Assembly: GCA_000002445.1 (NCBI GenBank)
Contig: CP000071.1
Location: forward strand, 2,208,001-2,272,000
DNA from: Trypanosoma brucei
Taxonomy: Eukaryota
Direction of reading: 5' to 3'
Length of the DNA stretch: 64,000 bases
Positions 1 through 64,000 of the stretch are shown here, one piece after another (positions within the stretch are counted from its first letter, which is position 1; each line of letters starts with the position of its first letter). Position numbers and translations under genes: made by a program. The notes under the pieces were generated by a model. It saw only the letters and a list, made by a program, of their open reading frames with translations, ran no database searches and was not told where the DNA came from.

Positions 1-1
1 A

Positions 2-955
2 TGTGTGGCATATGTGATTTCTGTGGGTGATATCCTGAGTGCTACCTTAAAGGGTACCAACGCTCCGGATTTCCTGAAGCAGAAGTCAGGCAACCGACTG
101 CTTACAATTGGCATGTGGTTATGCTTCATGCTTCCACTTGTAATACCTCGGCGCATTGACTCCCTACGTTATGTTTCAACGTTCGCCGTCAGTTTCATGG
201 TGTACCTTGTCATCGCCATTGTAGTGCACTCATGCATGAATGGGTTACCGGAAAATATCAAGAACGTCAGTGTGGGAAAGGATGACAATGCTGAGATTAT
301 ATTGTTTAACAGTGGGAACAGAGCCATCGAAGGTCTTGGGGTGATAATGTTCGCATATGTGTGCCAAGTTGTCGCACTTGAAGTTTATGAGAACATGACA
401 AACCGGTCCGTGGGAAGGTTCGTAATTGCATCTGCAATTGCATTGGGTATCTGCTTCACATTGTACGTAATGACATCCTTTTTTGGTTACATGGACTTTG
501 GTCGTGCTGTTACTGGCTCTGTGCTTCTGATGTATGACCCAGTGAATGAACCTGCAATTATGGTCGGTTTCGTTGGTGTGCTCGTCAAGCTATGCGTATC
601 ATACGCTATTCTCGCTATGGCTTGCCGCAATGCACTGTATGATGTCGTGGGATGGGATGCCGACAAGGTTGCCTTCTGGAAGCATTGCATTGCCGTTGTT
701 ACTCTCTCTGTCGTCATGTTGTTGTGTGGCTTATTCATCCCAAAGATCAACACAGTTCTTGGGTTCGCTGGTTCCATCTCTGGTGGATCGCTGGGTTTCA
801 TTCTTCCTTCCTTATTGGTGATGTATTCCGGTGGCTTTACGTGGCAGAAGGTGGGTCCGTTTTATTATCTTACTACATACGCTGTATTACTTACAGGTGT
901 TATTGCCATTGTATTTGGCACGGGGTGCGCTATCTGGGGAACTTTCACTGGTTAG
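2..955 (+). CDS. Amino acid transporter (AAAP/AAT family), paralog A copy, 5' end cut by window edge (C-terminal ~317 aa present)
   Basis: The frame is open from position 2 to a TAG at 953-955. The translation is ~99% identical to residues 151-466 of the full paralog A gene at 2397-3797. The ORF track's start at 5 is a GTG, not a real start. Confidence 0.85.
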   Translation, partial: CVAYVISVGDILSATLKGTNAPDFLKQKSGNRLLTIGMWLCFMLPLVIPRRIDSLRYVSTFAVSFMVYLVIAIVVHSCMNGLPENIKNVSVGKDDNAEIILFNSGNRAIEGLGVIMFAYVCQVVALEVYENMTNRSVGRFVIASAIALGICFTLYVMTSFFGYMDFGRAVTGSVLLMYDPVNEPAIMVGFVGVLVKLCVSYAILAMACRNALYDVVGWDADKVAFWKHCIAVVTLSVVMLLCGLFIPKINTVLGFAGSISGGSLGFILPSLLVMYSGGFTWQKVGPFYYLTTYAVLLTGVIAIVFGTGCAIWGTFTG

Positions 956-987
956 TTGGCTTATGTGTAGCATATCGGAATGTATCG

Positions 988-1305
988 TATGATGTCGTGG
1001 GATGGGATGCCGACAAGGTTGCCTTCTGGAAGCATTGCATTGCCGTTGTTACTCTCTCTATCGTCATGTTGCTGTGTGGCTTATTCATCCCAAAGATCAA
1101 CACAGTTCTTGGGTTCGCTGGTTCCATCTCTGGTGGATTGTTGGGTTTCATTCTTCCTGCGCTATTCTTCATGTATTCTGGTGGCTTTACGTGGCAAAAG
1201 GTTGGTCCCTTTTATTACATTTCCACTTATGTTCTACTGATCACAGGTGTTATCGCAGCCGTATTTGGCACAGGTGCTACCATTTGGGCAGTTACTGTGG
1301 GATGA
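988..1305 (+). pseudogene. 3' fragment (about the last 105 codons) of a third AAT paralog, fused into the 3' UTR of the upstream AAT gene
   Basis: Positions 956-985 match the 3' UTR start of paralog A (compare 3798-3830). At a TGTAT microhomology the sequence switches into AAT coding sequence (YDVVGWDADKVAFWKHC...IWAVTVG, stop at 1303-1305). It is out of frame with the upstream gene, has no start codon of its own, and is ~85% identical to the A C-terminus rather than identical. Confidence 0.7.
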
Positions 1306-2295
1306 TTAGCGTAGGTTCTGCGCACAGGAATGCATTCTACAGCAAGAGGCCAGTCGCACATGTGAATTGTTACCCGAAAACGGCAGGTTAGAAATGTGAT
1401 ACCTGTGCAATGCAGGAATAAAAGTGTGCTTAAGTGTTTAAAAAACGAAGAAAATTAATTTAACGTTTCTCTCACCGACAAATCGTATACCTTCTCTCAT
1501 TTATCCGTTCCAACACGTATTTCAAACACGGTTCCCCTCTCCAAAACGTTATTTTATTTTGTCAATTATTTCCTTTGTTCGTGTCGACACGAGTGTTTCT
1601 CCATTTAGGAAGGGAATTTCAAGTGCGAAGAGGGGACATTGTGTTATATTTACTTTCTTTCCATCCTTCGTACACTATTTTTTCTTTGTAACGCCCTCCC
1701 TATCCGTATTATTTTATTTTTTTAATGGTTGTGCGTGAAGCACAACTGCTTAACGAAAAGCGCTTGTAGGGCCGGTGGGTAATTATTTTCTACATATTTT
1801 GTTGTATGCTCCCTAATATACTACAGAAACATTAGCAGCTGCCCACAAAGGTAGTTGTTGTAAGCTTCTGTCGCATAGTATCTCTTTCGTCTCTTTCTTC
1901 TTGCTTAAGATGTACATAAAGGATTCTTGATACATGCTACCACGTTGTGCAAACCAAATAACACTAATGGAACAGGGGCACTATCAGATTTGCTAACACA
2001 GTGGAGCATGAGCATGCAAGTGATTCCAATGATGCAGATCACGCGGAAAGGCTAATTGCTCTGTTATTAACTGCATTTGGTAATTGTACTAGCACCATTA
2101 TGTGCTCGGAGTGAGCGTTCCATAGTACTATGGCTGTGGCAAGTTTCAGAGTGTGGGATGAGTTAACAACGATGCCAAGAACGCTGGCCGCTATTCCCTA
2201 AGATGCGTCTGCACTGCCACCGTAGCAAGTAACGTCTCTAGGCAGTTAACCCTTATGTGTATGTGTAACACTCCGATGCTACTTCTCCACTCGCT

Positions 2296-2360
2296 AAGCC
2301 GTTTTGTTCCCCTTAACATTATTACTTTCCCCTTACCTCATATTTTCTATATCCATCAAG
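2296..2360 (+). promoter_or_regulatory. Polypyrimidine tract plus AG dinucleotide, candidate trans-splice acceptor for paralog A
   Basis: A CT-rich run (ttttgttccccttaacattattactttccccttacctcatattttctatatccatcaag) ends in AG about 38 nt upstream of the ATG at 2397. This is the typical kinetoplastid arrangement. Confidence 0.45.
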
Positions 2361-2396
2361 TGTATAACCACAAAGACACTTAACCACCAAAAGAAA

Positions 2397-3797
2397 ATGA
2401 CCAGCATCAATGCCCAACCACCCAACTCAGCCACTTATCCTCAGGATGATCATGGCAGCGCAGAAGTTGTGAACCCAAATCCTGAGGCACCCCTTTCCCA
2501 AAATGAACTAAAGAATAGTGGTGGTTGCTTTGCCAGGGTGAGTTTATTTATGGCAACTATCATCCCACCGGGAGGTATCGCCGCAAGCGCCTTCAACATT
2601 GCCGCTTCATCTGTTGGTGCCGGTATCATTGGCTTGCCTTCTGCCGCCAACAGCAGTGGGCTTGTGATGGCGATGATTTATCTTATTATCATTACGGCAA
2701 TGTCTGTGTTTACAATGCACAATCTCGCAGTGGTTGCTGATAAGACTAATGTGTACACGTACGAAGGAGTTGCCCGTGTCCTGCTGGGTCGCTGGGGAGA
2801 GTACTACGTAGCTGTTGTTCGTGCTTTCCATGGCTTTAGTGCATGTGTGGCATATGTGATTTCTGTGGGTGATATCCTGAGTGCTACCTTAAAGGGTACC
2901 AACGCTCCGGATTTCCTGAAGCAGAAGTCAGGCAACCGGCTGCTTACAATTGGCATGTGGTTATGCTTCATGCTTCCACTTGTAATACCTCGGCACATTG
3001 ACTCCCTACGTTATGTTTCAACCATCGCCGTCAGTTTCATGGTGTACCTCGTCATCGCCATTGTAGTGCACTCATGCATGAATGGGTTACCGGAAAATAT
3101 CAAGAACGTCAGTGTGGGAAAGGATGACAATGCTGAGATTATATTGTTTAACAGTGGGAACAGAGCCATCGAAGGTCTTGGGGTGATAATGTTCGCATAT
3201 GTGTGCCAAGTTGTCGCACTTGAAGTTTATGAGAACATGACAAACCGGTCCGTGGGAAGGTTCGTAATTGCATCTGCAATTGCATTGGGTATCTGCTTCA
3301 CATTGTACGTAATGACAGCCTTCTTTGGTTACATGGACTTTGGTCGTGCTGTTACTGGCTCTGTGCTTCTGATGTATGACCCAGTGAATGAACCTGCAAT
3401 TATGGTCGGTTTCGTTGGTGTGCTCGTCAAGCTATGCGTATCATACGCTATTCTCGCTATGGCTTGCCGCAATGCACTGTATGATGTCGTGGGATGGGAT
3501 GCCGACAAGGTTGCCTTCTGGAAGCATTGCATTGCCGTTGTTACTCTCTCTGTCGTCATGTTGTTGTGTGGCTTATTCATCCCAAAAATCACAACTGTGC
3601 TGGGGTTCGCTGGTTCCATCTCTGGTGGATCGCTGGGTTTCATTCTTCCTTCCTTATTGGTGATGTATTCCGGTGGCTTTACGTGGCAGAAGGTGGGTCC
3701 GTTTTATTATCTTACTACATACGCTGTATTACTTACAGGTGTTATTGCCATTGTATTTGGTACGGGAGCGACCATCTGGGGAACTGCGACTGGTTAA
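2397..3797 (+). CDS. Amino acid transporter (AAAP/AAT family), paralog A, full length (466 aa)
   Basis: The ORF 2304-3797 has a first plausible ATG at 2397 (MTSINAQPP...); the 31 codons upstream translate a polypyrimidine tract. The protein has multiple hydrophobic helices and AAT-like motifs (GGIAASAFNIAASSVGAGIIGLP, N-terminal hydrophilic tail). Confidence 0.85.
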   Translation: MTSINAQPPNSATYPQDDHGSAEVVNPNPEAPLSQNELKNSGGCFARVSLFMATIIPPGGIAASAFNIAASSVGAGIIGLPSAANSSGLVMAMIYLIIITAMSVFTMHNLAVVADKTNVYTYEGVARVLLGRWGEYYVAVVRAFHGFSACVAYVISVGDILSATLKGTNAPDFLKQKSGNRLLTIGMWLCFMLPLVIPRHIDSLRYVSTIAVSFMVYLVIAIVVHSCMNGLPENIKNVSVGKDDNAEIILFNSGNRAIEGLGVIMFAYVCQVVALEVYENMTNRSVGRFVIASAIALGICFTLYVMTAFFGYMDFGRAVTGSVLLMYDPVNEPAIMVGFVGVLVKLCVSYAILAMACRNALYDVVGWDADKVAFWKHCIAVVTLSVVMLLCGLFIPKITTVLGFAGSISGGSLGFILPSLLVMYSGGFTWQKVGPFYYLTTYAVLLTGVIAIVFGTGATIWGTATG

Positions 3798-4345
3798 TTG
3801 GTTTATGTGTAGCATATCGGAATGTATCGTTTTAACGGGTTTATCGAGGCATGAACAGTACTATAAGTGCTGTAAAATAATATTATCATCACTATTATAG
3901 CAATGACACTGAGCGTAAACGTTACTAATAACACGGAAGTGAATGACTAGGCGACTTCTCTTTCCGCTTCACTACTCAAAAATATAACAACACATATTTT
4001 GTTTTTCTGCTGTTTCTGACAGTATAGTCCCCAACCCCAACTGAATCGCTTCAACCCAGGTCGGTTGATGTTTTTTCCCTAGTTGGCAACGCGCTCCAAC
4101 ATATCTTCGTTTAGTCTATGCGTGGCATCTGTAGAGTGGGTGGCTGGGACAACGCCATCTGTCTCCAGTTCTCGCACACTGTTCTTCGACCGATATTTCA
4201 TTATCTATTTTTTTTCTTACTGTTTTTGTTATGTCAATTATTATTTTAGCGTGGGGTTAATCCTGTTGTATGATGTAAACTAGTTGTATTGTTGCAATTA
4301 TTTTTTTTTATTCCGAGAAAAGGTAAATTTGGGTTGTCTGATCAC
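3798..4345 (+). repeat. A-to-B intergenic spacer, copy 1 of a ~4042-bp tandem unit
   Basis: Nearly identical to 7838-8387. Confidence 0.8.
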
Positions 4346-5986
4346 ATGTTTAAACTTCTTCGTATCATCACTCCGTCCCTGGCTCTTTGGTTCTTAACAC
4401 CAGGACAGTCGACTTCGTTCACATTGCGTGGGCATCTCCCTCAGTCCCATTCGCTGTACCTTTTCTCCCCAATTTCTTCTAGACTTTCCAAAGGCACAAA
4501 AGCAGGACAGACAGCGCCTCTTATGCATCCTGACGGAACCACTGCGCCTGATTCCTGGAGGCTCACGAACCCACCAGACTCCGTTGAGGCGGGGGCCACT
4601 GAGGGTGCGGCAACAGGTTCCTCAATCCCACATGGATCACCGGAGGCAACAGGTGACAAGGTTGGTGAAAACAATGACAGAGACCAATTGACCGCTTCGG
4701 GGGGGGAACGTTCGCAGCCATTCATGGAGTGCGTCAAAAAAGTGATACCGCCGGGTGGTTTGGTCTCCACGGTGTTCAATCTCGCTGCCATGTGCATCGG
4801 TGCCGGCATCCTCGGTCTTCCCGCAGCAGCTAATAGCAGCGGTCTGGTGATGATGTTTGTGTATCCTACAGTTATTGTTTTTCTTTCCATATACTCGCTC
4901 TACTGCCTCGCCACGCAGATAGAAAGGCACGGTCTAAAGTCCTACGAAGGCATGTCGAGGGCGCTGCTGGGTCCATGGTCCGCTTACCTTACTGGCGTGC
5001 TGCGTGCGCTCAATACCTTTGGCGCCTGCGTGGCGTTTATCATTGCCGTGGGTGATATCCTGAGTGCCATTCTAAAGGGTACCAACGCTCCAGATTTCCT
5101 GAAGCAGAAGTCAGGCAACCGATTGCTAACGTCCATCATCTGGCTATGTTTCATGCTCCCACTTGTAATACCCCGCAGCGTAAACACACTCCGCTACATA
5201 TCAACCATAGGAATTACATCCATCTGCTACCTTGTTGTCGTTATCGTGGTGCATTCGTACATGAATGGATTACCCGACAACATCAAAAAAGTGCATTTGA
5301 CTGGTGCCCCAGGTGATGAAGGCATTCACCTCTTTGGCACAGGAAATAAAGCAGTGGAAGGTCCGGGCGTCTTCATGTTCGCTTTTCTCTGCCAAGCGAA
5401 TTCGTTCGAAGTATACTTGGGCATGCCGCAACCCAACGTGCACAGGTTTACAGCCTACACAGCCATCGCCATGGCCGTATGCTTCGTGCTGTGCATTTTC
5501 GCAGCCTTCTTTGGTTACCTGGATTTTGGTGGGGCTGTTACTGGATCTGTGCTTCTGATGTATGACCCAGTGAATGAACCTGCAATTATGGTCGGTTTCG
5601 TTGGTGTGCTCGTCAAGCTGTGTGCGTCATATGCATTGCTGGCAATGGCTTGTCGTAATGCACTGTATAGTTTTGTTGGGTGGGATGCCGACGAGGTCGC
5701 CTTCTGGAAGCATTGCGTTTTTGTGATCTCCCTCTCTGCGGTTATCTTATTGTGCGGTCTCTTCATCCCAACCATAAACACGGTGTTTGGCTTCGTTGGG
5801 GCTGTTTGTGGAGGCTTTCTTGCCTTCATCCTCCCTTCGCTATTCATCATGTATGGCGGGGGCTGGTCCCTGAAGACGGTTGGATGGTGCCACTACCTTG
5901 CGACATATGCAGTGCTGTTTGCAGGGGTGGCATTATGCGTATTTGGTACAGGCGCTACCGTGTACAGTGTCGCAGTGGAGTGGTAA
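4346..5986 (+). CDS. Amino acid transporter (AAAP/AAT family), paralog B copy 1 (~546 aa; start codon uncertain)
   Basis: ORF 4289-5986. The ATG at 4346 is the first one conserved in frame in both B copies; the upstream ATG at 4289 lies in a poly-T tract and is not conserved in copy 2. The core from about residue 140 aligns with paralog A. An alternative start at the in-frame Met of LMHPDG (~4526) cannot be excluded. Confidence 0.8.
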   Translation: MFKLLRIITPSLALWFLTPGQSTSFTLRGHLPQSHSLYLFSPISSRLSKGTKAGQTAPLMHPDGTTAPDSWRLTNPPDSVEAGATEGAATGSSIPHGSPEATGDKVGENNDRDQLTASGGERSQPFMECVKKVIPPGGLVSTVFNLAAMCIGAGILGLPAAANSSGLVMMFVYPTVIVFLSIYSLYCLATQIERHGLKSYEGMSRALLGPWSAYLTGVLRALNTFGACVAFIIAVGDILSAILKGTNAPDFLKQKSGNRLLTSIIWLCFMLPLVIPRSVNTLRYISTIGITSICYLVVVIVVHSYMNGLPDNIKKVHLTGAPGDEGIHLFGTGNKAVEGPGVFMFAFLCQANSFEVYLGMPQPNVHRFTAYTAIAMAVCFVLCIFAAFFGYLDFGGAVTGSVLLMYDPVNEPAIMVGFVGVLVKLCASYALLAMACRNALYSFVGWDADEVAFWKHCVFVISLSAVILLCGLFIPTINTVFGFVGAVCGGFLAFILPSLFIMYGGGWSLKTVGWCHYLATYAVLFAGVALCVFGTGATVYSVAVEW

Positions 5987-7304
5987 CGATAGAAGTGGGG
6001 CGTCACTCGTCCTTCTCCATACATGCCCCGTGTCGAGCAAATATCATTGGGCATATGCTCTCTAAAGCCCTATTGGGCTCGTGAGATGTTTTCCTCCCCT
6101 TTTATTATGTTTTAATGCGTACGTATTATCATTATTGGATTTACTCCTCTTCCGGTATGCTCACTCGAAAACGTGTACCTCCGGCCCAACCAGAGGGAGA
6201 TAGTGTAAGGACGCAGGGATACAGGCTGTGGTGCAATTATCCATTACTGTCTCATTTAATATTTTATTGATATAGCCAATCTTTTCAGCGGTAGCAGCCT
6301 TTTTGTGTGTGTTTTAACTCCTTTCGGAGCGACGTCAGTAATAAGGGAGAAAAGCGTCGATGTCTCTTGGTTACTCGTCTTTATTTTTTTTTTGGTGAGT
6401 CTCCAAGTAAGTCACTCTTCGAGTTGCACACCACTCGGGTGCATATGAATGGTGGCGCTTCTCGCTCCGTTAACTTCACTGTTTTTTGTTGTTGTAACTT
6501 AATCCCACTAACACAGCACCCGACTAGGGATGTTCCGGGAAGCTATAAAACGTGCGTGCATATTGTCAGAGAAGGATCATCTGAGCATGCTGATCGTTGT
6601 TCCCCTAGGATTCGTTCTTGATCTCCTTCTTTATCTACTCTCCCTTTGCTTTCCTTCCTCCTCATATTCTTTACGCTCTCTGTTGCAGCACAAATGTTAG
6701 CGATGGGTGACCCGGACATCCCTTAGTTCCTTCTTTTCAGCAGGTTACCTGTTGGCGTTTGATGATTGTACCAATATCGGAGCTACAAGCAAAGTTGGCA
6801 GTATGCATATATGTTACAAATCCATGTACCCGTTGAACACCACTGTGGTCTGTTTCCCATTGCGTCTCCAGGGCTGATATGTATGCATTGTGTTTACCCT
6901 GAATCATGAACGCGGCCGCGCAACTCCTGGAAAATGGTGTCTGGTACGTTCTTTGTTTTGTTCCTTGCCGCGGCTGCATGGCAGTAGACAGTTATTAGCT
7001 GGATGTACAAATACACAGAGCCTTCCTTCATAAGGTTGAAAACTAAGGATAGTCATGTGTTCTAACAAACAATCACAAGTGGATGTTTCTTCGGCACTTC
7101 ACGCCGAACCGAATGCATCTACTCTCGTCTCTTGTAATGTCTCTTGGACTCGGAAGATGGCACCCGTCAGCTCATGGGGTGTCGCGACAATGGGGAAGAG
7201 GAAGGGTTAACGCACGCACTACTGTTCGTGATGCACGAGAGCCAAATAATCTGCTGCTGACGAAGGGCGCATCGGTCTAATGGGTGTACCCCATTACCAT
7301 TACT
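5987..7304 (+). repeat. B-downstream spacer, copy 1 (1.3 kb, part of the tandem unit)
   Basis: About 99% identical to 10029-11346 apart from a small indel near 6370/10412. Confidence 0.8.
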
Positions 7305-7837
7305 GTTTAGCGCCGTCCTATGTGTTGGCTATCTGCTTCACATTGTACGTAATGACAGCCTTCTTTGGTTACATGGATTTTGGTGGGGCTGTTACTGGAT
7401 CTGTGCTTCTGATGTATGACCCAGTGAATGAACCTGCAATTATGGTCGGTTTCGTTGGTGTGCTCGTCAAGCTATGCGTATCATACGCTATTCTCGCTAT
7501 GGCTTGCCGCAATGCACTGTATGATGTCGTGGGATGGGATGCCGACAAGGTTGCCTTCTGGAAGCATTGCATTGCCGTTGTTACTCTCTCTGTCGTCATG
7601 TTGCTGTGTGGCTTATTCATCCCCAAAATCACAACTGTGCTGGGATTGGCTGGTTCCATCTCTGGTGGATCGCTGGGTTTCCTATTTCCCGCCTTATTGG
7701 TGATGTATTCCGGTGGCTTTACGTGGCAGAAGGTGGGTCCGTTTTATTATCTTACTACATACGCTGTATTACTTACAGGTGTTATTGCCATTGTATTTGG
7801 TACGGGAGCGACCATCTGGGGAACTGCGACTGGTTAA
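7305..7837 (+). pseudogene. 5'-truncated paralog A fragment (last ~177 codons), possibly expressible as chimeric ORF 7280-7837
   Basis: Matches 3265-3797 of paralog A nearly base-for-base. The upstream junction follows ...cctatgtgttggct, which in the downstream unit (11340) continues into unrelated sequence. An in-frame ATG at 7280 in spacer sequence creates a 185-aa ORF covering the last ~5 TM helices. The region around 7375-7395 carries B-like bases (FGGAVTG instead of FGRAVTG). Confidence 0.7.
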
Positions 7838-8387
7838 TTGGTTTATGTGTAGCATATCGGAATGTATCGTTTTAACGGGTTTATCGAGGCATGAACAGTA
7901 CTATAAGTGCTGTAAAATAATATTATCATCACTATTATAGCAATGACACTGAGCGTAAACGTTACTAATAACACGGAAGTGAATGACTAGGCGACTTCTC
8001 TTTCCGCTTCACTACTCAAAAATATAACAACACATATTTTGTTTTTCTGCTGTTTCTGACAGTATAGTCCCCAACCCCAACTGAATCGCTTCAACCCAGG
8101 TCGGTTGATGTTTTTTCCCTAGTTGGCAACGCGCTCCAACATATCTTCGTTTAGTCTATGCGTGGCATCTGTAGAGTGGGTGGCTGGGACAACGCCATCT
8201 GTCTCCAGTTCTCGCACGCTGTTCTTCGACCGATATTTCATTATCTATTTTTTTTCTTACTGTTTTTGTTATGTCGATTATTATTTTAGCGTGGGGTTAA
8301 TCCTGTTGTATGATGTAAACTAGTTGTATTGTTGCAATTGTTTATTTTTTTATTCCGAGAAAAGGTAAATTTGGGTTGTCTGATCAC
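7838..8387 (+). repeat. A-to-B intergenic spacer, copy 2
   Basis: Nearly identical to 3798-4345. Confidence 0.8.
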
Positions 8388-10028
8388 ATGTTTAAACTTC
8401 TTCGTATCATCACTCCGTCCCTGGCTCTTTGGTTCTTAACACCAGGACAGTCGACTTCGTTCACATTGCGTGGGCATCTCCCTCAGTCCCATTCGCTGTA
8501 CCTTTTCTCCCCAATTTCTTCTAGACTTTCCAAAGGCACAAAAGCAGGACAGACAGCGCCTCTTATGCATCCTGACGGAACCACTGCGCCTGATTCCTGG
8601 AGGCTCACGAACCCACCAGACTCCGTTGAGGCGGGGGCCACTGAGGGTGCGGCAACAGGTTCCTCAATCCCACATGGATCATCGGAGGCAACAGGTGACA
8701 AGGTTGGTGAAAACAATGACAGAGACCAATTGACCGCTTCGGGGGGGGAACGTTCGCAGCCATTCATGGAGTGCGTCAAAAAAGTGATACCGCCGGGTGG
8801 TTTGGTCTCCACGGTGTTCAATCTCGCTGCCATGTGCATCGGTGCCGGCATCCTCGGTCTTCCCGCAGCAGCTAATAGCAGCGGTCTGGTGATGATGTTT
8901 GTGTATCCTACAGTTATTGTTTTTCTTTCCATATACTCGCTCTACTGCCTCGCCACGCAGATAGAAAGGCACGGTCTAAAGTCCTACGAAGGCATGTCGA
9001 GGGCGCTGCTGGGTCCATGGTCCGCTTACCTTACTGGCGTGCTGCGTGCGCTCAATACCTTTGGCGCCTGCGTGGCGTTTATCATTTCTGTGGGTGATAT
9101 CCTGAGTGCCATTCTAAAGGGTACCAACGCTCCAGATTTCCTGAAGCAGAAGTCAGGCAACCGATTGCTAACGTCCATCATCTGGCTATGTTTCATGCTC
9201 CCACTTGTAATACCCCGCAGCGTAAACACACTCCGCTACATGTCAGCCATAGGAATTACATCCATCTGCTACCTTGTTGTCGTTATCGTGGTGCATTCGT
9301 ACATGAATGGATTACCCGACAACATCAAAAAAGTGCATTTGACTGGTGCCCCAGGTGATGAAGGCATTCACCTCTTTGGCACAGGAAATAAAGCAGTGGA
9401 AGGTCCGGGCGTCTTCATGTTCGCTTTTCTCTGCCAAGCGAATTCGTTCGAAGTATACTTGGGCATGCCGAAACCCAACGTGCACAGGTTTACAGCCTAC
9501 ACAGCCATCGCCATGGCCGTATGCTTCGTGCTGTGCATTTTCGCAGCCTTCTTTGGTTACCTGGATTTTGGTGGAGCTGTTACTGGATCTGTGCTTCTGA
9601 TGTATGACCCAGTGAATGAACCTGCAATTATGGTCGGTTTCGTTGGTGTGCTCGTCAAGCTATGCGTATCATATGCATTGGTGGCAATGGCTTGTCGTAA
9701 TGCACTGTATAGTTTTGTTGGGTGGGATGCCGACGATGTCGCCTTCTGGAAGCATTGCGTTTTTGTGATCTCCCTCTCTGCGGTTATCTTATTGTGCGGT
9801 CTCTTCATCCCAACCATAAACACGGTGTTTGGCTTCGTTGGGGCTGTTTGTGGAGGCTTTCTTGCCTTCATTCTCCCTTCGCTATTCATCATGTATGGCG
9901 GGGGCTGGTCCCTGAAGGCGGTTGGATGGTGCCACTACCTTGCGACATATGCAGTGCTGTTTGCAGGGGTGGCATTATGCGTATTTGGTACAGGCGCTAC
10001 CGTGTACAGTGTCGCAGTGGAGTGGTAA
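8388..10028 (+). CDS. Amino acid transporter (AAAP/AAT family), paralog B copy 2 (~546 aa)
   Basis: ORF 8376-10028. About 98-99% identical to B copy 1, with a few substitutions: IIAVGD to IISVGD, YISTIG to YMSAIG, QPNVH to KPNVH, CASYALLAM to CVSYALVAM, ADEVAF to ADDVAF, KTVGW to KAVGW. Confidence 0.85.
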   Translation: MFKLLRIITPSLALWFLTPGQSTSFTLRGHLPQSHSLYLFSPISSRLSKGTKAGQTAPLMHPDGTTAPDSWRLTNPPDSVEAGATEGAATGSSIPHGSSEATGDKVGENNDRDQLTASGGERSQPFMECVKKVIPPGGLVSTVFNLAAMCIGAGILGLPAAANSSGLVMMFVYPTVIVFLSIYSLYCLATQIERHGLKSYEGMSRALLGPWSAYLTGVLRALNTFGACVAFIISVGDILSAILKGTNAPDFLKQKSGNRLLTSIIWLCFMLPLVIPRSVNTLRYMSAIGITSICYLVVVIVVHSYMNGLPDNIKKVHLTGAPGDEGIHLFGTGNKAVEGPGVFMFAFLCQANSFEVYLGMPKPNVHRFTAYTAIAMAVCFVLCIFAAFFGYLDFGGAVTGSVLLMYDPVNEPAIMVGFVGVLVKLCVSYALVAMACRNALYSFVGWDADDVAFWKHCVFVISLSAVILLCGLFIPTINTVFGFVGAVCGGFLAFILPSLFIMYGGGWSLKAVGWCHYLATYAVLFAGVALCVFGTGATVYSVAVEW

Positions 10029-11346
10029 CGATAGAAGTGGGGCGTCACTCGTCCTTCTCCATACATGCCCCGTGTCGAGCAAATATCATTGGGCATATGC
10101 TCTCTAAAGCCCTATTGGGCCCGTGAGATGTTTTCCTCCCCTTTTATTATGTTTTAATGCGTACGTATTATCATTATTGGATTTACTCCTCTTCCGGTAT
10201 GCTCACTCGAAAACGTGTACCTCCGGCCCAACCAGAGGGAGATAGTGTAAAGACGCAGGGATACAGGCTGTGGTGCAATTATCCATTACTGTCTCATTTA
10301 ATATTTTATTGATATAGCCAATCTTTTCAGCGGTAGCAGCCTTTTTGTGTGTGTTTTAACTCCTTTCGGAGCGACGTCAGTAATAAGGGAGAAAAGCGTC
10401 GATGTCTCTTGGGTTTTGGTTTTTTTTCATTGCTTAGTGAGTCTCCAAGTAAGTCACTCTTCGAGTTGCACACCACTCGGGTGCATATGAATGGTGGCGC
10501 TTCTCGCTCCGTTAACTTCACTGTTTTTTGTTGTTGTAACTTAATCCCACTAACACAGCACCCGACTAGGGATGTTCCGGGAAGCTATAAAACGTGCGTG
10601 CATATTGTCAGAGAAGGATCATCTGAGCATGCTGATCGTTGTTCCCCTAGGATTCGTTCTTGATCTCCTTCTTTATCTACTCTCCCTTTGCTTTCCTTCC
10701 TCCTCATATTCTTTACGCTCTCTGTTGCAGCACAAATGTTAGCGATGGGTGACCCGGACATCCCTTAGTTCCTTCTTTTCAGCAGGTTACCTGTTGGCGT
10801 TTGATGATTGTACCAATATCGGAGCTACAAGCAAAGTTGGCAGTATGCATATATGTTACAAATGCATGTACCCGTTGAACACCACTGTGGTCTGTTTCCC
10901 ATTGCGTCTCCAGGGCTGATATGTATGCATTGTGTTTGCCCTGAATCATGAACGCGGCCGCGCAACTCCTGGAAAATGGTGTCTGGTACGTTCTTTGTTT
11001 TGTTCCTTGCCGCGGCTGCATGACAGTAGACAGTTATTAACTGGATGTACAAATACACAGAGCCTTCCTTCATAAGGTTGAAAACTAAGGATAGTCATGT
11101 GTTCTAACAATCACAAGTGGATGTTTCTTCGGCACTTCACGCCGAACCGAATGCATCTACTCTCGTCTCTTGTAATGTCTCTTGGACTCGGAAGATGGCA
11201 CCCGTCAGCTCATGGGGTGTCGCGACAATGGGGAAGAGGAAGGGTTAACGCACGCACTACTGTTCGTGATGCACGAGAGCCAAATAATCTGCTGCTGACG
11301 AAGGGCGCATCGGTCTAATGGGTGTACCCCATTACCATTACTGTTT
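10029..11346 (+). repeat. B-downstream spacer, copy 2; the tandem array ends at ~11346
   Basis: Matches 5987-7304. After ...gtgttggct it runs into unique sequence. Confidence 0.8.
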
Positions 11347-11975
11347 AGCGCCGTCCTATGTGTTGGCTCTGAAAGCAGTAAGTCGAATCTGCGCGAAGTA
11401 CTGAAGTTTTACTGCTGCGCTCTGGAGCCGCTGCACTACATGCGGAGGGGACGTATCCTGAATGTGCGCCTCAGGTAGGGAGGGAAGTAGACCTTTGTTG
11501 CTCTTTCCCCTCGGCGAATAGGCGAAATCAAGTGGAAGGGAGGCTGTGCGAAGATTTCCCACTAAAGCCCCGAAAGTGGGAGCGGTTTTGTGGACTTCAT
11601 TTTTCTGATGCTTGTATAAGTTCATAAATGTTTTGAGTGTGTCGGTGTTTTATCAATCCCTATGTGCGCTTGAATGGGCGTATTTGTGGTTCGATCGATC
11701 CTGTGGATCGGCAGGGCCTAACGACTTTTGGCGGTAAGTTTCTTTCTCCCCCTTGTCTTTTGCCTTGTTCCTCCCCCAGTAGCATGTATCCCTGAATAAA
11801 TCAAAGTGGCGCACACAACGTTCTTTCTTTCGTCTGCGTGCGTAGGCGTGCAGAAGTACATCTCTATCTAGTGGTGTGGGTTGACCTCCCATTTATTGTT
11901 CGTTAAGGCGTCATAGTTCTTTGTTTTCCTTTCTTTTTCTTTCCATCGTAAAAAACCACTGGTTCCCGAACTCAA

Positions 11976-12341
11976 ATGGGAGGAGTGAAGTTCGCCGTGC
12001 TGGCACTGCTTGTATTTGCCTTGCTGTATGTCGTCACGCGCGTTTTGTTGACACGTCACCGATCAAATCCGCGAAACGACGGACGCCAACAGCACACGGA
12101 GCCTAGTTGGGACATCACCAACGGAGCCAATATTCCTGTGGTTCAGCCAATGGAAAGCACACCACCACTGTCAGAACCAGGCGTGTTGCTGGCTATTCCT
12201 TTAGCATGGCACCGGGAGATCCCTCTGTCATCGAGACCAAGTAGAAGTGACACGGGAAATAGGCCAGTAAATCCCTTAGAACGCGCACCGGACGGACCGG
12301 AGGTCGTCTACTCTCATGCAAAGTACATCCCCCGAGCCTGA
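11976..12341 (+). CDS. Hypothetical small protein with an N-terminal hydrophobic segment (121 aa)
   Basis: A same-strand ORF preceded by a CT-rich tract (tctttgttttcctttctttttctttcc). The N-terminus (FAVLALLVFALLYVVTRVLL) looks like a signal anchor. No family recognised. Confidence 0.3.
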   Translation: MGGVKFAVLALLVFALLYVVTRVLLTRHRSNPRNDGRQQHTEPSWDITNGANIPVVQPMESTPPLSEPGVLLAIPLAWHREIPLSSRPSRSDTGNRPVNPLERAPDGPEVVYSHAKYIPRA

Positions 12342-13052
12342 AGTGCGTCTTGACAGGAGCTAAAGATAGATTCGGATGAAGGGTGCAAAAAAAAAAAACG
12401 GCGACAGCTGCAGGAGGCGTGCGGAACGCATTTAGTTGCATAAGTCAGTGTGGAGTGGGAAGTGCGGGTGAATAGGTCGTAGCAACTTGTTGCCGTATGG
12501 AACACATCGTGCTGTCCTTTTGAGGGAGACTGCGTATGCAATAAACTTTGCCCACCCTAAGCTTTGGGCCGATCTCACATTGTTGCACGGCGTGTTTCCG
12601 CTTCCTTTTAGCACAGGTATGTTATATGTGTATCCTAAAGGTGTAGGATATGTATATTTTAATAGTATCTTTGTTGCAGTTGAATGTTTATTTGTGACAT
12701 TATTATTTTGTATTATTATCATACACTTTGTCTGCGCAAATCCGCTACAGATGAAGGACTTTTTAGAGGTTGGAGAGGAAAAATAATAGTAACGATGACA
12801 ATAATGACATTCAATGGGGGGGTGGTCCACGTCACTGGGTGGGTTGACTGCCACTGCTGATGACCTTCATGATACAATACTCTTAATGCTGGTGTGTCGG
12901 TGGTCGTTGGCCGCATAGGCTTTTGCAGCACTGGCTCTGTCACTGCTAACATGGTTTCCCTCTTCTTCCTCGAACACGTATGCTCGCTGCCGCGGACTAC
13001 TCGTACATCCACATGCGTCTCTTACCTTCATATCTTTCAGTTGATAAGTACG

Positions 13053-13089
<37 letters not shown>
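13053..13089 (+). repeat. Composite microsatellite (CA)n(TA)n
   Basis: cacacacacacacacacacacatatatatatatata, read directly. Confidence 0.95.
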
Positions 13090-13273
13090 TTTTAACGCAT
13101 ATCCCTGAGGTGTGTCGTTCGCGCCCGCATTGCGCAAGCCGTGTGTCCGCTCACAAAGGCATCATACTCGTTGCTCAGCGTGACGACAATTCCCTTCGCT
13201 GGCCATCAAGCAGAGGAACTTGTGGGAGTTGTAAAACAAAGGTCAAAAAGAAAGGAGGTGGGGCCAAGGGGAC

Positions 13274-13933
13274 ATGGAAACCACGCACATAATCAACGTG
13301 GTTTCTTTTAGTGTTCTATTCTTTTGCCTACTTACGATAACAATTGAGTACGTAGTTTCGAGTAGGCGGCAGCGCCGCCTTGCGAATGCGAGGTCACGGG
13401 AAAGAGAGCATTTGGAAGTCACCAGACGTAACACCACGGACCATATGCGCAGAAAACTGACGCGACAGGCCATCGAGCTCCTTCTCGCCAACGGCTACGT
13501 GACTGAAGGAATCGCCTTAGCTTCCATGGTGGGGACTACGGAGGTGCCTGTGGATAGGGAGTTACGTCCCAATAGGCCTCGACGGAGGCCAAATTTAGTC
13601 ACCGTGGCGGACGGTAGTCGCATGAGCATAAGTCGTGTAGTGCAGCGGGCGCGAGCAAATGGCCAAGCACCCGATGCTCCACCTGGTCCTGTGCTCATGG
13701 AGCTCCTTGAGAAGCTACAGCAGCAGATGCAGCGTGAAAATGAATCACAGCCCTTCAGTGGGCCGGTACACACACCAGTGGAAGAGCTGGTGGTGCGGTT
13801 AGTGAAGTTGGAGGGGGACGCGAAGGGTCTTGAAAAGCCCTCAGCTGCAGATGAGACATATGGGAAGCCAGTTGAGTACACCATAAATCCGGCCAACAGT
13901 TCTATTTGGTACGTTGGGAACAACTGTTGGTGA
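13274..13933 (+). CDS. Hypothetical single-pass membrane protein, tandem paralog 1 (219 aa)
   Basis: An N-terminal hydrophobic segment (VVSFSVLFFCLLTITIEYVV) is followed by a basic stretch RRQRRLANARSRE. It shares blocks with the ORF at 14999 (ELLLANGYVTEGIALASMVGTTEV, SGQAPDAPPGPVLMELLEKLQ, TYGKPVEYTINPAN). Confidence 0.6.
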   Translation: METTHIINVVSFSVLFFCLLTITIEYVVSSRRQRRLANARSREREHLEVTRRNTTDHMRRKLTRQAIELLLANGYVTEGIALASMVGTTEVPVDRELRPNRPRRRPNLVTVADGSRMSISRVVQRARANGQAPDAPPGPVLMELLEKLQQQMQRENESQPFSGPVHTPVEELVVRLVKLEGDAKGLEKPSAADETYGKPVEYTINPANSSIWYVGNNCW

Positions 13934-14749
13934 AGCGGTGGCAGTGTTTATATGAAAAAAGTAGAAAGTGGGGGAGCGACGGCGCGCCTCTAATCATTTC
14001 GAGTGTATGTGTTCCGGCACAATTCAAGGGAATGTGTAAAAGGGACATGTGACTTTAATCCTCCGTTAGGAAAAAAAAAGTTGAGGAGCAAGGAAATAGG
14101 CTTCGGGTGCCGTATTTCAATTGGTTATCTCCTTAGTTGTTGTCACACATTATTTTTTGGAGCTTTCTCTGGAGGTGACTACTTCGTTGTTGTTTTACTG
14201 AAACTTCTACCCATCTTTTTTTTGTCTCCATTGATTTACCCTCACATGTCTTTGTTCCCCGTAGCGATAGTTGCTCCTTGTTATTTATTTTACTGTTTCT
14301 ACCGCCCGGTTTTGCTCAAATTTGTCATGTGATTATTGTGCAATCGTGTCATTAATAACGTCATTCTCAGCTTCTTTTCGCCTTTTAAAGTAGAAGGAGT
14401 GCAGTGCTTCGGGGGCTATAAATTGGGCTATGAATATTTCCTTATTTGTTTGATTGTTACCACCACTTTTTTATTTTATTTTACTTTCTCCTCTCTGCGT
14501 TCATATTTTTGTGTTTTTTAGACGTTATTGTCTTTTCTTTTTTCTCCTTTAATTATACACGAAAAGTGTGAAGAACCCTCTCTTTTTTTATTGTGTCAGT
14601 CACCTCCTTTCTTTCACTTTTTTCCCTTACTCCACACAATTACCCATTTCGATGCACAACCATGTATAAATTTCTTTTTTCATTGTTTGCCGTTGATCTC
14701 CCACGTGCTTATACGTGCTTATCGCCCTCATACCTTTCAGTTGATAGGT

Positions 14750-14785
14750 ACACACACACATATATATATATATATAATATATATA
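14750..14785 (+). repeat. Composite microsatellite (CA)n(TA)n
   Basis: Same flanking context (cctttcagttgata[ag]gta ... ccctgaggtgtgtcgttcgcgccc[ag]cattgcgcaa) as the copy at 13053, so part of a duplicated upstream module. Confidence 0.95.
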
Positions 14786-14998
14786 CGCATACCCCTGAGG
14801 TGTGTCGTTCGCGCCCACATTGCGCAATCCGTGTGTCAATCTGTAATTTCCCCATCGGCATAAGCGGTGGCTGGTCGGCACACCGTTGCACACACGTCAG
14901 GAAAAAATTATACATTTCAGCTCGGGATCGCCCCAGTGAACAGAAGGACGAACATTCCCTTCACAGGCCACTAGTCGAGAAATTCTTGGGCGACAGCA

Positions 14999-15676
14999 AT
15001 GGCGACAAATAAGGGAATAACGTTTCAAGTCATAGTGGGCATCGCCGCACTGCTTTCGGCGTTCATAATAATTATGATATGCATTATAGTCATCGAGAGG
15101 AGGCGTCTTCGGAATGCGAGGGCACGGCAGAACGTGCAGCTCGACCCAGCGGCACTTAATCTCACTGGTGAGCAGTTGCGCCACCGTTTGATACGCCACG
15201 CCGTTGACCTCCTTTTAGCTGATAACTATGTATGTGAGGGGATTACCTTAACTTCCACAGTGGGTGTGACGGAAGTTCTCGCGGACAGGGAATTACGCTC
15301 CACCCGCGGTAGGCCGTATTTCATTACGACGGCAAATGGTCGGCGTGCCACCATTTCACAAGTAGTGCAGCAGACGCGCGCAAGTGGTCAAGCACCCGAT
15401 TCCCCGCCAGGTCCTGCGTTGATGGAACTCCTCGAGAAATTGCAGCACGCCCGAAGGGCGGAGCCGGTACCCAATGAAGCGCTTTGCAAACAAGTGGAGG
15501 AACTGATGGAGCGTCTCATAAAACTCGAGGAGGCTAATCAAAGGAAAGATATGAAAACTGATGCAGATGAAGTGTATGGGAAAGCAGCACAGTATGCAAC
15601 GAACCCAGCTAATAAATGCGTTCGCCACGTCATGAACGCTGTTGGGGTAGGAAGAAGTCTGGTCGCTTCCCGATAA
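14999..15676 (+). CDS. Hypothetical single-pass membrane protein, tandem paralog 2 (225 aa)
   Basis: N-terminal TM segment (VIVGIAALLSAFIIIMICIIVI) then RRRLRNARARQ. Paralogous to 13274-13933 across its length. Confidence 0.65.
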   Translation: MATNKGITFQVIVGIAALLSAFIIIMICIIVIERRRLRNARARQNVQLDPAALNLTGEQLRHRLIRHAVDLLLADNYVCEGITLTSTVGVTEVLADRELRSTRGRPYFITTANGRRATISQVVQQTRASGQAPDSPPGPALMELLEKLQHARRAEPVPNEALCKQVEELMERLIKLEEANQRKDMKTDADEVYGKAAQYATNPANKCVRHVMNAVGVGRSLVASR

Positions 15677-16377
15677 AATGAGACATTTAGACAAAACAGG
15701 GAAAAAAGCGTAACCTTCCGCTTCTCTTCCATCCTATGCACACACACTACGTGCGGGCGCGCTTCCCTGTAGTCGCTCGTTTGGAGCACCGTCTAGCTTG
15801 TATTCCTTTGAAATATATGGAAAGAAAAGGAGAAAGTGGGAGGAAAGGAAAATGATTCTAATATTTTTAAAGAATTAAGAGAGGGAGTGACTAAGCAATG
15901 TGTGCGCCACAAAACCAAGGAAAAGAAGAAAGGGGGAAATCAGTAACAAAAATGCAAACGTGCGTCCGGCCACCTGTTGGGACCCAAAGTGGATGAAAAA
16001 TTGCGGTATATTTTAACTGCTTGATATGGTGAGGTGGAAACAATGGAAGGAGGAATAAAGGTGAGGAAGTTTCATATTCCTCTCTTTATTTGTTGATCTC
16101 CCAACACACACACACATATACACTTCCTCCTCATTACCATCCCCACTCATCATTCTTCTGTCGAGTACTTCCTTTCGTTTTGTTTTGTTTTCTCCCTTTC
16201 CTTCTCTTCCTGTAGTGTTCGTTTGTGTTTTTTTTTTTTAGATTGTGGACTGTTATTATTAATATTAATATTACAGAGAAAGGCGTAATGGGTAATTACC
16301 CAATATCTAGGACTACGGTATTGCTATACGTCGACGACTTGATTTATTTGTCGCCCTGTAATTGAATGGAGGGACGG

Positions 16378-16419
<42 letters not shown>
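16378..16419 (+). repeat. Composite microsatellite (CA)n(AT)n
   Basis: Read directly. Confidence 0.95.
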
Positions 16420-17335
16420 ATGAAGAAAAAAGAAATGAAAGAACCAAGTATAAAGAAATAGCACGGGGAGGAAAAGTGAAAAAGAAAGAAAAATTCGACA
16501 TTTTCTTCCACTTTGCTTAAATGTCATATTTTCGGCGTATTTCACTTTCTCCCACCTTTTTTTAAAGTGTTTTCCTTGTATGGAAAATGTACCTGGGAAG
16601 AAATCTTATTTTGGTGTGCCCATGCGTATCAGTCGTATACCTAACCATCAAAATCGGCACCACATACCTCATGTACTCATTTACTTTTATATTTCCTCAT
16701 CTTCCTTGTTACTCCTTCTTCTCTTTTTTTCTTTCCTTTCTTATGATCTGGTTTTTCTCACCCTTCATTCTTCCCTTATTGTTACCACCATGATTATGAT
16801 CATCACTACCATTATTATTCGTGTTGCTAATGGCGTTGTGTTGAGGCATTAGTTTTGTCTCCCCGTTGTTATTGGCGTTTTTTTTTTGTTTCCTCCGTGG
16901 TGTGTGTATGTTGTTTGGTTGTTGTTTCTTTTTTCTTTGTTCGGGTGTGTAGTTGCAATATTATTTCAGCTAACTTTTCATGCGGTTTTCGTACTGCTTT
17001 CATACAACTCACACAACTTTTCGTGTGTGTCTGTGTGTGTGTTCTTCTTTGCTTTCAAGTAACGATTTGATTATGAATTAACGTGTGTAAATGTACATAT
17101 ATACATATATATATATATGTTTATATATTCACGTGAAAGGTGAATTTGAAAGAAAAGTAGAGAAATATGGCAGGTGTTTTCTCGTTTCTCCCTTTTCTTT
17201 CTTTTTTTTTTTCACTTTGCTGCTTCCATGTATCCACTCTTGATTTAGTGCTACCTCATCGGTAGAGGCGTTGATGTGAGTCGAAGTAAGCAGATAGAAG
17301 TGATTGATAATATTCCCCTCATGCTTTTTCGTGTT

Positions 17336-17369
<34 letters not shown>

Positions 17370-17370
17370 G
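17336..17370 (+). repeat. Composite microsatellite (TA)n(TG)n
   Basis: Read directly. This is the reverse orientation of the (CA)n(TA)n type. Confidence 0.95.
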
Positions 17371-20057
17371 TGATAAAGAGGACGTTGTTGTTATTGCGTT
17401 TTGGAAAAGGGGGGAAAAGGAAAATAAGGGAGGGAAAAGGCAACAAAGTCTTCTCCCTCTAACTACTTCTCTGCGTTTGAAACTTTTAATTTATCCTGAA
17501 GGTTTCGAGTTACAGGGTGCTAGCGGTATTTCGTTGTTGTTGCTAAAAGTCATGCGTGTTGCTTCTTCCTGGTTGATACATCTCACGCAGTGTCCCGTCG
17601 TTTGTTTTATTGTTCAGGAACAGGCTCAACAAAAAGAAGAAAGGAGAATTTTTTAAAAAAAGTGTTTGAGGAAAGTCGCTGCCGAGACTTCTTGCACGCA
17701 CACGAGCTGTGGGTTTTGTCGATAACTGGGTTCATGTTGTGCTGATAATTTATATTCATTCCAACACGCGTTCCCACCTCTCCCTACCATCATTACCATC
17801 ATTATAAAAGAAAAGGGCGTGAGACAGTAAAAGTGTTTAAGGTAAAGAACTGCCTGGAAAAGAGGGGGGAAGAAGAGGATCAACACCGGTGACTTTTTGA
17901 GGGGAGGAGGAGGAGGAGGAACTTCATACGTGCGGTGCTCAGACCACGATTATTCAGTAAGCGAAGCAGGAGTGGGAGCCACAACATCAATCTTCTTTTA
18001 CACCAACCCTAACACAATAACTACGTTTACGCACATACATGTTCATGTTGAAGTGAACTAAGACGGCGCCGAAAGGGAACAATACACATATATGTATACA
18101 TACATATATAAGCCTAGTGCTGAGTGGTTTAAGCACGAGCCAGTATATTGGGTTTTACACCAAACCTATCGGTCGTTGCTAGTCGCCGTAACATTTTTTT
18201 GCAGTAATGAATGCAGACCTTGCAGATCTTCACTTTCAAGGTGATTCGGGATGGGTGATGTTAGCAGTCTCCTCCGCTGAAACCAGAGAGTCCATGCAAG
18301 TGGTGCTTCCTCAAAGCGCCAGATTCAAAGGGGGAAAAATGTTGGAAACGCGAAGTCGCCCTGTCAGACTTGCCGTGATGGTTTTTGTGTGTTGTACAGA
18401 AGCCGAGTGTTTTTCTTCCTTTCACTAGAGCCTGGATCAGGACCTTGGGAAAAGGCGCATTATGGGGTAAATTGGATTGTTTCATCATAAATCAGAATAT
18501 CCCACCTACTGCCCAATACGCCTTCCTTCCATTTTGGAGGGTCTTTACATTTCGACGTGCTCAACTACCGTAGGGGAACAACAGCTGCAATTAGTTCCGC
18601 GGAAACACATATAGGATAAATCAAAATATTTTCATCATCCTGGTGAGAAGAGGAATACCGCCGATGTGTGGAGTGGTGGTTGGGATAAATTCTTCAGTAT
18701 TAGCATTTGCTCACTTGGCATGGAGGCTGTAAGCCCCCATAGCAATGGTGTGTATCCTACTTGATGTTGGGTTTGCGCAGCCAGTGAAGTCGCTCTCTAT
18801 GTTGGGCATCTCGGAAGTTTGTAATGCTTCCCCGGGTGTTGCTTTTGCCCTCAAACGCTTGAATAGTTTCGGCAACGAACAAAATAAAAAAAAGACTTCC
18901 CTCTCTATAAAAGTATTCAGACGTGCATCGGTGGGGTAGGCCACCTTACTGGCGCTGTGGTTGCCGGATCCTGTTGCACGTCGGCCAAAAAAAGTTCGGG
19001 CGGGGTATCCCAAAGAAATATATATATGCACTTAAAAGGATACCGTGTGAGCCTGAACGAAAGCGATCGTGCGAGCAGATACAAGAAAATCAGGGTGAAA
19101 GTGCCGCCCACGTTCTTTTGCTGTTGTTGTTATTGTTGCTGACACAATGGGTCTCTTATGCATGTTAATGCAAAGGAGTGGTGAATCAAACGGCTGCAGA
19201 AAAGAAAGTGGGTATTTGGGATATGGCATGCAAGGCACTGTTGGGATGTGATTCGAGTTGCCTTCCCCCTTCTTAAATGCTGGAGAGTGGGTGCTCACGC
19301 GCCAATCTTGCATTAAAAGGGTACGCGTGAAAATGACAACAGAGGCGAGACATGCTGTGGCAGTGCAATGCTGCTGAAGAAAAAAGTGGAGGTGTTGGAA
19401 AACGATGATAATTTAAACCGGTACGGTGAGTTCGTTTACGCAACCCAGATGCCCGGGCATCGCGCGGCATTCGGGAACTGGGGGAGAGGGAAGTGGAACT
19501 TGAGCGGGCGACAACTATTTTAAGCCCTCTTTATGTACATTATCGCTTTTGTGCATGTAGTTATAATTGTACTCCCTTTGGATTGTTTACAGGGGATATT
19601 TTCTCCAAAGCACGAAGAGACAGCAGCGAAACCTTCAAGACGATTAAGGGAGCGGATGCTCATGTAAACGTATCAATCGGCAGGGAAAGTAACGTGAGAA
19701 GCGCACAGGCCAAAACGGCAGGCAGTACTGGAAGGTGCTCCTCCCACTAGGGGTGAAAAGAGCATCGCCGCAAGCGCACCGCTGTTTCGGGGCAGACAAA
19801 CAGGCAGCAGTTTGGGGGCGACCGAGAATTGATGGTATCTGTTAATTGCTTCCGCTCGGACCGGATTCATTTGCTGCACGAGAAGTAAAGCCTCTTTTGT
19901 CCACATGTTTGCCCATCGGGTCCTCTTAGTTATTGCAATCTCTCTTGCCATCTCACTTTTTAAAACAATTATCCGCTAGTACCCCAAGAGGAGAGATCTG
20001 CATAAGGCGGCCGAGCTGAGCAACTGGTACCCCAAAAAAAAAAAAAACAGCAATCAC

Positions 20058-21251
20058 ATGGCACGGCACCCTTTAGGGAATATGTACGCAATGACGGCAG
20101 AAAGGGCACGGGAGTACGGTTTTGTGTCCCACTACAATCACACAGGGAGTGAGGCGTCAGACAAACTAGCCAACAACATCACCCTGACAAGCGAAGAATG
20201 GGTACAGTTGTTGACCGGTCCCGTGCAATTTATAACGCAGAGTGGCGGCTGGGGTGGTGCGGGTTTTGACGCAACAGTGCTCCCTCAACTTCTTTTATGT
20301 TTTCCCTGGGTTATTGCTTTCCTGATGTTTCGGGTCTTCACCCAAAGGCAGCTCATACGTGTCGGTCTTTGGTTGCAAGTTGTTGTCCCTAAAGGTGGCA
20401 CTGCGGCGACATTAAGCAATTCACAGCGGCGGAAACTCAAGAAGTTCCAGAACCAGGTGTGGTTGGCAACGTATTACATTGTCTCTACCATCTTTGGGTA
20501 CGCCGTGCAGATTGGAAAGCCGTGGTTTGGCCTTCCCGTGAGCAAAGCAAATCGTGTTGCATTGCTTACCCCGCACCCTTACAAACCGGGCAACGGTTTA
20601 CTATGTTATTATCAGTACGGACTCGGATTTTATATCGCAGAAATGTTAGCGCTTCTTACAGAATATGACATCAAGCGATCGGATTTTGTCGAATACTTTA
20701 TTCACCACATCGTAACGGTCGCACTTATCGTTGTATCGCACTGCAGCTACGAGCACCGCTTCGGAGTGTATGTATTGTTAATTCATGACGCCAGTGACAT
20801 TATGCTGGCTTTAAGCAAGATCCTGAACTATGTTTTAGGCGCACAAGCAAAGAGGACGCGGCAGCGCAAAGCTGGTAAGAAGGTAGACGTGGTGGAGGCA
20901 AAATCCTCATTTCTTTACAGAATGATATTTTGTGAAACTACAATGAACATAGTTTTTGTCGCATTTACGGCAGTTTTCGTTTTCTTTCGATTGGTTTGTC
21001 TTCCGTACCTCGCCCTATCAAACATTGTTTATGGTGTGAAGATACGAATGTTCACCTGGAGTTACTGTTTGTTAATTTTTCTGCTGCAGGTAGCGCTTCA
21101 GGGGTTACACATTTACTGGTTCACAATCATCGTGAAAGTTTTGATCAATACAGCTCTGGGAAGTCGTGTAGATGACATTCGCTCTGAAGACGACGAAGAC
21201 GATGGTAACGTCAGGGAGAGAGCCTCGTTCAAGCACTCCAAGACGTCGTAG
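20058..21251 (+). CDS. Ceramide synthase (sphingoid base N-acyltransferase), LAG1/TLC-domain family (397 aa)
   Basis: Multi-pass membrane protein carrying the Lag1p motif with the invariant His pair and Asp residues (RSDFVEYFIHHIVTVALIVVSHCSYEHRFGVYVLLIHDASDIMLALSKI). It has an acidic C-terminal tail (SEDDEDDG). The start could instead be the internal Met of MYAMTAER. Confidence 0.8.
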   Translation: MARHPLGNMYAMTAERAREYGFVSHYNHTGSEASDKLANNITLTSEEWVQLLTGPVQFITQSGGWGGAGFDATVLPQLLLCFPWVIAFLMFRVFTQRQLIRVGLWLQVVVPKGGTAATLSNSQRRKLKKFQNQVWLATYYIVSTIFGYAVQIGKPWFGLPVSKANRVALLTPHPYKPGNGLLCYYQYGLGFYIAEMLALLTEYDIKRSDFVEYFIHHIVTVALIVVSHCSYEHRFGVYVLLIHDASDIMLALSKILNYVLGAQAKRTRQRKAGKKVDVVEAKSSFLYRMIFCETTMNIVFVAFTAVFVFFRLVCLPYLALSNIVYGVKIRMFTWSYCLLIFLLQVALQGLHIYWFTIIVKVLINTALGSRVDDIRSEDDEDDGNVRERASFKHSKTS

Positions 21252-22502
21252 AGGGTAATAAAATGGCTGGGAGAGCAGTGGGAAGATGATGACTCTATTT
21301 ACAAAATGTTATTTTTTTTTCTTTTTTCGTTATTTTTTTGACCTCCAGTGCCTCTGAGACACAGTGCTCTCCTGAGGAAACGTAAGATAATTCTGGAAAA
21401 AAAAGGGTAAACCCCCTTTAGAGTTAGCGCAGGTTGGGTGCCCAAACTCATGACCTTCAGAGGTAATGACAATCTTTTCATAAGCAGCGGTGTTAGCCAT
21501 GTTGTATTAGCTCAATTTCACTCCTTTCCCCGTAGGCACACATCATTTGTAGAGACCGCTGCCGCTGCAAACATGTCCACCCCTATATATATATATATAT
21601 ATATATACGTATCGTTGTGGATGCTTATTCCCCCCCCCCTCCCTTCTATCTTGACAAGTCTTCCCTGGATTTTCTTTTTATTTTTCTTAGACGCACATGG
21701 GTGAATATGCTCATATTTTTATATGTAGGGTGTTAATCTGACATTCCTAGTTTATTTGAGCCGCGAACATGTGCTTGGTAACACTTACGGGGATGGGGCC
21801 GGGAGCGGAGTTATTTCTGCGGACTGTTCAGACAACCTGCAGCAGTTTGTAGAAAGTTATGCGTTTTTGGATGATGGATAAAACTCAGGTTTTATCCATG
21901 TGTTTCGCTAGGATTCCTCTTCCATTCAAAGTTCGACAAGATAAGTTAGTGGAAGGAAAGGCGAGCGATATGTTGGCGCACTGAAATTGGGGCTAACTAA
22001 ACCAACTGTGAAGGAGTTATCGGGAAGGTGTTGGAAATTGCGTGGGGCCCCGAAGCCCCAAGTGGCCATTGGAAATTTTTTTTTTTGGTTCAGAGAGGAT
22101 CGTCGTGTTTTACATCGTGTTGTGGTGCGGTTGAAAGTATCATTACATTCGGGGCGAAACACTGTGGAAGGTAAAGAGACAGTATGCACCTCAGGTAAAT
22201 AAAGCCTGTTTTGACCGTTCTCTATAATTAACCTCCCTTCCCTTTGGTTTCTCCGCCCAACTATCTCCTCCCCATGCATAATTACGCGCAACGGTAGTGC
22301 CTCATTAAATGTCTTTGCATTATCATTTCGTTGGTTATTACACGTTAGTTTCTGTCTGCGTGACCTTGATTGTGTGACAGAAGTGACTCTCCTCAACTTC
22401 TTCCCCCTCTCCCTATCTTTCTAATTTGGAGTAGAATAACTAATATCACCACGAAGTTGAGTTTTTTTTTTTTCTCGTCAACAGCCACAAATAAGCGAAA
22501 GT

Positions 22503-23906
22503 ATGACATCCGGAGCTGCTGCACAAGCACCAAACAAGTGCCCTACCAATGAGGCGGCGGCGGAACCGTTACGCGTTCCAAACGTTCTCACGGGTGAACC
22601 GTTCGTTAGCCCCAACTCGAATGAAGGAGAAGCACTGGAGAAACCTGAACGGCCAACCAATGCGCTGGCGCGGTGTTTCCATTTTATCTTGCCGCGCGGT
22701 GGTGCCCTTTCCGGCATCTTCAACCTGGCAAGTGTTACATTGGGTGCCGGTATCATGTCAATTCCATCCGCTTTCAACACATCGGGCATGATCATGGCAA
22801 TCATCTATTTGGTGCTGGTTACGGTTTTTACCGTCTTCTCCATTTTCCTGATTGTGTCTGCGGCGGAAAAGACCGGCTACCGCAGCTTTGAGTCCATGGC
22901 GCGTAATCTACTCGGTCGCCGTGCTGATATTGCCGTGGGTTTTCTGTTGTGGCTTCTGTGCTTTGGCGGTGCCTCTGGATATGTGGTGGCAATCGGTGAC
23001 GTCCTCCGGGGGTTGCTTTCACATGAAAAGGTGCCGGCGTACCTTAAAACAGACAGGGCTCGCCGTCTTCTGATGGCCGCCATTTGGTTTGTCTTCATCT
23101 TTCCCTTGGCGCTCCCTAAGAGGGTGAATTCATTGCGCTATGCGTCAGCGATCGGCGTTTCGTTCATCCTATTCTTCGCCATCTGTGTGGTGGAGCACTC
23201 GGCTGAAAAGATGGTTGCCGATGGCGGTATCAAGCAGGAACTTGTCATGTTCCGCTCCGGTAATGACGCCGTGGCAGGGCTTTCGCTATTCATTTTCGCT
23301 TATCTTTGTCATGTAAACTCATTCTCCATCTTCTTTGAGATGAAGAAGCGTTCCGTCACTCGTATGACCCGCGATGCGGCGGTGAGCTGCTCCGTTTGCT
23401 GCTTTGTCTACCTGCTCACTGGATTTTTTGGCTACGCAGAATTCGGCACAACAGTGGAAGGCTCCGTTCTGAAACTTTACGACCCCTACGCAAATCCCGT
23501 CTTCTTTGTTTGCTTCGTTGGCATCATCGTAAAACTCTGCGCTGGGTTTTCGCTTAACATGCTCGCATGCCGTACAGCCCTCTTTCAGGTGCTGCGGTGG
23601 GACCTGGATACCATGTCATATGTTAGGCACAGTATCGTCAGTGTTTCATTTGCTGTCGGTTCGCTCGTTCTCGGTTTGTTCGTGCCAGACATCAACGTTA
23701 TCTTCGGGCTTGTCGGCGCCTTCTGCGGTGGCTTCATTGGCTTTATATTCCCAGCACTCTTCATCATGTACGCCGGTGGTTGGACACGCCAAAGCGTGGG
23801 CTGGGTGCAGTATATATTGACGTATGTATTGCTCATCTTGGGCGTTGTTGCAATTGTCTTTGGTACTAGCACGTCCATTTATTACACAATTAAGAAGTAC
23901 TATTAA
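22503..23906 (+). CDS. Amino acid transporter (AAAP/AAT family), divergent third type (467 aa)
   Basis: Hydrophilic N-terminal tail, then about 11 hydrophobic helices. It shares AAT blocks with paralogs A and B (GALSGIFNLASVTLGAGIMSIPSAFNTSGMIMAIIYL; LYDP; GLFVPDINVIFGLVGAFCGGFIGFIFPALFIMYAGGW) at only ~35-40% identity. Confidence 0.8.
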   Translation: MTSGAAAQAPNKCPTNEAAAEPLRVPNVLTGEPFVSPNSNEGEALEKPERPTNALARCFHFILPRGGALSGIFNLASVTLGAGIMSIPSAFNTSGMIMAIIYLVLVTVFTVFSIFLIVSAAEKTGYRSFESMARNLLGRRADIAVGFLLWLLCFGGASGYVVAIGDVLRGLLSHEKVPAYLKTDRARRLLMAAIWFVFIFPLALPKRVNSLRYASAIGVSFILFFAICVVEHSAEKMVADGGIKQELVMFRSGNDAVAGLSLFIFAYLCHVNSFSIFFEMKKRSVTRMTRDAAVSCSVCCFVYLLTGFFGYAEFGTTVEGSVLKLYDPYANPVFFVCFVGIIVKLCAGFSLNMLACRTALFQVLRWDLDTMSYVRHSIVSVSFAVGSLVLGLFVPDINVIFGLVGAFCGGFIGFIFPALFIMYAGGWTRQSVGWVQYILTYVLLILGVVAIVFGTSTSIYYTIKKYY

Positions 23907-24956
23907 GAAAGGCAAGGGAAGGAGTGCAAACGGTCCGTGAGGGGAACGGCAACTCGGTAGGCTTTGGGATGCACTTTACTGAGCAAATAAACAGCTAAAG
24001 AGTGATTTTTACTTCTTAACTTTTTATATGGGCCTTTATCCTTTATTATTTTACCCATACGGTTCTATTGTTGTACGCATCCCATACTCGAACCACTTGG
24101 CTGCGGTTTTCGCCCACAAGAACAGTTCAACCTTAGCTGCAGAAGCGTGAGACCGTTGCGGCGGAGTGGGATCCATTTTTCCATCATTTCTTTCCGTTGT
24201 TTGGTATACTTTTTTCTGTTGTTGTTATTTCTTTCCTCACTTTTTTTTCGTTGACCTTGGCAAGTTGCGGGGGGCTAGTCCTTTACACGTGTGTGAAAAG
24301 AATGACGGTCACTTGTGCGGCCTAACTAACCCAATGGGTAAACTGAACTAGCGAAACAGCTAAATGTTTTAACACCTTCCACTACAATTATTCTTTTTTC
24401 TACCAATCCTTAAAGCTACAGCCCTTCCCTCAAGTGTTTTACCTGTTTATTTTTATTTTAACTGACAAACTCTCAGCGTTGTTCTCCACCTTGGCGGTAT
24501 CGCCAAATCTCGGTTTTTACAATCTCCATCTAAAATACTGAGTTATAATTGCACACTTACAACCTCCAGCAGTCCATGTGAATACTGAATCCAGTGCCAA
24601 AAACTATTCCCTCTTTTTTCTTTTTTTATTTTTCAACCCCCAACACCTAGTGTACTACATACAGATAGAAGGGCAGCGTTAATAATTAAAAAAACACACG
24701 AACCACAGCAACACCCACCGACAATACATAGTCACCATTTCTTAACCAGTTGCGACTCATTTTATACATCAAACAAGCAGCAAAATCAACAACGAACTAA
24801 TAAAAAACTACATACCACCACAAAAAAACACAAACAAAAAGTTAAGGAAAGAACCTTCTAAAGGCAACATCACTTTTCCAGCCAACAAACATCTATATTT
24901 CACGCAAAATTCACCAAAAAAAATTTTTTAACAACGAAATATGAAGTTTTGCACAA

Positions 24957-25396
24957 AAACACGCATTCTTGCACAACCTGCACAACGTTGCATGTTTGTG
25001 CACAAAATGCGCACTATTGCGTATTTTCACGTAAAACACGCGTTCATACGTGTGTTTGTGCAAAAACAGTGTTGCAATGCAACATGTAACGTGTTTTGGC
25101 GTANNNNNNNNNNNNNNNNNNNNNNNNNNNNNNNNNNNNNNNNNNNNNNNNNNNNNNNNNNNNAAACACGCATTCTTGCACAACCTGCACAACGTTGCAT
25201 GTTTGTGCACAAAATGTGCACTATTGCGTATTTTCACGTAAAATACGCGTTCATACGTGTGTTTGTGCAAAAACAGTGTTGCAATGCAACATGTAACGTG
25301 TTTTGGCGTAAAACACGCATTCTTGCACAACCTGCACAACGTTGCATGTTTGTGCACAAAATGTGCACTATTGCGTATTTTCACGTAAAATACGCA
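24957..25396. repeat. Tandem satellite, 147-bp unit, at least 2.6 copies visible, interrupted by an assembly gap
   Basis: Units begin at 24957, 25164 and 25311 (aaacacgcattcttgcacaacctgcacaacgttgcatg...) and are ~98% identical. Each unit holds two related hairpins, cgt[ag]tttt-N5-aaaa[tc]acg, and the palindrome gttgca-a-tgcaac. Confidence 0.9.
25103..25163. other. Assembly gap (61 N) inside the satellite array
   Basis: A run of N placed exactly at a repeat-unit boundary, so the true copy number is unknown. Confidence 0.99.
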
Positions 25397-25875
25397 ATAA
25401 TTTGTAAAACTGGTAAATTCTTATGAAGGAGGTGAATATACATAAAAATTGTAATGATGTAGTTTATTCTGTTTGGAATTCTGTATTCGCTATAATTTTA
25501 TTACGCTTTTTATAGCATTCGTATTGGAGGTATTGTCTTCTAATAAATATGTCGTTGTTATTTCCAGGTGGTAATGTGGTATGTCGCTATTCTGCCTTTT
25601 ACGTTTTTTTGAAATGTTTTTTCGTGCCTTCGTGGGAGTTTCCCCCCACTGGCGCGGCAATCAGCCACCACCGTAGAGCCCTGAGATGCTATCGGTCTGG
25701 CGACTGTGGCAGAGTCTCCCTTTTTTCTTCATCCTAACACACCCTCTATAATTTTTGTTGTAGCTCCGCAGTTGAACGGAATACAGCAGATGGGGCGAGA
25801 AGCCCCCCTCCACCCCGGACTCTCCAAAAGATGTCAATTAGCAATCCTTTTGTTTTGATTTTTGTTATTCGTTTA

Positions 25876-26984
25876 TTATTCTCTCCCCCTCTTTCTGTTT
25901 CTGGTGCTTGTTGACAGCATACCCCCTCTGTCTCTGAGGGTGTCTGGACTATTCCTGCGTCCGGTGCTTTCCCTGCTAGCTCCACTCTCGGCAATAAGGG
26001 GGGAAGTTGCAGAAGGGAGAGTGGGTTGTATGACTGTTACATTAGGTGAGGACTTCACCCGCGGCCGGCTCCGTTCAACCGCAATGAGGAACTGCGCCAG
26101 CCTTTTAGAGAAGCATATATCCTGCACACACACCCCTTCTACCACAAACCTGACACGTAATTCCTTCAAACAGGGACAGTTCATCAGGTGCAGCGACGTT
26201 TCTTCGCAGTCGCCGCGTTGGCTGGTAACAGCGCGCTCTACCTTCATACCGTGGATCTTCTTTTGATGTAGGGTGAGGCCAGTTTTGTTAGTACACTGCC
26301 TTCCGCATGTCGGGCACACCAACATGGATGTGTTTGTATGTGGGGAATCAGTGGCACACAATTTTGTGCTTTTGCTGCATTTAAGCTCGACTTCTTCACC
26401 TTGTGGAAAGCCTTACAGTGTCGGATGAGGGAGTCCCTGCAACTGAGCACTTTTTGGCACACACCACACTGCACCTCGCCCTTCCCCGGGACGTCAACGT
26501 TTCCCTCACGGGCACGCTTACGAGGGAATTGCACCACCACCACGGTACCGTCCTCCGTCACTATGCTCTTATGTTTGAATTTCTTGTGTAGTGACAGGGA
26601 AGAGCGTGTACCGAAGCTCGCCTCGCACAGGTCACATTGAAACGGCAGCTTCCGTGTATCCTGAGAGGCTGGCGCTGCTGGGGCTCTACCATCTCCTTGC
26701 AATGAGTCTTCGTTCTCTCGCCCCCTTTTCACGCGACAACTACCGCTGCCTATGCCATGTATTGTTCTAAGGTGGTGTAATAGTCGGCCTGGCACTGCGA
26801 ATTTGGAGGCACAGAGGGTACAATGAAGCACCTGCGGTCTCATCGTGACTCGTGTGCTCGATGGTAGAGGAACGATCGCCACCACTGGACAGGGCTCCGG
26901 GGGGATGTCCACTGCAGGTGTTGCATCGCCGTATTTGATCCTCCGGGGGGCATCAGCTCGCACAAAGCCATGCTTGTTTACCAT
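25876..26984 (-). CDS. C2H2 zinc-finger protein (at least 4 fingers), minus strand; apparent frameshift between ORFs 26984-26244 and 26361-25876
   Basis: Classical C-x2-C-x12-H-x4-H fingers: HCTLCASKFAVPGRLLHHLRTIHG, FQCDLCEASFGTRSSLSLHKKFKH, VQCGVCQKVLSCRDSLIRHCKAFH in the first ORF, and VCPTCGRQCTNKTGLTLHQKKIHG in the second. The two ORFs overlap by 118 nt in different frames. This is the only convincing minus-strand gene in the window. Confidence 0.6.
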
Positions 26985-29900
26985 GTGCGTTACAGCACTC
27001 GACCGGCGCTAGCCATGGGCTTTGTGCTTACGCCGTCTCATTTCATCACCAGTGCGTGTCATATTGTTTTTCGCCGTCGCAGTGGTCGCACGGGTTGTTG
27101 GAGTTCGACGCTTTGTAAGCCGAGCTTTGTACTTTTCATTTCAGGCACTGCAGTGGTGTTCGCGTGTCGATATTTCGCAGCATCCATTTTCAATACCAAG
27201 AGGCAACGGGGCGGGAACGAGCCACTGCCACCTCTTCTTCGCTCGCTTTTCCCCTGACAGCAATATCGGTCCCATGTAGGTTACAATATCCTGGAGCTTC
27301 GCGTCAGGCAACTGCGGCATGTCAGTCACCCTTTCCACCATACCATCAATCATCCCATTCCATTCCACATCAGTAACTAAATACAAACTTCAATGTGGTA
27401 TACGCTTTCCCTCCCGTATTTGTAGGAGAAGCACCCGTAGCTTATTTGGGTGTTGGTCTGCCACGGTGGGATGGGTCTACTTCCAATACCATGAGCGGCA
27501 ACAGCGAGTTTGTGATTGTCAAGAGTCTGCTCAGGGGCGACGCCGGCCACCTCAACGTGGTGCCAAGTTCCAGCGCCCCGTATTTTCAGAGGAGGCCAAT
27601 AGTCAGCAGCGTTTCTCTAGTGGGGAACTCTGCTTTGCTCCAGCTCCGGCTTCTCATAGCGTCGGGGCCGGTCGCGTTTTTCTGGGGCACCGTTTTTCAC
27701 TTCTCGGTCCCGGACACGTGCCAGCACATCATAAGCAGCGTCCGGAGTTTTCTCTATGACGTTGTATACGTTTGGAAAACATCCAGTGACATTCCCGCAC
27801 CCTTTTCTATTGCTAGGGATTCTGTTGGGTTACTGCGGGCCGATGGGGCTGCATTTGCCCGCTTCACGAATATCAGTTTGTTTCCCCCACATGTTGTCGT
27901 AGCTGTCCCATTCTTTTCCCCCCCAATAATGCAGATCCCTCAGTCCACGGCCCGTGGCATCTACCAGCCGGTGATTGTAGACTGTTTCCACTGAAGTGCC
28001 GCGGAATCTGCTTCTTCCATGCTTTTATTTTCATATCTTTGTGATCTTCCGCGCGTATGAGCCTTATTTAATTGCGAAAGAGAACCCTGTTGCTGTATCG
28101 AAGTTTGAGGAAAGTAACTGGGGGCTTACACCACTTGACACAAGGGGATTGGTGATCTCGTGTGATGTATCTCCTCGTGATATTGGTCATGAAAATTCGG
28201 AAGCACTCTTCCTCTGCATTGCGCTACACCGCAGCTTTTCCATTTCACTTCTCAGACCAACATGGGCTTGGCACTACGTATGGAACGCTCTTGAGCTGTA
28301 GGCCCTTGCCGTCAGGGAGGGCGTTCTCCCAGTGTATTCTCTATGATACACCTAAAAATGATATAGCTTAATCTTCGCTATTCAACAGCAAACGCCTTGC
28401 GAGCACTCACCCACACGTCGCAGAAAACACACTTCGATTATCGACATGGCATAGGCTCGTGCTAGCGTGCTGTAAAACACTTTTGCGTTGCCGAGGCTTG
28501 GGAACCATATCAGCGGGGGCACTGCCACTATTCGAAGCATCCTGAAGTTGGTTTTTATTTCCTTTCCAGACAGTGTGTCTGTGTAGGGATTCCGCGCATA
28601 CATTGAGTCCTCAATCTAAGTACCTTCGGTATTCTCTTTGTCCCCGTAAGCGCCACATCGAGGTATAGGTGAAGCGGTGCTCATGCCGTCCGACCGAGGA
28701 GTCAATTTCCTTTTCGTCACATTGGCTTCCATCACGTATTTTATAGATCACCGTAGCACAATATGTGGAGACCCCTCTGATGTACGTGGTTGATGGTTTC
28801 CCTCGCCTTATCCCGAGCAATCAGTATTAATTTCATTCAAAGAAAAGCCATGTTATATTGGGCGTACTTCTGCTAGCCATCAGACCATCGAGTTTCCCTC
28901 CAACATGATACTTGAGATACGACTGAGCGTGGTTAGTCGCGTTACACTCTTCCCAAAACAACATTATGTTCCAAACCATTTATCTAGTCCTTACTATTTC
29001 CATCTTTTCATTGTGAAGAAAGCTAAAACATTTGATGATGCACCACCGTGCATTTAACATTTTCCGCTACCGCACCGAGCTTGTCATGCTCAACTTTCCC
29101 CCAAAAGGGCCCTCCCATACTCAAAGAATATACCATACCTATACGTGACGTTAGTGATGGACGGCTAAAAGCTGCTGAAGGGTTCAGAAGAGGATCTTCC
29201 AATGTGTGGTGGTACACTTTTCCTTCCTTATACGAAACCTCAATTTTTTCACAGTCTAAGTCGAGTATGGTTCATTCGTTTAGTAACTTTCCGTGTGCAC
29301 CTCGTGAGCGTCACCAGTTCGTATGAGTTTTCATATTTCATTTTCTTAAAAGCTGCTAGGGCATGGATGTTCAGACGACACATGATTCTGTTTTGATGTT
29401 TCGATTCTCTTCTACGGACTCATATCAAACAGTTAAAGCAAGAGCGTAAATTATTTGTTTCTGGGATGTTACTGTGTTTCGCTGCCCAGATAAAGGGAGG
29501 CAGCCGCTGAGACACGTGGTAGCTGATGCGGTGATATTATGGGTTGAAAAAGTGTTATCGTTCGGAGCTATATCATTTTTGTGTTTATAAACACTAACTA
29601 TTGTGAGTAGCTATGCCCTTTGAGAGACGAAGGGCATAGGTCAGGGAAGTGCCTCACCCGTTACCGGCCACTGGCAGAAGCTTCGTGCGCCATAGCCAGC
29701 GGAGTGCTGTGAAACATTGGAGTATATATATACATATGCTGGTGATGCATCACCCATATGGGTCTTAAACCTTTAGTCGTCACAAAAATGCACACCACCT
29801 CTTCAATGCCACACGATCCAGCGGTTGCTTCCGCATAGCACTCAGCCCTTCCTCAATTTAGTGAGATCAAGCTCTTAGTAGCGTTTATCTACAGGGTTAA

Positions 29901-32900
29901 GAAAGTTCGTGTGCCCAGTGTTGTATTGTACTGTGGTGTTCCCCTACTCACTCGTGGGGCAGCTCCAGCAGGTTGAAATAAGATCGTGGGGTAGAAGTCA
30001 ATCGTTTGCCCAAACCACATAAACTCCGCCATTTCTGCCCTTTTTGTCCTTGTACGGTCCCGTGGTCGTCCTTCCGAATTCACCCCACTTAAGTTTGGTT
30101 CATACATGAAAAAGAGGTTTCCGACACTGGCGGTTCAGGTTATCCATTGTGTTTTTCCACTAAATTACACAGGATAAGATAGGGTGATGGTACATATTTG
30201 CTGAAGTGTAGTGATATCCATGCGTACGCCCCGCGCTATCTTTACAGGGGATGCATCATGTTCGGGCTTCGCCGCTCAGTGCGGGCACTTAGTGCCATGG
30301 CCAGTTTTTGGTTGACTCGAAAATGGTTGTTGATACAGCGCCGCATTAAAGTTTTTCCTTTGGTATGTGGTTGGATGGTGCGGCATCAGGAAGGCGCGTT
30401 GGCAAGAGCACCGGCACCAATGAGTTACGCAAGTCACGTTACGCGCACTGGCTTATTTACCCCTAGCATAAAAGTGTGGTGTGACAGAGTTACTAGTGAA
30501 AGCGACGATTTGCATCCTCTCTTGTAGATAGGCGATGGCCTGCGTATCTTAGACGTGTGAAATGACTTCTGTTCATAGCTCTGCTAGAAGGTCTTCCATA
30601 ATGAGCATACGAGCATGCCGCTACCTTCTTACAGATGTAGGTTGTCTTGTGATATGTTGGTAAAAGGTAGCGCTTATGGACCTTGATTCTGTAGTTGTTA
30701 TCCTAGTTCCAGTCACGACACAGAAGGTTGAAAACGCATCAACAAGCGTTTTATAAAATATACTGGGATTACTTTCCTCTGGAACGTGGTGCAACTCTAT
30801 TGATGTTCCAATGCCAGAACTTTTATAGACCTCCCTTTGCGTGAGTGGACGGAGGTGTCCTTTGGCATGGGCAATCATCGGATAATGCGTTCCCAGGGAT
30901 CGAAGAGTGCATAGTTGTATTCCACACCGACGCCAGTTGCTACGTTGGTGCGCGGTGCTGTAGCGGGGGCACATAAATCAATGTCTTGTTGCAGTGGAAC
31001 ACCGCCGTCTTGTTATCTTCCCCTAAACGTACGACGCACCAAGCCTTGCTCCTATGTTATGGTGGCCGTCACAGCCAAATTGCCAAAGATAACCATTCCC
31101 GCACATGGGGAGGTGCCTAACCTTCCTAGCCCATCTTTTCAAACACGCCAGTCTGTCTTAATACATTTAATCTCTGCAACATATGAACCCTCTTTCATTC
31201 ATCTTATGCATTCGCTTTCAGGTTTCCTGGGGGGAAGAATTTATGTGCACTCTGATTTTTGATTTCGTAATTCAATCTTACCACTGAATTAAGCCATCCA
31301 GATGTTAGATGTTTCCGATAATATGGTCGGCCTTTTAGCCCGAAAAGTGTCCTTTCTCAGCGTTTCGCGTCACGTAATATTACACTTTCCTTTCGTGTGC
31401 CACCCGCACAACGGATATCCGTTGCAGTTCTGAATGTGTCTTGCTTGTTTGCGTCCGATGAAACCCCCAAAATTGTGTACACTGACTGAGTTTGCATCCT
31501 TTCTGTTTCTCCCATGTTTAAAGTAGAGGGTGAAAACAAGCAGTCAGAGACCCTGTAGAACATATCTACTCGTACAAATCCTGGGCAAAAGCCTTTCAGC
31601 GCTTCCCTTTAGGGAGCCCATTCAGACGATGTCACTGCCTTTAGCTTCGGCAATCTTGCCCTTGCTAACCTCACTTTTCGTTGAGCACGCTTCGACAGTA
31701 CCTCCGGTAACTGTAATGAAAAGTTTCAAAAGCCTTCTAATTGTCGCATTATCAATCCTTTTTCTACGTGCCGTGATGTACGTGAGAGATTGTGATTGCT
31801 CCATCCAAACAATGTGTGTTCTCTTTTCCCCCTTCCATGTTGTAATCCCCCATAAAGTGTCTCTTAGACCACTAGGTTACACAACTCCCTCCGTCTATAG
31901 GCGTACATTTCATGTCCTCCTTGTCAGATACCGCTACCTTCAGTGTCAGCTCGACAGCGAATAGGCTGTACATGAGTCCAGGCGCCTTATTTGATTTTAC
32001 AGTCATACAATCCATCGTTGCAATGAAGGGGTAGCGGCTTCATACCGGTCACTGTGGAATGGAATGCATCAATATTACATTCCCATATAAAGTGTTGTGT
32101 AGTTGGAACATCGCAGTTCTGTCCACCATTAAGTAGTTTACTCACCATATCGCTCGTGGATCTACTTTAAATCGATCTGGCGCTCAGATGGTAGAGATAT
32201 GTCCCACCGAGACAAATAGATTTACATAGTCCAGAACTGTCTCTACGACTCAGGAATGGTTATCCTGCTGCATGATTGCATTTACCGCTTCCACAATGAA
32301 GTTGGTGGTGCCCTCAATGGTCAGTAACCCGACTGTCATCGCTGCTGCTGCTCTCCCACGCAGTTTTTAAGTTTCCTGACCGTCACTATCTCGATGAGTT
32401 CGTACACGGTACCGATTACCATCTGCAGCCCGGGTGATCCAACTTTTTAGTTGATTCATTCAGCTCAAAGAACAGTGATGTGGTGACCTCCTTTCTCCAC
32501 CGTTCAGTAGTTTCGCCGAGTCTTGGCGGCGGTATTTTCTTTTGTTTTTTTTTAAGTGCCGAAGTAAACATGACCTTTAGTTTCCCGCATTTAACTCTTT
32601 CCCCTGCTGCCATTTGTTAGACCGATAGTTCTTTTGTTTCTTTTTCGGTTCGACACACGCAAGCAGTTCAGACAATTCTAGGTATAGGGAAAATTCATCC
32701 TTGGGGTCACCGAATTTCCTACGGAACACTTCACATACATATCCTCAAATCGCTGAGCCTCCATTTTTTCCTTTTTCCCAAGTGTGTGACACATCCTCCA
32801 TTATTAGGACAGGGTCGATGTCGGTCGCAGTGCCAATACCGATTTCGGCGAGACTCAAGCTTTTCGTCTATCAGCAGCTTGGAAGTGCTTCTTCCCCCAT

Positions 32901-34593
32901 TACCTTGCGGCCGTTTCGCTTAGTACACACTTTCTTGGGTGAATGAATACTGACCTTCCCCTATGGTTCCACGCTAAGTCATTTTACCCCCAAGTACCAC
33001 CAATACCATGACCCAATGTGGCGGCACCGAACCTCGTCTATTAGTGATTGCTGTTTCTGGCAGGCGCACCGCAGATGCAGTAGATCCACTGGGCTCGTTA
33101 TCTCCCCTTTACATTCCATTCAGCCGGCTTACAGGGCTTATCAGCACACTGTTTTCGGAAATGTGGCCAGTTCGTTCTCCCCACACGGAAACAAAGTACT
33201 ACGGCACTTGAAGTGCTCGATCCTTCCTATGTTGCTTCCCACTGCTCCACAGAAGGTAACCTCAGCCACGCCTCCTGTTAAAGCCTTTAATCGCATTCTA
33301 AGATGTCGCCCCGTGGTTTACAGAGCAGACGACACTGGGGGACGGCATTTCTATCTTAATCGCCCCGCCAAGCACGCCTCCTTTCCGGTCCTGGTGTTGT
33401 CGCACGCGGTTACCCCTCGCCGCTACATACCAAACAGTCTTGTTGTTTCGATGCTACGGAGGAACTGTCGCTTAATTTACTGCTGGTCGGAACGCCGGAC
33501 CCCTGCGCGACGGAGAAACGGCGGACGCAGCTGGGGTCGGCAATGATAGCAGCACGTTTGCGTGGCATACCTGGCGGGTGCTCCTGGTAGCCGAGGTAGC
33601 AGTTTTCTCTTACCGGAGGCTTGCTGTAAGCAACTGGCCGTTGCGTGTGTTCCTGTGTGTGGAGCGACCTCGTGTTGACGTATAACGAAGCTTCGGGTGG
33701 GGGAGTACGGCAGCCGGGGTTCGCTGGCTCCACGCATCCGAGGGAGTGTGTACGAACACCGCCATTTGGACATCACCAGATGCGCCAGCCTGTAGCCGGT
33801 ACCGGCCGGGTGGGGATGCGCCTGCCCTGCGTGCACTCGCTCGGGTACCGTATCTGTACGTATGTAAGCCGCGTGGGCGCCTTTGATCACCGGGTGGTTT
33901 CCAGCCGGCCGTCGGACTCCGTTGCTGCCTGCGTGCGAGCCGCTCGGTGAGGGTGATATAGCCACCGAGGACGGGAGCTGTCGTCTTTGTTTTTTTCTGC
34001 AGGTCTGGCTTGTTTGATTCGATAATCATGCAGATCAGGTGGTTGGTTACTCGGTCACGTTCTCTCCGCTCCTTTTGGTGATGTAACAGGAGAAGCGGTT
34101 TGTAGCACCCACTGAGGGGGTGCGTCCGCTTGGCCGATCTACGGGCGGGTCGCATCTCCCATGTTTTAAAAGCGGGGCTGCAACCAGTGTTGATTGTTTG
34201 AGGCGTCGCAGAAGCATACGGAACACGCAAGCCAGCGTTTCAACTGATTTGCTCTGTTTGAACGCGTAGTAAAGCAAAGTTCATTTGTTAGGTAACAACA
34301 AAAGCTCACCAGTGCTGTGGTGCTACTGCAGACTGCGCAGAAGACACCACACCAAAATAACATCAGTTTAGATACAGTATCTCTCGAGTGTATGAACTAC
34401 CGTAGCAACGGTGCTGACTGCGTTTTAGTGGACGGGGTTGGGGTTGTGCACGTCTTAGTGAGGCTTAGTGTGTGTGTGTGTGTGTGTAGGGGGGGGGGAA
34501 GGGGGACGTCTGCCAGGTACGGATTTTATTTGTTGCCACAGTTATGATTTTTTTTGTTTTTTGGCGTGACACGCTAGTGCACTGTATCGCAAA

Positions 34594-34595
<2 letters not shown>

Positions 34596-34624
<29 letters not shown>
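34596..34624 (+). repeat. (CAA)n microsatellite
   Basis: caacaacaacaacaacaacaacaacaa, read directly. Confidence 0.95.
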
Positions 34625-37169
34625 GTTTATTAGTGCCCTACAAGCCCTCTGAGGATCTTGCTTACTCTACTATGAAGTGCTTAATTGCTTCACGCTACTA
34701 GCGACAGTTGATAGAATGACTGGTCGCAAAAACCGTGATATTACAAGGGAGGATGAATCACTTCCGGAGTATTGGTGTCTTGTTCTCAGTAAATGCACAA
34801 GTTTCTATTTCTTTTACCGAGCAAACGCATTTAAAAATCAAATATATACCCAGACACAAGCAGCCAGGGAGAATTGGGTTTACCACTGGCTATACGACTT
34901 TTATCGTTTTCTTCGAGAGGTTTTAACGGAAAATCCCCATTTGCTGAACTTAGGTCAGTGTCACAACAAATTCTGAGGTTTTTGTGGGGCGTCTTTGTTT
35001 TTTCTTTTATCTTAGAGCCTTGGGGTCCCAAGCGTTTGTTCTGTATAATTTCATTAGTGTCGTAGAAAACTTAACGCTTCCGTGCCGATGTTCTCTTTTG
35101 AAGGAATCATTCACGCTACAGACCCCTCTAAAGACTGGTTTCACCAGCGTGGGGGAGGGACTAAACCGCAAAAAAAAAAAAAGAGTGACCGGACCCCTGC
35201 ACCTTGTCAAAGGACTAGTGTCCTGGCTTTGTAGCCAATAATATTCACCACCTTTGAGCGCTGATGCTTCTGTTTTCTTTTTTTTTTTTTTGGCTCTGAC
35301 TTAGGTGGTCCCAAGAAGGTATGGTTTAGAGAAGTATATCATTAGACTGTGCCGAGTATTGAGAAATGGATGCTCTTGAAAGTGCAACTATACCATAATC
35401 GATTGTGATTACTGCTTTTTTTTTTTTTAAAATGTCATGTTAGCACACATTTCGGCTGCTTAATTACCGACTATCAAATGACTGCTTTGTGTAACCCGTT
35501 CCAACTAAGAGGGACTTCACTGGGAACGGTTGTGGGCTTCAGTAAAATGTACGGGCTGCTTACCACTGAAGGCTGTCTCGGACGGGCAGCCCTTCTAAAC
35601 ATTTGGTCCCCATAAACTCCATATCGAATAATGATTACATTATTAAATCATCACGCTGGCGTCAAACTCCTTCGAACGTGAACACGAGAAGCTGGGGGAT
35701 ATAGTCACATTTGGAGCGGTTGTCCATGAGCAGGGTTCTTAGGCATATATGCTTTGAAGCATTTGTTCTTGTTGTTGTTTGCATCCGAGGAATTCTTGCT
35801 AACTGACAGTTTTCTGCAGGTAAAACAAAAATACGATGTTGATGGTCAACGATTCCGCCATAGTTAGTCATCACTGACTCCATATATTACGTTCACGTAA
35901 GGCAACCGGTCCTGTTTTTTCCTAGAAATTGTGTGGTAACTGGGCCCTATATTTGCCAATCATCCATACCACTGTGGGATTTACTGCGACATAGTTGGGG
36001 TAGGGGAAGGGTGTTAACGACAGACCATGTGAGTGCCTGCAAGTTTTTAGTCGATTCGCCATGGTGACGATTTCCATTGATGATCAGATGTTATTTGGGG
36101 TGTCGCCGTAAAATTTTGTATCAATCCATTAAAGTTTTTCGCCACAGTATTTTTTTCGGCAATAAGGCGAAATGTTGTGGTGCTGCTGCGACATCACAGG
36201 CGGGAAGGGAAAAATAAAAATCATTATGTACGGTTCAGTGGTCTACGATAGAGGTTTCGACTACAGATTGGCCGCTTTTTTTTTTCTAGTTTCTATTACC
36301 TCTTGCGTTTTTACGTTCAGCCAGTGGAGGTGGTTAGGCTCGTCCTTTAGATGCCTCGGGTTACAGCGGCCGTGATTCAAGCATCTACGTGAGCACTGAT
36401 AGTGCTGCGTACTGATGTCACCGTGCGTGAAATATTAGTTTCATTTATATTAACATCAGTGCATTGTGTATGATGAACTTTTGTTGTAACTGGCCCTCTA
36501 AGTTTACCCTCACTTTAATCCCACAACTCCTCATATATGTGCTTGTGCCTCTGATTCCCTTTTTTCTTTCTTTATGTGAATAGAACACGAAGGCAAAAAG
36601 GGAAGGTTCTGAGCACCTACACGCACATAGAAAACCGTGAGGGTGGAAACTTGAAACTTCCGGGGAAACGAATCTTCCTTCTCTGTTTCACCTTCCATTT
36701 GCCCCGTCTCGCTTTTCCTTCGTGTTTTACTGTTTTTAGGATCCCCTGGAATCCGTGTTTCATAGTTCCAGTTATTTAACTGACTTGCGTCACCTGGGAG
36801 GCGGAGCGAGGAAAAAAAAAAGTTAAAAATACGGACAAAAAAGTGAGTAAAAGAGATAAAAAGCGAAAAAGACTCACGCTGCCACTATTTTTGGGTGAAA
36901 GTCTGGTACGTGTGCTGACAGGTGAATTGCTGCCATAATCATTCAAAGTATTGTATATTTGCGTTTGGTTTGAACGCTCATTAACTGGCGAGGCGAAGGT
37001 GGAGAGTGGCGACAGTCGAACCAACAACATCGCTACATACTTGACTTGCCAAGTTCCTCCCTCCCTTATTCGGGTGTATCACTTCTTTTGCTTTTTCTTT
37101 TGGCTCATTTCTGGACGTCGGTAGAGGGAGGACCACATTCACGTGTTGGCTGCTCCGCTGATTATCATT

Positions 37170-37500
37170 AAAGTGGAGGCAGTGTGAGAAGAGAAGAAGG
37201 GGAAGGAGGAGCCCATTAGAAAGCAAATCGAGGGAAAGACGTGTAGAGATAGGAAGGGACAAGGGGGAAAAAAAACAACAACTAAAACGGCGGAAAAAAA
37301 GGAAGGGAAGTAGAAAATAAATAAATCGTTAAAAGTAGATATATTACACATAACAGGTTAGGGGTGGACGGAAGGCGGCAAAAGGAGTGACGAAGGGATA
37401 ATCACAACCAGACGGAAGTAGCAAGGAAAGAAGGAATCAAAGGAAGGGGACAAAAAATCGAGGTGGATTGTCTGAGGGAGAACAGAGGGGGTGCGTGGAT
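37170..37500 (+). repeat. Polypurine (GA-rich) tract of ~330 nt on the plus strand
   Basis: aaagtggaggcagtgtgagaagagaagaaggggaaggagga...ggaaggggacaaaaaatcgaggtgg, with very few pyrimidines. Confidence 0.85.
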
Positions 37501-38544
37501 TTAGCACCATTATAACATTATATCTTATAGGAGTTCACCATTTCTTTTTTAAAACAACAGCAGTACAAATTAGTGTCGAGAAGAGAAAAAGCCAAAAGGG
37601 GAGCCTTTTGTTCCGGATTACATAAGTTGTTTTTGAAAATAACTGATCAGTAAAGCAACCAAAACAGGAGGCAACTGAACATTAAAAAAAAAGAATAGTG
37701 GCGTGTTTTATATATTGTTTGTGTATTTGTTGTGTTCAAGTTCCCTATTGTATATCTAGTTACTCATTTCCGTGCTCCTTAGCGTTAGCCCTCCATTTTT
37801 TTTACTCCCTTAAGTCTCGAGCACAAGGAGAGAAGGAGAGAAGGAGGGAAGGAGAGGAAAAATTGCGGAGAGGAGCGTGGGGTGGGGACAATTAAACGGA
37901 GAGGAAAGATTTGCTTTTTTAAATTTCATTTATATTTATACATATTTTGACGTCATTTTGTTGGGAAGCGAGTAGTAAATTCTTTCCACCAGTGAGAAAG
38001 CAAAAGAAGTTGCAAGGGGGTTGACTCGTCCGTTTGTTTTGCCTTACTGTTTTGCTGGTTGAGTTGATTCGGCTCGACTTGAAGTGTGGGGCTCCTGAAC
38101 CAACCAAAAGATTAACCGAAGGTTCTGAGTGTAGGAGGTGCAGTGAAAAAGTAGCGGTAACTTCAAAAACAAAGGCATATAAGGGGGAAGGGAATCACCG
38201 TGACATTTATACTAAATCTTGCATATACCAATTTACAAATATATAGCGTTGTGAAGCAACTGGGGCATTGCCAAAAGGGTGTGAAATAGCCAGGGATACA
38301 GCAGGGAGAAAGACGCGGTGCACGCACGGTGCGAAGGAGGGAAGTAAGAGGGAGGAGGAGATTCTACTTCCCTTTTTGGTTTTGCTTTATTCTTATTATC
38401 ATTATTATTGGAACACAACTTGCATTAAATTTTTGTTATTGAGGTCTTCATCGTTTGAATTGCTTCGTTAAACACACACACACACCCACACACACAACGC
38501 CCTCAACAACGACACCGACTTAAACACGCTCACAAAATACGCAG

Positions 38545-41500
38545 ATGGGGGCTGTGCCCAGCCGTGAGTCCTTGGGGCGCGGACTGTGCCAAATACCAGA
38601 TTATGGGCAGAAGCACAAAATGGTGCTCATTCCCTTAACGAGAGAGTTCTTCCCGTCACCCGACTGTTTGCTCTTACGGCAGCTCTTTGAGGCGCGGAGG
38701 GATCCGTTTGTCCATTACTATCACACATTCGATGAGGGGTTTGCTAAGGCGCAAGCGCCAGATCCTGCTGTGGACGCTGACGCCGCAAAACTTTATGATC
38801 TCCAGGGTCTTGTTGCTCCATCAACCAGCGCCTCCGCTACCGCCCATCTCGTTGAGGGCAAGGCATGGCGTGCTGATGACTTTGTGCCTTTTAGCTGTAC
38901 ACTGGAAGAGTTCTACGACTCGTATGTGTGCCGTATGGGCGAGCGCCGCATATACGATACAGATGAACAGATGCTCAGGTTGTGCACGCGGGACCCGAAC
39001 GCGATCCGCCCTGTGCCGTGCGCGGTAGCGTTTGCTTATAACTCTGCCCCCACGCCCTCCGTACTCGGTAATAAAGAGGCGCTTGGTGGGGAGGTCATGT
39101 TGCGTGAGGATGGTAGTAATAGTGAACTGGGTAACAGCGGTGGGGAAAGTAGAGCTGAGGTAGGGGATGCAAAGGGCAGTACGCTAGAGGAAAGCAGCAT
39201 GCTTTTTGGATTGTACGTGCGTATCGTTGGTTTCGTTGGTGGTGTGAGTGACATCTGCCCGCATGGTTGTAACGATGTGTTGCTGGAGGATACGTTTCAA
39301 CTACAAGTGTTTCTTAACAAGTCGGTTGGAGACCACAACTTTGTACACGCCTTCATAACGGCCGTTTATACCTATGTAAGGCAATGGCGTGAGGCAGCGG
39401 TGATGCACATAGGGAGTATTGAGGACCAAAGGCAACCGACGGGACGTGGCTCGGTTGAGGTAGGGGAAGGGGGACATTCTAAGGTTTCCTCCACTATGAG
39501 TGGCGAGAAGCCGTTGATGACACCTCCTGCTGCGTCTGTTGTTATTGCATGCAAGCGGACCAACGTTCCAATGCTATGTTTCCAGCGGGGGTTGCGAGCG
39601 ATGCTATCACGACTCCTAGGCATTGTGGAGTCCGAGGGGATAAGTAACCCCGGAGGGCCGTGTTGTTGTCGGTGCCGCAGAAAAAATGATTGTATTCTTC
39701 AGACGCATAAATTAGCAGCTGGGGTTCCGTTGGGTACGCCACAAGACGGCGATACCAAAGTTGTCAGCGAATGTTCTTCTGCTCCTTCTTTGGAAAAAAC
39801 TACCATGTTGGAGAATGTCTTTGACATGTGGTTGAATGGCGACGTAGTGTTTGCATGTATTCCAAAGCAAATTGTAGCACGTGCTTTGGAATGTGTTGGG
39901 ATGCGCATGGGTTGCCCAGAGTGCATAATGGACATTGTGCGACCAAAACGTACTGAAACGCGGGCGGGCTGTAACACGGAAGTGAGGACGGCGCAGTCTA
40001 ATCCCCATGTCGGAGTGGCCCGGGATGTGTGCTCGCTGCACTCAACTGCCGATGCTTTTTGCCCACAAGATGCCGTTAACGCATTGGCTACCACTGCCGC
40101 TAAGGGTTCCTCCTCAAAAGGCTATGGGGGCGGTCTCAAAGTGTGCGACTCTGAGGCCGCTGCCACTGAACTACCTGCACATCAAAAGCTGCATGACGTA
40201 TTGGGCGAGACTGTGGTTGTGGAGGAATGGCCAGTGGATGGGATCGATCTGGTCAGCTTTACGAACGCCAAGGGGGATACCATCGACCGCCCGGCGCACT
40301 TGTATTGGGTAGTTGGGCGTTCAGTGACTGCCCAAGAAACCGCAGCCTCTGCCTTTTTCTCATGGTGGGCTGGTGGGAGGCTAACGGTTATGGGAGGAGG
40401 ATGTGACGTGTCGAACGAAAGTGAGCACGAAAGAAGCAACAGTGGGAAGGGGAAAGTGGATGAACGCTTGTCGGTCGGAGAGTTGCTTTACCTCAATATG
40501 AACCCATGCCAGTCAAATGCGATGCGTCAGTGGGTTCTTCAGCGTACCACGCTCCCACTGGAGGAGCTTTTGCTATCTGAACTACATGACAGCTGCAAGC
40601 TGGCACGACAGGCGCCGGTTGATGCAGAGAACTGGCTGCGCCATACTGACATCAGCGGCCCACGAGAGCGTGACAGGTCTCTACTGCTACCGCTAGGTGC
40701 TGAGGATACCAATGGGGAAGACTTGTCAGAGTTTGCTGTTGGTGTAAGACAACTTGTTGGCGAAGGTTCGCTTTGTTTGTGGCGGGTGACACTCGTGACA
40801 GGTGCAGTGCGCGCTATAGCGGTCACACCGCACTTTCTTCGCCCGCCACGGAAAAAGCGGGCGCGCAGAAAGCCAACCCGGCGCCCGTATGCTCCGGAGC
40901 AGGCTAATGCAACATCGACGGCGGTGGATGGGGCTGCACCGGTCAACAGCTTTGGGCCCTCAGCGGAGACGCAGGCATCCAAGGGCAGAAGAGCAACGAG
41001 GTCAAAGATGGTAACAAGACGGTCGGTACCATTACCAACAGCTGTCGTATCGGAAGGTGTGCTAAGGAGCGACGAACGGTCCGCCATGTCGCCATCGTTG
41101 AGCCAAGGGCTCTGCAGGGAGGGCGGAGTCCCTCCGATGGCTCCTCCTAACACCACGCCTTCTGTGGGTTTTGGTCGTGTGCGGACTCGGCAGCAGCCTT
41201 GCTGCTACGGAAACCCTGCGCTGGCTTCCCATATGGAGGTGCCTGCATTTCCCCAAGGTCAACAATCCGGTTTTGTTGCTTTCAACCAGCCAGTTGTCGA
41301 TTCTAGTCATTCCCCCGTTTCTGATGCAAGCTATGCAAATAGGCGTACGTCGACTCCTTTTCTGAGCCGCCGAACTTCAAGGGAGGATCAACTTGGGTTT
41401 ATGCCTTACGACAGTTACAATGTTTCGCGCCGCATAAGCAGTGACGTAACAAGCCAACGCTTATCTACGGCTTCCTTCACCCATTTCCCTCGTTGGGACG

Positions 41501-41859
41501 GGTGTGGAACCATCTGGCCCTACACAGGTTCGGAGGAACGGCCGAGTGTTACACGGCATTCGTCAGCGGTGGGAGGTGGGTGCACTCCCTTTTTTCAGCC
41601 GGCAGATGGATGGTCAAATTCCATGCACTCACGTTCTGGCACCCGCGAGGACTTTCACCCTTCCTGTGCCCTCCACCGGACCGGCGGAGGTTTCAGCAGC
41701 AGCGGCGGCTGCAGCAGTGAAAGTGTTGCAGGTTGTGCCCGCACTCAATTCGACTTCATTTCTGCGTCTGGACTTGGAACTGATGAGGTGTACGCCGATG
41801 GGGCGGAGGTGAGAACCCCAACACTTAATGTAACGGTGCGGCGTGGCCTGCAACACTGA
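38545..41859 (+). CDS. Large hypothetical protein, member 1 of an unrecognised MGAxPSRE N-terminal-domain family (1104 aa)
   Basis: Long plus-strand ORF behind a CT-rich tract. The N-terminus MGAVPSRE fits the N-myristoylation consensus (G2, S6, R7). It shares conserved blocks with the ORFs at 44048 and 53587 (VLIPLTREFFPSPDC, YDTDEQM, PVPCAVAFAY, VRIVGFVGG, NVPMLCFQRGLRAMLSRLLG). The C-terminal half is Ser/Pro/Arg-rich and low in complexity. Confidence 0.8.
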   Translation: MGAVPSRESLGRGLCQIPDYGQKHKMVLIPLTREFFPSPDCLLLRQLFEARRDPFVHYYHTFDEGFAKAQAPDPAVDADAAKLYDLQGLVAPSTSASATAHLVEGKAWRADDFVPFSCTLEEFYDSYVCRMGERRIYDTDEQMLRLCTRDPNAIRPVPCAVAFAYNSAPTPSVLGNKEALGGEVMLREDGSNSELGNSGGESRAEVGDAKGSTLEESSMLFGLYVRIVGFVGGVSDICPHGCNDVLLEDTFQLQVFLNKSVGDHNFVHAFITAVYTYVRQWREAAVMHIGSIEDQRQPTGRGSVEVGEGGHSKVSSTMSGEKPLMTPPAASVVIACKRTNVPMLCFQRGLRAMLSRLLGIVESEGISNPGGPCCCRCRRKNDCILQTHKLAAGVPLGTPQDGDTKVVSECSSAPSLEKTTMLENVFDMWLNGDVVFACIPKQIVARALECVGMRMGCPECIMDIVRPKRTETRAGCNTEVRTAQSNPHVGVARDVCSLHSTADAFCPQDAVNALATTAAKGSSSKGYGGGLKVCDSEAAATELPAHQKLHDVLGETVVVEEWPVDGIDLVSFTNAKGDTIDRPAHLYWVVGRSVTAQETAASAFFSWWAGGRLTVMGGGCDVSNESEHERSNSGKGKVDERLSVGELLYLNMNPCQSNAMRQWVLQRTTLPLEELLLSELHDSCKLARQAPVDAENWLRHTDISGPRERDRSLLLPLGAEDTNGEDLSEFAVGVRQLVGEGSLCLWRVTLVTGAVRAIAVTPHFLRPPRKKRARRKPTRRPYAPEQANATSTAVDGAAPVNSFGPSAETQASKGRRATRSKMVTRRSVPLPTAVVSEGVLRSDERSAMSPSLSQGLCREGGVPPMAPPNTTPSVGFGRVRTRQQPCCYGNPALASHMEVPAFPQGQQSGFVAFNQPVVDSSHSPVSDASYANRRTSTPFLSRRTSREDQLGFMPYDSYNVSRRISSDVTSQRLSTASFTHFPRWDGCGTIWPYTGSEERPSVTRHSSAVGGGCTPFFQPADGWSNSMHSRSGTREDFHPSCALHRTGGGFSSSGGCSSESVAGCARTQFDFISASGLGTDEVYADGAEVRTPTLNVTVRRGLQH

Positions 41860-43769
41860 CCTTTTGCAAAGCTTCATAGTGATGTATTGGTTTTAAAGAG
41901 CGCTCTACGTCTTTAAGTGGGCATCGTTGGGGAAGTGAGAATAGGTGCCGCTATTGCGGAATCTTTCACTAACTAGACCCAAGCACACTCTGGCTGATGA
42001 AGGTGCGCGCGTGGCGTCTGCTCCGTGAAAAATTCTGCCCTTTCTCTGTGCTGAGTGCTGCACGATCCCATATTTTGGGAAGAAACAAGTTGTGATAAAG
42101 GCAGTCTGTATCTCATGGTCTGTACGAGCCTAGGGAAAAAAAATGTAAATAGAATGTACTAAGCCAGTAAAGGTTAGGCAAGCGCACAGGCGCGGGTAAA
42201 GGGTCAGGAAAAGAGACTGAAATAAATGTGGGAAACTTATGAGGTTGAGCAAGTCGGCTTCGTCCTTTCCTTCCCCTTCTCATCGTTTCCTCTATTGTTG
42301 CCATTAAATGAAATGACCCCATTGGGAGTGGAAAAGACGTTTGTGAAGGGTCCTTAATTTATGTGATGTTTTGCTGCCAGACGTGTTGCGTCGTACTCAT
42401 TCGTTGAAGTGTATTGTGGCATACCATTCGTCGAAAGCAGTAGCAGCAACGCCAACAGCGTATCTCTTTTCTTCCGTTCTTATCTTTCGTTACTACAAGC
42501 GCGAGGGGTATCATTCTTCCTGCGCATCATTATCTCTGTTGGAGATCCTACGGTCCCGTGGCAAGCGTATGCGGATGCGTTTGCATCGTTGCACTTGTTA
42601 CCAGCGTATACCGATAAGTACTCTCACAGGAGTTCGTGTTTACGTACACGACATGCTTTTCTATTTTTTCCCCCTCTCCTGCTGCTTATTTTTCTTTGAA
42701 ATACATACACGCACACGCCGGTGTTTTAAAGTCGTTAACAGACGACATGCGATTTCTTCCCGGTATGACTCAATATCCTTTTTTTTCCTCCGCCCCACAC
42801 GTTCACCAATTTTGTTTTTCTGTTTCGTTTTGTTTTGTGTGGATGTGTTGTCCACTGTCTCCCCTCGACATTACTTTCCCCTTGGCACCTGCTTGCGTAC
42901 GTTACTCGTGCTTTTGCGGTATCAATCCCCTTACCTCATCTCCACCCGCTCTACCATTTCGATTTCCCTTTTATATCTTCTTTAGTTTCATGGCGTCCCC
43001 TGGTTGAATGGCGTTCGTGCTTCTCTTTTCATTTCGTTGCTGCTTCAACAGAACCTTCGGTGAGTGGAGACTCGAACAGTGACAGCAAGGGGGGTGTATG
43101 AATGCGTCGTCGGCGTCAGAGGCAGGCGAAATAAGTAAACAAAGGACACGCGCGGTTGTACAGGTGGTTGAATATAACATGCATACTGCTTTCACCCTCG
43201 ATGTTGCTTCTTTTTGTGGCAATAATGTGGCAATGAACGAAAATTTTCTTGTGACATTTGTTGTTTTGGAATTTATTAACATTATTATTGCTATTGTTGT
43301 TGTTTTACGGGTGAATTTGATTGCCATACGGCCCTTTCTCTTGCTCTTGCTCTTTTTTTTGTACACTGAAAATCCCTTTAGCGTGCCCCGTGAAGCTAGA
43401 AAAGGACGAGAGTATTTTAAGGATCTACTGGAAAAAGGGAATAAGAAACAACAACAAAAACAACAAAAGAGGGGCAAATCCAACTGTTGAATACGAACAT
43501 AATTTTCAACGTCAAATAGCCCAATATTTCATTTTAGCTAGAGGGAAAAGATCAGAAGGGCGAGGTACGTCTTCCTTTAAATTTTCCTCTATTTGTTTAA
43601 GGACAAAAAATATAATAGTCGATTGCTTAACCCACGCGAGGAGGCCACTAAATCTACGGGAATATACGCAAACCTATACAGTCATTGGTCGTGACATCGC
43701 CGTGTGGCCACTACTTCCTTATCCTCCCAAAGTGGGTGATATCAGAACACTGATTGTCGCGTGGTAGGC

Positions 43770-43838
43770 CTGTTTTTTTCTTTTTCTTTTTTTTTTGTTG
43801 TTGCCCCTTTTTACACTACTTGTGAATAGCCGGGGGAA
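43770..43838 (+). promoter_or_regulatory. Polypyrimidine tract plus AG, candidate trans-splice acceptor for the 44048 gene
   Basis: cctgtttttttctttttcttttttttttgttgttgcccctttttacactacttgtgaatag, ending in AG about 210 nt upstream of the ATG. Confidence 0.4.
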
Positions 43839-44047
43839 GCGCCGCTGAAAGGGAAGACACATATACATATATACACAAGGTACACCCCCACAAAATTGTC
43901 CGCATCTGCGCTTACCGGTGTGTGTTAACGGTAAAAAAGGAGGAGGAAGGGAAACAGATTGGGGAATAAGCAACAGAGATAATTATATAAATAAATATAT
44001 AACTTTTCATTGGATTACATTAACATTATATATATAACATTTTTGCA

Positions 44048-46747
44048 ATGGGTGCTGCTCCAAGCAGGGAGACACTACGACGGGGGCTATACAACGTGCC
44101 AACACAGATGAAGAATAATGTTGACAGCTCCCGATCTCAAAGCAAACCAGACATTGTACTTATTCCGCTCATTAAAGAATATTTTCCATCGGCCGACTGC
44201 CCGCTGTTCGTGCAGTTTCACAAGATGCGGTGTGATCCGGGTGTGAATTATTACTTCCGCCACCCTCTGTACCCGGGTGATTTGAGCCGCATTCCCAACG
44301 TGCATAGCAATGATGCCAGGTCTTCTAACCGATCGAGAGATGCACTGTATTCTGAATTTGTGGAGCAGACAGAGGAGAGACTCTTTGATACAGATAATGA
44401 GATGCGACAGGCACATGAGCTTTCCATGAGTGACAGGTCTGCCGGTGGATCCCCTTCCTTCCATATGGAGGGGGCGAAAACAGCAAACGTTGGGAAAAAA
44501 GTTCTTCCGATCATATGCGCAGTGGCTTTTCTCCACGATCGCGAGAAGTTTGAACAACTTCAACAGACTCAGGGGACTCCGGGGGGTAGCAGGGTGCCAC
44601 ATGTTTTGATGGGGAAGGAAAACTCGGATATTCTTGAAGGAAAGGTTGTCAACATCATCGGTTTCTTTGGTATGTTACCAAGGGAGATAGAGCGGAAACC
44701 GTTGACATCTCCGGTAATCTTCAGTCCCGTAAGTCCCGGATTAAGTGCGACCGGAAAAGGCATTGCGGCACCAAGTATGTTGAAAAATTCTCTTTCTCTG
44801 CCATGTACAGCTAGGGGGCCCAGCCATGGTTCCTCGCAAGACCTTCAGCAACTGATTGCACCGCTCTCTTCACAGGCTTCAGTGGCTAGTGGGAACGAAC
44901 TTCGCAACCGTCCCAGCTTTGTACCTACGCCGCACGTGCCACCTGAACGATGCCCGTTGACAGCATCCGCTGGTGCCTTTTCACTGGTGTCCTCTCTCGG
45001 CGGGACGCCAGCTCGGGAACCGTCGGCGAGACAGCGACCCTTCTTGCAGTCAGAAGGTTTGTTACGGGAAATGGACCAGGCGTTGTCTTACCGTTGCACT
45101 GCGTTGGAGGAGAGGCTTAGCCGGTTTGGTTTGCCGGCACCTGCGGCGCCGGAGCCGCTTACAGCTGTTGTTTTTATGACCAAGTCTGCGGGAGAGCAAA
45201 ACCTGTGTCGGGTGACTTTTGTGGCCGCCAAGACTTATCATGGCCAGCTGGTTGAGGCTGGGGTACTAAAGCAGCGTGGAAATGGCCCTTCACCACCGCT
45301 GGAATCCGAAAGGCGGTATCTCCCACCTTTGGAAACATTTAGTTTTTCATCGCTGATGACAAACGTACCGTTTATTTCATTCGTGTACGAAATGCGTTGT
45401 CGCTGGGGACGCTTTGGGTTTTTCTCTCGACGTGTGGACTCACCGTCCTTACGGATGGGTTCTCTGAATGCTTCCTCCAGTTTTACTTACGGCTTTACGG
45501 GAGGCGCACATTCAGAGGCACCGAATCCGGAAGAGACACACAGGGGCTTCGCCATGTGGCTGACAAAAAACGGTGTGTTCCATGGCCGAATCGAAAGAGA
45601 ACTGGCGGAACATCTTTGTTTTTGCATGGCAGAACAGCCCGACTTCATGTCAGTCCCAGCTGCAACACTTCCAATAGGTGGGGGTTACTGGCGGTTCCGT
45701 GGCCTTGTTGACCGTAACAACCCACGACCTATTCAGCTTTGTGGCGACGGTGCTGAAGCGGCGGACCCGCTTGATGTGTATGTCATGGGTTCCCCAGCGG
45801 TTGGTGGTTTTGACGAGGGTGATGTTTTGAAATATGACCAAACGAGCCGTTCGTGGGTGGCCAACCGGGACATCCCACTCGATGCTGTTGTCCTTGCGGC
45901 AATGCGGCCATTTTGCAAGGCTGCGCGCACAGCTCCACCCGATGACATCGGGTGGGTGACTATTGAGGTGGAAGAGCAAGACGAGATGGGGGTTGAAGAC
46001 CAGGATCATCTTGAGACGGCGGGAAAGAGGGATATGGATACCGGGGCAGTTGTTCGTCAAGAGGACCGTGATGGTACTGTGGTGAGAAAACGAGTCCACG
46101 TTCGTGAAGGGAATTTCTATATCTATCGTTTTGAGCTGAATGGTGAGGTGCATTACCACGGTACTGTGCCAGATTTCGCGAATCCCAACAAAAAGAGGGC
46201 ATCGCACAGCAGTTCTGTCGGGGCGAGGAGTGTAGCTCCCATGGGGCCAGCGGTTGTCGCACGGCGTTTTGATAATACGAACGAAAGGGGCCGTCAACAT
46301 TCTGTTGGATTAACAGCAGACCGCAGCACCAACGAGCACTCATTGTCTGTGACTTCAACGTTTTCCCCCCCCTTTGTTGAGAGTTTTATGGGGAGCGAAA
46401 GGACGAGTGCAACGTTCCTAGCAAGCCCTCTCCAGCCCGTAAGGGAGGCCATCAGTCGCTCGGTGGGGACGGTCTCGTATTCTAATCGGGGCTATGAGTC
46501 GACCGGGAGCCAGTCCTCTTTTCCTGTTGTGCCTGTGACCCCAGATACGATGTTTCCTCCATCGAGAGGGCTGACAACGCCGGTGGCGCGTCGCAGGTCG
46601 ACATTTGTGCCAGTTGGCTCGGAGGTCGAAGTGGATGAGTCGCAACGGGACACGAATGAATCGGACGGAGGGCCAACAGCATTTGTCAGGCGCTTCATAG
46701 ACTCAACGGTTTATATATGGGACTGGAGATATTGCGCAGATAGATAA
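44048..46747 (+). CDS. Large hypothetical protein, member 2 of the MGAxPSRE family (899 aa)
   Basis: N-terminus MGAAPSRETLRRGLYNVP...IVLIPLIKEYFPSADCPLF. Further blocks shared with the other two members: FDTDNEMR, LPIICAVAFLHD, VNIIGFFGMLP, NVPFISFVYEMRCRWGRFG. Confidence 0.8.
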   Translation: MGAAPSRETLRRGLYNVPTQMKNNVDSSRSQSKPDIVLIPLIKEYFPSADCPLFVQFHKMRCDPGVNYYFRHPLYPGDLSRIPNVHSNDARSSNRSRDALYSEFVEQTEERLFDTDNEMRQAHELSMSDRSAGGSPSFHMEGAKTANVGKKVLPIICAVAFLHDREKFEQLQQTQGTPGGSRVPHVLMGKENSDILEGKVVNIIGFFGMLPREIERKPLTSPVIFSPVSPGLSATGKGIAAPSMLKNSLSLPCTARGPSHGSSQDLQQLIAPLSSQASVASGNELRNRPSFVPTPHVPPERCPLTASAGAFSLVSSLGGTPAREPSARQRPFLQSEGLLREMDQALSYRCTALEERLSRFGLPAPAAPEPLTAVVFMTKSAGEQNLCRVTFVAAKTYHGQLVEAGVLKQRGNGPSPPLESERRYLPPLETFSFSSLMTNVPFISFVYEMRCRWGRFGFFSRRVDSPSLRMGSLNASSSFTYGFTGGAHSEAPNPEETHRGFAMWLTKNGVFHGRIERELAEHLCFCMAEQPDFMSVPAATLPIGGGYWRFRGLVDRNNPRPIQLCGDGAEAADPLDVYVMGSPAVGGFDEGDVLKYDQTSRSWVANRDIPLDAVVLAAMRPFCKAARTAPPDDIGWVTIEVEEQDEMGVEDQDHLETAGKRDMDTGAVVRQEDRDGTVVRKRVHVREGNFYIYRFELNGEVHYHGTVPDFANPNKKRASHSSSVGARSVAPMGPAVVARRFDNTNERGRQHSVGLTADRSTNEHSLSVTSTFSPPFVESFMGSERTSATFLASPLQPVREAISRSVGTVSYSNRGYESTGSQSSFPVVPVTPDTMFPPSRGLTTPVARRRSTFVPVGSEVEVDESQRDTNESDGGPTAFVRRFIDSTVYIWDWRYCADR

Positions 46748-48928
46748 AGTTGAGGATGTGTAGCTAGGGGAACAGGCACCCGAAGAATAAATAGGTTAGT
46801 AGCACGTTTTATATATCTTTTTATATCTTTTTGTCTTTTTTTCGTTTTATTACCATGGCCATTATTTTCTTAAGCTATTATGTGTAAAACTTTGTGTTTG
46901 CATTCTTCGTGGTAATGGTCCCCTTGCTTTTTCTTTTCCAAAGCTGCTCTTAATTTAATGTGATATTTGTGCTGCCGACTTTTCTGTAGATAAGTATCCG
47001 CTTACTTCGGGTAAAAGATGTGGGCACTAAACAACTTATTTCTAATTCCACGCTGCTTCTTTGCTAGGCGGGTGCGCTCCACAAATTGAAGCTTTTGCGT
47101 TCCGTGAGGGGTTGGTCAAAATTTCACAAATGGTATTCAAAAAAAAAAATGACGTGACACTCGTACAATGCATTAGGTTGATGCCATATCCTTTTCCGTA
47201 TCCGTATTTTGAAACGCTAAGGTGCTGTTGCTTTATGGGATGGACTCACTCACGTAGTTGTATCATTTGCATTTCCCCCTTTTAACCACCATTTTTTCTT
47301 TCTTTAAATGCCTTAGCTCTCCCAACATTTTATTTAACTGACCGTTTTTGCTTTGATTTTGACTATTGGATGACACAGTTCCGTTTCTCACCAGCCCCTG
47401 CAGCGGGTATGCTCGCTTGCTAAGACCAAACATTTTTACCTTCATGCCCCCCAATATTGTTCTCTTTGATCGTAGCCGAAACCATCCTTATTTTTCTTCT
47501 CTCGCCCCTCTCTCAATCTTTTTTCGGTTCGCTTTAGTGCTGGTAACGAACACCTCCATTTTAGCAGAGCACACGCGCAAGAGCGCATGGATCAATAATC
47601 TGTTGGTGCGGGTTGTTTCCCGTGTTCATTTTTTTCGGTGTCATGGGGGAGTATTGGGGAGGCAGCCTATGATATTCCCGAAGCTGGTGGTGTTTACACG
47701 CTGTGCGCTGGCGAATGATCATTCTTATTGTTGTTTTCAAACAACCTAACAAAAAAGACAGGAAAACGGAGGTTGTATCTTGGCGTGCGGTTTAAGCAGT
47801 CTTTGAGGCGAGGGACAGGGGGTAGGGTGTTGCTCATGCAGTAGACATTGCTTGTTTCAATGCTCAAAACATTCCTAGAAGGCTATGTTGAATTAATTAC
47901 GGTCCTGATGCGACTCTACGGAGGGCTGCACCTATCAGTGTTCGTTCCAACGAACGGTGGTAGTTGCGCTGTTCAGAACTGACCGGTGTCGAGGGACGAC
48001 CCCGAGTTCGTCCCCACTACTGCGCTTAGGGGGGACTCCATGAGAATAGCGTTGCGCCGTTCCAGTTTCAGCAAATGCTTAAAAGCCTCGGTATCCCTGT
48101 TTACAATCGGCGTGCTGTGCCACCCGAAGTCTGCAGCGTATCTCTGAATTGAGTGGACTCGAGCCAATATGACGCTTTCAGGGTCGAGTGCACGCGGAGG
48201 CTTCCTCATTCCCATCCACAGTATGGTCGGGAATCATTTCGCGTGCCGAACAAAAAGTCGTTTGTGTTTTATATCCTTGTTATACTCAACCCACTCCACG
48301 GGTGTTGCGCTGCTGGTCCTTGATTGCGCCTATTTACACCATACTTTACCTGGGAATTCGGGTTTGTTGCTTATGCTTTGTGATGCCGGGAGTTTGCCAA
48401 GGTGTTTCCCACCGCCTTGCTTCGACCTCATTGCGTCGGAGGTGATGGAGGTTGTAGCAAGAGTCAGTATCTCCGTGCATGCAGGTGCCACGAAAGGCGT
48501 TTTTTTTTGTCTACGGACCCTCGCGCGATGTTACCACGTGCGATGTGCAACCCCATTCTGTCACCCATCTAGAAAAAGGATACTGGCGTTCTCGCTGGTA
48601 AGGGGAAGACCCTTTGGTTTGTCGCACGAGTTCTCCGCGTGACCGAGTTGCTTCGGGCAAGAGGGCAATGCAGTTTCGACGTGGGCACCCTAAAGGTATC
48701 GTCTTTGACCCTTCTCATGCGGGGCGGAACCCCAACGGGTCTTGGGCTTTTGAAGTTATCACTCGAATGTGCACGGCTTGTAAGCTGACGGTTGGTGCTA
48801 CCGCCATCGATCAGCCTGTTTTATACGCATTACCTAAGGAAGGGACTTACTGTGATTCAACAGCGCAACGCCCTTTCGGTTCGGCTAAGGACCCAGCGTT
48901 CTCCTTACCTTCCGTATATTAAGATATT

Positions 48929-50632
48929 TTGTTTTTTCGATATAAGAAGGACATGCAGTTTTGTGGCGGGCTTGTTTGCCGCACACCACCACGACGATTT
49001 GCATGGAAGCAAACTTACAGCCAACTTCTACCATCACACTCCATGGTTCCCTCTGCGTACATATGCGGGCGTTTGCGCCAAGCGCACCACTACTCCGGTC
49101 GATTTGCTTGTAGCGCTGCTTCTGTTGTGGTAGAGAGTCCCTCTGATGGAGCTGGGATCCTCACTTTCACAGCCAACACAGTTGATGGCGCTGCGCGTGC
49201 GCTCAGCGAAATAATGCATGAAGCTCAGGCGCTTTCTCATTCTGTGGAACTTCGCGCGTTGGAGCGCCTGGAGGCCATCCTAAGGCAAAACGCTGACTTA
49301 CTGGCATTAGCGGAGGCCCTTGCTACGGGAATATGTTTGCGTGAAGCTCGGAACTCGATTGGGTTGGCGGCAAACGTCGTCGGAAGTTGTGCGGAACGTC
49401 TGCGTGGGTGCCCCGCCTCGGTCGCCGCCAGCGAGACCATTGATGTGGAGGACTTACTTCGTTCGTTGGGCTGCAGTGACAGGGGTATCAACTGTCACGG
49501 TATCAGGTGTGCAACTGGCGGAGGTTCCTCGGTAGCGCTGTGCTACACATCGGCCAATTACCCCCTTCAGAGAGGTGTTGAGGCTATCGCCGCCGCTCTT
49601 TTGCGAGGTCATGTGGTCGTCTGGCTGCCATCACTTGAAGCACCGCTCTCCGCGTTGTGGCTTATGCAGTTGCTTTGCCGCTCTTTCAGCTGCCAAGCTG
49701 ACGAAAACGACAGTCGGAGTGCCACTAGTGATGACAAGGGCTGCGATCCGGGCGTTGGTATGCATACCGTGGACCCTATAAATATCATTTTGTATCGCGG
49801 TGAAAACTCAATTTTACTTGAAAAGGCTTTCGGCGTACGAGGCGCCCGTGAAGGCTTGGAGCTAGTAGGGTTGACGAACGGCTTTACAGAAGGCCAAACA
49901 AACCAGTTTTCCGTCCACTTGTCGGATAGCCAAGTGAGACGTTCGGATATTAGCGCCTTGTACGCCATTGATTGGCACCATCGGTTGACTAAACCTGCGG
50001 TTGCCATTGTTAGTGTTTCCCAAGGGGAATCACAGTCATTTTCACCTTCTATCCCATTGACGGCATGCGCGGCAGTGGCGAAAACAGATTCAGCGCCTAC
50101 ACACGTGGAATGTGTAGCTGAAAATTTCTTTCATCACGCCTTTCACTGCAATGGGAGAACACTGCACCCACTTCACGTGGCGTTCATTCCCCACGAGGAT
50201 GTGCTACCGATACTCCGTTACCTTCGGGAGCGCATACGACAGGTGCGCATTGGGCACAGTCTTGACAGCAGTGTTGAGCTTGGCCCGCTTCCCACTTCTA
50301 AACACCTCTCTTTGGTGAAGGAACTTATTGAGTCTGCTACTAGCGGTGACGATGATGCTGGGGTCTGTATTCAACAGGTGTGCGGCGGGTTCGAGGTAGC
50401 GATGCCTGCAGGTTTTTTTTGCCTTCCCTGTGTGCTGTATGCCCGGCTGCCGAATGAAGCACCAGGTGCAGTTTCTTCGATGGTTGAACGAGTCATGAAG
50501 CTGCGCACGGAGTTGGATGAATTGGGAGGTGGTCCTGTAGCTCTTGTGTGCGCCTATGACCTTCGGCACCAGTTAGATGAGTTACACGTATGGAAGGACA
50601 ACGCGCAACATTATGTTGTGCATGACTGGTGA
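48929..50632 (+). CDS. Divergent aldehyde dehydrogenase (ALDH) superfamily-like protein, possibly catalytically degenerate (567 aa)
   Basis: Blocks follow the ALDH fold in order: RALERLEAILRQNADLLALAEALATG (like ALDH R..L.KLADLIE.N.DELA.LE.LD.GK), ANYPLQRGVEAIAAALLRGHVVVWLPSLEAPLSALWL (like WNFPL..A.WK.APALAAGN.VVLKP.E.TPLTAL), a VGxxxD-like block VRIGHSLDSSVELGPL, and a C-terminal ELGGGPV (like E.FGPV). The canonical ELGGKSP glutamate site appears replaced (VSVSQGESQ); a Cys is retained in AFHCNGR. The basic, Arg-rich N-terminus suggests an organellar presequence. Confidence 0.55.
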   Translation: MFFRYKKDMQFCGGLVCRTPPRRFAWKQTYSQLLPSHSMVPSAYICGRLRQAHHYSGRFACSAASVVVESPSDGAGILTFTANTVDGAARALSEIMHEAQALSHSVELRALERLEAILRQNADLLALAEALATGICLREARNSIGLAANVVGSCAERLRGCPASVAASETIDVEDLLRSLGCSDRGINCHGIRCATGGGSSVALCYTSANYPLQRGVEAIAAALLRGHVVVWLPSLEAPLSALWLMQLLCRSFSCQADENDSRSATSDDKGCDPGVGMHTVDPINIILYRGENSILLEKAFGVRGAREGLELVGLTNGFTEGQTNQFSVHLSDSQVRRSDISALYAIDWHHRLTKPAVAIVSVSQGESQSFSPSIPLTACAAVAKTDSAPTHVECVAENFFHHAFHCNGRTLHPLHVAFIPHEDVLPILRYLRERIRQVRIGHSLDSSVELGPLPTSKHLSLVKELIESATSGDDDAGVCIQQVCGGFEVAMPAGFFCLPCVLYARLPNEAPGAVSSMVERVMKLRTELDELGGGPVALVCAYDLRHQLDELHVWKDNAQHYVVHDW

Positions 50633-52460
50633 GTGCGCGGCGATATATTTGAGGAATAGGTGGGGACGTGAGCAGATGCCACATTAAGTGTTGCGTGGTA
50701 TGCCAAGTTAAATCGTACAGCTGCCGTGGAAATTAGGAGAAGAAAGTGCCGCAATACGCATTTGGTGTTAACAGTGAAACCGTGTATATGCTTGTGTGTG
50801 TGTGTGTGTGGAATTGGTGATACGGAAAGGAAATGTGCCAACAGTTCGGCGGCCAAAAAGCGGTACGATAACCTTTGTCCAGTACGCGCAGTCTGTGTTA
50901 CGTCGCGGAAGTGGAGTTTCTTTGTGCCATGGCTTGCCGTTATTGCTATTGTTATTACTGTTATTATTATTATTATCATCATCATCGGTATTAATCCATC
51001 TATTTATTTCCTGTCTGATGTTATGCCTCGAGCCATACCGCAATTCCCGCATCCTCTTTACTGTTTGCCTTCTTCATCTTTCTTTCCTCTGAAAGGGGCA
51101 CCGTGGCGAAGAAACGGCAAAAAGCGAGAAGGAAGAGGGAATAATAGGGAAGCAAAATCATTTGGGGTACTTGGAACAAGAGAAGGAGAGAGCAGAAAAC
51201 GAAAAAAAAAATAGAAATAGAAAAAAGGACTCCAAAGGGGACGTTGTGCGCGTGTAGGTGCCCAGCCGAAGACAAGCAACTATTAAGCAAGCAAACAAGC
51301 AAGCAAGTGAAGAAGAGCAAGAGGAGACGAGAGAATAATACGTTAAGTGGCAGTTAGTTGTACGTATACGCACATATTTATATATATACATATACATTTA
51401 AGTACACATATAAAGTGAGGAAACAGAATAGGGTGGAGTGCATCTGTAAAAGTCCCATCCCCGTTGTTTAGTGCACACGCAAACTTTCAAAACGGACAAA
51501 CGCGCGTTTCCGTGTGAAGAGGCCATTCTATTGCTGACACGTCTCCGCGTAGCACCTGTGCCGTCGTTTTGAATATTCGTCTGTTTTTTTTCCTTCGTTT
51601 TCTTGATAAAAGAAAATCACATATAGTTAAATTTGACTTTTGCTGATTTAAATTTTTTTTTTTTAAAGAAAAGAAAAGCGGTGTGGAATATACGTTGTTG
51701 CGGGAGGGGAAAGAAGAGACGGGAGGAAACAAAACCAGAGGTGTGGAAGCATCGAGTTCTATAACGGGAATAATATTAAATCATAGGGGGGGGGTTGAAA
51801 ACACGCAAACAGACAGGAAAAAGAAAACAACAATAACGAGAGGGGGAGTCCTGACGACGCACTGACAAGAAGTATCAAATCAGTATAGTTTTTCTTTTTT
51901 CTTTTTTCTTTTGCATCTTTCAACGACACCAGAAAAAGGGGAATAAATAAATTGTAAACTTCTTTCTGTACGCGTACTACATACGTATATACATACATAT
52001 ACATATTTATACATAGGAAAAAAATTTCGTTTCTTTTTTTTTTTTCTTTAAATTTTCGTCCACCAATCGCTCCTCTGCTTTAAACAAAACGGGACAAGGT
52101 AATAAAACAAGAGTAAAATAAATTCAAGGAAAGTAAGAGAGTCGTTTACTTTGTAACTTTTTGCTCTCTTTGCATTTGCATTTGCATTTTTCTCCTCTTT
52201 TTTGTTTTTCTCCTTTGTAATTTTATCTTTCATTATTAAAATCATAATTGTCACCATTTTCTACCGCCCGTCTTTCTGTTTCTGCTTTGCTCTTCGCGTG
52301 GATTCATTTTTTCTTTGTCACTAACTCCCTCAACTACAGTGTGTTACTTTAACACAAACCTAGCGGTTGTGCGTGTGTGCGTGTGTGTGTGTGTTTTAAA
52401 TCTTAGATAACCCTCATTGTCATTTTTTTTGATTTATATTTTGCCACCGCAGAGTCCGTG

Positions 52461-52665
52461 GAAGTAAAAGAGAGGAATAACAAAAACGATAAATAATAGG
52501 GAAAAAAAGAAGGGGAAAGGAGAGAAAAAGGTAAAAAAGGGAGAAAAAGGCGTGACAGTAGTTGTGGTTGGAGGGGGACCCCGAATAGAAAAAAAAAAGG
52601 AAGGAAGAAAAAAAAAAGAGGGAAAAGGACGGAGAGAGAAAGAGGGATCCGGGGACGGCGCAATT
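52461..52665 (+). repeat. Polypurine (GA-rich) tract of ~200 nt on the plus strand
   Basis: agaggaataacaaaaacgataaataatagggaaaaaaagaaggggaaaggagagaaaaaggtaaaaaagggagaaaaagg... Confidence 0.85.
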
Positions 52666-53557
52666 ATATAAAAAGATATACAACACACACGTGCTATCGC
52701 TTCTTTGTTCTGTGGTTTATACAAACACATTCACATCCGTATTAGTTTTCTTATTAATATATCGTGCCGCGCCACACATTTCTTGTGCAGACATATATAT
52801 TTATACACATTTGTTTTTATATAAAAGGTGAGGAATTGAAGGAGTTTTTTTTTCTTTGCGCCATCGATCTATTCGCTTTCACCACAAGTCGCCACCGTCA
52901 TTGCGCCATTAATTTACTACTCGCGGTTATTCCATCAAGGGTGGAAAGGGAGGGATTGACAGGAGATAAATAAAGCAATTCAAACCTTTTTTTTTTCTAA
53001 AAAAAGTGAGAGAAGGAAAAAAAAAGAAGAAAGTGACGGGGTGAAAACAAGTAAATCCAATAATATAAGGAGGTATAGTTATAAATAAATAAATATATAT
53101 TGGGGGAGGCGTACAAGTTAGAATATAAAGGTATTTCCAAGTAGCTTACTCTTGACATCAGTTGTTTTAATAATAATAATAATAGCATTGACTTTAGGGT
53201 TCTTGTTGACCATTTTTTTTTAAAAGGAAAACAAAATCGTTCTGCTTTTTTTTTTCCGTTTGACTAAAAACCTTTCCCTACATTGTGGAGCGGGTGCCGT
53301 TTTTTCAGTGTCTTTTTTCTTTGTAATTTGATCAGTTGAGATCGGGGAGGAGTGGGGTTAAGGGTTAGGGGTTTGTTGGATTTTTGTCTTTTTTTTTCCT
53401 TGAGAAGAGACCCAAGTAAAGAAGGAGGAAAAAAAAAGACAGATTTGTAAAGAGAGGAATTTAGAACGGAAGGGACCCAACAGAGATAAAGAGGAGAGGA
53501 GAGGAGAGGTGTGTGTGGTAGTTCCTTTTTTTTTCTTTACATTAATTTTTTCGTGAG

Positions 53558-53580
53558 GTGTGTGTGTGTGTGTGTGTGTG
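53558..53580 (+). repeat. (TG)n microsatellite directly abutting a start codon
   Basis: gtgtgtgtgtgtgtgtgtgtg ends 6 nt before the MGALPSRE ATG at 53587. The repeat contains an in-frame upstream ATG at 53560. Confidence 0.95.
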
Positions 53581-53586
53581 ACGAAT

Positions 53587-56055
53587 ATGGGAGCACTGCC
53601 GAGCAGGGAAACACAACACCGCGGTTTGTATAGCCATCGTCATGGGCGCAATAGGCGGAGTGAAGTTATTTTAGTTCCTCTTACCAGTGAGTTCTTTCCG
53701 AGTGAGAGCTGCCCTCTTTTTACGCATTTATTCCAGGCGAAGCACCACCGCACCGCCAAATATTACTATCGAGCAACACGCCCCGCCGACACGGATTGGG
53801 AATCCGATTATTATTGTCAAACGACCGCCCACGTCCGTAATATCAACATAACTGATTCAGATGATTCCGCAAAGGTCGGACACTTTGAGACATTCTTCAC
53901 GGATGATATCTCAGGACTATATCACAGACTCGTGCGCGAGACCGAGTACTGCATGTGTGAAACGGATGAGGAGCTTCGGACACGATACGAAGAGCAGATC
54001 CGCCAGCAACAGCACCATCAGCGAAAGCAGCGACTGCAAAGACCGGAGAAATCAAGCGATTATGGGACTGCTGGTGGCCGCTCGTACGAGGAATATTTTG
54101 GATTTGCTTCCGGCGCTTACACCAGTGGCTACACTGATGCTTTGGCCTTCATGAAGGGAAGGGAGCAGCACACGCACCGCAATGCGTGTGGTACGCATGT
54201 AACTTCATCGAGTGCCTATTACCTTCGTCCTATTCCATGTGCAATTGTGTCGCGGTCCGAGGCACACAAATCTGCATCTGAGACTGGGGTTGAGTTCCTT
54301 GGTTCAACGGTTAAGGTGCTCGGTATGTTTGGGCTTCTTCCCTCCATAATCCCAGTGACTGTGCATGGCGAAGTGATGGAGCAGCATATGCTGAAGGCCA
54401 CAATGTTCGTTGACAAGGATGTCGGCGACCAGATATTGGGTAACGTAGTGATGCTTGCTGTCCACATGTACGTCCGACAATGTATTGAGGCCCGTATCCG
54501 AGCTCCATACATTCCAATGGTTCCCATGATTCTTCGGACACCCATATCAAACATCCCGATGCTACAGTTTGTGCGGGAGATGCGAGTGCGTCTTCGTGGC
54601 TTGTTGGAAGCCGGTGCACCGCGCCGGGGCGGAGGAGCGGGAAGGCGTGTGGGTTCATTCCACGGCACTGAGGGAACTCGCGAGGCGGTGGAGGCATCTT
54701 CCCGTTGTGAGGCAGATATACTGTACCTTTTTGAAGAGGATGTACCCAATGCCATTTCTGCCCACCAACTTTTCCTTGATCCGGCGGAGGCACAGTCACT
54801 AAGGCTCCACCCGGCACAGAACACCAATTCTGATGGTACCATTCCGATTCTCCTCATGTCGGGCGTGAATGTGCAGGCGGCACCACTAACACATCCCTCC
54901 GTTACGAGTATGTCACATGTGCGCGTCCCGCCGTGGGCGCTTGAAGGCGCCTCCGACTCTGCAGGCGGTGGACCATCCGAAGCGTCCCCGCAGCGTGAAG
55001 CCTTCCAGGCCACGTCGCTTTTGGCAACACGACGGAACCGCTTCCGCATTTGGGTGGAAGGTGGTCGGCTGTGCATTTGGGCGAGTGCCGCGTACGCTCG
55101 GCGGGGGTGTCTTATGCTCGCTCAGAAGCTTACACAGACGGTTGACAATAATCTTTTGCCAGTACCACGCCCGTGGAATTACCGTGGTCTTTTGCGCGGT
55201 GGTATGCCAATGCCGGAGCCAGAGCTCGCCAATGATGTGTTCATTGTGGCTGAGGACATGCCGAGTATGGGGCTTTATCAGGGTGACGTTCTCCGTTGCA
55301 GCACTCCCGTGGAGATCGCTGATCAGCAACAACGGCTGTCACTGCACGGAACATCCGCAACATCTTCGTCCACGTTACTCGAGGCGATATGTGTGCACAG
55401 CAAGAAAAGTGTGACCAGCGCCTCCACACCTATGGAACCGACGACACCCGGTGGGCAGCAAAAAAGTCAGGAGAGTTTTGCAAGCAGTCACCCCACTAAT
55501 TTACTTCTACAGGATCCGGGCGAGGCCCCACCGAATGCCTTCTGGGTGTGCATTCCTTTCGACCGCGACTGTGTGAGTGCGGGACCTAATGAAAGACGGC
55601 AACAACAACATCAACTGGACACTGTGTCCCATCGGGCAACCAATGTGGAAGAGGTTCTTCTCTCGTGGATCAAAATAATTTCACTCAAGACCCGCGAAGC
55701 CAGTGAGGAGGATGTGTATTGGGTGCGTGACCCCACAACCGGAGCGCCACTCCGGGTGGATCGCTACGTTATACGCCGTGTGGAGCATGATGGCATGCGT
55801 TATTTCATTGGTGTCACCCCGCGCTTTGTTGGGCAACAGCGCCGATTGGAGAGAATGTTGGAAGACATCAAAGCTCAAGATGCGGGAAGTCCGGATTTGG
55901 ACGTGGAGCGGGAGGGGTTTCACATGTCGCCCACACACGCTGGCACAGCTTTGGAGGGTAATGATGACGACAGTGAAGACGATGATGCAGATGATGGATG
56001 CGCTGCCATGGCGCAGATGCTCAGCGGGCAGTCAAATATATTTTACAGGGAATAG
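53587..56055 (+). CDS. Large hypothetical protein, member 3 of the MGAxPSRE family (822 aa from the ATG at 53587)
   Basis: MGALPSRETQHRGLY...VILVPLTSEFFPSESCPLF. Shared blocks: CETDEELR, RPIPCAIVS, VKVLGMFGLLP, NIPMLQFVREMRVRLRGLL. Acidic C-terminus (DDDSEDDDADDG). The ORF-track start at 53560 lies inside the (TG)n tract and is judged spurious. Confidence 0.8.
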   Translation: MGALPSRETQHRGLYSHRHGRNRRSEVILVPLTSEFFPSESCPLFTHLFQAKHHRTAKYYYRATRPADTDWESDYYCQTTAHVRNINITDSDDSAKVGHFETFFTDDISGLYHRLVRETEYCMCETDEELRTRYEEQIRQQQHHQRKQRLQRPEKSSDYGTAGGRSYEEYFGFASGAYTSGYTDALAFMKGREQHTHRNACGTHVTSSSAYYLRPIPCAIVSRSEAHKSASETGVEFLGSTVKVLGMFGLLPSIIPVTVHGEVMEQHMLKATMFVDKDVGDQILGNVVMLAVHMYVRQCIEARIRAPYIPMVPMILRTPISNIPMLQFVREMRVRLRGLLEAGAPRRGGGAGRRVGSFHGTEGTREAVEASSRCEADILYLFEEDVPNAISAHQLFLDPAEAQSLRLHPAQNTNSDGTIPILLMSGVNVQAAPLTHPSVTSMSHVRVPPWALEGASDSAGGGPSEASPQREAFQATSLLATRRNRFRIWVEGGRLCIWASAAYARRGCLMLAQKLTQTVDNNLLPVPRPWNYRGLLRGGMPMPEPELANDVFIVAEDMPSMGLYQGDVLRCSTPVEIADQQQRLSLHGTSATSSSTLLEAICVHSKKSVTSASTPMEPTTPGGQQKSQESFASSHPTNLLLQDPGEAPPNAFWVCIPFDRDCVSAGPNERRQQQHQLDTVSHRATNVEEVLLSWIKIISLKTREASEEDVYWVRDPTTGAPLRVDRYVIRRVEHDGMRYFIGVTPRFVGQQRRLERMLEDIKAQDAGSPDLDVEREGFHMSPTHAGTALEGNDDDSEDDDADDGCAAMAQMLSGQSNIFYRE

Positions 56056-57936
56056 CGTGGAGGTGGTGCTGGAGTGAATGAGCGCTCCTGCAGCTGTTGT
56101 TGTTACTTATTACCGCCACAATCGATATTAATGTACCACCGCTTCCCGCGGGACCTCCTTTTTTTTTTTCTTCCCTTAACGTGTGAAAGCAGTTTTATGT
56201 TGATATTTCTGCATATGGAGTCGACTCTTTCTACTTTTTCTTTTCGTTTTTCAAAAAAAAAAATGTTCTTCGCTTTCTCACTTATATTCACTTACTGTCA
56301 GTAATACTTATGTGGGGGTTCTTTCTTTTTTCTTTTTTAAACATGTTTAACCGTGCGTAGTTGTGGGACTTCCAGTTCGCGTGTTCAGTGAAGGATATTG
56401 CGACAAAAGACGCACCAAACACTACGAAGTCAGCAACGAGCAAATGTACCGTAAAAAAAAAATGTGTAAACATGTAAATGTCGAATATCAATAATAATAA
56501 TAATAAATTATTAAAGACACTATCGACAATCATTCACAACAGCAACAGGCAAGGCAGAATGGCTGAGAAGAAAAGCATAACATGTTACTAATGAAAAAAA
56601 AAAAGGTACCAATGTGATTTAAACTCTTCTTCATGCCGGTGGAATCAATATGAGCTGTGGTGACGGTAGCCTAAATTGCTCACATCAAAGCTTAAGGAAG
56701 GAAAAATAAGTCTTTAACTTGGGTGATGGTCGCGGATGTTTATTGGACATTTTGTTTTTGCTTTTGTTTCAAGGGGGTGTGGGACATATATTTTTGTATT
56801 CAACATTACATATCATTCTTTTTGCTTTTGCTTTTGCTTTGCTTTGATTTGCTTTGCTTTGGTTTGATTTTCCCTTTTCTCTTTTCTCTTTAGTATCTGT
56901 TGTAATGATTCTTTCTCCTTTCTTTTAACATTTACTTACTGCACTTACTCTTTGCTTTATCAGTTGTTTCCATTCGCCGTTTTGTGCAACTGCATTTCTG
57001 TTATTGTGAAGCATGGGATTTATTCCTCTCCACATGTGTAAATCACATTTCATTTTCCCTTCCCTCTTTTTCTCTTCTCTTCTGTTTTTTCTTTTCCTCC
57101 CTCCCTTCCATCCTCCGTTTTTTTTTTTTGAAGGTTCAGTAGAAAAACGGTAGAAGTAAAGGATGTTGGCATGACTAGCGCGTTATTGCGTGGGTGAATG
57201 GACCGTAATGCTTTAAGTGGCGTTGTTTTGAAGGGTTTCACTTCATCTAATCTTTTCCTTACCAGAGTTTTGATGAATAGGGAAGTGGCCGCGCGTATTT
57301 GTGAGGGCCTACGTTGTGTTCTTTTTGTTTGAGATCAGAGACTTTACATATCTATTTAAGGACTTGTATGGTTAGTTATACCTTCGCTTTCTGCCGGTAC
57401 ATTAATGCTTCCACACTTCCCCCGTTGGTTTTTTTACTCCTTTCTTTTGGGCTTGAGACCGATGCGTGGTTAATCCGTTGCGTGTAGTGAGGGTAAAATA
57501 GCGACTTGATATGATGCCCTTGAATTATCTCGTTGCTTTAATGCAGGTCCTTCCCCTTCTCTACCTTAATGTACGAGCACCGGTTGTGCGTATACTCCAC
57601 TGCTATTGCCGAACTGGTAGAAGCATATAAAATAAATCTATAATAACGCTATCTCTTCATATAATTCAACTGCTCCCATCTCTCATCTCGGTTCTTATTT
57701 GTGGTATGTCTTTCACACGTGTTGTGTTTGATTGGCTGTATATGAAAATAGGAACCACAAAATAAGGCAGGATTGAAGGTGCTAGAAACAAACGAGCAAA
57801 CAGCCTAAACACCAGTAAGAGCAACCACATAAGCAAACCTGTGAAAAAGAAATATAGAACTCTGGCCTAGTGTGAACGGTTTGTTCTAAATAAAAAAAGT
57901 AGCATACAGTAGAAGCAAATAAAATAATTAGGGATT

Positions 57937-58302
57937 ATGCCTCCTGCCCCGCGCTGCACGGGACAAATTATTTGCCAGAGTTGTCAAGTAACCCTCGCGT
58001 ATCCCATCGGGGCCCCTTCCGTCCGCTGCCCGCTTTGTGCCTCCGTGACGCCCGTGAGGCAATTCAGCGTTTCATGTGTTCAATGCCGCAGTGTACTCAT
58101 CTTACCACAAAACACCAGCCTTGCCATGTGCCCTCGATGCCGTGCAGTCATGAGTATTCCCGCATGTATACGCGACGGGCAGTCGAGTTTGTTTCCTCCG
58201 AAGGAATGTGTTTATATTGAGCGACCAATTAAAAGCGAGGCGTCACGGGCTCCGCCGCGTATTGCCGTTGGAACGAAACTCGACGATGATGATGATCTGT
58301 AA
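57937..58302 (+). CDS. Small protein with two tandem LSD1-type zinc fingers and a C-terminal poly-Asp tail (121 aa)
   Basis: CQSCQVTLAYPIGAPSVRCPLC and CVQCRSVLILPQNTSLAMCPRC both fit the LSD1-like consensus C-x2-C-[RQ]-x2-L-x-[YL]-P-x-G-A-x-S-V-x-C-x2-C. There is a possible degenerate third unit (CPRCRAVMSIPACIRDG). The protein ends KLDDDDDL. Confidence 0.55.
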   Translation: MPPAPRCTGQIICQSCQVTLAYPIGAPSVRCPLCASVTPVRQFSVSCVQCRSVLILPQNTSLAMCPRCRAVMSIPACIRDGQSSLFPPKECVYIERPIKSEASRAPPRIAVGTKLDDDDDL

Positions 58303-58343
58303 CGTAAGCACTGCGGTGTGTGATCTTATTTGTGCGTGCGTGC

Positions 58344-58384
58344 ATATATATATATATATATATATATATTTATTTATTTATTTA
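58344..58384 (+). repeat. (TA)n then (TTTA)n microsatellite
   Basis: Read directly. Similar (AT)n runs occur at 58558-58598 and a (TG)n(AT)n at 59054-59094. Confidence 0.95.
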
Positions 58385-58554
58385 TACATATAGAACCATG
58401 TACATATACATGTATGTGTTTCTATATGTATTGTGTTGGTGTACTAGAGTGTAACAGAAGAGTAAATATTGGGCGTTGTCACCGTTCAAATATAGTAGTG
58501 GACCTGCGGGACATATACGCTTTTGGTGATTGCGACTTGTGATGTTGCGGCACA

Positions 58555-58590
<36 letters not shown>

Positions 58591-60440
58591 TATATATCTT
58601 TTAAAAAAGTATTTCTACTTACCTACTCAACCAGCCTCTGCATTCCCCTTCTTTCAGTCCACATTCTATTCTACTTTTTCTTTTTTTTTTTTTCGTCCCC
58701 CCTTCTTTCTTATGTTTATATAAACGTGTACTTTTTCTTTTCTTTTTGTTTCGGTGCCAGATGGAGATACAGCAACAGTTGCTTCCGTGCGACATTTGCC
58801 GTGCACATCACTTGTCCACGTCTTTTTTGTTTTAGTTTGGTTGCAGGTTTTCTTTTTTAAATTTTACACGGTGGTGAACGGACGAAAATGAAGATATATA
58901 AAAAAAAAGAAAGGAGGTTTTTTTTTTTGTTTGCTCTATTGCCTATGATTGAACGAGGCCAGTGAGAGGATGAATTGAGTGCTAAATGTTGTTGCATTTG
59001 TGTAGTGATGAAATACGGTGGGGTGTGTAAAGAGGAATGAGGGCACGTGATATTGTGTGTGTGTGTGTGTGTGTGGATATATATATATATATATGGGTGA
59101 AGTAAGGCAAAATAAATTAAAATGTTTTTTTTTTTTAAAGAAAAAGAAAGAAGGTGGAAAAAAGAAAAGAAAATAAGAACATGGTAAAGCGATCAGAGGC
59201 GTTTTTAAATATTTATTTTTGCACAGTTTTGGAGGTTCATCAGCTGTGAGAGTAACGGCAGCAAAGGTAATGATATTGTATGACCGTGACCCAATTTAAC
59301 ACAAGCACGTGGGATATAGTTTTGAGCTGATAAGTTTCACAAGCAACATTGCATGTTGGATTATAAATTCAACGGTGCATGCCGAGGTGACCCCAAAGAG
59401 GCGTAGAAAGAAGGATTCGGGCGGAACAAAAAGAAAATATACGGTCCCAAAATAAATAAACACATATTTATATGATTGTGCATTGTGACCACTAATGCTC
59501 CTTGTTTTTGTCCTTTTATTCACTGTTCGCATTTTTCCCCTCCTTTCCCAAAGGGTCTTTATAGTCACGAATCCTTTGGTCATATATTGCATTTCTTCCG
59601 CCTAAAGTAAGTGGGGTACTTTTAGGACAAATAATGCCTTCCCCATATACATATATATATATATATATGTATATGTATATGTATATGACTCAGTACTTTA
59701 CTGGGTTGTGCTGTCGTTTTTTGAAATATTGAGACGTTTCTTTCCCCTTTTTTTCTTTTTTACCACACCCCTCTACCCCACACATTTTGAAGGTGAAAGA
59801 GTTTTGCGAATCACAAGCTTCTGCTTTTCATTCCTTAGCTCTAGTAACTTTCCCTGCCCATCATTCACTTGCTTTCATTCAATTGTTTGAATGATTATTT
59901 GTCCACTTTTTGTTAACGTTTCTTTTCTTCCCCTCTCCCTCATCTTCGTACACCCTTTTTTCTCTCCTCTTCCTTTTCATCCTCAAACAAACAAACAAAC
60001 GAACGAACAATAAATAAATCAATAAATAAATAAAAGCCAGCAGTGGAGATCGCAGGGGTGCAGAAGCAGCAGCAGCAACAGCAACAGCAACACGACATTA
60101 GGAGAAGAGGCGAACATACAATAGTGCACGGGGAAGTGGTGGTGGTGGTGGTGGTGGGACAGAAAAATTTACTCGTGTGTATAATTGTTACGTGTGAGGG
60201 TGCTTTCTTTTTTTTTTTTTTTTACAGAGCATTAGTGTTTTTTATACACCCGCATTTTTATTTCTCCCCTTTCGTTTTTGCTGCTTTGGTGGGCAAGGAG
60301 AGGAGGAACTGAGGGCAAATACGGTTAACGAAAACGAGTGTAAGAGAGTCTCCGCCGTTTTTTTTTGTCCATCACTGCCACGTCTCCGGTGCCTTGATTG
60401 ACGTCCCCAACAGCGTTTCCGAACAAAACAGCGTGTGCGC

Positions 60441-63400
60441 ATGTCAACACCAATTGGTTCTCGCAGTCGTACGCATAGCATCCGAAGGGAGTCTGCTGCA
60501 TCTTTACCACAGAGTACTACGTGTAGTAGTGATAGTACCAGTCCCCCACGCGCGGTGCCTACAGACGGAACTGTGATGTGGTCGGGGAGTGACAGAACTG
60601 TGATAGGTAATGAAGTTGCTGTTGGAGATGTAAGTGCTTGTAGTGGTGACAGTTGTAAAAAAAGCGGTGGGGATCGTTCTTTTGCCTCATACGCCAGCGG
60701 CACCAGTTACGTTGACTGCTCGGGGATTGGCGCTGTTGCAAAACGATCTTGCGTGGAGGAGGAGGCTTTCCAACGCGGCCGGATTTACCTTCAGCAACTA
60801 GAATCGTGGAAGAACCTCCGTGTGCAGGCCCTGCAAGAACAACCGGGGAGTCTCGCCTGTAGCCGTTCCGCTTCACTGCGGAGCCTCAGTACTGCGACAC
60901 GGCAAGAGGTCGTGCTTTTTAGCCCACCTCGACGGCAGCGTCAGCAACAACTCCTCTCAACAAGTCCCCAACTGCAGCAGGAGGCCACATCACCACAGCC
61001 ACAACCACAGCCGCAACTGTCACCACCGCCGTCACCGGCTAAACAAGCGCAACCCCAGCTAGCGCGGCCACAATTGCAGCAGCAGCCGAAGTCGCAGTCG
61101 CAGTCGCAGTCGCAGTCGCAGTCGCAGTCGCCACAGTTATCACAACCGCAGAGACCTTTCAATAGCAGGCGCCCGGGCGACTCGGAGTGGGGTGGAGCGC
61201 ATCTACTCGAGAAGTATTACGAAGGTGAGGTGCGGCGAGTGGCACAACGCGGGCAAAGGTTGCAGGAACGTGAGTGGCGTCTGATGGAGCGGCAGTTGCA
61301 AGATGCCCGAGCAGCAGAGACTCGGGCAGTTGAAGAGGCTCGAGCCACAGCGGAACGAGTGCGGGCTCTGGAGGGGCAGTTACACGCAGCTCAGCAGGCG
61401 CTCGCGGGTGTGTCCGCTTCAGGTCGCGAAGCGCTAGAGGACTTACAGCTGCGTGATCGGCAGGTGGAGGTGCTTTCCATTGAAGTGGAGCGGCTGCGGA
61501 TGGAGAACATGACTATTGCTGTGGAGCGCCGGAAGGTTGAGTCTCTCATGAAGGAGCGTGTTGGGGAGTTGGAAGCCGCAGCGGAAGCTAGTAGGCAAAC
61601 CGAGGCGACACTGGCTGCCCGCCTGCAGGAGGCACAATACGAACTGAGCGGTCATCACCAGGTGCTGAGAGAGCGGGATGAAGCTCTCTGTCGTGAGTCA
61701 CAAAGTCATCAACTTGTAGAAGAGCGGGTTGCGGAGATGGAACGCCAACTTAAAGAGGCAACGAGCTTGGTGGATGGTGAGCGACAAGAGGCCAGGAGAC
61801 AGGCAAAGAGGCAGGCGAAGGCGCTTCAGCAGTCTCAGGCCAGGTGTGAAGAGCTTCAGCGTCGTTACAAGGAAAAGGAGCGCGAACTCACAGAGCAGGC
61901 GGAACGCTACGAAGAAATTCTCGCGGCACGAGATGCCTCCGCCGCTTCGACCACCGCTCAGATAGAAAAGGAAGTCGACGGTTACAGACGGCAATACCGA
62001 GAGCTCCAGCAACAGTTGCTTCAAGAGCGTGTTGCCATGGCCGCAGTTGCCGAGACGCAACGGGCCGAAGTGTTGAGGTTGCGTCGGACCTTAAATGCGT
62101 TGCAGGAGGAGTTGTTGTTAGAGGCAGAGGATAGTCGCGGAAGCTTGGCGGCCTCCCGAAAGCACTTGCAGGGAGAACTTGCACGGGGTCGGCACGCAGA
62201 GGCACTTCTACGAGAAGCGAGCGCAGAGGTGGCAAGGCTGCGGACAACTGTTGCAGACTTGCAGCAGAAACAGCATGGATCGGAGGGAGTACTGCATGAT
62301 TCGCCAGCTCAACTGAGCCCCAAGCAAAAACAAACTAAAAAGCAGAGGCAGAAACAGCGGCAACGGCACGACCCACCACTCCCCGAAGATGAACCAGTTC
62401 CGTTGCCTGGTGACACCACGAGTTTGCTCTTAAACGAGTGTGACGACGTTAATAATGATGATAGGTCGACTCATCATCATGATTCATACCACTGTAATGG
62501 TGGGGGGCATAACCCTCAACAGTTCCTGTTTCCTTGTAAAAAGGGTGATGATGGTGAGGAGCGATCTCCTAGTGTGCGCAATGGTACCGTGCCCCATGCA
62601 GTTGACAGGCCCAGTTCTTCGCTATCACGTGGTGAGCAGGAGAATGCGCAGGCGAACGGAGAAACTGCGCCGTCACCGGAACCATCGTACACCTGCACGG
62701 AATCGGCGACATCAGATCTTGTTAAGTGCATAGAGGAGCGGTTGGAACCGCACCTGGCTGCGTTGCAGACAAAAGTAGTCGATGCGGTGAGTGCGCTCAC
62801 GTCTGCTGGGGGTTATGGAGTGCCGGAGGAGCAGCCCCAACAGCCACATGACGACAAGTACCAACTGACGCATTTAGTCAACTCGCCACCCACACGACGT
62901 GGCACAGCGCCACAAGTGGCAGATGCAGCTCTTACGCTGGGCTGCGTGGTGAAGCTCCTCGAAGCTGTATCCACGCTAAATGTAGTCTTGCCGTACTTCG
63001 AGTCTCTGTCCTATCAAGCAGCTGCCGACGGGGTGCTTCGTGGCATGGATAAGCGGTTGGTAGAGTGTTTGCAGCAACAGCAGCGGTTACTGCGCTTCGC
63101 CATGCAGAAAATAGATGAGGGACGAGGGCAAGGGGGGAGTCCACCCGCGTCCAATGTGTTATCTGCTTCCAACGTTGCCATTGGGGATCCGCTCATCCCT
63201 GCATTAACAGTGGCTTTGGAGGAGCGTCTCGAGACATTGTTAGCCATGGCTGACCTCAGCAACTGGGCGGGGCCTTCGTCAGACCCTGCGACGGTTTCTA
63301 CGCACCCGCAGTTTGAAGAAGCTGGCAACGCTTCGGTGTCCGCAGAGCCGATGGCGTTGAGGCAAGTGACTCCGTCGTCACGTGATGAGGATCACGCGTT

Positions 63401-64000
63401 GCAACAGCTCGGGCCGGCACAGTCGCCGTTATCGCCCCCCAGGCGGTCGCGCACTGGTGATGTGCGGTCTCGACACACTTTTGGCGCTGTGGGCGGCAGA
63501 CTTGAAGTGTCGGAAAGTGGCGCCGGCATCCGCCGATTGCCGCTGCCCTCTGTTGTTGACATCATATCTTGTTCAGCACTGGGTGCGCTTAATCACAAGA
63601 GCTTCTCGATGGATCATCGTGCAGCTCCAGCCAGCGCACTTTCATCATGCTCTCCGCCGTGTTTCACCTACACCATAAGAGCTGTTGCACCTTGCACTAA
63701 TCTTCTTGTGGGACTTTCTGACGCGCAGTTGCCCCTTGAGGTGTTTTCCCCGGCGCTGAACTCCTTGTCATACCCAAACTGTTATTTCCTTCACTTGGGT
63801 CGCGGGACGCTGTATTGCCCTCGGCTCTCCATGGCTGATGTGCCGTATCCTAGTTTTATGTGCTCAGGCCCCATACTCGTGGATGAGGAGGTTACGTGTG
63901 TTCTGGACGTGGCTGCCCGGACCATTCGGTTTGTGCGGAGTGGTGTGGACTGTGGCGTCGCCTTCAACGATGTGGAGGTTTCGCTTCCACTCTGTCCAGC
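60441..64000 (+). CDS. Large coiled-coil protein, 3' end beyond the window (over 1186 aa); Ser/Thr-rich N-terminus, Q/P-rich linker with an (SQ)7 repeat, long heptad-repeat region
   Basis: I translated frame 0 by hand and found it open from the stop at 60399-60401 to the window end; the first ATG is at 60441. No plus-strand ORF in this frame appears in the ORF track, consistent with no stop before the window end. 61212-62280 encodes a typical coiled coil (EREWRLMERQLQDARAAETRAVEEARATAERVRALEGQL...). The CAGTCG repeat at 61092-61133 encodes (SQ)n. The last complete codon ends at 63998. Confidence 0.75.
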   Translation, partial: MSTPIGSRSRTHSIRRESAASLPQSTTCSSDSTSPPRAVPTDGTVMWSGSDRTVIGNEVAVGDVSACSGDSCKKSGGDRSFASYASGTSYVDCSGIGAVAKRSCVEEEAFQRGRIYLQQLESWKNLRVQALQEQPGSLACSRSASLRSLSTATRQEVVLFSPPRRQRQQQLLSTSPQLQQEATSPQPQPQPQLSPPPSPAKQAQPQLARPQLQQQPKSQSQSQSQSQSQSPQLSQPQRPFNSRRPGDSEWGGAHLLEKYYEGEVRRVAQRGQRLQEREWRLMERQLQDARAAETRAVEEARATAERVRALEGQLHAAQQALAGVSASGREALEDLQLRDRQVEVLSIEVERLRMENMTIAVERRKVESLMKERVGELEAAAEASRQTEATLAARLQEAQYELSGHHQVLRERDEALCRESQSHQLVEERVAEMERQLKEATSLVDGERQEARRQAKRQAKALQQSQARCEELQRRYKEKERELTEQAERYEEILAARDASAASTTAQIEKEVDGYRRQYRELQQQLLQERVAMAAVAETQRAEVLRLRRTLNALQEELLLEAEDSRGSLAASRKHLQGELARGRHAEALLREASAEVARLRTTVADLQQKQHGSEGVLHDSPAQLSPKQKQTKKQRQKQRQRHDPPLPEDEPVPLPGDTTSLLLNECDDVNNDDRSTHHHDSYHCNGGGHNPQQFLFPCKKGDDGEERSPSVRNGTVPHAVDRPSSSLSRGEQENAQANGETAPSPEPSYTCTESATSDLVKCIEERLEPHLAALQTKVVDAVSALTSAGGYGVPEEQPQQPHDDKYQLTHLVNSPPTRRGTAPQVADAALTLGCVVKLLEAVSTLNVVLPYFESLSYQAAADGVLRGMDKRLVECLQQQQRLLRFAMQKIDEGRGQGGSPPASNVLSASNVAIGDPLIPALTVALEERLETLLAMADLSNWAGPSSDPATVSTHPQFEEAGNASVSAEPMALRQVTPSSRDEDHALQQLGPAQSPLSPPRRSRTGDVRSRHTFGAVGGRLEVSESGAGIRRLPLPSVVDIISCSALGALNHKSFSMDHRAAPASALSSCSPPCFTYTIRAVAPCTNLLVGLSDAQLPLEVFSPALNSLSYPNCYFLHLGRGTLYCPRLSMADVPYPSFMCSGPILVDEEVTCVLDVAARTIRFVRSGVDCGVAFNDVEVSLPLCP

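What the first reader, a model, noticed from the sequence alone, without database searches (positions are those of the whole stretch)
1..11346. Amino-acid-transporter locus is a recombining mosaic: partial A, paralog-C 3' fragment, full A, B, 5'-truncated A, B
Two diverged AAT paralogs (A and B, about 60% identical as proteins) sit in a tandem unit of ~4042 bp (4346 to 8388), but the units are not clean copies.
- The first unit holds a complete A gene with a unique upstream region.
- The second unit holds only the last 533 bp of A, fused to spacer sequence at ...gtgttggct.
- The window also begins with another A copy followed by an out-of-frame 3' fragment of a third paralog.
This looks like a snapshot of unequal crossing-over in a transporter array. 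Such arrays vary in copy number between strains, and these transporters handle nutrients and drugs, so the exact structure and which copies are intact matter.
Basis: seen in the sequence. Interest (0 to 1): 0.55.

Follow-up and report, generated by a model that had tools for sequence, protein, structure and literature searches.

The report
Known trypanosome transporter array with pseudogenes
This is the far end of the already described AAT7 amino-acid-transporter gene array on chromosome 8 of the sleeping-sickness parasite Trypanosoma brucei; its two gene fragments are annotated pseudogenes left by two old illegitimate duplication events, so the finding is real but ordinary.

Summary
The window is T. 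brucei brucei TREU927 chromosome 8, and bases 1-11368 are the distal end of the published AAT7 array. By order and type the genes are Tb927.8.7650-7700.

Corrected anatomy:
- **4.04-kb duplication:** 3291-7330 is repeated at 7331-11368 (98.6% identical). It made a second intact AAT7-C gene and a 5'-truncated AAT7-A passenger of 507 nt.
- **350-bp scar at 988/989:** an AAT7-A-type gene end plus 33 nt of 3'UTR is joined to the gene's own displaced original 3' end. This is not a piece of a third gene.

Both junctions join non-homologous sequence with only 1-2 nt of perfect microhomology. The founding events were therefore illegitimate joins, not homologous unequal crossing-over.

Neither junction is an assembly artefact. 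The 7330/7331 junction is identical in the T. b. equiperdum assembly, and the 988/989 junction is identical in T. b. gambiense. Each is absent from the other's syntenic locus.

Short gene-conversion patches with exact paralogue donors overlay the copies. The array, its pseudogenes, its mosaicism and its strain variation are all published, so interest is low.

The parts
1..955 (+). 3' 951 nt of the coding sequence of an AAT7-A-type transporter gene, cut by the window start. Inferred to be Tb927.8.7650 (protein XP_847594/AAZ13528). Bases 1 to about 760 match the equiperdum orthologue. Bases about 789-955 are an AAT7-A(7670)-like tract.
   Evidence: The translation of 5-955 equals the last 316 aa of P0093 with 0 mismatches. 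The gene name is inferred from gene order plus the list in PMC8094907.
956..988 (+). 33-nt stub of AAT7-A-type 3'UTR, ending at junction J1 (988/989). The imperfect microhomology AATGnAnnGT lies at 979-988, and only GT is perfectly shared at the crossover.
   Evidence: Three-way comparison of the junction with both parental sequences. A-type diagnostic bases run up to position 987.
989..1305 (+). Pseudogene fragment, inferred to be Tb927.8.7660. It is the displaced original 3' end (last 317 nt including the stop) of the upstream gene. It is of the AAT7-B 3' type and out of frame with 5-955.
   Evidence: Window 987-13797 is colinear with equiperdum L001 8591-21400 at 99.1%, where this sequence is the end of an intact 466-aa gene, P0094. 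It shares its C-terminal type with P0004 and P0094. PMC8094907 lists 7660 as a pseudogene.
1306..2396 (+). Ordinary AAT7 inter-gene spacer (3'UTR, intergenic region and 5'UTR). It is unique within the window only.
   Evidence: No self-match in 1-16000, but 90% identity to upstream array units in L001 and L002.
2397..3797 (+). Intact AAT7-A gene of 466 aa, inferred to be Tb927.8.7670 (XP_847595).
   Evidence: The translation is identical to P0092. Pfam Aa_trans E = 3.4e-45.
3291..7330 (+). Copy 1 of the 4.04-kb direct tandem duplication. It holds the last 507 nt of 7670, the spacer, the AAT7-C gene and 1344 nt downstream of it.
   Evidence: blastn of 3285-7330 against 7325-11368 gives 98.64% over 4048 nt.
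4523..5986 (+). It is 487 aa from the ATG at 4523. The reference-style 546-aa model starts at 4346.
   Evidence: Pfam Aa_trans E = 1e-48. It is 98% identical to the TREU927 546-aa protein P0023. The equiperdum annotation uses 487 aa.
7325..7330 (+). Junction J2. The spacer end TTGGCT is joined to A coding sequence ATCTGC at 7330/7331. The parental A has TTGGGT, so 5 of 6 positions match and only the final T is perfectly shared at the crossover.
   Evidence: The identical 32-mer occurs in equiperdum L001 at 14920 and is absent from gambiense L002.
7331..7837 (+). 5'-truncated AAT7-A pseudogene, inferred to be Tb927.8.7690. It is the last 507 nt of the coding sequence, still open. With 17 spacer-derived codons it forms a 185-aa ORF at 7280-7837. 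It carries gene-conversion patches from paralogues.
   Evidence: ORF list. The Pfam Aa_trans match covers profile positions 232-409 only. PMC8094907 and PMC3973304 call 7690 a pseudogene.
7331..11368 (+). Copy 2 of the 4.04-kb tandem duplication. The array ends at 11368 and unique sequence follows.
8565..10028 (+). Second intact AAT7-C gene, inferred to be Tb927.8.7700. It differs from copy 1 at 9 amino acids, two of them inside a patch copied from an A-type gene (9656-9672).

Best explanation
Bases 1-11368 are the distal end of the AAT7 amino-acid-transporter array of Trypanosoma brucei brucei TREU927 chromosome 8, inferred to be genes Tb927.8.7650 to Tb927.8.7700. The array carries two old structural scars.

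**Scar J2 (7330/7331).**
- A 4.04-kb segment was duplicated in direct tandem. It ran from inside the AAT7-A gene 7670 to 1.34 kb downstream of the AAT7-C gene 7680.
- Its two ends share no homology beyond TTGGnT. I therefore infer a microhomology-mediated illegitimate join or a replication template switch.
- The product is a second complete AAT7-C gene (7700) with the same upstream region. This doubles dosage in an organism without gene-specific promoters.
- A 5'-truncated AAT7-A piece (7690) was carried along as a passenger.

**Scar J1 (988/989).**
- The 3' end of gene 7650 was rebuilt. About 200 nt of AAT7-A-type sequence, through the stop codon and 33 nt of UTR, were copied in.
- The left side resolved within homologous coding sequence, between about 760 and 789.
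- The right side joined illegitimately to the gene's own coding sequence 317 nt before its stop.
- This pushed the original end downstream, where it is the pseudogene 7660.

**Later changes.** Short-patch gene conversion among array members, pseudogene included, overlaid the copies. Homologous deletion, recombination or assembly collapse explains why each scar is missing from one other subspecies assembly.

**Shown:** the identity of the locus, the boundaries, the junction sequences, junction sharing across assemblies, and the patch donors. **Inferred:** the molecular mechanism of the joins, the dosage rationale, and the direction of gain versus loss.
For: **Locus identity**
- The A protein equals TREU927 XP_847595, and ORF 5-955 equals the C-terminus of XP_847594.
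- The published descriptions match in order and type: 11 genes, pseudogenes 7660 and 7690, AAT7-A 7600/7650/7670, AAT7-C 7680/7700 (PMC8094907).
- Jackson's AAT7.9 and AAT7.11 form a separate lineage from the other seven intact copies (PMC1810246).

**Anatomy and junctions**
- The junction-versus-parent alignments show no flanking homology.
- A-type diagnostic bases run right up to J1.
- The displaced fragment is colinear at 99% with the intact gene end in equiperdum and is of the AAT7-B C-terminal type.

**Not an artefact**
- The J2 32-mer is identical in the T. b. equiperdum chromosome-scale assembly GCA_003543875.1.
- The J1 32-mer is identical in T. b. gambiense DAL972.

**Gene conversion**
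- Clustered private differences have exact donors in paralogues.
- Third-codon-position identity between A and B types reaches 83-90% in islands, against a 30-40% background.
- Both B copies are intact with full Aa_trans domains.
Against: - Perfect microhomology is only 1-2 nt. The extended matches of 5/6 and 7/10 could be chance, so the specific repair pathway is not demonstrated.
- J1 could instead be an in-situ 350-bp duplication followed by conversion from an A-type gene.
- The direction of change is unresolved. The intact equiperdum gene may be ancestral, or it may be a pop-out between the 88%-identical 350-bp repeats.
- The gambiense single unit may be a collapsed assembly. Its authors warn that assembled copy numbers can be arbitrary (PMC2854126).
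- Gene names Tb927.8.76xx are inferred from order and the literature, not read from an annotation file.
- The TREU927 sequence upstream of the window could not be fetched.
Confidence: 0.85

Rival explanations
1. Assembly artefact. The fragments arise from mis-joined or collapsed repeats in the reference assembly, and the true locus is a regular array of complete A and B genes.
For: - Tandem arrays are hard to assemble, and copy number in these Sanger-era genomes can be arbitrary (PMC1810246; PMC2854126).
- A 60-N gap exists elsewhere in the window, at 25104-25163.
Against: - The J2 32-mer is present identically in the separately produced T. b. equiperdum assembly, with the same truncated A between two B genes 4042 bp apart.
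- The J1 32-mer is present identically in T. b. gambiense DAL972, whose locus differs from the window by about 1.5% and so is independent data.
- The two 4-kb copies differ at 49 sites, so they were not collapsed.
Confidence: 0.03
2. Classical homologous unequal crossing-over between misaligned A and B paralogues, or between array units, directly produced the truncated gene and the fragment.
For: - A and B share islands of 85-97% nucleotide identity.
- Array units are repeated, so misalignment is possible.
- Jackson 2007 invokes unequal crossing-over for concerted evolution in this array.
Against: - Homologous exchange yields hybrid or whole genes, with the crossover inside shared sequence.
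- Here the junctions are coding sequence to spacer and UTR to coding sequence, with no similarity on either side beyond a few bases.
- J2 lies 26 nt outside the nearest A/B identity island, which begins at 3316 in the alignment.
- No A/B hybrid gene and no 2186-bp period product is seen.
Confidence: 0.07
3. J1 arose as a simple in-situ 350-bp tandem duplication of the 3' end of gene 7650. A later gene-conversion tract from an AAT7-A gene overwrote the first copy.
For: - The direct repeats 626-925 and 976-1275 are spaced 350 bp apart.
- Conversion tracts of 19-205 bp are documented in AAT7 (PMC1810246).
- The A-like tract is about 200 nt long.
Against: - The A-type bases extend to within 1 nt of the junction (positions 983, 986 and 987).
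- A conversion tract needs homology beyond its end, and none exists past 988.
- The AAT7-B-type UTR differs at the microhomology site.
Confidence: 0.15
4. The truncated copy (7280-7837, 185-aa open frame) is not a dead passenger. It would be an expressed half-transporter, or a functional element that changes the 3'UTR context of the first AAT7-C gene.
For: - The frame is still open, and an in-frame ATG lies in the spacer.
- A ribosome-profiling table lists Tb927.8.7690 among genes translationally up-regulated in procyclic forms (PMC3973304).
Against: - The fragment is about 97% identical to 7670, so short reads multi-map.
- It holds only the C-terminal ~40% of the Aa_trans domain.
- Changed codons relative to 7670 split 6 synonymous to 5 non-synonymous, and several lie in patches imported from paralogues. 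This gives no sign of its own constraint.
- No gene was called there in the equiperdum annotation.
- No strong polypyrimidine tract lies just upstream.
Confidence: 0.05

Closest known systems
AAT7 locus of Trypanosoma brucei TREU927, Tb927.8.7600-7700 (Jackson 2007, PMC1810246; Haindrich et al. 2021, PMC8094907)
   Same: It is this locus.
- Proteins are identical to the TREU927 entries.
- The order matches: AAT7-A, pseudogene, AAT7-A, AAT7-C, pseudogene, AAT7-C.
- The two long-standing sequence types, partial gene conversion and concerted evolution are as published.
   Different: Nothing biological differs. The parts of those papers I read do not give base-level breakpoints, the microhomology, the origin of 7660 as the displaced end of 7650, or the junction presence and absence in equiperdum and gambiense worked out here.
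Subspecies-specific mosaics and copy-number differences in T. brucei tandem arrays (Jackson 2007, PMC1855330; Jackson et al. 2010, PMC2854126)
   Same: - Copy number and sequence mosaics differ between T. b. brucei and T. b. gambiense.
- The AAT7 array is listed explicitly: array 80, 10 versus 5 assembled copies.
- The purpose is taken to be gene dosage under polycistronic transcription.
   Different: Those surveys analysed intact duplicates. The truncated members and their junctions were left out.
Microhomology-mediated tandem segmental duplication (MMEJ, or template-switch/MMBIR-type events) as known in many eukaryotes. This comparison rests on my own knowledge, not on a test here.
   Same: - Direct head-to-tail duplication.
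- A novel junction between non-homologous sites.
- A truncated gene at the junction and a few bases of shared sequence.
   Different: The microhomology is very short, at 1-2 nt perfect. The pathway cannot be assigned from sequence alone.

Membership tests
Amino acid/auxin permease superfamily (Pfam Aa_trans, PF01490) | A full-length match to the Aa_trans profile above the gathering score | tested here: met
   - A scores 154.9 bits over profile positions 6-409 of 410.
- B scores 166.4 bits over positions 4-408.
- The truncated copy matches only positions 232-409, at 49.2 bits.
T. brucei AAT7 locus (positional and phyletic definition of Jackson 2007) | Sequence identity to the TREU927 chromosome 8 AAT7 genes | tested here: met
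   - A is identical to P0092 (XP_847595).
- ORF 5-955 is identical to the C-terminus of P0093 (XP_847594).
- Both proteins come from the 2,481,190-bp TREU927 chromosome.
T. brucei AAT7 locus (positional and phyletic definition of Jackson 2007) | A dimorphic array with two pseudogenes at positions 7 and 10, and the divergent type at positions 9 and 11 | tested here: met
   The window order is A', fragment, A, B, truncated A, B. This matches the lists. The upstream five genes lie outside the window and were not seen.
T. brucei AAT7 locus (positional and phyletic definition of Jackson 2007) | Conserved flanking gene order, with the AAT8 locus downstream | tested here: inconclusive
   A single Aa_trans gene at 22503-23906 and a TLC-domain gene at 20058-21251 lie downstream. 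The same 219-aa and 225-aa ORFs follow the array in gambiense. Their gene identifiers were not verified.
Product of homologous unequal crossing-over | The crossover point lies inside sequence shared by the two parental sites | tested here: not met
   The parental sequences around J1 and J2 are unrelated apart from 5/6 and 7/10 imperfect matches.
Microhomology-mediated illegitimate tandem duplication | A head-to-tail duplication with a novel junction between non-homologous sites | tested here: met
Microhomology-mediated illegitimate tandem duplication | Microhomology at the breakpoint beyond chance | tested here: inconclusive
   - J2 shares T perfectly, and TTGGnT at 5 of 6 positions.
- J1 shares GT perfectly, and AATGnAnnGT at 7 of 10 positions.
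- These are too short for significance.
Short-patch gene conversion among tandem paralogues | Clustered substitutions in one copy that match another paralogue exactly | tested here: met
   - 7375-7402 equals B1 at 5521.
- 7600-7628 equals AAT7-B-type genes in L001 and L002.
- 7678-7695 equals L002 at 3339.
- B2 9656-9672 equals A-type copies at 586, 3428 and 7468.
- Islands of elevated third-position identity support the same process.

The most novel reading that the evidence does not exclude
The passenger pseudogenes are not inert.
- Because the J2 breakpoint lies inside 7670, the first AAT7-C gene (7680) is followed by truncated-A sequence plus the A-type 3'UTR, while the second (7700) is followed by unique sequence.
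- If polyadenylation falls beyond the shared 1.34 kb, the two otherwise near-identical transporters would carry different 3'UTRs. In an organism that regulates mRNAs almost only through 3'UTRs, they would then be regulated differently.
- In addition, the pseudogenes take part in patch conversion. Only receipt of patches was seen here, so a role as donors that diversify the functional transporters is conjecture.
Probability: 0.1. Interest if true: 0.35.

Novelty: already known. Interest (0 to 1): 0.12.

Why it matters
AAT7 members feed the parasite. The AAT7-B group imports proline and alanine and is essential in procyclic forms when substrate is limiting (PMC8094907; PMC13524880). Knowing which copies are intact therefore matters for RNAi, tagging and read-mapping experiments. 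That information is already in the reference annotation and the literature. This analysis adds only base-level breakpoints, a corrected origin for the 7660 fragment, and evidence that both scars are real and differ between subspecies assemblies. It is useful bookkeeping for anyone designing junction PCRs or interpreting multi-mapping reads, not a discovery.

Tried and rejected
- **TREU927 flanks.** Fetching the TREU927 locus upstream of the window by exact protein look-up failed for P0093 and P0092, which are not on record. The array upstream of base 1 was seen only in equiperdum and gambiense.
- **Exact look-ups.** The B protein and the 185-aa chimeric ORF were not found in the collection. 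This may be because the references I gave included the stop codon. I did not repeat the look-up.
- **More strains.** The protein searches returned T. brucei entries named only for TREU927, gambiense DAL972 and equiperdum, and the A cluster holds only these three. No Lister 427 or T. evansi locus turned up. For Lister 427 I rely on the statement in PMC8094907.
- **Is the gambiense single unit a recombinant of two copies?**
  - At sites fixed between copies in both TREU927 and equiperdum, gambiense is copy-1-like up to 5639 and copy-2-like from 6209.
  - Only about 5 independent events are involved. A pattern with one switch or none has roughly a 31% chance probability by my own count, so this is suggestive only.
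- **Three-haplotype logic.** The states J1+J2+, J1+J2- and J1-J2+ require at least one loss, recombination or collapse. Which one occurred cannot be decided here.
- **Splice acceptor.** A scan for polypyrimidine tracts to place one in front of the truncated copy was uninformative.
- **tRNA scan.** It found nothing.
- **A/B identity islands.** I considered that they might have templated J2 and rejected it. The breakpoint lies outside the island, and no hybrid gene or 2186-bp period exists.

Full report
**What the window is.** ORFs in 1-11400 all lie on the + strand, and the long ones encode Aa_trans (PF01490) transporters. A protein search with gene A (2397-3797) returned only trypanosome amino-acid transporters. 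The cluster look-up and direct comparison showed that A is identical to T. b. brucei TREU927 XP_847595 (P0092). The partial gene at 5-955 is identical to the last 316 residues of the neighbouring accession XP_847594 (P0093). Both come from the 2,481,190-bp chromosome 8. The window is therefore the TREU927 reference itself.

**What is already published.**
- Jackson 2007 (PMC1810246) defines this as the AAT7 locus, Tb927.8.7600 onward, with 11 genes.
- He describes two long-standing sequence types. AAT7.9 and AAT7.11 form one type, and seven other intact copies form the other.
- He reports concerted evolution within each type and several partial gene conversions of 19-205 bp.
- Haindrich et al. 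2021 (PMC8094907) state that two of the 11 genes are pseudogenes, Tb927.8.7660 and Tb927.8.7690.
- They assign AAT7-A to 7600/7650/7670, AAT7-B to 7610-7640 and AAT7-C to 7680/7700.
- They also report that the PacBio Lister 427 assembly shows a different architecture with more pseudogenes.
- Jackson et al. 2010 (PMC2854126) list this array among those with subspecies-specific mosaics. They warn that assembled copy numbers can be arbitrary.

**Mapping the window onto the published genes.** The window order is partial A', fragment, A, B, truncated A, B. This maps one-to-one onto 7650, 7660, 7670, 7680, 7690 and 7700. The mapping is my inference from order and type.

**Checking the observation.** Self-comparison gives the following.

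| Window segment | Matches | Identity |
|---|---|---|
| 3285-7330 | 7325-11368 | 98.64% over 4048 nt |
| 1-988 | 2843-3830 | 97.7% |
| 976-1288 | 3' ends of the A copies | 84-88% |

- The period is 4040 bp. It becomes 4042 bp and then 4038 bp because of a 2-nt and a 4-nt indel.
- A and B proteins are 57-58% identical.
  - The J2 junction is at 7330/7331, not 7304/7305.
  - The truncated A holds 507 nt of coding sequence, not 533.
  - The repeat ends at 11368, not 11346.
  - The 'unique' upstream region 1306-2396 is the normal array spacer, 90% identical to upstream units in other subspecies.

**Junction J2.**
- Parental A reads ...GCATTGGGT|ATCTGC...
- The parental spacer end reads ...GTGTTGGCT|CTGAAAG...
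- The junction reads ...GTGTTGGCT|ATCTGC....
- The flanks are otherwise unrelated, so this is a direct tandem duplication of 3291-7330 formed by an illegitimate join.
- The duplication carries the whole A-B intergenic region and 1344 nt downstream of B.
- The second B gene (8565-10028) is therefore complete and has the same upstream context as the first.
- Both B copies are open, and they differ at 9 amino acids.
- The truncated A is a by-product of where the left breakpoint fell.

**Junction J1.**
- After the stop of A' (953-955) come 33 nt that match the 3'UTR of gene A.
- At 988/989 the sequence switches to ...TATGATGTCGTGGG..., which is coding sequence 317 nt before a stop.
- In T. b. equiperdum (L001) the syntenic gene (7509-8909, P0094) is intact.
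- Window 987-13797 is colinear with L001 8591-21400 at 99.1%.
- The 'paralog-C fragment' is therefore the original 3' end of the same gene. Its encoded C-terminus is the AAT7-B type, as in P0004 and P0094.
- The diagnostic-site table shows:
  - A' equals the equiperdum orthologue up to about position 760.
  - It is A-type from about 789 up to position 987, one base short of the junction.
  - It carries a dozen private changes that it shares with the gambiense copy.
- Because the A-type tract runs to the junction itself, I favour a single event. It was homologous on the left and illegitimate on the right, with 'GT' shared and AATGnAnnGT matching at 7 of 10 positions.
- I rank this above a 350-bp in-situ duplication followed by conversion, but the latter is not excluded.

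**Not an artefact, and variable between subspecies.**

| Junction 32-mer | TREU927 (window) | T. b. equiperdum (L001) | T. b. gambiense DAL972 (L002) |
|---|---|---|---|
| J1 (988/989) | present at 973 | absent | present at 8577 |
| J2 (7330/7331) | present at 7315 | present at 14920 | absent |

- In equiperdum the two B genes are again 4042 bp apart.
- The gambiense locus holds a single A-B unit.
- The three haplotype states (++, +-, -+) need at least one secondary loss, a recombination between the sites, or an assembly collapse in gambiense. I could not decide among these.
- Gambiense is copy-1-like to the left of 5639 and copy-2-like to the right of 6209. A pop-out or a collapse would give this pattern, but about five independent events are too few for significance.

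**Gene conversion overlay.**
- Differences between the two 4-kb copies are clustered.
- The private clusters have exact donors in paralogues:
  - 7375-7402 equals B1 at 5521.
  - 7600-7628 equals AAT7-B-type genes.
  - 7678-7695 equals a gambiense AAT7 gene.
  - B2 9656-9672 equals A-type genes.
- A and B, about 70% identical overall at the nucleotide level in the parts that align, contain two islands of high identity. These lie at A coordinates 2853-2987 and 3303-3482.
- In the islands, nucleotide identity is 84-97% and third-position identity is 73-90%, against a 30-40% background.
- This indicates exchange even between the two 'distinct' types, in line with the 9-to-1 conversion in Jackson's Table 3.

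**Mechanism and verdict.**
- Shown: locus identity, boundaries, junction sequences, cross-assembly sharing and conversion patches.
- Inferred: the founding events were microhomology-associated illegitimate joins rather than homologous unequal crossing-over. The selective value, if any, was an extra AAT7-C gene. The fragments are passengers.
The mechanism label, the 'third paralog' and the 'unique upstream' need correcting.
- The whole structure is already annotated and discussed in the literature.
- Novelty is 'already known' and interest is low. The residual novel possibility, differential 3'UTR context for the two AAT7-C genes or pseudogenes acting as conversion donors, is untested.

Noticed in passing
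window 25104-25163: A run of 60 N, which is a sequence gap in the reference assembly about 14 kb downstream of the array. It lies in a region where GC skew changes sign and where the two long minus-strand ORFs not nested inside a longer plus-strand ORF appear (26244-26984, 33610-34230).
   Followed up: no
window 13274-13933 and 14999-15676; repeats 13060-13147 / 14750-14837 and 13586-13722 / 15311-15447: A tandem pair of paralogous ORFs of 219 and 225 aa with no Pfam match lies immediately after the array. Each is preceded by a (CA)n(TA)n microsatellite block that is 82-88% identical between the two units. The same two ORFs follow the array in T. b. gambiense (L002 16827-17486 and 18546-19223).
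   Followed up: partly
window 20058-21251 and 22503-23906: A TLC-domain (TRAM/LAG1/CLN8) ORF is followed by a further single-copy Aa_trans transporter of 467 aa. The transporter is probably the AAT8 locus of Jackson 2007 (Tb927.8.7740). The identifiers were not verified.
   Followed up: partly
window 2853-2987 and 3303-3482 (A) versus 5036-5170 and 5489-5668 (B): Two islands show 84-97% nucleotide identity between the AAT7-A and AAT7-C types, which are otherwise about 70% identical. Third-codon-position identity is 73-90% against a 30-40% background. This points to gene conversion between types that are described as keeping separate identities.
   Followed up: partly
window 7375-7402, 7600-7628, 7678-7695 (pseudogene) and 9656-9672 (second B gene): Clustered private substitutions are exact copies of sequence in other array members: B1, AAT7-B-type genes, a gambiense AAT7 gene, and A-type genes respectively. 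The pseudogene is thus an active recipient in patch conversion. One A-to-B patch changes two residues of Tb927.8.7700 (A368V and L373V in the 487-aa numbering).
   Followed up: yes
L002 7605-8592 (T. b. gambiense orthologue of the A' gene): The gambiense copy shares the J1 junction and the A-type 3' tract. It carries dense blocks of different sequence at positions equivalent to window 61-367 and 601-665. These are subspecies-specific mosaic patches from another array member.
   Followed up: no
window 6371-6394 versus 10411-10434: An 11-difference cluster lies in a T-rich spacer stretch between the two 4-kb copies. No donor was found in the window or in the two fetched loci. Equiperdum copy 2 and the gambiense unit share most of the TREU927 copy-2 changes at these sites, although the exact TREU927 copy-2 string was not found in either locus.
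   Followed up: partly

What the first reader, a model, noticed from the sequence alone, without database searches (positions are those of the whole stretch)
3361..3433. A 73-bp perfect-identity tract between diverged paralogs A and B marks gene conversion, with a longer A-like tract in B copy 2
A (3361-3433) and B (5549-5621) are base-for-base identical, including synonymous positions, over ctgtgcttctgatgtatgacccagtgaatgaacctgcaattatggtcggtttcgttggtgtgctcgtcaagct. Elsewhere the two genes differ at about 30-40% of nucleotides. In B copy 2 (9589-9680) the A-like sequence continues further (gctatgcgtatca, giving CVSYA rather than CASYA). The same holds around 9071-9090 (atttctgtgggtgatatc, A-like ISVGD). 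The A fragment at 7375-7395 conversely carries B-like bases. Together this points to bidirectional, ongoing gene conversion between non-identical transporter paralogs, which could create chimeric substrate specificities.
Basis: seen in the sequence. Interest (0 to 1): 0.5.

Follow-up and report, generated by a model that had tools for sequence, protein, structure and literature searches.

The report
Gene conversion between trypanosome transporter paralogs
Two old, diverged amino-acid-transporter genes that sit next to each other on Trypanosoma brucei chromosome 8 share a 74-base identical stretch because they copy short patches of DNA from one another. This is real and still happening, but the same kind of exchange was already published for this gene array in 2007.

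Summary
In B2 the identity runs 86 nt (9588-9673), and in the A fragment 100 nt (7374-7473).

The window is T. b. brucei TREU927 chromosome 8, the AAT7 array. "A" is AAT7-A (Tb927.8.7650 and 7670, with pseudogene 7690). "B" is AAT7-C (Tb927.8.7680 and 7700).

Overall A and B are 62-63% identical, and dS outside the tracts is saturated. The split between the two types predates the T. brucei / T. congolense split.

- The identical run exceeds every one of 5000 permutations, for all sites and for silent codons.
- Trees of the tract and of a second segment (2859-2989) group genes by locus. The rest of the gene groups them by type.
- The chromosome 4 sister array is homogenised over the same two segments with a different sequence. 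T. congolense A and C types are only 52-53/74 identical there.
- Eight of 11 changes private to TREU927 7700 are A-like (P = 8e-6) and are absent from T. equiperdum.

Bidirectional, ongoing gene conversion is therefore supported. No RNA element or antisense constraint was found. Jackson (2007) already reported conversion in this array, so novelty is low. The idea of chimeric substrate specificity is untested.

The parts
2..955 (+). Its copy of the tract is at 518-591.
   Evidence: 98% identical to 2843-3797. The exact 73-mer is at 519. The full 466-aa protein XP_847594 of TREU927 falls in the same 90% cluster as A1.
976..1305 (+). 3' gene fragment (pseudogene Tb927.8.7660) fused to the 3' UTR of 7650. 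It starts downstream of the tract, so it is not part of the conversion.
   Evidence: 84-88% identical to the A 3' ends. The junction sequence was read. Haindrich 2021 (PMC8094907) lists 7660 as a pseudogene.
2397..3797 (+).
   Evidence: Exact match to XP_847595. Pfam PF01490, E = 3e-45.
3360..3433 (+). The 74-nt tract in A1 that is identical to AAT7-C. It encodes aa 322-346, SVLLMYDPVNEPAIMVGFVGVLVKL, a loop running into a hydrophobic segment.
   Evidence: Informative-site run 3348-3436, where A = C-type but differs from AAT7-B.
2859..2938 (+). Second homogenised segment in A1. Identical runs of 20, 19 and 29 nt to B1, and 26, 19 and 29 nt to B2. It encodes ISVGDILSATLKGTNAPDFLKQKSGNR.
   Evidence: dS is 0.45 here against 3.2 outside the tracts. 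The tree groups genes by locus.
4523..5986 (+). 487 aa from MHPDG, annotated as 546 aa from 4346.
   Evidence: Exact match to XP_847596. Pfam PF01490, E = 1e-48.
5546..5619 (+). The 74-nt tract in B1.
7325..7837 (+). 3' fragment of an AAT7-A gene (pseudogene Tb927.8.7690), created by the tandem duplication. It carries a C-type patch (7378, 7385, 7387, 7399), so 7374-7473 is identical to B1 over 100 nt. It also carries a Tb927.8.7600-like patch at 7682-7691.
8565..10028 (+).
   Evidence: Exact match to XP_847597.
9588..9673 (+). Tract in B2, extended to 86 nt by four A-like bases (9662, 9665, 9667, 9668) that are private to TREU927.
9084..9109 (+). Edge of the second segment in B2, lengthened from 20 to 26 identical nt by A-like bases at 9087 and 9089 (IIAVGD -> IISVGD).
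3285..11368 (+). Two copies of a ~4040-nt tandem duplication unit (3285-7330 and 7325-11368). They differ at 48-49 substitutions and 2 small indels, and the differences are clustered. The junction has TTGG(G/C)T microhomology.

Best explanation
**What it is.** The tract is a product of non-allelic (intra-array) gene conversion between two old paralog types of AAAP amino-acid transporter. Both types lie in the AAT7 tandem array on T. brucei chromosome 8.

**Shown.**
- The two types separated before T. brucei and T. congolense diverged, and they are saturated at silent sites.
- Two short segments (A1 coordinates ~2859-2989 and ~3316-3445) have been homogenised within the locus.
- The 74-nt core was fixed before TREU927, T. 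b. gambiense and T. equiperdum diverged.
- Newer short patches, private to TREU927, extend the identity at the tract edges in both directions. A-type sequence has entered 7700, and C-type sequence has entered 7690.

**Inferred.**
- Mechanism: a break or mispairing between neighbouring copies is repaired from the paralog. The heteroduplex can only seed where protein conservation has kept enough nucleotide identity. Mismatch rejection stops it within a few to ~100 nt. Each event lengthens the identical stretch available to the next one.
- Direction of the old tract: probably C-type into A-type. AAT7-A carries the residues AIM and VKLC, which mark C-type genes in T. congolense. AAT7-B and the T. 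congolense A-types have (A/E)V(M/L) and VMLF.
- Function: the effect is probably small, at most one or two conservative residue changes per event.
For: - **Identity of the locus.** The window's proteins match TREU927 XP_847595, XP_847596 and XP_847597 exactly. Subgroup names come from PMC8094907.
- **Run length.** 74 nt (86 nt to B2) against a permutation mean of 13.7 and maximum of 35. 22 consecutive identical silent codons (26 to B2) against a maximum of 19 (21 for B2). No permutation out of 5000 reached the observed values.
- **Silent divergence.** dS is 3.2 outside the tracts, 0.28 over 45 codons around the tract, and 0 within it.
- **Trees.** The rest of the gene groups by type with 100% bootstrap, T. 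congolense included. The tract region and segment 2 group by locus: chr8 99-100%, chr4 100%. In the tract AAT7-A joins AAT7-C (100%); elsewhere it joins AAT7-B (100%).
- **Tract identities.**

| Comparison | Identical of 74 |
|---|---|
| chr8 A vs C | 74 |
| chr4 A4 vs B4 | 73 |
| chr4 version vs chr8 version | 55-59 |
| T. congolense A vs C | 52-53 |

. The same two segments are homogenised in both T. brucei arrays.
- **Recent events.** 11 changes are private to TREU927 7700 and 8 of them are A-like (binomial P = 8e-6). The other four C-type copies have 0-2 private changes and none is A-like. The T. equiperdum copy of 7690 lacks the C-like patch.
- **Not an assembly artefact.** The 74-nt tract is present in three independent assemblies.
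- **Literature.** Jackson 2007 found GENECONV/SISCAN conversion events in AAT7Tb. One is a 19-bp event at 1042-1061 with donor copy 9 (7680) and recipient copy 1 (7600). This matches the C-like CASYALL patch I see in the T. b. gambiense 7600 ortholog at A1 3435-3454 (CDS 1039-1058), and the TREU927 7600 protein carries the same residues.
Against: - The TREU927-private patches rest on a single Sanger-era consensus. I could not check reads or other T. b. brucei strains.
- The two isolated A-like sites (9471, 9872) could be coincidental point mutations.
- Donor direction for the old tract rests on four diagnostic residues. It has no statistical test.
- The trees are NJ on p-distances over only ~130 columns. 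The grouping of T. congolense A with C in those trees could partly reflect species-specific codon usage. The chr4 versus chr8 contrast within one genome is free of that problem.
- Both tracts lie in protein segments that are more conserved than average (T. congolense A vs C dN is 0.22-0.30 against 0.40 for the whole gene). Constraint therefore contributes some of the raised identity around the core.
Confidence: 0.9

Rival explanations
1. The tract is identical because of very strong purifying selection, not exchange. The selection would act on the peptide together with codon choice, on an RNA element, or on an antisense reading frame.
For: The tract encodes a well-conserved loop and helix, and protein divergence there is below the gene average in every lineage. 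Antisense ATG-started ORFs of 104 and 111 aa overlap the tract in A1 and B1.
Against: - T. congolense A and C types differ at 21-22 of the 74 positions.
- The chr4 array carries a version with 15-19 differences that is nevertheless shared between its own two types.
- AAT7-B, the closest relative of AAT7-A, differs at 14 of 74 positions.
- Rfam gave only one sub-threshold hit per A copy, next to the tract and not in it (21.8 bits against a gathering score of 44.5).
- The fold is no more stable than shuffles (z = -0.44).
- The antisense frame is closed in the chr4 copies and in the T. congolense C-type copies (21-37 aa).
- Strain-private extensions at the tract edges cannot be produced by constraint.
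Confidence: 0.04
2. The identity, or at least the strain-specific patches, is an assembly or consensus artefact of a repetitive array. Reads from paralogs or from the two haplotypes would have been merged.
For: The array contains 4-kb units that are about 99% identical. Jackson 2007 notes that tandem arrays are hard to assemble. The T. b. gambiense assembly shows only one C-type gene. The recent patches are seen in TREU927 only.
Against: The 74-nt tract is identical in three independent assemblies: TREU927, DAL972 and T. equiperdum. A and C differ by 37% outside the tracts, so reads of several hundred bases could not be confused between them. The patches sit exactly at the edges of existing identity tracts, as conversion predicts.
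Confidence: 0.05
3. The shared tract is a remnant of chimeric gene formation by unequal crossing-over during array expansion, not of conversion between intact genes.
For: The array clearly undergoes unequal or illegitimate recombination. Examples are the tandem duplication with its junction inside an A gene, the 7650/7660 fusion, and a single intact gene at that position in T. equiperdum.
Against: The tract is internal and is flanked on both sides by type-specific sequence in every copy. That needs two exchanges within ~100 nt, which is conversion in effect. A single crossover would give genes that are A-like on one side and C-like on the other, and none was seen.
Confidence: 0.03

Closest known systems
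Partial gene conversion in the T. brucei AAT7 and AAT4 amino-acid-transporter arrays (Jackson 2007, BMC Evol Biol 7:26, PMC1810246)
   Same: - It concerns the same genome (TREU927), the same array and the same mechanism.
- Jackson lists five GENECONV/SISCAN events in AAT7Tb and identifies copies 9 and 11 (here B1 and B2) as a separate lineage.
- His 19-bp event (1042-1061, donor 9, recipient 1) lies immediately 3' of the tract studied here.
   Different: - The 74-nt tract shared by all AAT7-A and AAT7-C copies is not in his table. Being fixed in all those copies, it looks like conservation within a single-array alignment.
[quoted passage not shown]
- The cross-array comparison here shows that two segments have nevertheless been homogenised between the forms, independently on chromosomes 4 and 8.
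Chimaeric copies in T. brucei tandem arrays generally (Jackson 2007, BMC Evol Biol 7:54, PMC1855330). Classic cases cited in PMC2212663 are the phosphoglycerate kinase genes (Le Blancq 1988) and the hexose transporters (Bringaud & Baltz 1994).
   Same: Short conversion tracts between neighbouring, non-identical duplicates in polycistronic arrays. 21 of 47 arrays contained chimaeric copies.
   Different: The partners here are much more diverged (37% at nucleotide level, silent sites saturated) than most converting pairs. The tracts are correspondingly short and confined to conserved segments.
AAT7-B proline/alanine transporters (Haindrich 2021, J Biol Chem, PMC8094907)
   Same: Same locus and same protein family. 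The paper supplies the A/B/C subgroup names and the pseudogene status of 7660 and 7690.
   Different: Only AAT7-B members were characterised functionally. The passages I read say nothing about the substrates of AAT7-A or AAT7-C, so any effect of the exchanges on specificity cannot be judged.

Membership tests
Non-allelic gene conversion between tandem paralogs | A tract of identity, including silent sites, that is significantly longer than expected from the background divergence of the pair | tested here: met
   74 nt (86 nt to B2) against a permutation maximum of 35. 22 silent codons in a row (26 to B2) against a maximum of 19 (21 for B2). 0 of 5000 permutations reached these values. dS is 0 in the tract and 3.2 outside.
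Non-allelic gene conversion between tandem paralogs | Phylogenetic conflict between the tract and the flanking sequence | tested here: met
   The rest of the CDS groups by type (100%). The tract and segment 2 group by locus (99-100%). Informative sites switch from A = AAT7-B to A = AAT7-C between 3348 and 3436.
Non-allelic gene conversion between tandem paralogs | The identity is absent from orthologous or paralogous pairs elsewhere, so it is not universal constraint | tested here: met
   T. congolense A vs C 52-53/74. The chr4 pair is 73/74 identical but differs from the chr8 version at 15-19 sites.
Non-allelic gene conversion between tandem paralogs | Non-reciprocal transfer: the recipient changes and the donor does not | tested here: inconclusive
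   For the recent patches only one copy changed (7700 or 7690), and all candidate donors keep their own type. This fits non-reciprocity. The actual donor copy and the reciprocal product cannot be observed from assemblies.
Non-allelic gene conversion between tandem paralogs | Variants are real in the organism and not assembly error | tested here: inconclusive
   The old tract appears in three assemblies. The TREU927-private patches appear in one assembly only, and reads were not available.
AAAP amino acid transporter family (Pfam PF01490, Aa_trans) | A match to the family profile above the curated cut-off over the full domain | tested here: met
   A1 scores 154.9 bits and B1 166.4 bits against a cut-off of 25.6, covering profile positions 4-409 of 410. 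The fragment 7280-7834 matches positions 232-409 only.
T. brucei AAT7 locus (Tb927.8.7600-7700) | Sequence identity to the annotated TREU927 genes, and synteny downstream of a GRESAG4-type adenylate cyclase | tested here: met
   Exact protein matches to XP_847595-7. In T. b. gambiense the array follows a gene with PF00211 (guanylate/adenylate cyclase catalytic domain) plus Peripla_BP domains.
Structured or curated RNA element | An Rfam match, or folding energy beyond shuffled controls | tested here: not met
   No Rfam hit in the tract. z = -0.44.

The most novel reading that the evidence does not exclude
The same two short segments are homogenised between the two transporter types independently in the chromosome 8 and chromosome 4 arrays. 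One is a hydrophilic loop (LKGT.AP.FLK.K.GN). The other is the loop plus helix MYDPV.EPAIMVGF. In TREU927 both are still being extended.

The most novel reading is that this is more than homology-limited repair. Selection would retain or favour locus-wide identity of these segments, for example because co-expressed neighbours share a partner or a trafficking or regulatory determinant. That would contradict the published view that the two types are too dissimilar to exchange.
Probability: 0.15. Interest if true: 0.4.

Novelty: already known. Interest (0 to 1): 0.2.

Why it matters
It is a clean worked example of how far gene conversion can reach between very old paralogs. The two types are 37% diverged and silent sites are saturated. 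Exchange is confined to islands of about 20-100 nt that are kept similar by protein constraint, and those islands grow at their edges.

In practice these tracts distort phylogenies and dS estimates for the trypanosome AAT family. They also make gene-specific probes, RNAi fragments, CRISPR guides and proteomic peptides ambiguous across the AAT7-A and AAT7-C genes. They show that a within-array GENECONV scan misses tracts that are already fixed in every copy; comparison with the chromosome 4 duplicon exposes them.

The biology is not new. Conversion in this array was published in 2007, and no functional consequence has been shown.

Tried and rejected
- **RNA element.** An Rfam scan of 1-12000 at E<=1 gave only three identical sub-threshold hits to a bacterial sRNA model, next to the tract and not in it. 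Folding of 3340-3450 was no better than shuffles. Rejected.
- **Antisense ORF under selection.** It is open in the chr8 copies but closed in the chr4 copies and in the T. congolense C-type copies. Rejected.
- **TREU927 DNA upstream of the window, and other T. b. brucei strains.** Look-ups for P0023, for the 7700 protein and for P0092 (7600) found no DNA record. I used the P0092 protein sequence and the T. b. gambiense ortholog instead.
- I re-fetched the same contig as L005.
- **** timed out and was redone with numpy.
- the T. b. gambiense anchor landed on the wrong array copy, so that column should be ignored.
- **Site 3289/7329** first looked like a B-like base in the fragment. It is actually the intergenic side of the duplication junction, so I did not count it as conversion.
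- **Singleton A-like sites 9471 and 9872** are not claimed as separate events.
- **Not run:** structure prediction, large protein searches beyond the first, and metagenome scans. They would not bear on the question.

Full report
**What is in the window**

The first 12 kb carry the 3' end of a tandem array of amino-acid-transporter genes on the + strand.

| Feature | Coordinates | Notes |
|---|---|---|
| A-type gene, partial | 2-955 | cut by the window start |
| 3' gene fragment | 976-1305 | fused to the 3' UTR of the preceding gene |
| A-type gene (A1) | 2397-3797 | full length, 466 aa |
| B-type gene (B1) | 4523-5986 | 487 aa from MHPDG |
| A-type 3' fragment | 7325-7837 | |
| B-type gene (B2) | 8565-10028 | |

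- The last two features come from a tandem duplication of a ~4040-nt unit (3285-7330 copied to 7325-11368). The copies differ at 48-49 substitutions.
- The duplication junction lies inside the A gene at a TTGG(G/C)T microhomology.
- A1 and B1 match Pfam PF01490 (Aa_trans) over the whole domain.

**Where it comes from**

- A1, B1 and B2 are exact matches to T. b. brucei TREU927 proteins XP_847595, XP_847596 and XP_847597.
- This is the AAT7 locus of chromosome 8, Tb927.8.7600-7700.
- 7660 and 7690 are the two pseudogene fragments. AAT7-B (7610-7640) comprises the characterised proline/alanine transporters upstream of the window.

**The observation**

The quoted 73-mer occurs five times, at 519, 3361, 5547, 7401 and 9589. 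Maximal exact matches are below.

| Pair | Coordinates | Length |
|---|---|---|
| A1 vs B1 | 3360-3433 = 5546-5619 | 74 nt |
| A1 vs B2 | 3360-3445 = 9588-9673 | 86 nt |
| A fragment vs B1 | 7374-7473 = 5520-5619 | 100 nt |

Otherwise every stated detail is correct.
- A and B are 62-63% identical overall.
- A second region of raised identity lies at A1 2859-2938. It has runs of 20, 19 and 29 nt to B1, and 26, 19 and 29 nt to B2.

**Is it more than chance or constraint?**

- Shuffling alignment columns 5000 times gave longest identical runs with mean 13.7 and maximum 35, against 74 observed.
- Restricting to codons that encode the same degenerate amino acid gave 22 consecutive identical codons, against a permutation maximum of 19.
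- Outside the two regions only 42% of such codons are identical. Nei-Gojobori dS is 3.2 there, which is saturated. It is 0.28 over the 45 codons around the tract and zero within it.

**Comparative test**

I fetched four related arrays:
- the orthologous array of T. equiperdum (L001);
- the orthologous array of T. b. gambiense (L002);
- the paralogous AAT4 array on chromosome 4 of T. b. gambiense (L003), where A-like and C-like genes alternate;
- a T. congolense array with both types (L005).

Outside the two regions, an NJ tree groups genes by type with 100% bootstrap, and the T. congolense genes fall inside each type. The A/C split is therefore older than the T. brucei / T. congolense split.

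For the tract region (3316-3445) and for segment 2 (2859-2989), genes group by locus instead:
- all chromosome 8 copies group together (99-100%);
- all chromosome 4 copies group together (100%);
- within the tract, AAT7-A joins AAT7-C (100%) rather than its sister AAT7-B.

Identity over the 74 nt:

| Comparison | Identical of 74 |
|---|---|
| chr8 A vs C | 74 |
| chr4 A4 vs B4 | 73 |
| chr4 version vs chr8 version | 55-59 |
| T. congolense A vs C | 52-53 |

- Sliding windows show that the same two segments are homogenised in both T. brucei arrays. On chromosome 4 the identical runs reach 115 nt.
- The loop encoded by segment 2 reads GTNAPDFLKQKSGN in every chromosome 8 type. It reads GTDAP(D/N)FLKEKWGN in both chromosome 4 types. 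It differs between the types in T. congolense.
- This is the classic signature of exchange within a locus. It cannot come from a sequence-specific constraint.

**Recency and direction**

- The differences between the two duplication units are clustered.
- Using the T. equiperdum units as reference, most of the clusters are private to unit 2 of TREU927.
- Gene 7700 has 11 private substitutions and 8 of them give the A-type base. About 13% would be expected by chance (binomial P = 8e-6).
- The other four C-type copies have 0-2 private changes, and none is A-like.
- The clustered changes (9087 and 9089; 9662, 9665, 9667 and 9668) sit exactly at the edges of existing identity tracts and lengthen them.
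- Pseudogene 7690 has four C-type bases (7378-7399) that the T. equiperdum copy lacks. It also has a patch at 7682-7691 that matches the 7600-type AAT7-A gene.
- The T. b. gambiense ortholog of 7600 carries a C-type run at A1 coordinates 3435-3454. The TREU927 7600 protein shows the same CASYALL residues.
- Exchange therefore goes both ways and has continued since these strains separated.
- For the old 74-nt core the donor was probably the C type. AAT7-A has AIM and VKLC, as C-type genes of T. congolense do. AAT7-B and the T. congolense A-types have (A/E)V(M/L) and VMLF. This is an inference from four residues.

**Rival explanations**

- *RNA element:* no Rfam match in the tract, and folding is no better than shuffles (z = -0.44).
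- *Antisense ORF:* it is not conserved in the chromosome 4 or T. congolense C-type copies.
- *Assembly artefact:* the core is in three independent assemblies. Reads could not be confused between genes that are 37% different. The TREU927-private patches, however, rest on one assembly.
- *Single unequal crossover:* no copy switches type once and stays switched.

**Mechanism (inferred)**

- Repair or mispairing between neighbouring copies can only form heteroduplex where protein constraint has preserved enough nucleotide identity.
- In T. congolense both segments have a lower A-versus-C dN (0.22-0.30) than the whole gene (0.40).
- Mismatches then stop the tract within tens of bases, and each event enlarges the island available to the next.
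- Alternatively, conversion may start anywhere, with only tracts that do not move type-specific residues surviving selection. The present data do not separate these two options.

**Relation to the literature**

- Jackson 2007 (PMC1810246) analysed this same array in this same genome with GENECONV and SISCAN.
- He listed five conversion events in AAT7Tb and one in AAT4Tb, and recognised copies 9 and 11 as a distinct lineage.
- His events include a 19-bp transfer at 1042-1061 from copy 9 to copy 1. This corresponds to the C-type patch directly 3' of the tract studied here.
- A companion paper found chimaeric copies in 21 of 47 T. brucei arrays (PMC1855330).
- The 74-nt core and segment 2 are not in his table. 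They are fixed in all AAT7-A and AAT7-C copies, which probably makes them look like conservation within one array.
- His statement that the two forms are too dissimilar to misalign is qualified by the cross-array comparison here. That is a refinement, not a new phenomenon.

**Function**

- The tract encodes aa 322-346 of 7670, a short loop entering a hydrophobic segment. Segment 2 encodes the end of a helix and a hydrophilic loop.
- The recent events change one or two conservative residues each: A->S and A->V in 7700, and R->G in a pseudogene.
- The passages of Haindrich 2021 that I read describe substrates for AAT7-B only.

**Verdict**

It is not novel and is of modest interest.

Noticed in passing
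window 940-1305: The stop codon and about 30 nt of the 3' UTR of Tb927.8.7650 are fused directly to the last ~330 nt of another AAT7 gene (pseudogene 7660, C-terminus ATIWAVTVG as in AAT7-B). T. equiperdum has a single intact gene at this position (L001 7509-8909), and its 3' end is 99% identical to window 987-1305. So either TREU927 gained a partial duplication or T. equiperdum lost a segment by unequal crossing-over.
   Followed up: partly
window 6371-6394 vs 10413-10436: An intergenic 24-nt patch in a polypyrimidine stretch downstream of the AAT7-C genes differs at 11 positions between the two duplication units, which otherwise differ by about 1%. Both variants are conserved at the orthologous units of T. 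equiperdum, and the unit-2 form is present in T. b. gambiense. No donor sequence was found in the loci held.
   Followed up: partly
window 7682-7691 (pseudogene 7690): Five clustered substitutions relative to A1 match the T. b. gambiense ortholog of Tb927.8.7600, and the TREU927 7600 protein has the same GFLFPALL residues. The pseudogene has therefore also received sequence from a distant AAT7-A copy at the other end of the array.
   Followed up: partly
L003 (T. b. gambiense chromosome 4, AAT4 array) 8060-15459: The alternating A4 and B4 genes share identical runs of 71-115 nt and 45-91 nt over the same two gene segments as on chromosome 8, but with a different sequence. These inter-type tracts are much longer than the single 25-bp AAT4 event listed by Jackson 2007.
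   Followed up: yes
L005 (T. congolense CAEQ01002298.1) genes at 892-17755: In T. congolense the A-like and C-like genes are not homogenised in the two T. brucei segments. Their longest shared runs (23-28 nt) and highest identity (0.8-0.9) lie near the 3' end instead (A1 coordinates ~3564-3697). This suggests a different, lineage-specific exchange region.
   Followed up: no
window 13025-13147 and 14725-14837: A direct repeat made of (AC)n(AT)n microsatellite followed by about 60 nt of unique sequence, 82-88% identical between the two copies, lies downstream of the transporter array.
   Followed up: no
L002 (T. b. gambiense FN554971.1) 15341-18930: The DAL972 assembly has only one AAT7-C gene and no A-type fragment, where TREU927 and T. 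equiperdum have the duplicated unit. This is either a real copy-number difference or a collapsed repeat in that assembly.
   Followed up: no

What the first reader, a model, noticed from the sequence alone, without database searches (positions are those of the whole stretch)
13020..15676. Tandemly duplicated pair of unknown signal-anchor proteins, including their upstream microsatellite module
The ORFs at 13274 and 14999 are paralogs of about 50% identity. Both have an N-terminal TM helix followed by RRxRLxNARxR, and both share the blocks ELLLANGYV[TC]EGI[AT]L, SGQAPD[AS]PPGP[VA]LMELLEKLQ and [TV]YGK...NPAN. I do not recognise the family. Each has the same ~120-bp upstream module (cctttcagttgata[ag]gta-(CA)n(TA)n-...ccctgaggtgtgtcgttcgcgccc[ag]cattgcgcaa[gt]ccgtgtgtc) at 13030-13150 and 14735-14830. 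So a ~1.7-kb unit that includes its own processing signals was duplicated. The conserved central motif and the charged juxtamembrane stretch suggest a type II membrane protein with a conserved lumenal or extracellular domain.
Basis: seen in the sequence. Interest (0 to 1): 0.5.

Follow-up and report, generated by a model that had tools for sequence, protein, structure and literature searches.

The report
Known trypanosome membrane-anchor gene pair
Two neighbouring Trypanosoma brucei genes (Tb927.8.7710 and Tb927.8.7720) encode related small membrane-anchored proteins of a catalogued family with no known function, and the near-identical DNA in front of each gene was copied between the neighbours long after the original duplication.

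Summary
ORF A (13274-13933, 219 aa) and ORF B (14999-15676, 225 aa) are paralogs: 50% identity over 166 aa, E 2e-49. Both carry a ~110-120 nt upstream module found only twice in the window.

The window is T. brucei chromosome 8. The ORFs are Tb927.8.7710 and Tb927.8.7720, both annotated as conserved hypothetical proteins. They are already listed as chr4/chr8 duplicon loci 38 and 39 (Jackson 2007) and as Fam70 of the cell-surface phylome (Jackson 2013).

The family has no Pfam, PDB or fold match. It occurs across Trypanosoma and Leishmaniinae.

- **Topology.** Charge distribution, the lack of conserved Cys or sequons, and published phosphosites on the chr4 paralogs point to N-out/C-cytosolic (type III), not type II with a lumenal domain. 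TrypTag places Tb927.8.7710 in the endocytic system.
- **Upstream module.** Synonymous sites between A and B are saturated (dS about 1.9), yet the module core is 94-96% identical. The core is absent upstream of the chr4 and T. congolense copies, and those pairs have their own, differently placed identity patches. This fits later local gene conversion covering the predicted splice acceptor and 5'UTR start.

Biochemical function is unknown. Interest is low to moderate.

The parts
13274..13933 (+). ORF A = Tb927.8.7710, 219 aa, 24.8 kDa; A-type member of Fam70
   Evidence: ORF. The sequence is identical to XP_847598.1 / Q57V90. The published TrypTag tagging primers match 13851-13930 and 13934-14013 exactly.
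14999..15676 (+). ORF B = Tb927.8.7720, 225 aa, 24.9 kDa; B-type member of Fam70
   Evidence: ORF. It is 100% identical to P0001 / XP_847599.1. The mass of 24.9 kDa matches the value given for Tb927.8.7720 in PMC3976917.
13289..13357 (+). N-terminal membrane anchor of A (about aa 6-28, IINVVSFSVLFFCLLTITIEYVV), with the A-type [ED]Y signature at its end
   Evidence: Hydropathy and charge analysis. The [ED]Y signature is shared with Tb4A, TcoA and T. vivax.
13364..13399 (+). Basic juxtamembrane cluster of A (RRQRRLANARSR, aa 31-42)
15029..15094 (+). N-terminal membrane anchor of B (aa 11-32, VIVGIAALLSAFIIIMICIIVI)
   Evidence: The AlphaFold2 model has a helix over residues 4-47 with pLDDT 84-98 in the first 40 residues.
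15098..15127 (+). Basic juxtamembrane cluster of B (RRRLRNARAR, aa 34-43)
13661..13720 (+). Conserved block GQAPDAPPGPVLMELLEKLQ of A (aa 130-149); the family motif is PDAxPGPxxLxxL
   Evidence: Alignments. P133 is invariant; P137, G138, P139 and L145 are nearly invariant.
15386..15445 (+). Conserved block GQAPDSPPGPALMELLEKLQ of B (aa 130-149)
   Evidence: This is the best-conserved coding stretch between A and B, with 70-78% nucleotide identity.
13859..13897 (+). C-terminal motif YGKPVEYTINPAN of A (aa 196-208); family signature (E)VYGxGxxYxxNPxN
   Evidence: Y196, G197 and Y202 are invariant in the A2 alignment of 11 sequences from Trypanosoma species plus two unplaced relatives. The corresponding Y, G and Y of B stay invariant, with both N of NPxN, when Leishmaniinae are added.
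15575..15613 (+). C-terminal motif YGKAAQYATNPAN of B (aa 193-205)
13027..13147 (+). Upstream module, copy 1: head TTCATATCTTTCAGTTGATAAGT, then (CA)n(TA)n, then a 52-nt unique core
14727..14837 (+). Upstream module, copy 2
   Evidence: The core is 49/52 identical to copy 1 in the window, and 50/52 in T. b. gambiense and T. b. equiperdum.
13039..13040 (+). Predicted trans-splice acceptor AG of gene A (inferred, not shown)
   Evidence: It is the first AG downstream of the only polypyrimidine tract of 10 nt or more in the intergenic region (12955-12971). The rule used comes from general knowledge of trypanosome trans-splicing.
14739..14740 (+). Predicted trans-splice acceptor AG of gene B (inferred, not shown), at the position homologous to 13039-13040
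   Evidence: It is the first AG after the last three polypyrimidine tracts (14603-14681).
13182..13207 (+). Second, weaker conserved 5'UTR patch (GACGACAATTCCCTTCGCTGGCCATC), matched at 14947-14972
   Evidence: About 72% identity in a 40-column window. A gapless match has 6 mismatches in 26 nt.

Best explanation
The region holds two expressed protein-coding genes of Trypanosoma brucei chromosome 8, Tb927.8.7710 (A) and Tb927.8.7720 (B).

**Origin.** They descend from an old tandem duplication that predates the T. brucei / T. congolense split. The T. brucei-specific chr4/chr8 segmental duplication then copied the pair again, giving Tb927.4.4810 and Tb927.4.4790.

**Family.** They belong to a trypanosomatid-restricted family, Fam70 of the cell-surface phylome. 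It has no detectable relationship to any characterised domain.

**Protein (partly inferred).**
- Each protein is a single-pass membrane protein held by an uncleaved N-terminal anchor.
- The most likely orientation is a very short N-terminus facing the lumen or outside, with the whole ~190-residue C-terminal part in the cytosol (type III, N-exo/C-cyt).
- The C-terminal part is predicted to be helical and partly disordered rather than globular.
- It carries short conserved motifs (EGIPLA, DRxLR, PDAxPGPxxLxxL, VYGxGxxYxxNPxN) and, in the paralogs, phosphosites.
- Protein A sits on endocytic and reticulate (ER-like) membranes.
- Inferred mechanism: a membrane-tethered, phospho-regulated cytosolic docking or adaptor tail in the endocytic system. 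The biochemical activity is unknown.

**Upstream module.** It is not a relic of the duplication. It is a ~110-120 nt patch spanning the predicted trans-splice acceptor and the first ~100 nt of the 5'UTR. It was homogenised between the two neighbours by local gene conversion, after the chr4/chr8 duplication and before the T. brucei subspecies diverged. One likely effect, which may or may not be selected, is that both mRNAs share the same 5' processing site and 5'UTR start.
For: **Identity**
- The ORFs are exact matches to XP_847598.1 and XP_847599.1.
- TrypTag primers for Tb927.8.7710 match 13851-14013.
- ORF B has a mass of 24.9 kDa, as reported for Tb927.8.7720.

**Catalogued**
- Jackson 2007 lists loci 38 and 39, labelled 'TMH', with CDS identity of 0.40 and 0.39 to Tb927.4.4810 and Tb927.4.4790.
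- Jackson 2013 Table S1 lists Fam70, exemplar Tb927.8.7720, with 4 / 2 / 2 copies in T. brucei, T. congolense and T. vivax, Ks 2.22 and Ka 0.57.

**Functional genes**
- dN/dS between A and B is 0.26.
- A tagged cell line for Tb927.8.7710 gave the annotation 'endocytic, cytoplasm[reticulated]'.
- Tb927.4.4810 is annotated 'cytoplasm (points, weak), endocytic'.

**Ancient duplication**
- pS is 0.69 and dS about 1.9 between A and B.
- Gene order is AAT, small TM gene, A, B on chr4, and AAT, A, B in T. congolense.
- In the N-terminal region Tb8A groups with TcoA at 94% bootstrap.

**Family breadth**
- Members were found in T. cruzi, T. melophagium, T. grayi and T. vivax.
- Members were also found in Leishmania, Leptomonas and Novymonas.

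**Topology**
- Flanking charges and the absence of conserved Cys or sequons are shown.
- Phospho-S48 of Tb927.4.4790 lies in RLRLGS (PMC6907760 supplement).
- Phospho-S192/S193 of Tb927.4.4810 lie in EESSVEEVYG (PMC11408851 supplement).

**No globular fold**
- The AlphaFold2 model has pLDDT 70 and pTM 0.29. It shows long helices, with residues 81-102 below pLDDT 50.

**Module homogenised later**
- The core is 49/52 identical, against 56% nucleotide identity in the CDS.
- It is absent from the chr4, T. congolense and T. vivax loci even at up to 5 mismatches in 23 nt.
- The chr4 pair shares a different 282-bp upstream patch at 96.5%, plus a coding patch with 14/18 identical codons.
- The T. congolense pair shares a coding core at 98-100% nucleotide identity, with 135/143 identical codons, and no shared upstream sequence.
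- Paralog-specific differences in the module are the same in T. b. gambiense and T. b. equiperdum.
- The first AG after the polypyrimidine tracts falls inside the module in both genes.
Against: **Topology**
- It rests on rules and on phosphosites in the chr4 paralogs, not on A or B themselves.
- The S48 site is not conserved in B.
- Jackson 2013 scored the family as having a signal peptide. C-terminal tagging cannot tell the two orientations apart.

**Localisation and expression**
- Localisation data come from procyclic forms with a bulky tag.
- I retrieved no protein-level data for Tb927.8.7720, because the supplement file was cut when stored.

**Gene conversion**
- It normally needs flanking homology, and the flanks here are now unalignable. 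The mechanism that produced such a short patch is therefore not shown.
- Selection for a shared regulatory element may contribute.

**Other gaps**
- The splice acceptor is predicted, not mapped.
- The tree does not recover Tb8A with Tb4A, and Tb8B groups with Tb4B at only 69% bootstrap.
Confidence: 0.65

Rival explanations
1. One reading: these are type II (N-cytosolic / C-lumenal or extracellular) membrane proteins, and the conserved C-terminal domain acts in the lumen or on the cell surface.
For: - The N-terminal hydrophobic segment was scored as a signal peptide, and the family was placed in the cell-surface phylome.
- An endocytic or ER-like localisation fits a lumenal protein equally well.
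- A and B each contain one or more N-x-S/T sequons.
Against: - The positive-inside rule and charge difference point the other way in 13 of the 14 members examined.
- No sequon or cysteine position is conserved.
- About 25% of residues in the domain are charged, and the domain is predicted to be non-globular.
- The phosphosites are in basophilic (RLRLGS) and acidic (EESSVEE) contexts, typical of cytosolic kinases.
Confidence: 0.15
2. The N-terminal segment is a cleaved signal peptide, and the mature proteins are soluble secretory or lysosomal cargo.
For: - Jackson 2013 marks the family as 'SP y'.
- The endocytic signal of the C-terminally tagged protein would suit endocytic or lysosomal cargo.
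Against: - The hydrophobic stretch is 19-30 residues long, well beyond the usual signal-peptide h-region.
- It runs straight into an Arg cluster, with no consistent small-residue cleavage motif.
- AlphaFold2 models one continuous helix over residues 4-47.
- The phosphosites argue for cytosolic exposure.
Confidence: 0.05
3. The upstream module is an old cis-regulatory element (splice signal or 5'UTR control element), kept nearly identical by purifying selection since the tandem duplication.
For: - The module is far more conserved than synonymous sites.
- It overlaps the predicted splice acceptor in both genes.
- Its paralog-specific differences are stable across T. brucei subspecies.
Against: - An element constrained since before the brucei/congolense split should also be present upstream of the chr4 copies and the T. 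congolense orthologs. It is not.
- The chr4 pair shares a different module.
- RNA folding is unremarkable, with z-scores of -0.1 to -1.3, and there is no Rfam match.
- A milder version remains possible: conversion created the module and selection for co-regulation then retained it.
Confidence: 0.12
4. The module similarity is simply left over from a recent duplication of a 1.7-kb unit.
For: The two copies are in the same order and orientation relative to their ORFs, with a spacing of 1,690-1,725 bp.
Against: - The coding sequences are saturated at synonymous sites.
- The 3' regions are unalignable.
- A-type and B-type genes are separately recognisable in T. congolense and on chr4.
Confidence: 0.03

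Closest known systems
Fam70 of the African-trypanosome cell-surface phylome (exemplar Tb927.8.7720; Jackson et al. 2013, PMC3605285)
   Same: ORF B is the family exemplar. ORF A and the two chr4 genes make up the four T. brucei members. The copy numbers, single TM segment and high Ka agree with what I measured.
   Different: - The phylome treats the family as putative surface or secreted (SP yes). My evidence favours a cytosolic C-terminal domain on endocytic or ER membranes.
- I also find members outside African trypanosomes, in T. cruzi, T. melophagium, T. grayi and Leishmaniinae.
Chr4/chr8 duplicon paralog pairs 38 and 39 (Tb927.4.4810 / Tb927.8.7710 and Tb927.4.4790 / Tb927.8.7720; Jackson 2007, PMC2212663)
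   Same: These are the same genes. They are classed as 'divergent CDS / divergent non-coding sequence' between the two chromosomes. I reproduce that result: 40-45% aa identity and no upstream similarity between chr4 and chr8.
   Different: In the parts of that paper I read, the comparison was between chromosomes. I did not see the within-locus pattern there, namely that each tandem pair shares its own private upstream patch.
Type III (reverse signal-anchor, N-exo/C-cyt) membrane proteins, such as the N-terminal anchors of microsomal cytochrome P450s (from general knowledge)
   Same: Both have a very short uncharged N-terminus, a long hydrophobic anchor and a basic cluster immediately after it, with the bulk of the protein in the cytosol.
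   Different: There is no sequence or fold relationship. The resemblance concerns topology only, and topology was not tested experimentally here.
Concerted evolution by gene conversion in tandem trypanosome gene arrays (general phenomenon, from general knowledge)
   Same: There are patches of near-identity, including at synonymous sites, between neighbours that are otherwise old and diverged. The patches lie in different places at different loci.
   Different: In the window the patch is very short (~110-120 nt), excludes the coding sequence, and lies exactly on the predicted splice acceptor and 5'UTR start.

Membership tests
Fam70 / Tb927.8.7710-7720 orthogroup | Sequence identity or significant homology to the exemplar Tb927.8.7720 | tested here: met
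   ORF B is 100% identical to XP_847599.1. ORF A matches B at E 2e-49.
Fam70 / Tb927.8.7710-7720 orthogroup | A single N-terminal hydrophobic segment and no GPI signal | tested here: met
   There is one segment only. The next-best 19-mer hydropathy is 1.5 or lower. The C-termini are hydrophilic.
Fam70 / Tb927.8.7710-7720 orthogroup | Four T. brucei copies, arranged as two tandem pairs on the chr4 and chr8 duplicons | tested here: met
   Two copies lie in the window and two in L001. Pairings follow Jackson 2007.
Type II signal-anchor protein (N-cyt / C-exo) | Net positive charge on the N-terminal side of the anchor relative to the C-terminal side | tested here: not met
   The N flank carries 0 to +2 and the C flank +1 to +6. 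The C flank is the more positive in 13 of the 14 members.
Type II signal-anchor protein (N-cyt / C-exo) | Lumenal hallmarks in the C-terminal domain (conserved cysteines or N-glycosylation sites) | tested here: not met
   No Cys or sequon column is conserved.
Type III signal-anchor protein (N-exo / C-cyt) | A short N-terminus, a long anchor and a basic cluster after the anchor | tested here: met
   helix over residues 4-47 in the model.
Type III signal-anchor protein (N-exo / C-cyt) | Cytosolic exposure of the C-terminal domain | tested here: inconclusive
   Published phosphosites exist on the chr4 paralogs (S48; S192/S193). None was retrieved for A or B, and there is no direct topology assay.
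Cleaved-signal-peptide secretory protein | A short h-region (about 7-15 aa) followed by a small-residue cleavage motif | tested here: not met
   The hydrophobic run is 19-30 aa and ends in an Arg cluster. No signal-peptide predictor was available.
Any Pfam or PDB-characterised domain | A significant profile or fold match | tested here: not met
   Best Pfam hit E 0.13. Best PDB profile hit E 0.27. Best Foldseek PDB hit E 2.7. All database homologs have Pfam '-'.
Structured RNA or snoRNA in the upstream module | An Rfam match, or a fold more stable than shuffled sequence | tested here: not met
   The only Rfam hits are microsatellite-driven miRNA noise far below gathering scores. Fold z-scores are -0.1 to -1.3.
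Dispersed repeat or mobile element (for the module) | Extra copies away from the two genes | tested here: inconclusive
   No further copy was found in the 64-kb window or in the chr4, T. congolense and T. vivax loci. No whole T. brucei genome could be searched with these tools.

The most novel reading that the evidence does not exclude
Fam70 proteins could be a trypanosomatid-specific class of endosomal type III membrane adaptors whose dosage controls drug or cargo handling.

The chr4 paralog Tb927.4.4810 was the most enriched ORF (597-fold) among melarsoprol survivors in a gain-of-function screen.

The private, repeatedly homogenised splice-site and 5'UTR patches of each tandem pair could be a selected way to keep the A and B partners co-expressed, for example as a heteromeric pair.
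Probability: 0.1. Interest if true: 0.55.

Novelty: already known. Interest (0 to 1): 0.22.

Why it matters
For genome annotation this is routine. Both genes are annotated, and the pair and its family have appeared in two comparative papers.

What this analysis adds is modest but usable:
- **Orientation.** The family is probably misfiled as 'surface or secreted'. The evidence favours a cytosolic tail on endocytic membranes, which changes how it should be studied: look for binding partners and phosphoregulation, not antigenicity.
- **Distribution.** The family is pan-trypanosomatid, not restricted to African trypanosomes.
- **Local gene conversion.** The locus is a clean small example of patchy conversion between old tandem paralogs. 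In T. brucei the patch falls on the mRNA 5' processing region.
- **Drug link.** The unvalidated screen hit for Tb927.4.4810 is the only lead towards a phenotype.

Tried and rejected
**Searches for a known protein family (all negative)**
- Pfam scan of both ORFs: nothing above threshold.
- Profile search of the PDB: nothing.

**Ideas about the upstream module (all rejected)**
- snoRNA or other structured RNA. The CTGA and TGATA strings briefly suggested C/D boxes. Rfam returned only microsatellite noise and folding is no better than shuffles.
- Coding sequence or uORF. The long ORFs through the module (12894-13292 and 14593-15012) merely translate the shared DNA. They cross the length-variable microsatellite and the two copies differ by a 10-nt indel.
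- Dispersed repeat. No other copy was found in the sequence available. The genome-wide test was not possible.
- Ancestral conserved element. It is absent from the chr4, T. congolense and T. vivax loci.

**Other checks**
- I looked for a third family copy or a pseudogene in the window and found none.
- I looked for a remnant of the chr4 'X' gene downstream of B and found none.
- The Logan contigs starting at 14798 were checked for spliced-leader sequence or poly(A). They have neither and simply break at microsatellites.
- One phosphoproteomics paper (PMC3646404) is not held in the library. PMC13524880 and PMC10209625 have no supplements held as text.
- From memory I compared the motifs with known short linear motifs: clathrin box, acidic dileucine, YxxPhi, NPxY, NPF and P[ST]AP. 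None fits across the family. DxxxLL occurs only in the Leishmaniinae-type sequences I checked by eye.


Full report
**1.

The window has two same-strand ORFs, 13274-13933 (219 aa) and 14999-15676 (225 aa).
- BLASTP gives 50% identity over 166 residues, E 2e-49. A full-length codon alignment gives 44% amino-acid and 56% nucleotide identity.
- Each protein starts with a few polar residues, then a 19-23-residue hydrophobic stretch, then an arginine cluster: RRQRRLANARSR in A and RRRLRNARAR in B.
- The upstream module is real. It spans 13027-13147 and 14727-14837. It has a 23-nt head (20/23 identical), a (CA)n(TA)n microsatellite and a 52-nt unique core (49/52 identical). Probes for the core hit exactly twice in 64 kb, with none expected by chance.

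Two qualifications apply.
- Only about 0.95 kb of each ~1.7-kb period is alignable. The 3' halves share nothing.
- The compound microsatellite is a common intergenic feature of this window, so only the unique flanks define the module.

**2. Where the window comes from and what the genes are**

- Both ORFs are identical to T. brucei TREU927 and T. equiperdum proteins XP_847598.1 / Q57V90 and XP_847599.1 / Q57V91.
- The published TrypTag primers for Tb927.8.7710 match 13851-13930 and 13934-14013 exactly, so ORF A is Tb927.8.7710.
- ORF B is the next gene. Its mass of 24.9 kDa equals the value reported for Tb927.8.7720.
- The neighbours fit this part of chromosome 8: an amino-acid-transporter array upstream, and a TLC-domain gene plus another transporter downstream.

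**3. The genes are already catalogued**

- Jackson 2007 lists Tb927.4.4810 / Tb927.8.7710 and Tb927.4.4790 / Tb927.8.7720 as retained paralog pairs 38 and 39 of the T. brucei-specific chr4/chr8 duplication. They are labelled only as 'TMH' proteins.
- Jackson 2013 lists the family as Fam70 of the cell-surface phylome, with Tb927.8.7720 as exemplar. It records 4, 2 and 2 copies in T. brucei, T. congolense and T. vivax, Ks 2.22 and Ka 0.57.
- I fetched the chr4 locus (L001). It has the same arrangement: transporters, a small TM gene, an A-type gene (231 aa) and a B-type gene (228 aa).
- The T. congolense locus (L002) has transporter, A-type, B-type, another TM gene and cullin.
- The T. vivax locus (L003) has A-type copies interleaved with transporters.

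**4. The family**

- There is no Pfam domain, no PDB relative by profile, and no precomputed Pfam domain on any database homolog.
- An exhaustive phmmer search found 12 proteins at E up to 0.001: the query itself, 10 apparent relatives and one unrelated 1,625-aa repeat protein at E 7e-4. Of the eight non-brucei relatives seen, six are named as Trypanosoma proteins (T. congolense, T. vivax, T. cruzi, T. melophagium, T. grayi) and two come from unnamed Logan assemblies.
- A profile search added 380-400-aa proteins from Leishmania mexicana, Leptomonas and Novymonas. The family is therefore trypanosomatid-wide.
- In the Trypanosoma-centred alignment, six positions are invariant. With the Leishmaniinae added, 16 are invariant, including the Y, G and Y of the VYG motif and both N of NPxN. 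The conserved features are:
  - the N-terminal anchor;
  - a basic juxtamembrane stretch;
  - E-G-[IV]-P-L-A;
  - DRxLR;
  - PDAxPGPxxLxxL;
  - an acidic helix;
  - (E)VYGxGxxYxxNPxN.
- AlphaFold2 on ORF B with a 20-sequence alignment gave pLDDT 70 and pTM 0.29. The model has a confident long N-terminal helix (residues 4-47), several further helices and a disordered stretch at 81-102. It has no compact fold. Foldseek against the PDB found nothing.

**5. Orientation in the membrane**

The evidence points the other way.
- Across 14 members the N-terminal flank is 0-10 residues with net charge 0 to +2. The 15 residues after the anchor carry +1 to +6, more positive than the N flank in 13 of the 14. 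By the positive-inside rule (general knowledge) this predicts N-out / C-in.
- No cysteine or sequon is conserved. About a quarter of the residues in the C-terminal part are charged.
- Published phosphoproteomes report phospho-S48 of Tb927.4.4790, which maps to RLRLGS just after the anchor.
- They also report phospho-S192/S193 of Tb927.4.4810, which map to EESSVEEVYG, directly before the invariant VYG motif.
- Phosphorylation in these contexts is what cytosolic kinases produce. This is an inference, and it comes from the paralogs, not from A or B.
- TrypTag annotates C-terminally tagged Tb927.8.7710 as 'endocytic, cytoplasm[reticulated]' and Tb927.4.4810 as 'cytoplasm (points, weak), endocytic'.

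My best reading is a type III membrane protein on endocytic and ER-like membranes, with a flexible, motif-bearing, phosphorylated cytosolic tail. That suggests a docking or adaptor role, but the biochemical function is not known. The only phenotypic lead is that Tb927.4.4810 was the most enriched ORF (597-fold) among melarsoprol survivors in an overexpression library. I found no sign that it was individually validated.

**6. History of the duplication**

- Synonymous sites between A and B are saturated (pS 0.69, dS about 1.9), with dN 0.49 and dN/dS 0.26. Both genes are therefore old and under purifying selection.
- The A-type N-terminus carries a conserved acidic residue plus Tyr at the end of the anchor. 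It is shared by Tb8A, Tb4A, TcoA and T. vivax. B-type N-termini are shared by Tb8B, Tb4B and TcoB.
- In an NJ tree of the N-terminal part, Tb8A groups with TcoA at 94% bootstrap.
- Together with the conserved A-then-B order, this places the tandem duplication before the brucei/congolense split, and so before the chr4/chr8 duplication.
- Resolution elsewhere in the tree is poor.

**7. What the upstream module is**

If the module were a relic of that ancient duplication, it would be as scrambled as the synonymous sites. Instead its unique core is 94% identical in the window and 96% identical in T. b. gambiense and T. b. equiperdum.

If it were an ancient element preserved by selection, it should also sit upstream of the chr4 copies and the T. 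congolense orthologs. It does not, even allowing 5 mismatches in 23 nt.

Each tandem pair instead has its own private patch of near-identity:
- **Chr4 pair:** a different 282-bp upstream sequence at 96.5%, plus a short coding patch with 88% nucleotide identity and 14/18 identical codons.
- **T. congolense pair:** a coding core at 98-100% nucleotide identity, with 135 of 143 same-amino-acid codons identical, and no shared upstream sequence.

This mosaic is the signature of local gene conversion between neighbours, occurring independently at each locus.

In the window the converted patch begins about 13 nt before the first AG that follows the polypyrimidine tract or tracts of each gene (13039-13040 and 14739-14740). 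It therefore most likely covers the trans-splice acceptor and the first ~100 nt of the 5'UTR. This is a prediction from the usual rule, not mapped.

The few paralog-specific differences are identical in three T. brucei lineages. Microsatellite length varies among them, and one A/G difference (14817) is private to the window's lineage. The event therefore predates subspecies divergence.

Whether selection for co-regulation helps retain the patch cannot be decided here. The module shows no unusual RNA structure and no Rfam match.

**8. Verdict**

- The proposed orientation is probably the wrong way round.
- The proposed origin of the upstream module is wrong.
- The genes and family are already in the literature as uncharacterised entries, so novelty is low.
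- The corrections to topology, taxonomic range and module history, and the melarsoprol lead for the family, are the useful outcomes.

Noticed in passing
window 11976-12341 (+): A 121-aa ORF just upstream of gene A has the same architecture: an N-terminal anchor, a basic stretch and a Pro-rich tail. It has a chr4 homolog (L001 6565-7029, 154 aa, E 2e-19) and is a called gene in T. b. gambiense (L004 494-871). Its tail ends in VVY[SG]HxxYIPR, and it has an [AG]IP[LI]A motif in the same order as the Fam70 EGIPLA and VYGxGxxY motifs. hhalign gives only 42% probability, so it may be an older, shortened tandem relative, but this is not shown.
   Followed up: partly
L001 7603-7875 vs 9443-9722, and P0012: The chr4 pair shares its own 282-bp upstream module (96.5%), rich in (TTA)n, a C-run and (CA)n. 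The original 364-aa TREU927 model of Tb927.4.4810 (P0012) reads through this module (YYYYYY...HTHTHT), which looks like an annotation artefact. Phosphosite numbering (S192/S193) fits the 231-aa form. If the ORFeome clone used in the melarsoprol screen carried the long form, the screen result may not reflect the native protein.
   Followed up: partly
L002 4093-4650 vs 6872-7447 (T. congolense): The A-type and B-type genes of T. congolense have nearly identical coding cores (135/143 identical codons), but different N-terminal anchors, different C-termini and different upstream regions. This is a clear recent gene-conversion tract.
   Followed up: yes
L003 7422-7691 (T. vivax): A truncated 89-aa Fam70 5' fragment sits between two amino-acid-transporter genes, upstream of the full-length 237-aa copy. 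The family fragment appears to have been carried along with duplication of the transporter array.
   Followed up: no
window 2304-10028 and 22503-23906: There is an array of amino-acid-transporter genes (PF01490). It includes a 185-aa ORF (7280-7837) that matches only the C-terminal half of the domain and is probably a truncated copy. A TLC-domain (ceramide-synthase-like) gene lies at 20058-21251.
   Followed up: no
window 15677-20057: There is no ORF of 150 aa or more for about 4.4 kb downstream of gene B. On chr4 and in T. congolense a further N-terminally anchored gene (327 and 232 aa) follows B. tblastn finds no remnant of it in the window, so it seems to have been lost from chr8.
   Followed up: partly
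window 14817: The window's B-copy module has A where T. b. gambiense, T. b. equiperdum and three Logan-assembled isolates have G, the same base as the A copy. It is a lineage-private SNP. Microsatellite lengths in both modules also differ between lineages.
   Followed up: yes
window 16377-16420, 17083-17136, 17336-17373: Further (CA)n(TA)n compound microsatellites of the same type as in the module lie in nearby intergenic DNA. They also produce the only (spurious) Rfam miRNA hits.
   Followed up: yes

What the first reader, a model, noticed from the sequence alone, without database searches (positions are those of the whole stretch)
24957..25396. Nucleosome-length (147 bp) hairpin-rich satellite sitting exactly at a convergent strand-switch, interrupted by an assembly gap
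The only tandem satellite in the window has a 147-bp unit. Each unit contains two related perfect hairpins, gcgtattttCACGTaaaatacgc and cgtgttttGGCGTaaaacacg, a 13-nt palindrome gttgcaATGcaac, and the repeated motif tgcacaa. The array lies between the last plus-strand gene (ending 23906) and the only minus-strand gene (ending 25876), which is where two converging polymerases must terminate. It does not resemble the abundant 195-bp satellite known from T. cruzi, as far as I can recall that sequence. The 61-N gap sits at a unit boundary, so the array is probably much longer than shown. It is a candidate termination or chromatin-boundary element, or a centromere-type or replication-associated repeat.
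Basis: seen in the sequence. Interest (0 to 1): 0.7.

Follow-up and report, generated by a model that had tools for sequence, protein, structure and literature searches.

The report
Known Trypanosoma brucei centromere satellite (CIR147)
The 147-bp repeat is real, but it is the already described CIR147 centromere satellite of Trypanosoma brucei chromosome 8, collapsed onto an assembly gap, and not a new element at a convergent strand-switch.

Summary
The tandem repeat exists. There are two full 147-nt units (24957-25103 and 25164-25310, 2 mismatches) and an 85-nt partial unit (25311-25395), split by one run of 60 N.

The window is T. brucei brucei TREU927 chromosome 8: three window proteins are exact matches to AAZ13535, AAZ13536 and AAZ13537. 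The gene ending at 23906 is the amino-acid transporter Tb927.8.7740.

Obado et al. 2007 already list a 147-bp, 59% AT centromeric repeat between Tb927.8.7740 and Tb927.8.7750, next to a gap at 2,233,104. This fits the window gap if the window starts at 2,208,001.

The unit matches published CIR147 sequences:
- 14/15 to a TALE target.
- 45/50 to a centromere probe.
- About 91% to the Lister 427 chromosome 8 consensus.

Syntenic loci in T. b. gambiense and T. b. equiperdum carry the same array, with at least 62 units in the latter.

The "convergent strand-switch" is not supported. Real genes on both sides are on the plus strand. The minus-strand "gene" is a frameshifted ingi-like retroelement remnant (DIRE).

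Strong hairpin potential is particular to these TREU927 units and is not shared across CIR147 variants.

Published work shows kinetochore (KKT2/3) binding, topoisomerase-II cleavage, early replication and DCL2-dependent siRNAs at these arrays. Verdict: already known, low interest.

The parts
24898..24956 (.). Degenerate partial-unit remnants at the left edge of the array
   Evidence: Families D2 and D3: 24937-24956 is 75% like the first 20 nt of the unit, and 24898-24919 is 68-77% like the hairpin-1 segment.
24957..25103 (.). CIR147 unit 1 (147 nt), the last sequence before the assembly gap
   Evidence: 98.6% identical to unit 2. The TALE target matches 14/15 on the minus strand at 25021-25035.
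25104..25163 (.). Assembly gap of 60 N that stands in for the collapsed centromeric array
   Evidence: it is the only N run in the window. The position fits the gap 'at 2,233,104 bp' on chromosome 8 reported in PMC1868937 if the window starts at 2,208,001 (inference).
25164..25310 (.). CIR147 unit 2 (147 nt, 59.2% AT), built of two related halves (77 + 70 nt)
   Evidence: It is 90.8% identical to the published Tb427v12 chromosome 8 consensus. The 50-mer centromere probe BA3296 matches 45/50 at 25287-25336.
25311..25395 (.). CIR147 partial unit 3 (85 nt), the right edge of the array. It ends inside hairpin 1, which the flank extends to a perfect 13-bp stem (25369-25399)
   Evidence: 100% identical over 85 nt. 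Inverted repeat I23.
25604..28556 (-). Degenerate ingi/L1Tc-like retroelement remnant (DIRE) with RNase H-like and C2H2 zinc-finger C-terminal parts. It is frameshifted, and its 3' end faces the satellite
   Evidence: C2H2 zinc-finger Pfam hits. The only database homologue is 'Tbingi protein' from T. theileri, E = 2e-16. tblastn of that protein covers 27005-26376. A gambiense RNase_H-containing ORF aligns colinearly over 28555-26843 in several frames. None of these ORFs is an annotated protein.
22503..23906 (+). Left flanking gene: amino-acid transporter Tb927.8.7740
   Evidence: Exact match to AAZ13535.1 / XP_847601.1 of T. b. brucei TREU927 on a 2,481,190-bp record. PMC2212663 names Tb927.8.7740 as the single-copy transporter paralogous to Tb927.4.4730. 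It is 90% identical to the chromosome 4 paralogue.
38545..41859 (+). Next annotated protein-coding gene to the right (conserved hypothetical, 1104 aa), on the same strand as the left flank
   Evidence: Exact match to AAZ13536.1 / XP_847602.1, the accession that directly follows that of the transporter.
23907..38544 (.). Interval of 14.6 kb between two plus-strand gene clusters with no annotated protein-coding gene. It holds the satellite and the DIRE: the centromere 8 region as represented in this assembly
   Evidence: Consecutive accessions. Five further ORFs in the interval are not in the protein collection. No Pfam hits apart from the DIRE zinc fingers. No Rfam hits.

Best explanation
These 2.6 units are the two edges of the collapsed CIR147 centromeric satellite array of Trypanosoma brucei brucei TREU927 chromosome 8, lying between Tb927.8.7740 and Tb927.8.7750. 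In the cell the array is tens of kilobases long.

Shown here: the identity, the position, the adjacent retroelement and the much greater real length.

Taken from the literature:
- The array is the platform on which the kinetoplastid kinetochore (KKT2/KKT3 and partners) assembles.
- It is the site where topoisomerase II acts on sister chromatids.
- It is among the earliest or most efficient replication origins.
- Both strands are transcribed by RNA polymerase II, and the nuclear Dicer DCL2 processes the transcripts into AGO1-bound siRNAs.
- It is enriched in H3.V.

Inferred: because the array sits between two same-direction gene clusters, upstream plus-strand transcription probably ends in or before it. 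This would be a by-product of centromeric chromatin rather than of the hairpins.
For: Organism and locus:
- Three window proteins are exact matches to TREU927 AAZ13535, AAZ13536 and AAZ13537 on a 2,481,190-bp record.
- Tb927.8.7740 is the single-copy amino-acid transporter (PMC2212663).
- Table 1 of PMC1868937 lists chromosome 8 with a 147-bp unit, 59% AT, between Tb927.8.7740 and Tb927.8.7750, with '1.5 copies next to a gap at 2,233,104'. The window unit is 59.2% AT, and the gap starts at window position 25104.

Sequence identity to published CIR147:
- The TALE target matches 14/15 in all three units, against 0.17 matches expected by chance.
- The centromere 50-mer matches 45/50.
- The unit is 90.8% identical to the Tb427v12 chromosome 8 consensus, 90.7% to chromosome 5 and 86.7% to chromosome 4.

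Synteny:
- The same array lies about 1 kb downstream of the orthologous transporter in T. b. gambiense (9 units, then a 100-N gap) and in T. b. equiperdum (at least 62 units, at least 9 kb, cut off by the fetch limit).
- A DIRE lies next to it, as PMC1868937 describes for T. brucei centromeres.

Function, from papers:
- KKT2/3 ChIP-seq: PMC3978658; PMC12975129 states occupancy of centromere 8.
- Topoisomerase-II cleavage: PMC1868937.
- Array of about 100 kb: PMC3292466.
- 19,090 bp, period 147, in Tb427v12: PMC11666725.
- siRNAs and bidirectional Pol II transcripts: PMC3447711.
- H3.V: PMC4721609.
- Early origins: PMC11739655.
Against: - No functional data can be examined with these tools, so function rests on the papers.
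- The chromosome coordinate of the window is inferred from the match of the gap position, not read from a record.
- The interior of the T. b. equiperdum array is closer to the chromosome 4 consensus (93%) than to chromosome 8 (87%). That scaffold also carries a chromosome 4-type locus, so its length may not describe chromosome 8.
- Whether the CIR147 sequence itself is necessary or sufficient for kinetochore assembly is unknown in the literature.
Confidence: 0.96

Rival explanations
1. The repeat is a dedicated RNA polymerase II termination or chromatin-boundary element. Its hairpins or cruciforms stop two converging polymerases at a convergent strand-switch.
For: - The window units fold better than shuffles, with z = -3.1 to -5.3.
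- The array lies in a gene-free interval between gene clusters.
- H3.V, a termination-associated histone variant, is enriched at CIR147 (PMC4721609).
Against: - The annotated genes on both sides are on the plus strand.
- The minus-strand ORFs are DIRE fragments.
- CIR147 is restricted to one centromeric locus per chromosome and is absent from the roughly 70 convergent strand-switch regions of the genome (PMC1868937; PMC3447711).
- Both strands of the array are transcribed as RNAs longer than 10 kb when RNAi is absent, so the array does not block polymerase by itself.
- Foldability is not shared by the chromosome 4, 5 and 8 consensus units (z = -0.3 to -1.7).
Confidence: 0.06
2. The array's primary role is as a sequence-defined replication origin (ORC binding site), and kinetochore binding is secondary.
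For: Centromeres give the strongest and earliest MFA-seq peaks in T. brucei (PMC11739655).
Against: - This role does not exclude the centromere role.
- Centromeres with unrelated repeat classes give equal peaks, which argues against a sequence-specific role for CIR147.
- Nothing in the window tests it.
Confidence: 0.1
3. It is not a real biological array: either an assembly artefact (duplicated contig ends around a gap) or a dispersed transposon-derived repeat.
For: - Only 2.6 units are visible.
- The units sit exactly in phase either side of an N run, which is typical of a collapsed or trimmed assembly.
Against: - Independent assemblies of two other subspecies carry the array at the same position.
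- Restriction mapping and ultra-long reads give 19-100 kb.
- There are no other copies anywhere in the 64-kb window.
Confidence: 0.01

Closest known systems
CIR147 (Chromosome Internal Repeats, 147 bp): class III centromeric satellite of T. brucei chromosomes 4, 5 and 8 (Obado 2007; Patrick 2009; Tschudi 2012; Rabuffo 2024)
   Same: - Unit length is 147 bp and AT content is 59%.
- The locus lies between Tb927.8.7740 and Tb927.8.7750.
- A DIRE is adjacent and an assembly gap interrupts the array.
- The unit is 87-91% identical to the published consensus sequences and matches published oligonucleotides 14/15 and 45/50.
   Different: Nothing essential differs: this is a member, in fact the reference-genome copy. 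The TREU927 chromosome 8 units carry TTTACGTGAAAATAC instead of the chromosome 4/5 TTGACGTGAAAATAC. This fits the weaker 147R-TALE signal reported at centromere 8 (PMC12975129). They also have stronger dyad symmetry than the consensus units.
Other T. brucei centromeric repeats (about 30-bp class II on chromosomes 2 and 7; class I on chromosomes 1, 6, 9-11; 120-bp class IV on chromosome 3) and the 177-bp minichromosome repeat
   Same: They are AT-rich tandem arrays bound by KKT2, with one array per chromosome and retroelements nearby.
   Different: They have different unit lengths and sequences. According to PMC3447711, only CIR147 yields siRNAs.
Regional centromere satellites of other eukaryotes (human alpha satellite of about 171 bp; S. 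pombe outer repeats with RNAi-dependent heterochromatin)
   Same: They have nucleosome-sized tandem units, flanking retroelements, bidirectional transcription and siRNAs, and rapid sequence turnover.
   Different: There is no sequence relationship. Kinetoplastids lack CENP-A and use KKT proteins, so the significance of the 147-bp nucleosome-length coincidence is unknown.
T. cruzi 195-bp satellite
   Same: It is an abundant trypanosome satellite.
   Different: It belongs to a different species and has a different unit length. No sequence comparison was made here. T. cruzi centromeres lack repeat arrays (PMC1868937).

Membership tests
CIR147 centromeric satellite of T. brucei | Head-to-tail tandem units of about 147 bp | tested here: met
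   Start-to-start spacing is 147 (207 across the 60-N gap), with 99-100% identity between units.
CIR147 centromeric satellite of T. brucei | Sequence similarity to published CIR147 sequences (units on chromosomes 4, 5, 8-11 share more than 90% identity according to PMC1868937) | tested here: met
   14/15 to the 147R-TALE target. 45/50 to centromere probe BA3296. 90.8%, 90.7% and 86.7% to the Tb427v12 chromosome 8, 5 and 4 consensus sequences, with gaps counted.
CIR147 centromeric satellite of T. brucei | AT content of about 59-62% (59% for chromosome 8) | tested here: met
   The unit is 59.2% AT, against 59% in Table 1 of PMC1868937.
CIR147 centromeric satellite of T. brucei | Chromosome 8 copy lies between Tb927.8.7740 and Tb927.8.7750 and is interrupted by a gap at 2,233,104 | tested here: met
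   The flanking proteins are exact TREU927 matches with consecutive accessions. The transporter is Tb927.8.7740. The gap starts at window position 25104. The absolute coordinate is inferred.
CIR147 centromeric satellite of T. brucei | [quoted passage not shown] | tested here: met
   An ingi-like remnant lies at 25604-28556 on the minus strand. The 14.6-kb interval has no annotated protein-coding gene.
CIR147 centromeric satellite of T. brucei | Array of tens of kilobases | tested here: inconclusive
   The window shows 2.6 units around a gap. The syntenic T. b. equiperdum locus has at least 62 units, but that scaffold may join onto a chromosome 4-type array. The literature gives about 100 kb (TREU927 mapping) and 19 kb (Lister 427).
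CIR147 centromeric satellite of T. brucei | KKT2/KKT3 occupancy and etoposide-induced topoisomerase-II cleavage | not testable with these tools
   Literature only: PMC3978658, PMC12975129 and PMC1868937.
CIR147 centromeric satellite of T. brucei | Source of DCL2-dependent, AGO1-bound siRNAs from both strands | not testable with these tools
   Literature only: PMC3447711.
Convergent strand-switch region (cSSR) of a trypanosome polycistronic genome | Two polycistronic gene clusters on opposite strands whose 3' ends face each other | tested here: not met
   The left cluster is on the plus strand and ends at 23906. The next annotated genes (38545-41859, 44048-46747, 48929-50632, 53560-56055) are also on the plus strand. 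The minus-strand ORFs are DIRE fragments.
DIRE (degenerate ingi/L1Tc-related element) | Similarity to the ingi/L1Tc ORF (RNase H region and C-terminal C2H2 zinc fingers), broken by frameshifts and stops | tested here: met
   zf-C2H2 Pfam hits. 'Tbingi protein' hit at E = 2e-16. A gambiense RNase_H-containing ORF aligns colinearly in at least 3 frames over 28555-26843. Reverse-transcriptase and endonuclease parts were not detected.

The most novel reading that the evidence does not exclude
Centromere 8 lies inside the 0.5-Mb chromosome 4 / chromosome 8 duplicon (Tb927.8.6930-8360).
- Its left neighbour Tb927.8.7740 pairs with Tb927.4.4730, and its right neighbour Tb927.8.7750 pairs with Tb927.4.4580.
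- The paralogous interval on chromosome 4 holds ordinary genes and no CIR147.

The most novel reading not excluded is that centromere 8 was seeded after the duplication, at a spot where gene redundancy allowed about a dozen genes to be lost, and acquired the CIR147 satellite from chromosomes 4 or 5. The alternative is that a centromere carried in the duplicon was deleted from chromosome 4. Either way this would be a datable centromere gain or loss in a CENP-A-less eukaryote. The two duplication papers I checked do not mention centromeres.
Probability: 0.3. Interest if true: 0.4.

Novelty: already known. Interest (0 to 1): 0.08.

Why it matters
It matters little as a discovery. The element, its position, the assembly gap and its centromere function were published between 2007 and 2026.

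The check is useful in three ways:
- It shows that the scan correctly picked out a centromere from raw sequence.
- It corrects the species and the strand-switch reading.
- It shows that hairpin potential is not a shared property of this satellite family, so hairpins should not be taken as the mechanism.

One small follow-up is the position of centromere 8 inside the chromosome 4/8 duplicon. This could date a centromere gain or loss.

Tried and rejected
- TRF on the window did not report the array, because the N run splits it. The repeat finder was needed.
- Rfam at gathering thresholds found nothing in the window.
Stop-free fragments of 28.5-38.5 kb gave no Pfam hits.
- The look-up of encoding contigs found no record for the exact TREU927 proteins. 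Orthologues from gambiense and equiperdum were used instead.
- A protein-level search with the translated repeat, meant to find spurious ORFs called in other CIR147 arrays and so map other chromosomes, returned nothing. Genome-wide distribution therefore rests on the literature.
- I first read the window units as 'edge variants', because the first three units of the T. b. equiperdum array are 96-97% identical to them and the interior only about 90%. I dropped this after the published consensus sequences showed two things: the window units fit the chromosome 8/5 type, and the equiperdum interior fits the chromosome 4 type.
- I first thought the array marked the end of the chromosome 4/8 duplicon. 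PMC2212663 shows the duplicon continues past it.
- The 4-nt extension of hairpin 1 at the right array junction (25369-25399) was considered as the trace of an inverted junction. No further reverse-complement similarity follows it, so it is treated as chance.

Full report
**1. What is in the sequence**

Between 24957 and 25395 there is a head-to-tail repeat with a 147-nt unit.
- Unit 1 is 24957-25103.
- A run of exactly 60 N follows (25104-25163). It is the only N run in the window.
- Unit 2 is 25164-25310.
- An 85-nt partial unit is 25311-25395.

Units 1 and 2 differ at two positions, and unit 3 is identical to unit 2 as far as it goes. If the Ns are removed the array is exactly in phase, which is how a collapsed satellite looks in a finished assembly.

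TRF found no other repeat with a period above 24 in the 64 kb. It also missed this array because of the gap. BLAST of the unit against the window found no other copy.

- Hairpin 1 (9-bp stem, loop CACGT) is perfect in units 2 and 3 and has one mismatch in unit 1.
- Hairpin 2 (8-bp stem) spans the unit boundary and is intact once.
- The 'palindrome' GTTGCAATGCAAC is a 5-6 bp stem with a 3-nt loop.
- TGCACAA occurs 10 times in or beside the array, out of 14 in the window.
- The gap is 60 N, not 61.

The unit is 59.2% AT. It consists of two related halves of 77 and 70 nt, which begin AAAYACGCRTTC and end CGTRTTTTSRCGTA. Decayed partial units lie just upstream at 24898-24956.

**2. Organism and locus**

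The ORF ending at 23906 is an amino-acid transporter. Its closest relatives are all trypanosomatid. An exact-sequence look-up gave these matches:
- 22503-23906 is AAZ13535.1 / XP_847601.1.
- 38545-41859 is AAZ13536.1.
- 44048-46747 is AAZ13537.1.

All three belong to Trypanosoma brucei brucei TREU927 and sit on a record of 2,481,190 bp. The accessions are consecutive, so the deposited annotation has no protein-coding gene between 23906 and 38545. Six ORFs tested inside that interval are not in the protein collection at all.

Jackson 2007 (PMC2212663) names Tb927.8.7740 as the single-copy amino-acid transporter paralogous to Tb927.4.4730. The window gene is 90% identical to the chromosome 4 paralogue.

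**3. This is the published chromosome 8 centromere repeat**

Table 1 of Obado et al. 2007 (PMC1868937) lists the following for chromosome 8:
- Unit of 147 bp and AT content of 59%.
- Position between Tb927.8.7740 and Tb927.8.7750.

The window gap starts at 25104. With a window start of 2,208,001 (exactly 34.5 x 64,000 + 1) the two positions coincide. This step is inference, but it is a tight fit.

Echeverry et al. 2012 (PMC3292466) give coordinates 2233201-2233419 for the same remnant and infer a true array of about 100 kb by restriction mapping.

The repeat family was named CIR147 (PMC3447711). Three independent published sequences match the window:
- The 15-nt 147R-TALE target (PMC12975129) matches 14/15 in every unit, where 0.17 matches are expected by chance.
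- The 50-mer 'CEN' probe BA3296 (supplement of PMC8178753) matches 45/50 at 25287-25336.
- The Lister 427 v12 consensus sequences (supplement of PMC11666725) are 90.8% (chromosome 8), 90.7% (chromosome 5) and 86.7% (chromosome 4) identical with gaps counted. Most differences from the chromosome 8 consensus are single-base indels.

The chromosome 8 consensus shares the window's CACGTAAAATACGC variant. This differs by one base from the TALE target, and it fits the paper's remark that the TALE labelled centromere 8 only 'to some extent'.

**4. Related loci**

I fetched the DNA around the orthologous transporter in two other assemblies.

In T. b. gambiense DAL972 chromosome 8 (L003):
- The flank is 98% identical to the window up to the array.
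- Nine units follow and then a 100-N gap.

In T. b. equiperdum (L001):
- The same flank runs into an array of at least 61.9 units, at least 9 kb.
- All units are in one orientation, and the array is cut off only by the fetch limit.

One caveat applies to the equiperdum locus. Its first three units are 96-97% identical to the window unit. The interior is about 90% identical to the window unit, is closer to the chromosome 4 consensus (93%) than to chromosome 8 (87%), and carries the exact TALE target in 56 units. That scaffold also holds a chromosome 4-type locus, while the right flank of centromere 8 is on another scaffold. It may therefore join two chromosomes through their shared satellite.

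**5. The surroundings: not a convergent strand-switch**

All convincing genes in the window are on the plus strand, on both sides of the array.

The 'only minus-strand gene' consists of two overlapping, frameshifted ORFs (25876-26361 and 26244-26984).
- Both carry C2H2 zinc fingers.
- The only database relative is a 'Tbingi protein' of T. theileri, E = 2e-16 (tblastn footprint 27005-26376).
- A gambiense ORF with an RNase H domain aligns colinearly, in several reading frames, along the minus strand from 28555 to 26843.

This is a degenerate ingi/L1Tc-type retroelement (DIRE) whose 3' end faces the satellite. Obado et al. describe exactly this kind of neighbour for every T. brucei centromere.

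The rest of the interval to 38.5 kb gave no Pfam, Rfam or exact-protein hits. The array therefore sits in a 14.6-kb interval without annotated protein-coding genes, between two same-direction gene clusters.

**6. Hairpins**

The window units fold better than dinucleotide shuffles as single-stranded DNA:
- z = -3.1 and -3.8 for two registers of the plus strand.
- z = -2.6 for the minus strand.
- z = -5.3 for 233 nt.

The property is not shared across the family:
- The major unit of the equiperdum array gives z = -0.7.
- The Lister 427 consensus units give -0.3 (chromosome 8), -0.9 (chromosome 4) and -1.7 (chromosome 5).

Consensus sequences copied from a PDF and built from nanopore data may contain indel errors, so this is indicative only. 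Only the hairpin-1 stem (GCGTATTT / AAATACGC) is kept in all variants. I therefore do not regard hairpin richness as the functional feature.

**7. How it works**

Shown here: identity, position, the adjacent DIRE and the much greater real length.

From the literature:
- Topoisomerase II cleavage concentrates at these loci (PMC1868937).
- KKT2 and KKT3 are enriched on them, including centromere 8 (PMC3978658; PMC12975129).
- Centromeres are the earliest or most efficient origins (PMC11739655).
- Both strands of CIR147 are transcribed by Pol II, and the nuclear Dicer DCL2 processes the transcripts into siRNAs that make up 8.6% of small RNAs (PMC3447711).
- H3.V is enriched there and restrains those siRNAs (PMC4721609).
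- CIR147 centromeres cluster in the nucleus (PMC11666725).

Inferred: transcription of the upstream plus-strand cluster ends in or before the array and restarts before 38545.

The 147-bp, nucleosome-like length has been remarked on before (PMC3292466). Its meaning in an organism without CENP-A is unknown.

**8. Verdict**

- The strand-switch and termination-hairpin reading, and the T. cruzi framing, are not supported.
- Interest is low.

The one point I did not find discussed in the two duplication papers I checked concerns the position of centromere 8. It lies inside the chromosome 4/8 duplicon, while the paralogous chromosome 4 interval has ordinary genes and no satellite. This implies a centromere gain or loss after the duplication.

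Noticed in passing
window 24957-28556, compared with L004 and L006 11423-21422: Centromere 8 (CIR147 plus DIRE) lies inside the 0.5-Mb chromosome 4/8 duplicon. Tb927.8.7740 pairs with Tb927.4.4730, and Tb927.8.7750 pairs with Tb927.4.4580. The chromosome 4 paralogous interval carries ordinary genes (PPR, Sld5 and others) and no CIR147. This implies a centromere gain on chromosome 8 or a loss on chromosome 4 after the duplication. Neither PMC2212663 nor PMC11067883 mentions centromeres.
   Followed up: partly
window 25604-27007, compared with L003 15196-16600: The 1.4-kb ingi C-terminal segment next to the array is 95% identical but inverted between TREU927 and T. b. gambiense. Gambiense has an intact-looking 523-aa RNase H ORF on the plus strand (L003 13791-15362), where TREU927 has a diverged, frameshifted minus-strand version (27008-28556). 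This is either a real inversion at the centromere edge or a misoriented contig beside the gap.
   Followed up: partly
L001 (CM010675.1, 883,532-904,935), L006 (the same record, 1.94 Mb) and L002 (CM010679.1): In the T. b. equiperdum assembly GCA_003543875.1, the left flank of centromere 8 and a chromosome 4-type locus are on one 2.37-Mb scaffold. The right flank of centromere 8 is on another scaffold. The array interior is chromosome 4-like. The scaffold probably joins two chromosomes through the shared CIR147 satellite.
   Followed up: partly
L003 12421-13620; window 24941-25426 and 24911-25384: Because 147 = 49 codons, an open frame stays open through the array. Gambiense has an annotated 399-aa 'gene' made entirely of CIR147 units. 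The window shows 157- and 161-aa ORFs across the repeat and the gap. These are spurious ORFs.
   Followed up: yes
window 5-10028: Upstream there is a tandem family of amino-acid transporter genes and fragments (five ORFs of 185-565 aa, plus one further fragment seen by tblastn). They are 38-47% identical to the transporter that flanks the centromere. This is probably the Tb927.8.76xx-77xx transporter array.
   Followed up: no
window 28557-38544, especially 33000-34300: About 10 kb with no annotated gene and no Pfam or Rfam hit, yet 97% conserved in gambiense and equiperdum. It includes a 62% GC patch with ORFs of 160-210 aa on both strands. Gambiense annotates the 176-aa plus-strand ORF (33016-33546). 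The nature of this stretch is unknown.
   Followed up: partly
window 25369-25399: At the right end of the array the flank extends hairpin 1 to a perfect 13-bp stem (TATTGCGTATTTT / AAAATACGCAATA). The satellite therefore ends exactly inside a dyad. No further inverted similarity follows, so this may be chance.
   Followed up: yes
L003 12437-13689: The gambiense units at this locus repeat with a 150-bp period (77 + 73) rather than 147. They are 95% identical to the window unit.
   Followed up: no

What the first reader, a model, noticed from the sequence alone, without database searches (positions are those of the whole stretch)
25876..26984. Isolated minus-strand C2H2 zinc-finger gene with an internal frameshift
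Classical C2H2 fingers are uncommon in kinetoplastids. Here four well-formed fingers are encoded on the minus strand, but the fourth (VCPTCGRQCTNKTGLTLHQKKIHG) is in a different frame from the first three; the two ORFs overlap across 26244-26361. This is either a sequencing indel next to the gap-containing satellite or a real pseudogenisation. The gene is also the only minus-strand gene, wedged between two plus-strand blocks, which is unusual for polycistronic genomes. It may be a remnant of an inverted segment.
Basis: seen in the sequence. Interest (0 to 1): 0.5.

Follow-up and report, generated by a model that had tools for sequence, protein, structure and literature searches.

The report
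Dead ingi retrotransposon tail, not a gene
The "zinc-finger gene" is the broken last 1.4 kb of an ingi retrotransposon, a common mobile element of Trypanosoma brucei, lying beside the chromosome 4 centromere repeats, so it is ordinary and already known.

Summary
Two overlapping minus-strand ORFs (26984-26244 and 26361-25876) carry four C-x2-C-x12-H-x4-H fingers, and the fourth is in another frame.

It is not a cellular gene. Window 27007-25604 (-) is 93-94% identical at the DNA level to the last 1.4 kb of several Tbingi copies in T. b. equiperdum and T. b. gambiense. The match includes the 3' UTR and the A-rich tail.

- The apparent ATG (26984) is the Met inside a fifth finger. That finger's first half is missing, and a TAG sits 24 nt upstream.
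- The frameshift is a 1-nt deletion in an A-run at 26402, directly after finger 3. Other ingi copies and T. theileri relatives read through in one frame.
- Upstream, 31090-27008 (-) is a colinear, stop-riddled ingi-related remnant (DIRE) with traces of the endonuclease, reverse transcriptase and RNase H. It is only 46-59% identical to Tbingi, so the full-length element is an in-register old/young chimera.

The window is T. brucei-group chromosome 4. The gapped satellite is the 147-bp centromeric array, which has at least 43 units in the T. b. equiperdum orthologue. Ingi and DIRE elements flanking these arrays are already published.

Interest is low. Whether the 1-nt deletion is a sequencing error cannot be settled here, and it does not change the verdict.

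The parts
25604..27007 (-). 3'-terminal 1.4 kb of a Tbingi retrotransposon (ingi nt ~3873-5279). It holds the second half of finger 0, fingers 1-4, the C-terminal C-x5-H-x3-C module, the stop codon, a ~270-nt 3' UTR and the A-rich tail.
   Evidence: blastn gives 94.2% identity over 1412 nt to L003 6342-7748 and 93.3% to L005 11626-13032. L006 (T. b. gambiense) matches at 94.7% over 434 nt and then runs into Ns. All matches start at exactly 27007 and end at 25604.
26244..26984 (-). ORF A (246 aa) with fingers 1-3. The first Met is the Met of '...SSAVTHMVNKH' in finger 0. The last 50 aa are out-of-frame read-through.
   Evidence: The intact ingi ORF reads TKCTECDATYQCRSSAVTHMVNKHGF.
25876..26361 (-). 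ORF B (161 aa) with finger 4 (26316-26251), the CEETSLHLMNC motif (26208-26176) and the conserved tail ...CFSKRLAQFLIAVER. The native ingi stop is TAA 25878-25876.
   Evidence: The module recurs in many copies in T. theileri ('Tbingi protein'), T. grayi, T. congolense and Strigomonas.
26401..26403 (-). Frameshift site. One A is missing from an AAA run directly after the last His codon of finger 3.
   Evidence: This is the only indel private to the window within the coding part, in the alignment with L003 and L005. The three-copy majority consensus is a single open 369-codon frame. T. theileri P0002 also has VCPTCGRQC in frame with the preceding fingers.
27009..27011 (-). In-frame TAG 24 nt upstream of the apparent ATG, at the junction between the old and young parts. 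It closes the ORF on its 5' side.
   Evidence: Read directly from the sequence and from the alignment.
27008..31090 (-). Highly degenerate ingi-related element (DIRE-type), colinear with the ingi tail. Remnants: Pr77-type 5' end 31077-30888, AP endonuclease 30977-30206, reverse transcriptase 29851-29255 and 28894-28580, RNase H region 28121-27145.
   Evidence: tblastn and blastn against T. brucei ingi parts. Identity to Tbingi is 46-59% per 250-nt bin. Each frame has 52-68 stops in about 1360 codons, and the longest open stretch is 118 aa.
27536..27738 (+). Inverted ~205-nt copy of ingi nt 21-225 (the Pr77 hallmark and the sequence after it), nested in the RNase H remnant.
   Evidence: 78-80% identity to L003. 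DNA-level match to the 5' end of the T. theileri element. Its translation matches P0081 and P0088 residues 2-57 at 61-63%. It accounts for the ~214 extra nt of the composite element.
31848..33141 (-). Reverse-transcriptase remnant of a second degenerate ingi-like element on the minus strand.
   Evidence: tblastn: RT aa 320-448 at 32234-31848 (E=1e-6) and, colinear with it, aa 16-71 at 33141-32977.
24957..25457 (.). 147-bp AT-rich satellite with a 60-N gap at 25104-25163. This is the collapsed chromosome 4 centromeric repeat array (CIR147), and the retroelement abuts it.
   Evidence: The orthologous T. b. equiperdum locus L007 is 98.2% identical up to the array and then carries at least 43.6 units of 147 bp. 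Literature: PMC1868937, PMC3292466, PMC12975129.

Best explanation
The feature is the non-functional 3' end of an ingi (Tbingi) non-LTR retrotransposon lying antisense between two plus-strand gene blocks. It sits directly beside the 147-bp centromeric repeat array of T. brucei-group chromosome 4.

In an intact ingi, the single long ORF ends in a domain of five C2H2 fingers plus a short Cys/His module. By analogy with the homologous C2-L1Tc domain of T. cruzi, this domain binds and chaperones nucleic acids during target-primed reverse transcription.

Here only the last 1.4 kb is ingi-like (94% identical). It begins in the middle of finger 0, is preceded by a stop codon, and has lost one A at 26402. 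That deletion puts finger 4 in another frame.

This tail is joined in perfect register to about 4.1 kb of ancient, stop-riddled ingi-related sequence (a DIRE). The whole is a full-length but dead chimeric element.

Shown here: identity to ingi, the truncation, the lesion, the degenerate upstream part and the centromere context.

Inferred: that it makes no protein; that the chimera arose by homology-guided gene conversion, recombination-mediated deletion or RT template switching; and that any present role is only the generic one of centromere-flanking retroelement DNA (a transcription-unit boundary and a source of siRNA).
For: - DNA identity of 93-94% over 1.4 kb to independent ingi copies, including non-coding 3' sequence and the A-rich tail, with identical end points 27007 and 25604.
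- In those reference copies the same segment follows ORFs with Exo_endo_phos, RVT_1 and RNase_H Pfam hits.
- The L003 ingi ORF runs RNase H, then finger 0, then fingers 1-2, and is 93-95% identical in protein to the window.
- The protein relatives found are 'Tbingi protein' fragments of T. theileri and multi-copy fragments in T. grayi, T. congolense and Strigomonas.
- The majority consensus of three copies is one open 369-codon frame. The window's only private coding indel is the 1-nt deletion at 26402.
- Endonuclease, RT and RNase H remnants lie upstream on the same strand with exact spacing. The composite spans 5473 nt against 5259 nt of ingi, and the difference equals the nested ~205-nt fragment.
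- The flanking gene is 99% identical to its T. b. equiperdum chromosome 4 counterpart, and the orthologous locus carries at least 43 units of the 147-bp repeat.
- Obado et al. 2007 (PMC1868937) report DIREs either side of the chromosome 4 AT-rich array.
- C2H2 fingers at the 3' end of L1Tc/ingi elements are established (PMC5814959).
Against: - No 12-bp target-site duplication was found around the composite element.
- The ingi tail still has unusually long open frames (246 and 161 aa). Substitutions on the window lineage are 12 synonymous to 17 non-synonymous, slightly richer in synonymous changes than pure neutrality predicts. Other ingi copies show the same ratio.
- No transcript, read or orthologous-locus data could be obtained for the fragment itself. 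Exact-sequence look-ups failed.
Confidence: 0.93

Rival explanations
1. It is a genuine stand-alone cellular C2H2 zinc-finger gene on the minus strand. Either it has recently become a pseudogene through a frameshift, or it is intact and the frameshift is a sequencing error in a short A-run.
For: - The fingers are well formed and have Pfam support.
- The frames are long and open.
- The lesion is a 1-nt change in a homopolymer about 1.2 kb from an assembly gap, a typical place for a sequencing error.
Against: - The ATG lies inside a finger whose first half is missing, and a TAG sits 24 nt upstream.
- The sequence, including 270 nt beyond the stop codon and the A-rich tail, is a 94% copy of a dispersed repeat found at several unrelated loci.
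- Restoring the missing A yields only an N-terminally truncated ingi C-terminus.
Confidence: 0.02
2. The ingi C-terminal zinc-finger fragment has been domesticated. It is kept by selection and expressed from the minus strand as a nucleic-acid-binding protein, for example at the centromere boundary.
For: - The ingi tail is far better preserved than the 4 kb upstream: 94% against about 50% identity to Tbingi.
- Its position next to the centromeric array is notable.
- C2-L1Tc-type domains bind nucleic acids on their own (PMC5814959).
Against: - The good preservation is explained by youth. The tail differs from other ingi copies by the usual 4-7% seen between copies.
- Its substitutions show no stronger purifying pattern than in L003 or L005.
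- The frame is broken after finger 3, and the non-coding 3' UTR is equally well preserved.
Confidence: 0.03
3. The junction at 27007, and perhaps the frameshift too, is an assembly artefact. A repeated ingi 3' end was wrongly joined to a unique DIRE next to a collapsed, gapped satellite.
For: - The satellite is clearly collapsed, with 3.4 units plus 60 Ns against at least 43 units in T. b. equiperdum.
- Ingi is a high-copy repeat, which is prone to misjoins.
Against: - The join is in perfect register with the DIRE (138 nt for 46 codons; the composite is full length).
- The DIRE is only about 55-60% identical to ingi at the junction, so an assembler had no overlap on which to merge reads.
Confidence: 0.05

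Closest known systems
Tbingi (ingi), the 5.2-kb autonomous non-LTR retrotransposon of Trypanosoma brucei (ingi/L1Tc clade)
   Same: Window 27007-25604 is 93-94% identical to the 3' end of ingi copies. The match covers the zinc-finger coding region, the stop codon, the 3' UTR and the A-rich tail. The order upstream is also the same: Pr77, endonuclease, RT, RNase H, zinc fingers.
   Different: Only the last 1.4 kb is ingi-grade. The 5' 4.1 kb is about 50% identical and full of stop codons. There is one private frameshift and no detectable 12-bp target-site duplication.
[quoted passage not shown] 2007, PMC1868937)
   Same: Window 31090-27008 fits the description: long, ingi-related, heavily degenerate, lying between directional gene clusters next to the AT-rich ~147-bp array.
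   Different: The 3' quarter of this element is not degenerate. It is a young ingi tail joined in register, a chimeric state I did not find described in the papers I read.
C2-L1Tc, the C-terminal C2H2 nucleic-acid-chaperone domain of T. cruzi L1Tc (Heras et al. 2005; reviewed in PMC5814959)
   Same: Same position at the C-terminus of a retrotransposon of the same clade, and the same finger type (C-x2-C-x12-H-x3-5-H).
   Different: L1Tc has two fingers and Tbingi has five. No direct sequence comparison with L1Tc was made here, and no activity was tested.
T. theileri 'Tbingi protein' fragments (P0001, P0002, P0003-P0008)
   Same: They align over the fingers and the C-terminal module at 30-52% identity. 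Finger 4 is in frame in P0002. The T. theileri elements have a Pr77-like 5' end and an endonuclease ORF upstream.
   Different: The T. theileri copies have one extra finger and lack most of the RT region. They are also fragmentary.

Membership tests
Tbingi / ingi-clade non-LTR retrotransposon | Dispersed multi-copy sequence with high DNA identity between copies | tested here: met
   93-95% identity to copies at three unrelated loci in two T. brucei subspecies (L003, L005, L006).
Tbingi / ingi-clade non-LTR retrotransposon | C-terminal C2H2 zinc-finger domain followed by a 3' UTR and an A-rich tail | tested here: met
   Fingers at 26822-26251. Homology to ingi continues to the A-rich stretch ending at about 25604, where the copies diverge.
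Tbingi / ingi-clade non-LTR retrotransposon | Pr77 (76-79 bp) hallmark at the 5' end | tested here: met
   A degenerate copy lies at 31077-30888 (-), 62% identical to ingi nt 20-204. A better-preserved inverted copy lies at 27536-27738 (+).
Tbingi / ingi-clade non-LTR retrotransposon | AP endonuclease, reverse transcriptase and RNase H domains, in that order, in one ORF | tested here: inconclusive
   Colinear remnants are detected with ingi-specific queries. There is no Pfam hit and no open frame. The domains are present as fossils, not as working domains.
Tbingi / ingi-clade non-LTR retrotransposon | 12-bp target-site duplication | tested here: not met
   No shared 12-mer with at least 9 of 12 matches between the flanks at ~31100 and ~25600. 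This is expected if the 5' and 3' ends come from different events or if the insertion is old.
[quoted passage not shown] | About 5 kb, related to ingi, with numerous stops and frameshifts | tested here: met
   Holds for 31090-27008: 46-59% identity and 52-68 stops per frame. It does not hold for the 3' 1.4 kb.
Stand-alone cellular C2H2 zinc-finger gene | A complete ORF with its own start, unique in the genome, with syntenic orthologues | tested here: not met
   The ATG lies inside a truncated finger with a TAG 24 nt upstream. The sequence is a dispersed repeat. All relatives found are retroelement fragments.
T. brucei centromeric domain (CIR147 array flanked by ingi/DIRE) | An array of ~147-bp AT-rich repeats between gene clusters with an adjacent ingi or DIRE | tested here: met
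   147-bp units at 24957-25457, with at least 43.6 units at the orthologous T. b. equiperdum chromosome 4 locus. The retroelement abuts the array. Kinetochore or topoisomerase-II binding cannot be tested here.

The most novel reading that the evidence does not exclude
The element is a true in-register chimera: about 4.1 kb of ancient DIRE fused at ingi nt ~3873 to a young Tbingi 3' end. Possible origins are homology-guided gene conversion, microhomology-mediated deletion between two tandem elements, or RT template switching from an ingi RNA to a DIRE transcript.

If template switching is the cause, dead DIREs could still be copied by borrowing an ingi tail. If conversion is the cause, centromere-flanking retroelements are being partly refreshed by active copies.
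Probability: 0.45. Interest if true: 0.3.

Novelty: already known. Interest (0 to 1): 0.12.

Why it matters
It mainly removes a false lead. There is no unusual zinc-finger gene here and no unexplained strand anomaly. The minus-strand "gene" is retrotransposon debris of a kind already mapped at T. brucei centromeres.

Practical value:
- ORFs like this should be masked as ingi/DIRE in annotation.
- The window can be placed at the chromosome 4 centromere boundary.
- The satellite in this assembly is collapsed.

The only point of some originality is the sharp, in-register old/young junction. It could inform how trypanosome retroelements recombine.

Tried and rejected
- Pfam scans of stop-masked translations, all three frames of each strand over 27.5-33.8 kb (+) and 26.9-32.3 kb (-), found nothing. 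The remnants were visible only with ingi-specific queries.
- Rfam and tRNA scans of the whole window were empty.
- A search for the L1Tc Pr77 primer sequence with up to 3 mismatches found nothing. The hallmark was found later by homology.
- The first word-indexed protein search returned only two T. theileri hits. It missed a 93%-identical T. b. equiperdum ingi ORF, so its silence was misleading.
- Exact-sequence look-ups of four window proteins all failed: the TLC protein, the amino-acid transporter, ORF A, and ORF B read from its first ATG. The orthologous copy of the fragment in another strain could therefore not be fetched to test whether the deletion is shared.
- The T. b. equiperdum flank ended inside the repeat array. 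P0093 lay elsewhere on chromosome 4.
- Twin-priming inversion was considered as the source of the inverted Pr77 fragment. It was set aside because the minus-strand element has its own 5' end at ~31077 and is colinear throughout.
- A possible ingi trace at 63823-63996 (+) did not hold up.

Full report
**Observation.** On the minus strand, ORF 26984-26244 (246 aa, ATG) and ORF 26361-25876 (161 aa, TTG) overlap across 26244-26361.
- Four matches to C-x2-C-x12-H-x4-H lie at 26822-26757, 26636-26571, 26468-26403 and, in the second frame, 26316-26251.
- Pfam gives zf-C2H2_4 (E=6e-7) and, below its gathering score, zf-C2H2 (E=6e-4).
- Every other long ORF in the window is on the plus strand.
- A 60-N gap sits at 25104-25163 inside a 147-bp satellite.

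**What it is related to.** A frame-corrected protein found only two relatives in the word-indexed search. Both are T. theileri proteins named 'Tbingi protein'.
- One of them, P0002, carries VCPTCGRQC in the same frame as the preceding fingers.
- An exhaustive HMMER search with ORF B found 72 hits. The best are short fragments from T. theileri ('Tbingi protein'), T. grayi, T. congolense and Strigomonas.
- These fragments share finger 4, the motif SQR..CEET..HLL.CP.L..LR and the tail CFSK.LAQFLIAVER. This is a multi-copy element, not a gene family.
- In the T. theileri loci the zinc-finger ORF lies downstream of an ORF with a weak Exo_endo_phos_2 match. That ORF is 59-66% identical to T. brucei ingi endonuclease fragments.

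**Direct identification.** One of those T. brucei fragments led to a T. b. equiperdum ingi copy, L003. Its called ORFs carry Exo_endo_phos, RVT_1 and RNase_H.
- Its last ORF reads ...TKCTECDATYQCRSSAVTHMVNKHGFVRADALRRIK... and is 93-95% identical to the window protein.
- At the DNA level, window 27007-25604 (-) matches L003 6342-7748 at 94.2% over 1412 nt and L005 at 93.3%. L006 (T. b. gambiense) matches at 94.7% until it runs into Ns.
- The end points are identical in all three comparisons.
- Homology continues about 270 nt past the stop codon TAA 25878-25876, into an A-rich stretch. There the copies diverge into their own flanks.

The "gene" is therefore ingi nt ~3873-5279: the C-terminal zinc-finger domain, the 3' UTR and the tail.

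**The start and the frameshift.**
- The ATG at 26984 is the Met of THMVNKH, that is, inside a fifth finger ("finger 0"). Its Cys half is missing.
- The high-identity block begins at 27007, and a TAG occupies 27011-27009.
- In the alignment with L003 and L005, the window's only private coding indel is one missing A between 26403 and 26402 (CCACAAGG against CCACAAAGG). This is directly after the last His codon of finger 3.
- The majority consensus of the three copies is one open 369-codon frame containing all four fingers.
- Other copies have their own private frameshifts; L003 has a 2-nt insertion near the position aligned to 26720.
- Substitutions private to the window fall 8/9/12 on codon positions 1/2/3, with 12 synonymous and 17 non-synonymous. 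L003 and L005 look similar, so nothing suggests locus-specific selection.

**Upstream.** The same strand carries colinear fossils of the rest of an ingi-like element:
- a Pr77-type 5' end at 31077-30888 (62% identical)
- endonuclease at 30977-30206
- reverse transcriptase at 29851-29255 and 28894-28580
- the RNase H region at 28121-27145

The spacing is exact. Forty-six codons separate the last weak match from the strong one, against 138 nt in the window.

The composite spans 5473 nt against 5259 nt of ingi. The excess equals a nested fragment described below.

Identity to Tbingi is 46-59% in every 250-nt bin from 31100 to 27008, then 93-98% down to about 25710 and 84-86% in the last bin, which runs past the tail. 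The two reference ingi copies are 91-98% identical to each other throughout.

The old part has 52-68 stops in each frame, and its longest open stretch is 118 aa. It fits the published definition of a DIRE (PMC3820030). No 12-bp target-site duplication was found.

The element is thus a full-length, in-register chimera of an ancient DIRE and a young ingi tail. I infer homology-guided conversion, recombination-mediated deletion or RT template switching. I cannot tell which.

**Context.**
- The TLC-domain gene at 20058-21251 is 99% identical to T. b. equiperdum sphingosine N-acyltransferase on chromosome 4.
- The orthologous locus L007 is 98.2% identical to window 10056-25099. It then continues into at least 43.6 units of a 147-bp repeat.
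- The window keeps only 3.4 units plus Ns, so the array is collapsed in this assembly.
- Obado et al. 2007 (PMC1868937) mapped the T. brucei chromosome 4 centromere to a domain with DIREs either side of a 149-bp AT-rich array.
- Later work places the chromosome 4 CIR147 array and kinetochore protein KKT2 at about 880-895 kb (PMC12975129). The T. b. equiperdum coordinates here are about 886-892 kb.
- A second minus-strand RT remnant at 33141-31848, together with the negative GC skew over 24-34 kb, shows that the whole gene-free stretch is antisense retroelement debris.

**Function.** In an active element this domain is expected to act like C2-L1Tc of T. cruzi, a C2H2 nucleic-acid chaperone at the C-terminus of the retrotransposon polyprotein (PMC5814959). 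That is an analogy from literature, not tested here.

At this locus the fragment has no start, is preceded by a stop and is frameshifted. The best reading is that it makes no protein. Any role would be the generic one of centromere-flanking ingi/DIRE DNA. Transcription could not be examined.

**Verdict.** This is already-known biology and of low interest. The one mildly original point is the sharp DIRE/ingi junction.

Noticed in passing
window 24957-25457 (gap 25104-25163); L007 14881-21194: The 147-bp AT-rich satellite is the chromosome 4 centromeric CIR147 array. It is collapsed to 3.4 units plus 60 Ns in this assembly. The orthologous T. b. equiperdum locus has at least 43.6 units and runs off the fetched DNA.
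   Followed up: yes
window 27536-27738 (+): A ~205-nt inverted copy of the first ~225 nt of ingi (the Pr77 hallmark and the sequence after it). It is 78-80% identical to Tbingi and nested inside the RNase H remnant of the minus-strand DIRE. A 5'-only fragment is not what target-primed reverse transcription normally leaves, so its origin is unexplained.
   Followed up: partly
window 27007 (junction), 31100-25590 (-): Identity to Tbingi jumps from about 50% to about 95% within a few bases, with perfect colinearity. An ancient DIRE carries a young ingi 3' end. No target-site duplication was found.
   Followed up: partly
window 31848-33141 (-): A second degenerate reverse-transcriptase remnant, colinear over two tblastn segments. 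At least two antisense ingi-like fossils fill the gene-free stretch 25.6-34 kb, which also shows negative GC skew.
   Followed up: partly
L001 6259-12054 and L002 7744-11539 (T. theileri): The T. theileri 'Tbingi' repeat is internally deleted: a Pr77-like 5' end and an endonuclease ORF are joined almost directly to a zinc-finger region with six C2H2 fingers, and most of the RT is missing. L001 has an extra 2.4-kb segment between the two parts.
   Followed up: partly
window 10056-25099 vs L007; window 6014-7330 vs L007 1-1317: The first ~1.3 kb of L007 matches two places in the window, 10056 onward and 6014-7330, at 98.9%. This indicates a local duplication of about 1.3 kb in the plus-strand gene block.
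   Followed up: no
The word-indexed protein search returned no T. brucei hit, although a called 481-aa T. b. equiperdum ORF is 93-95% identical to the query region. Negative results from that tool should be read with caution.
   Followed up: no
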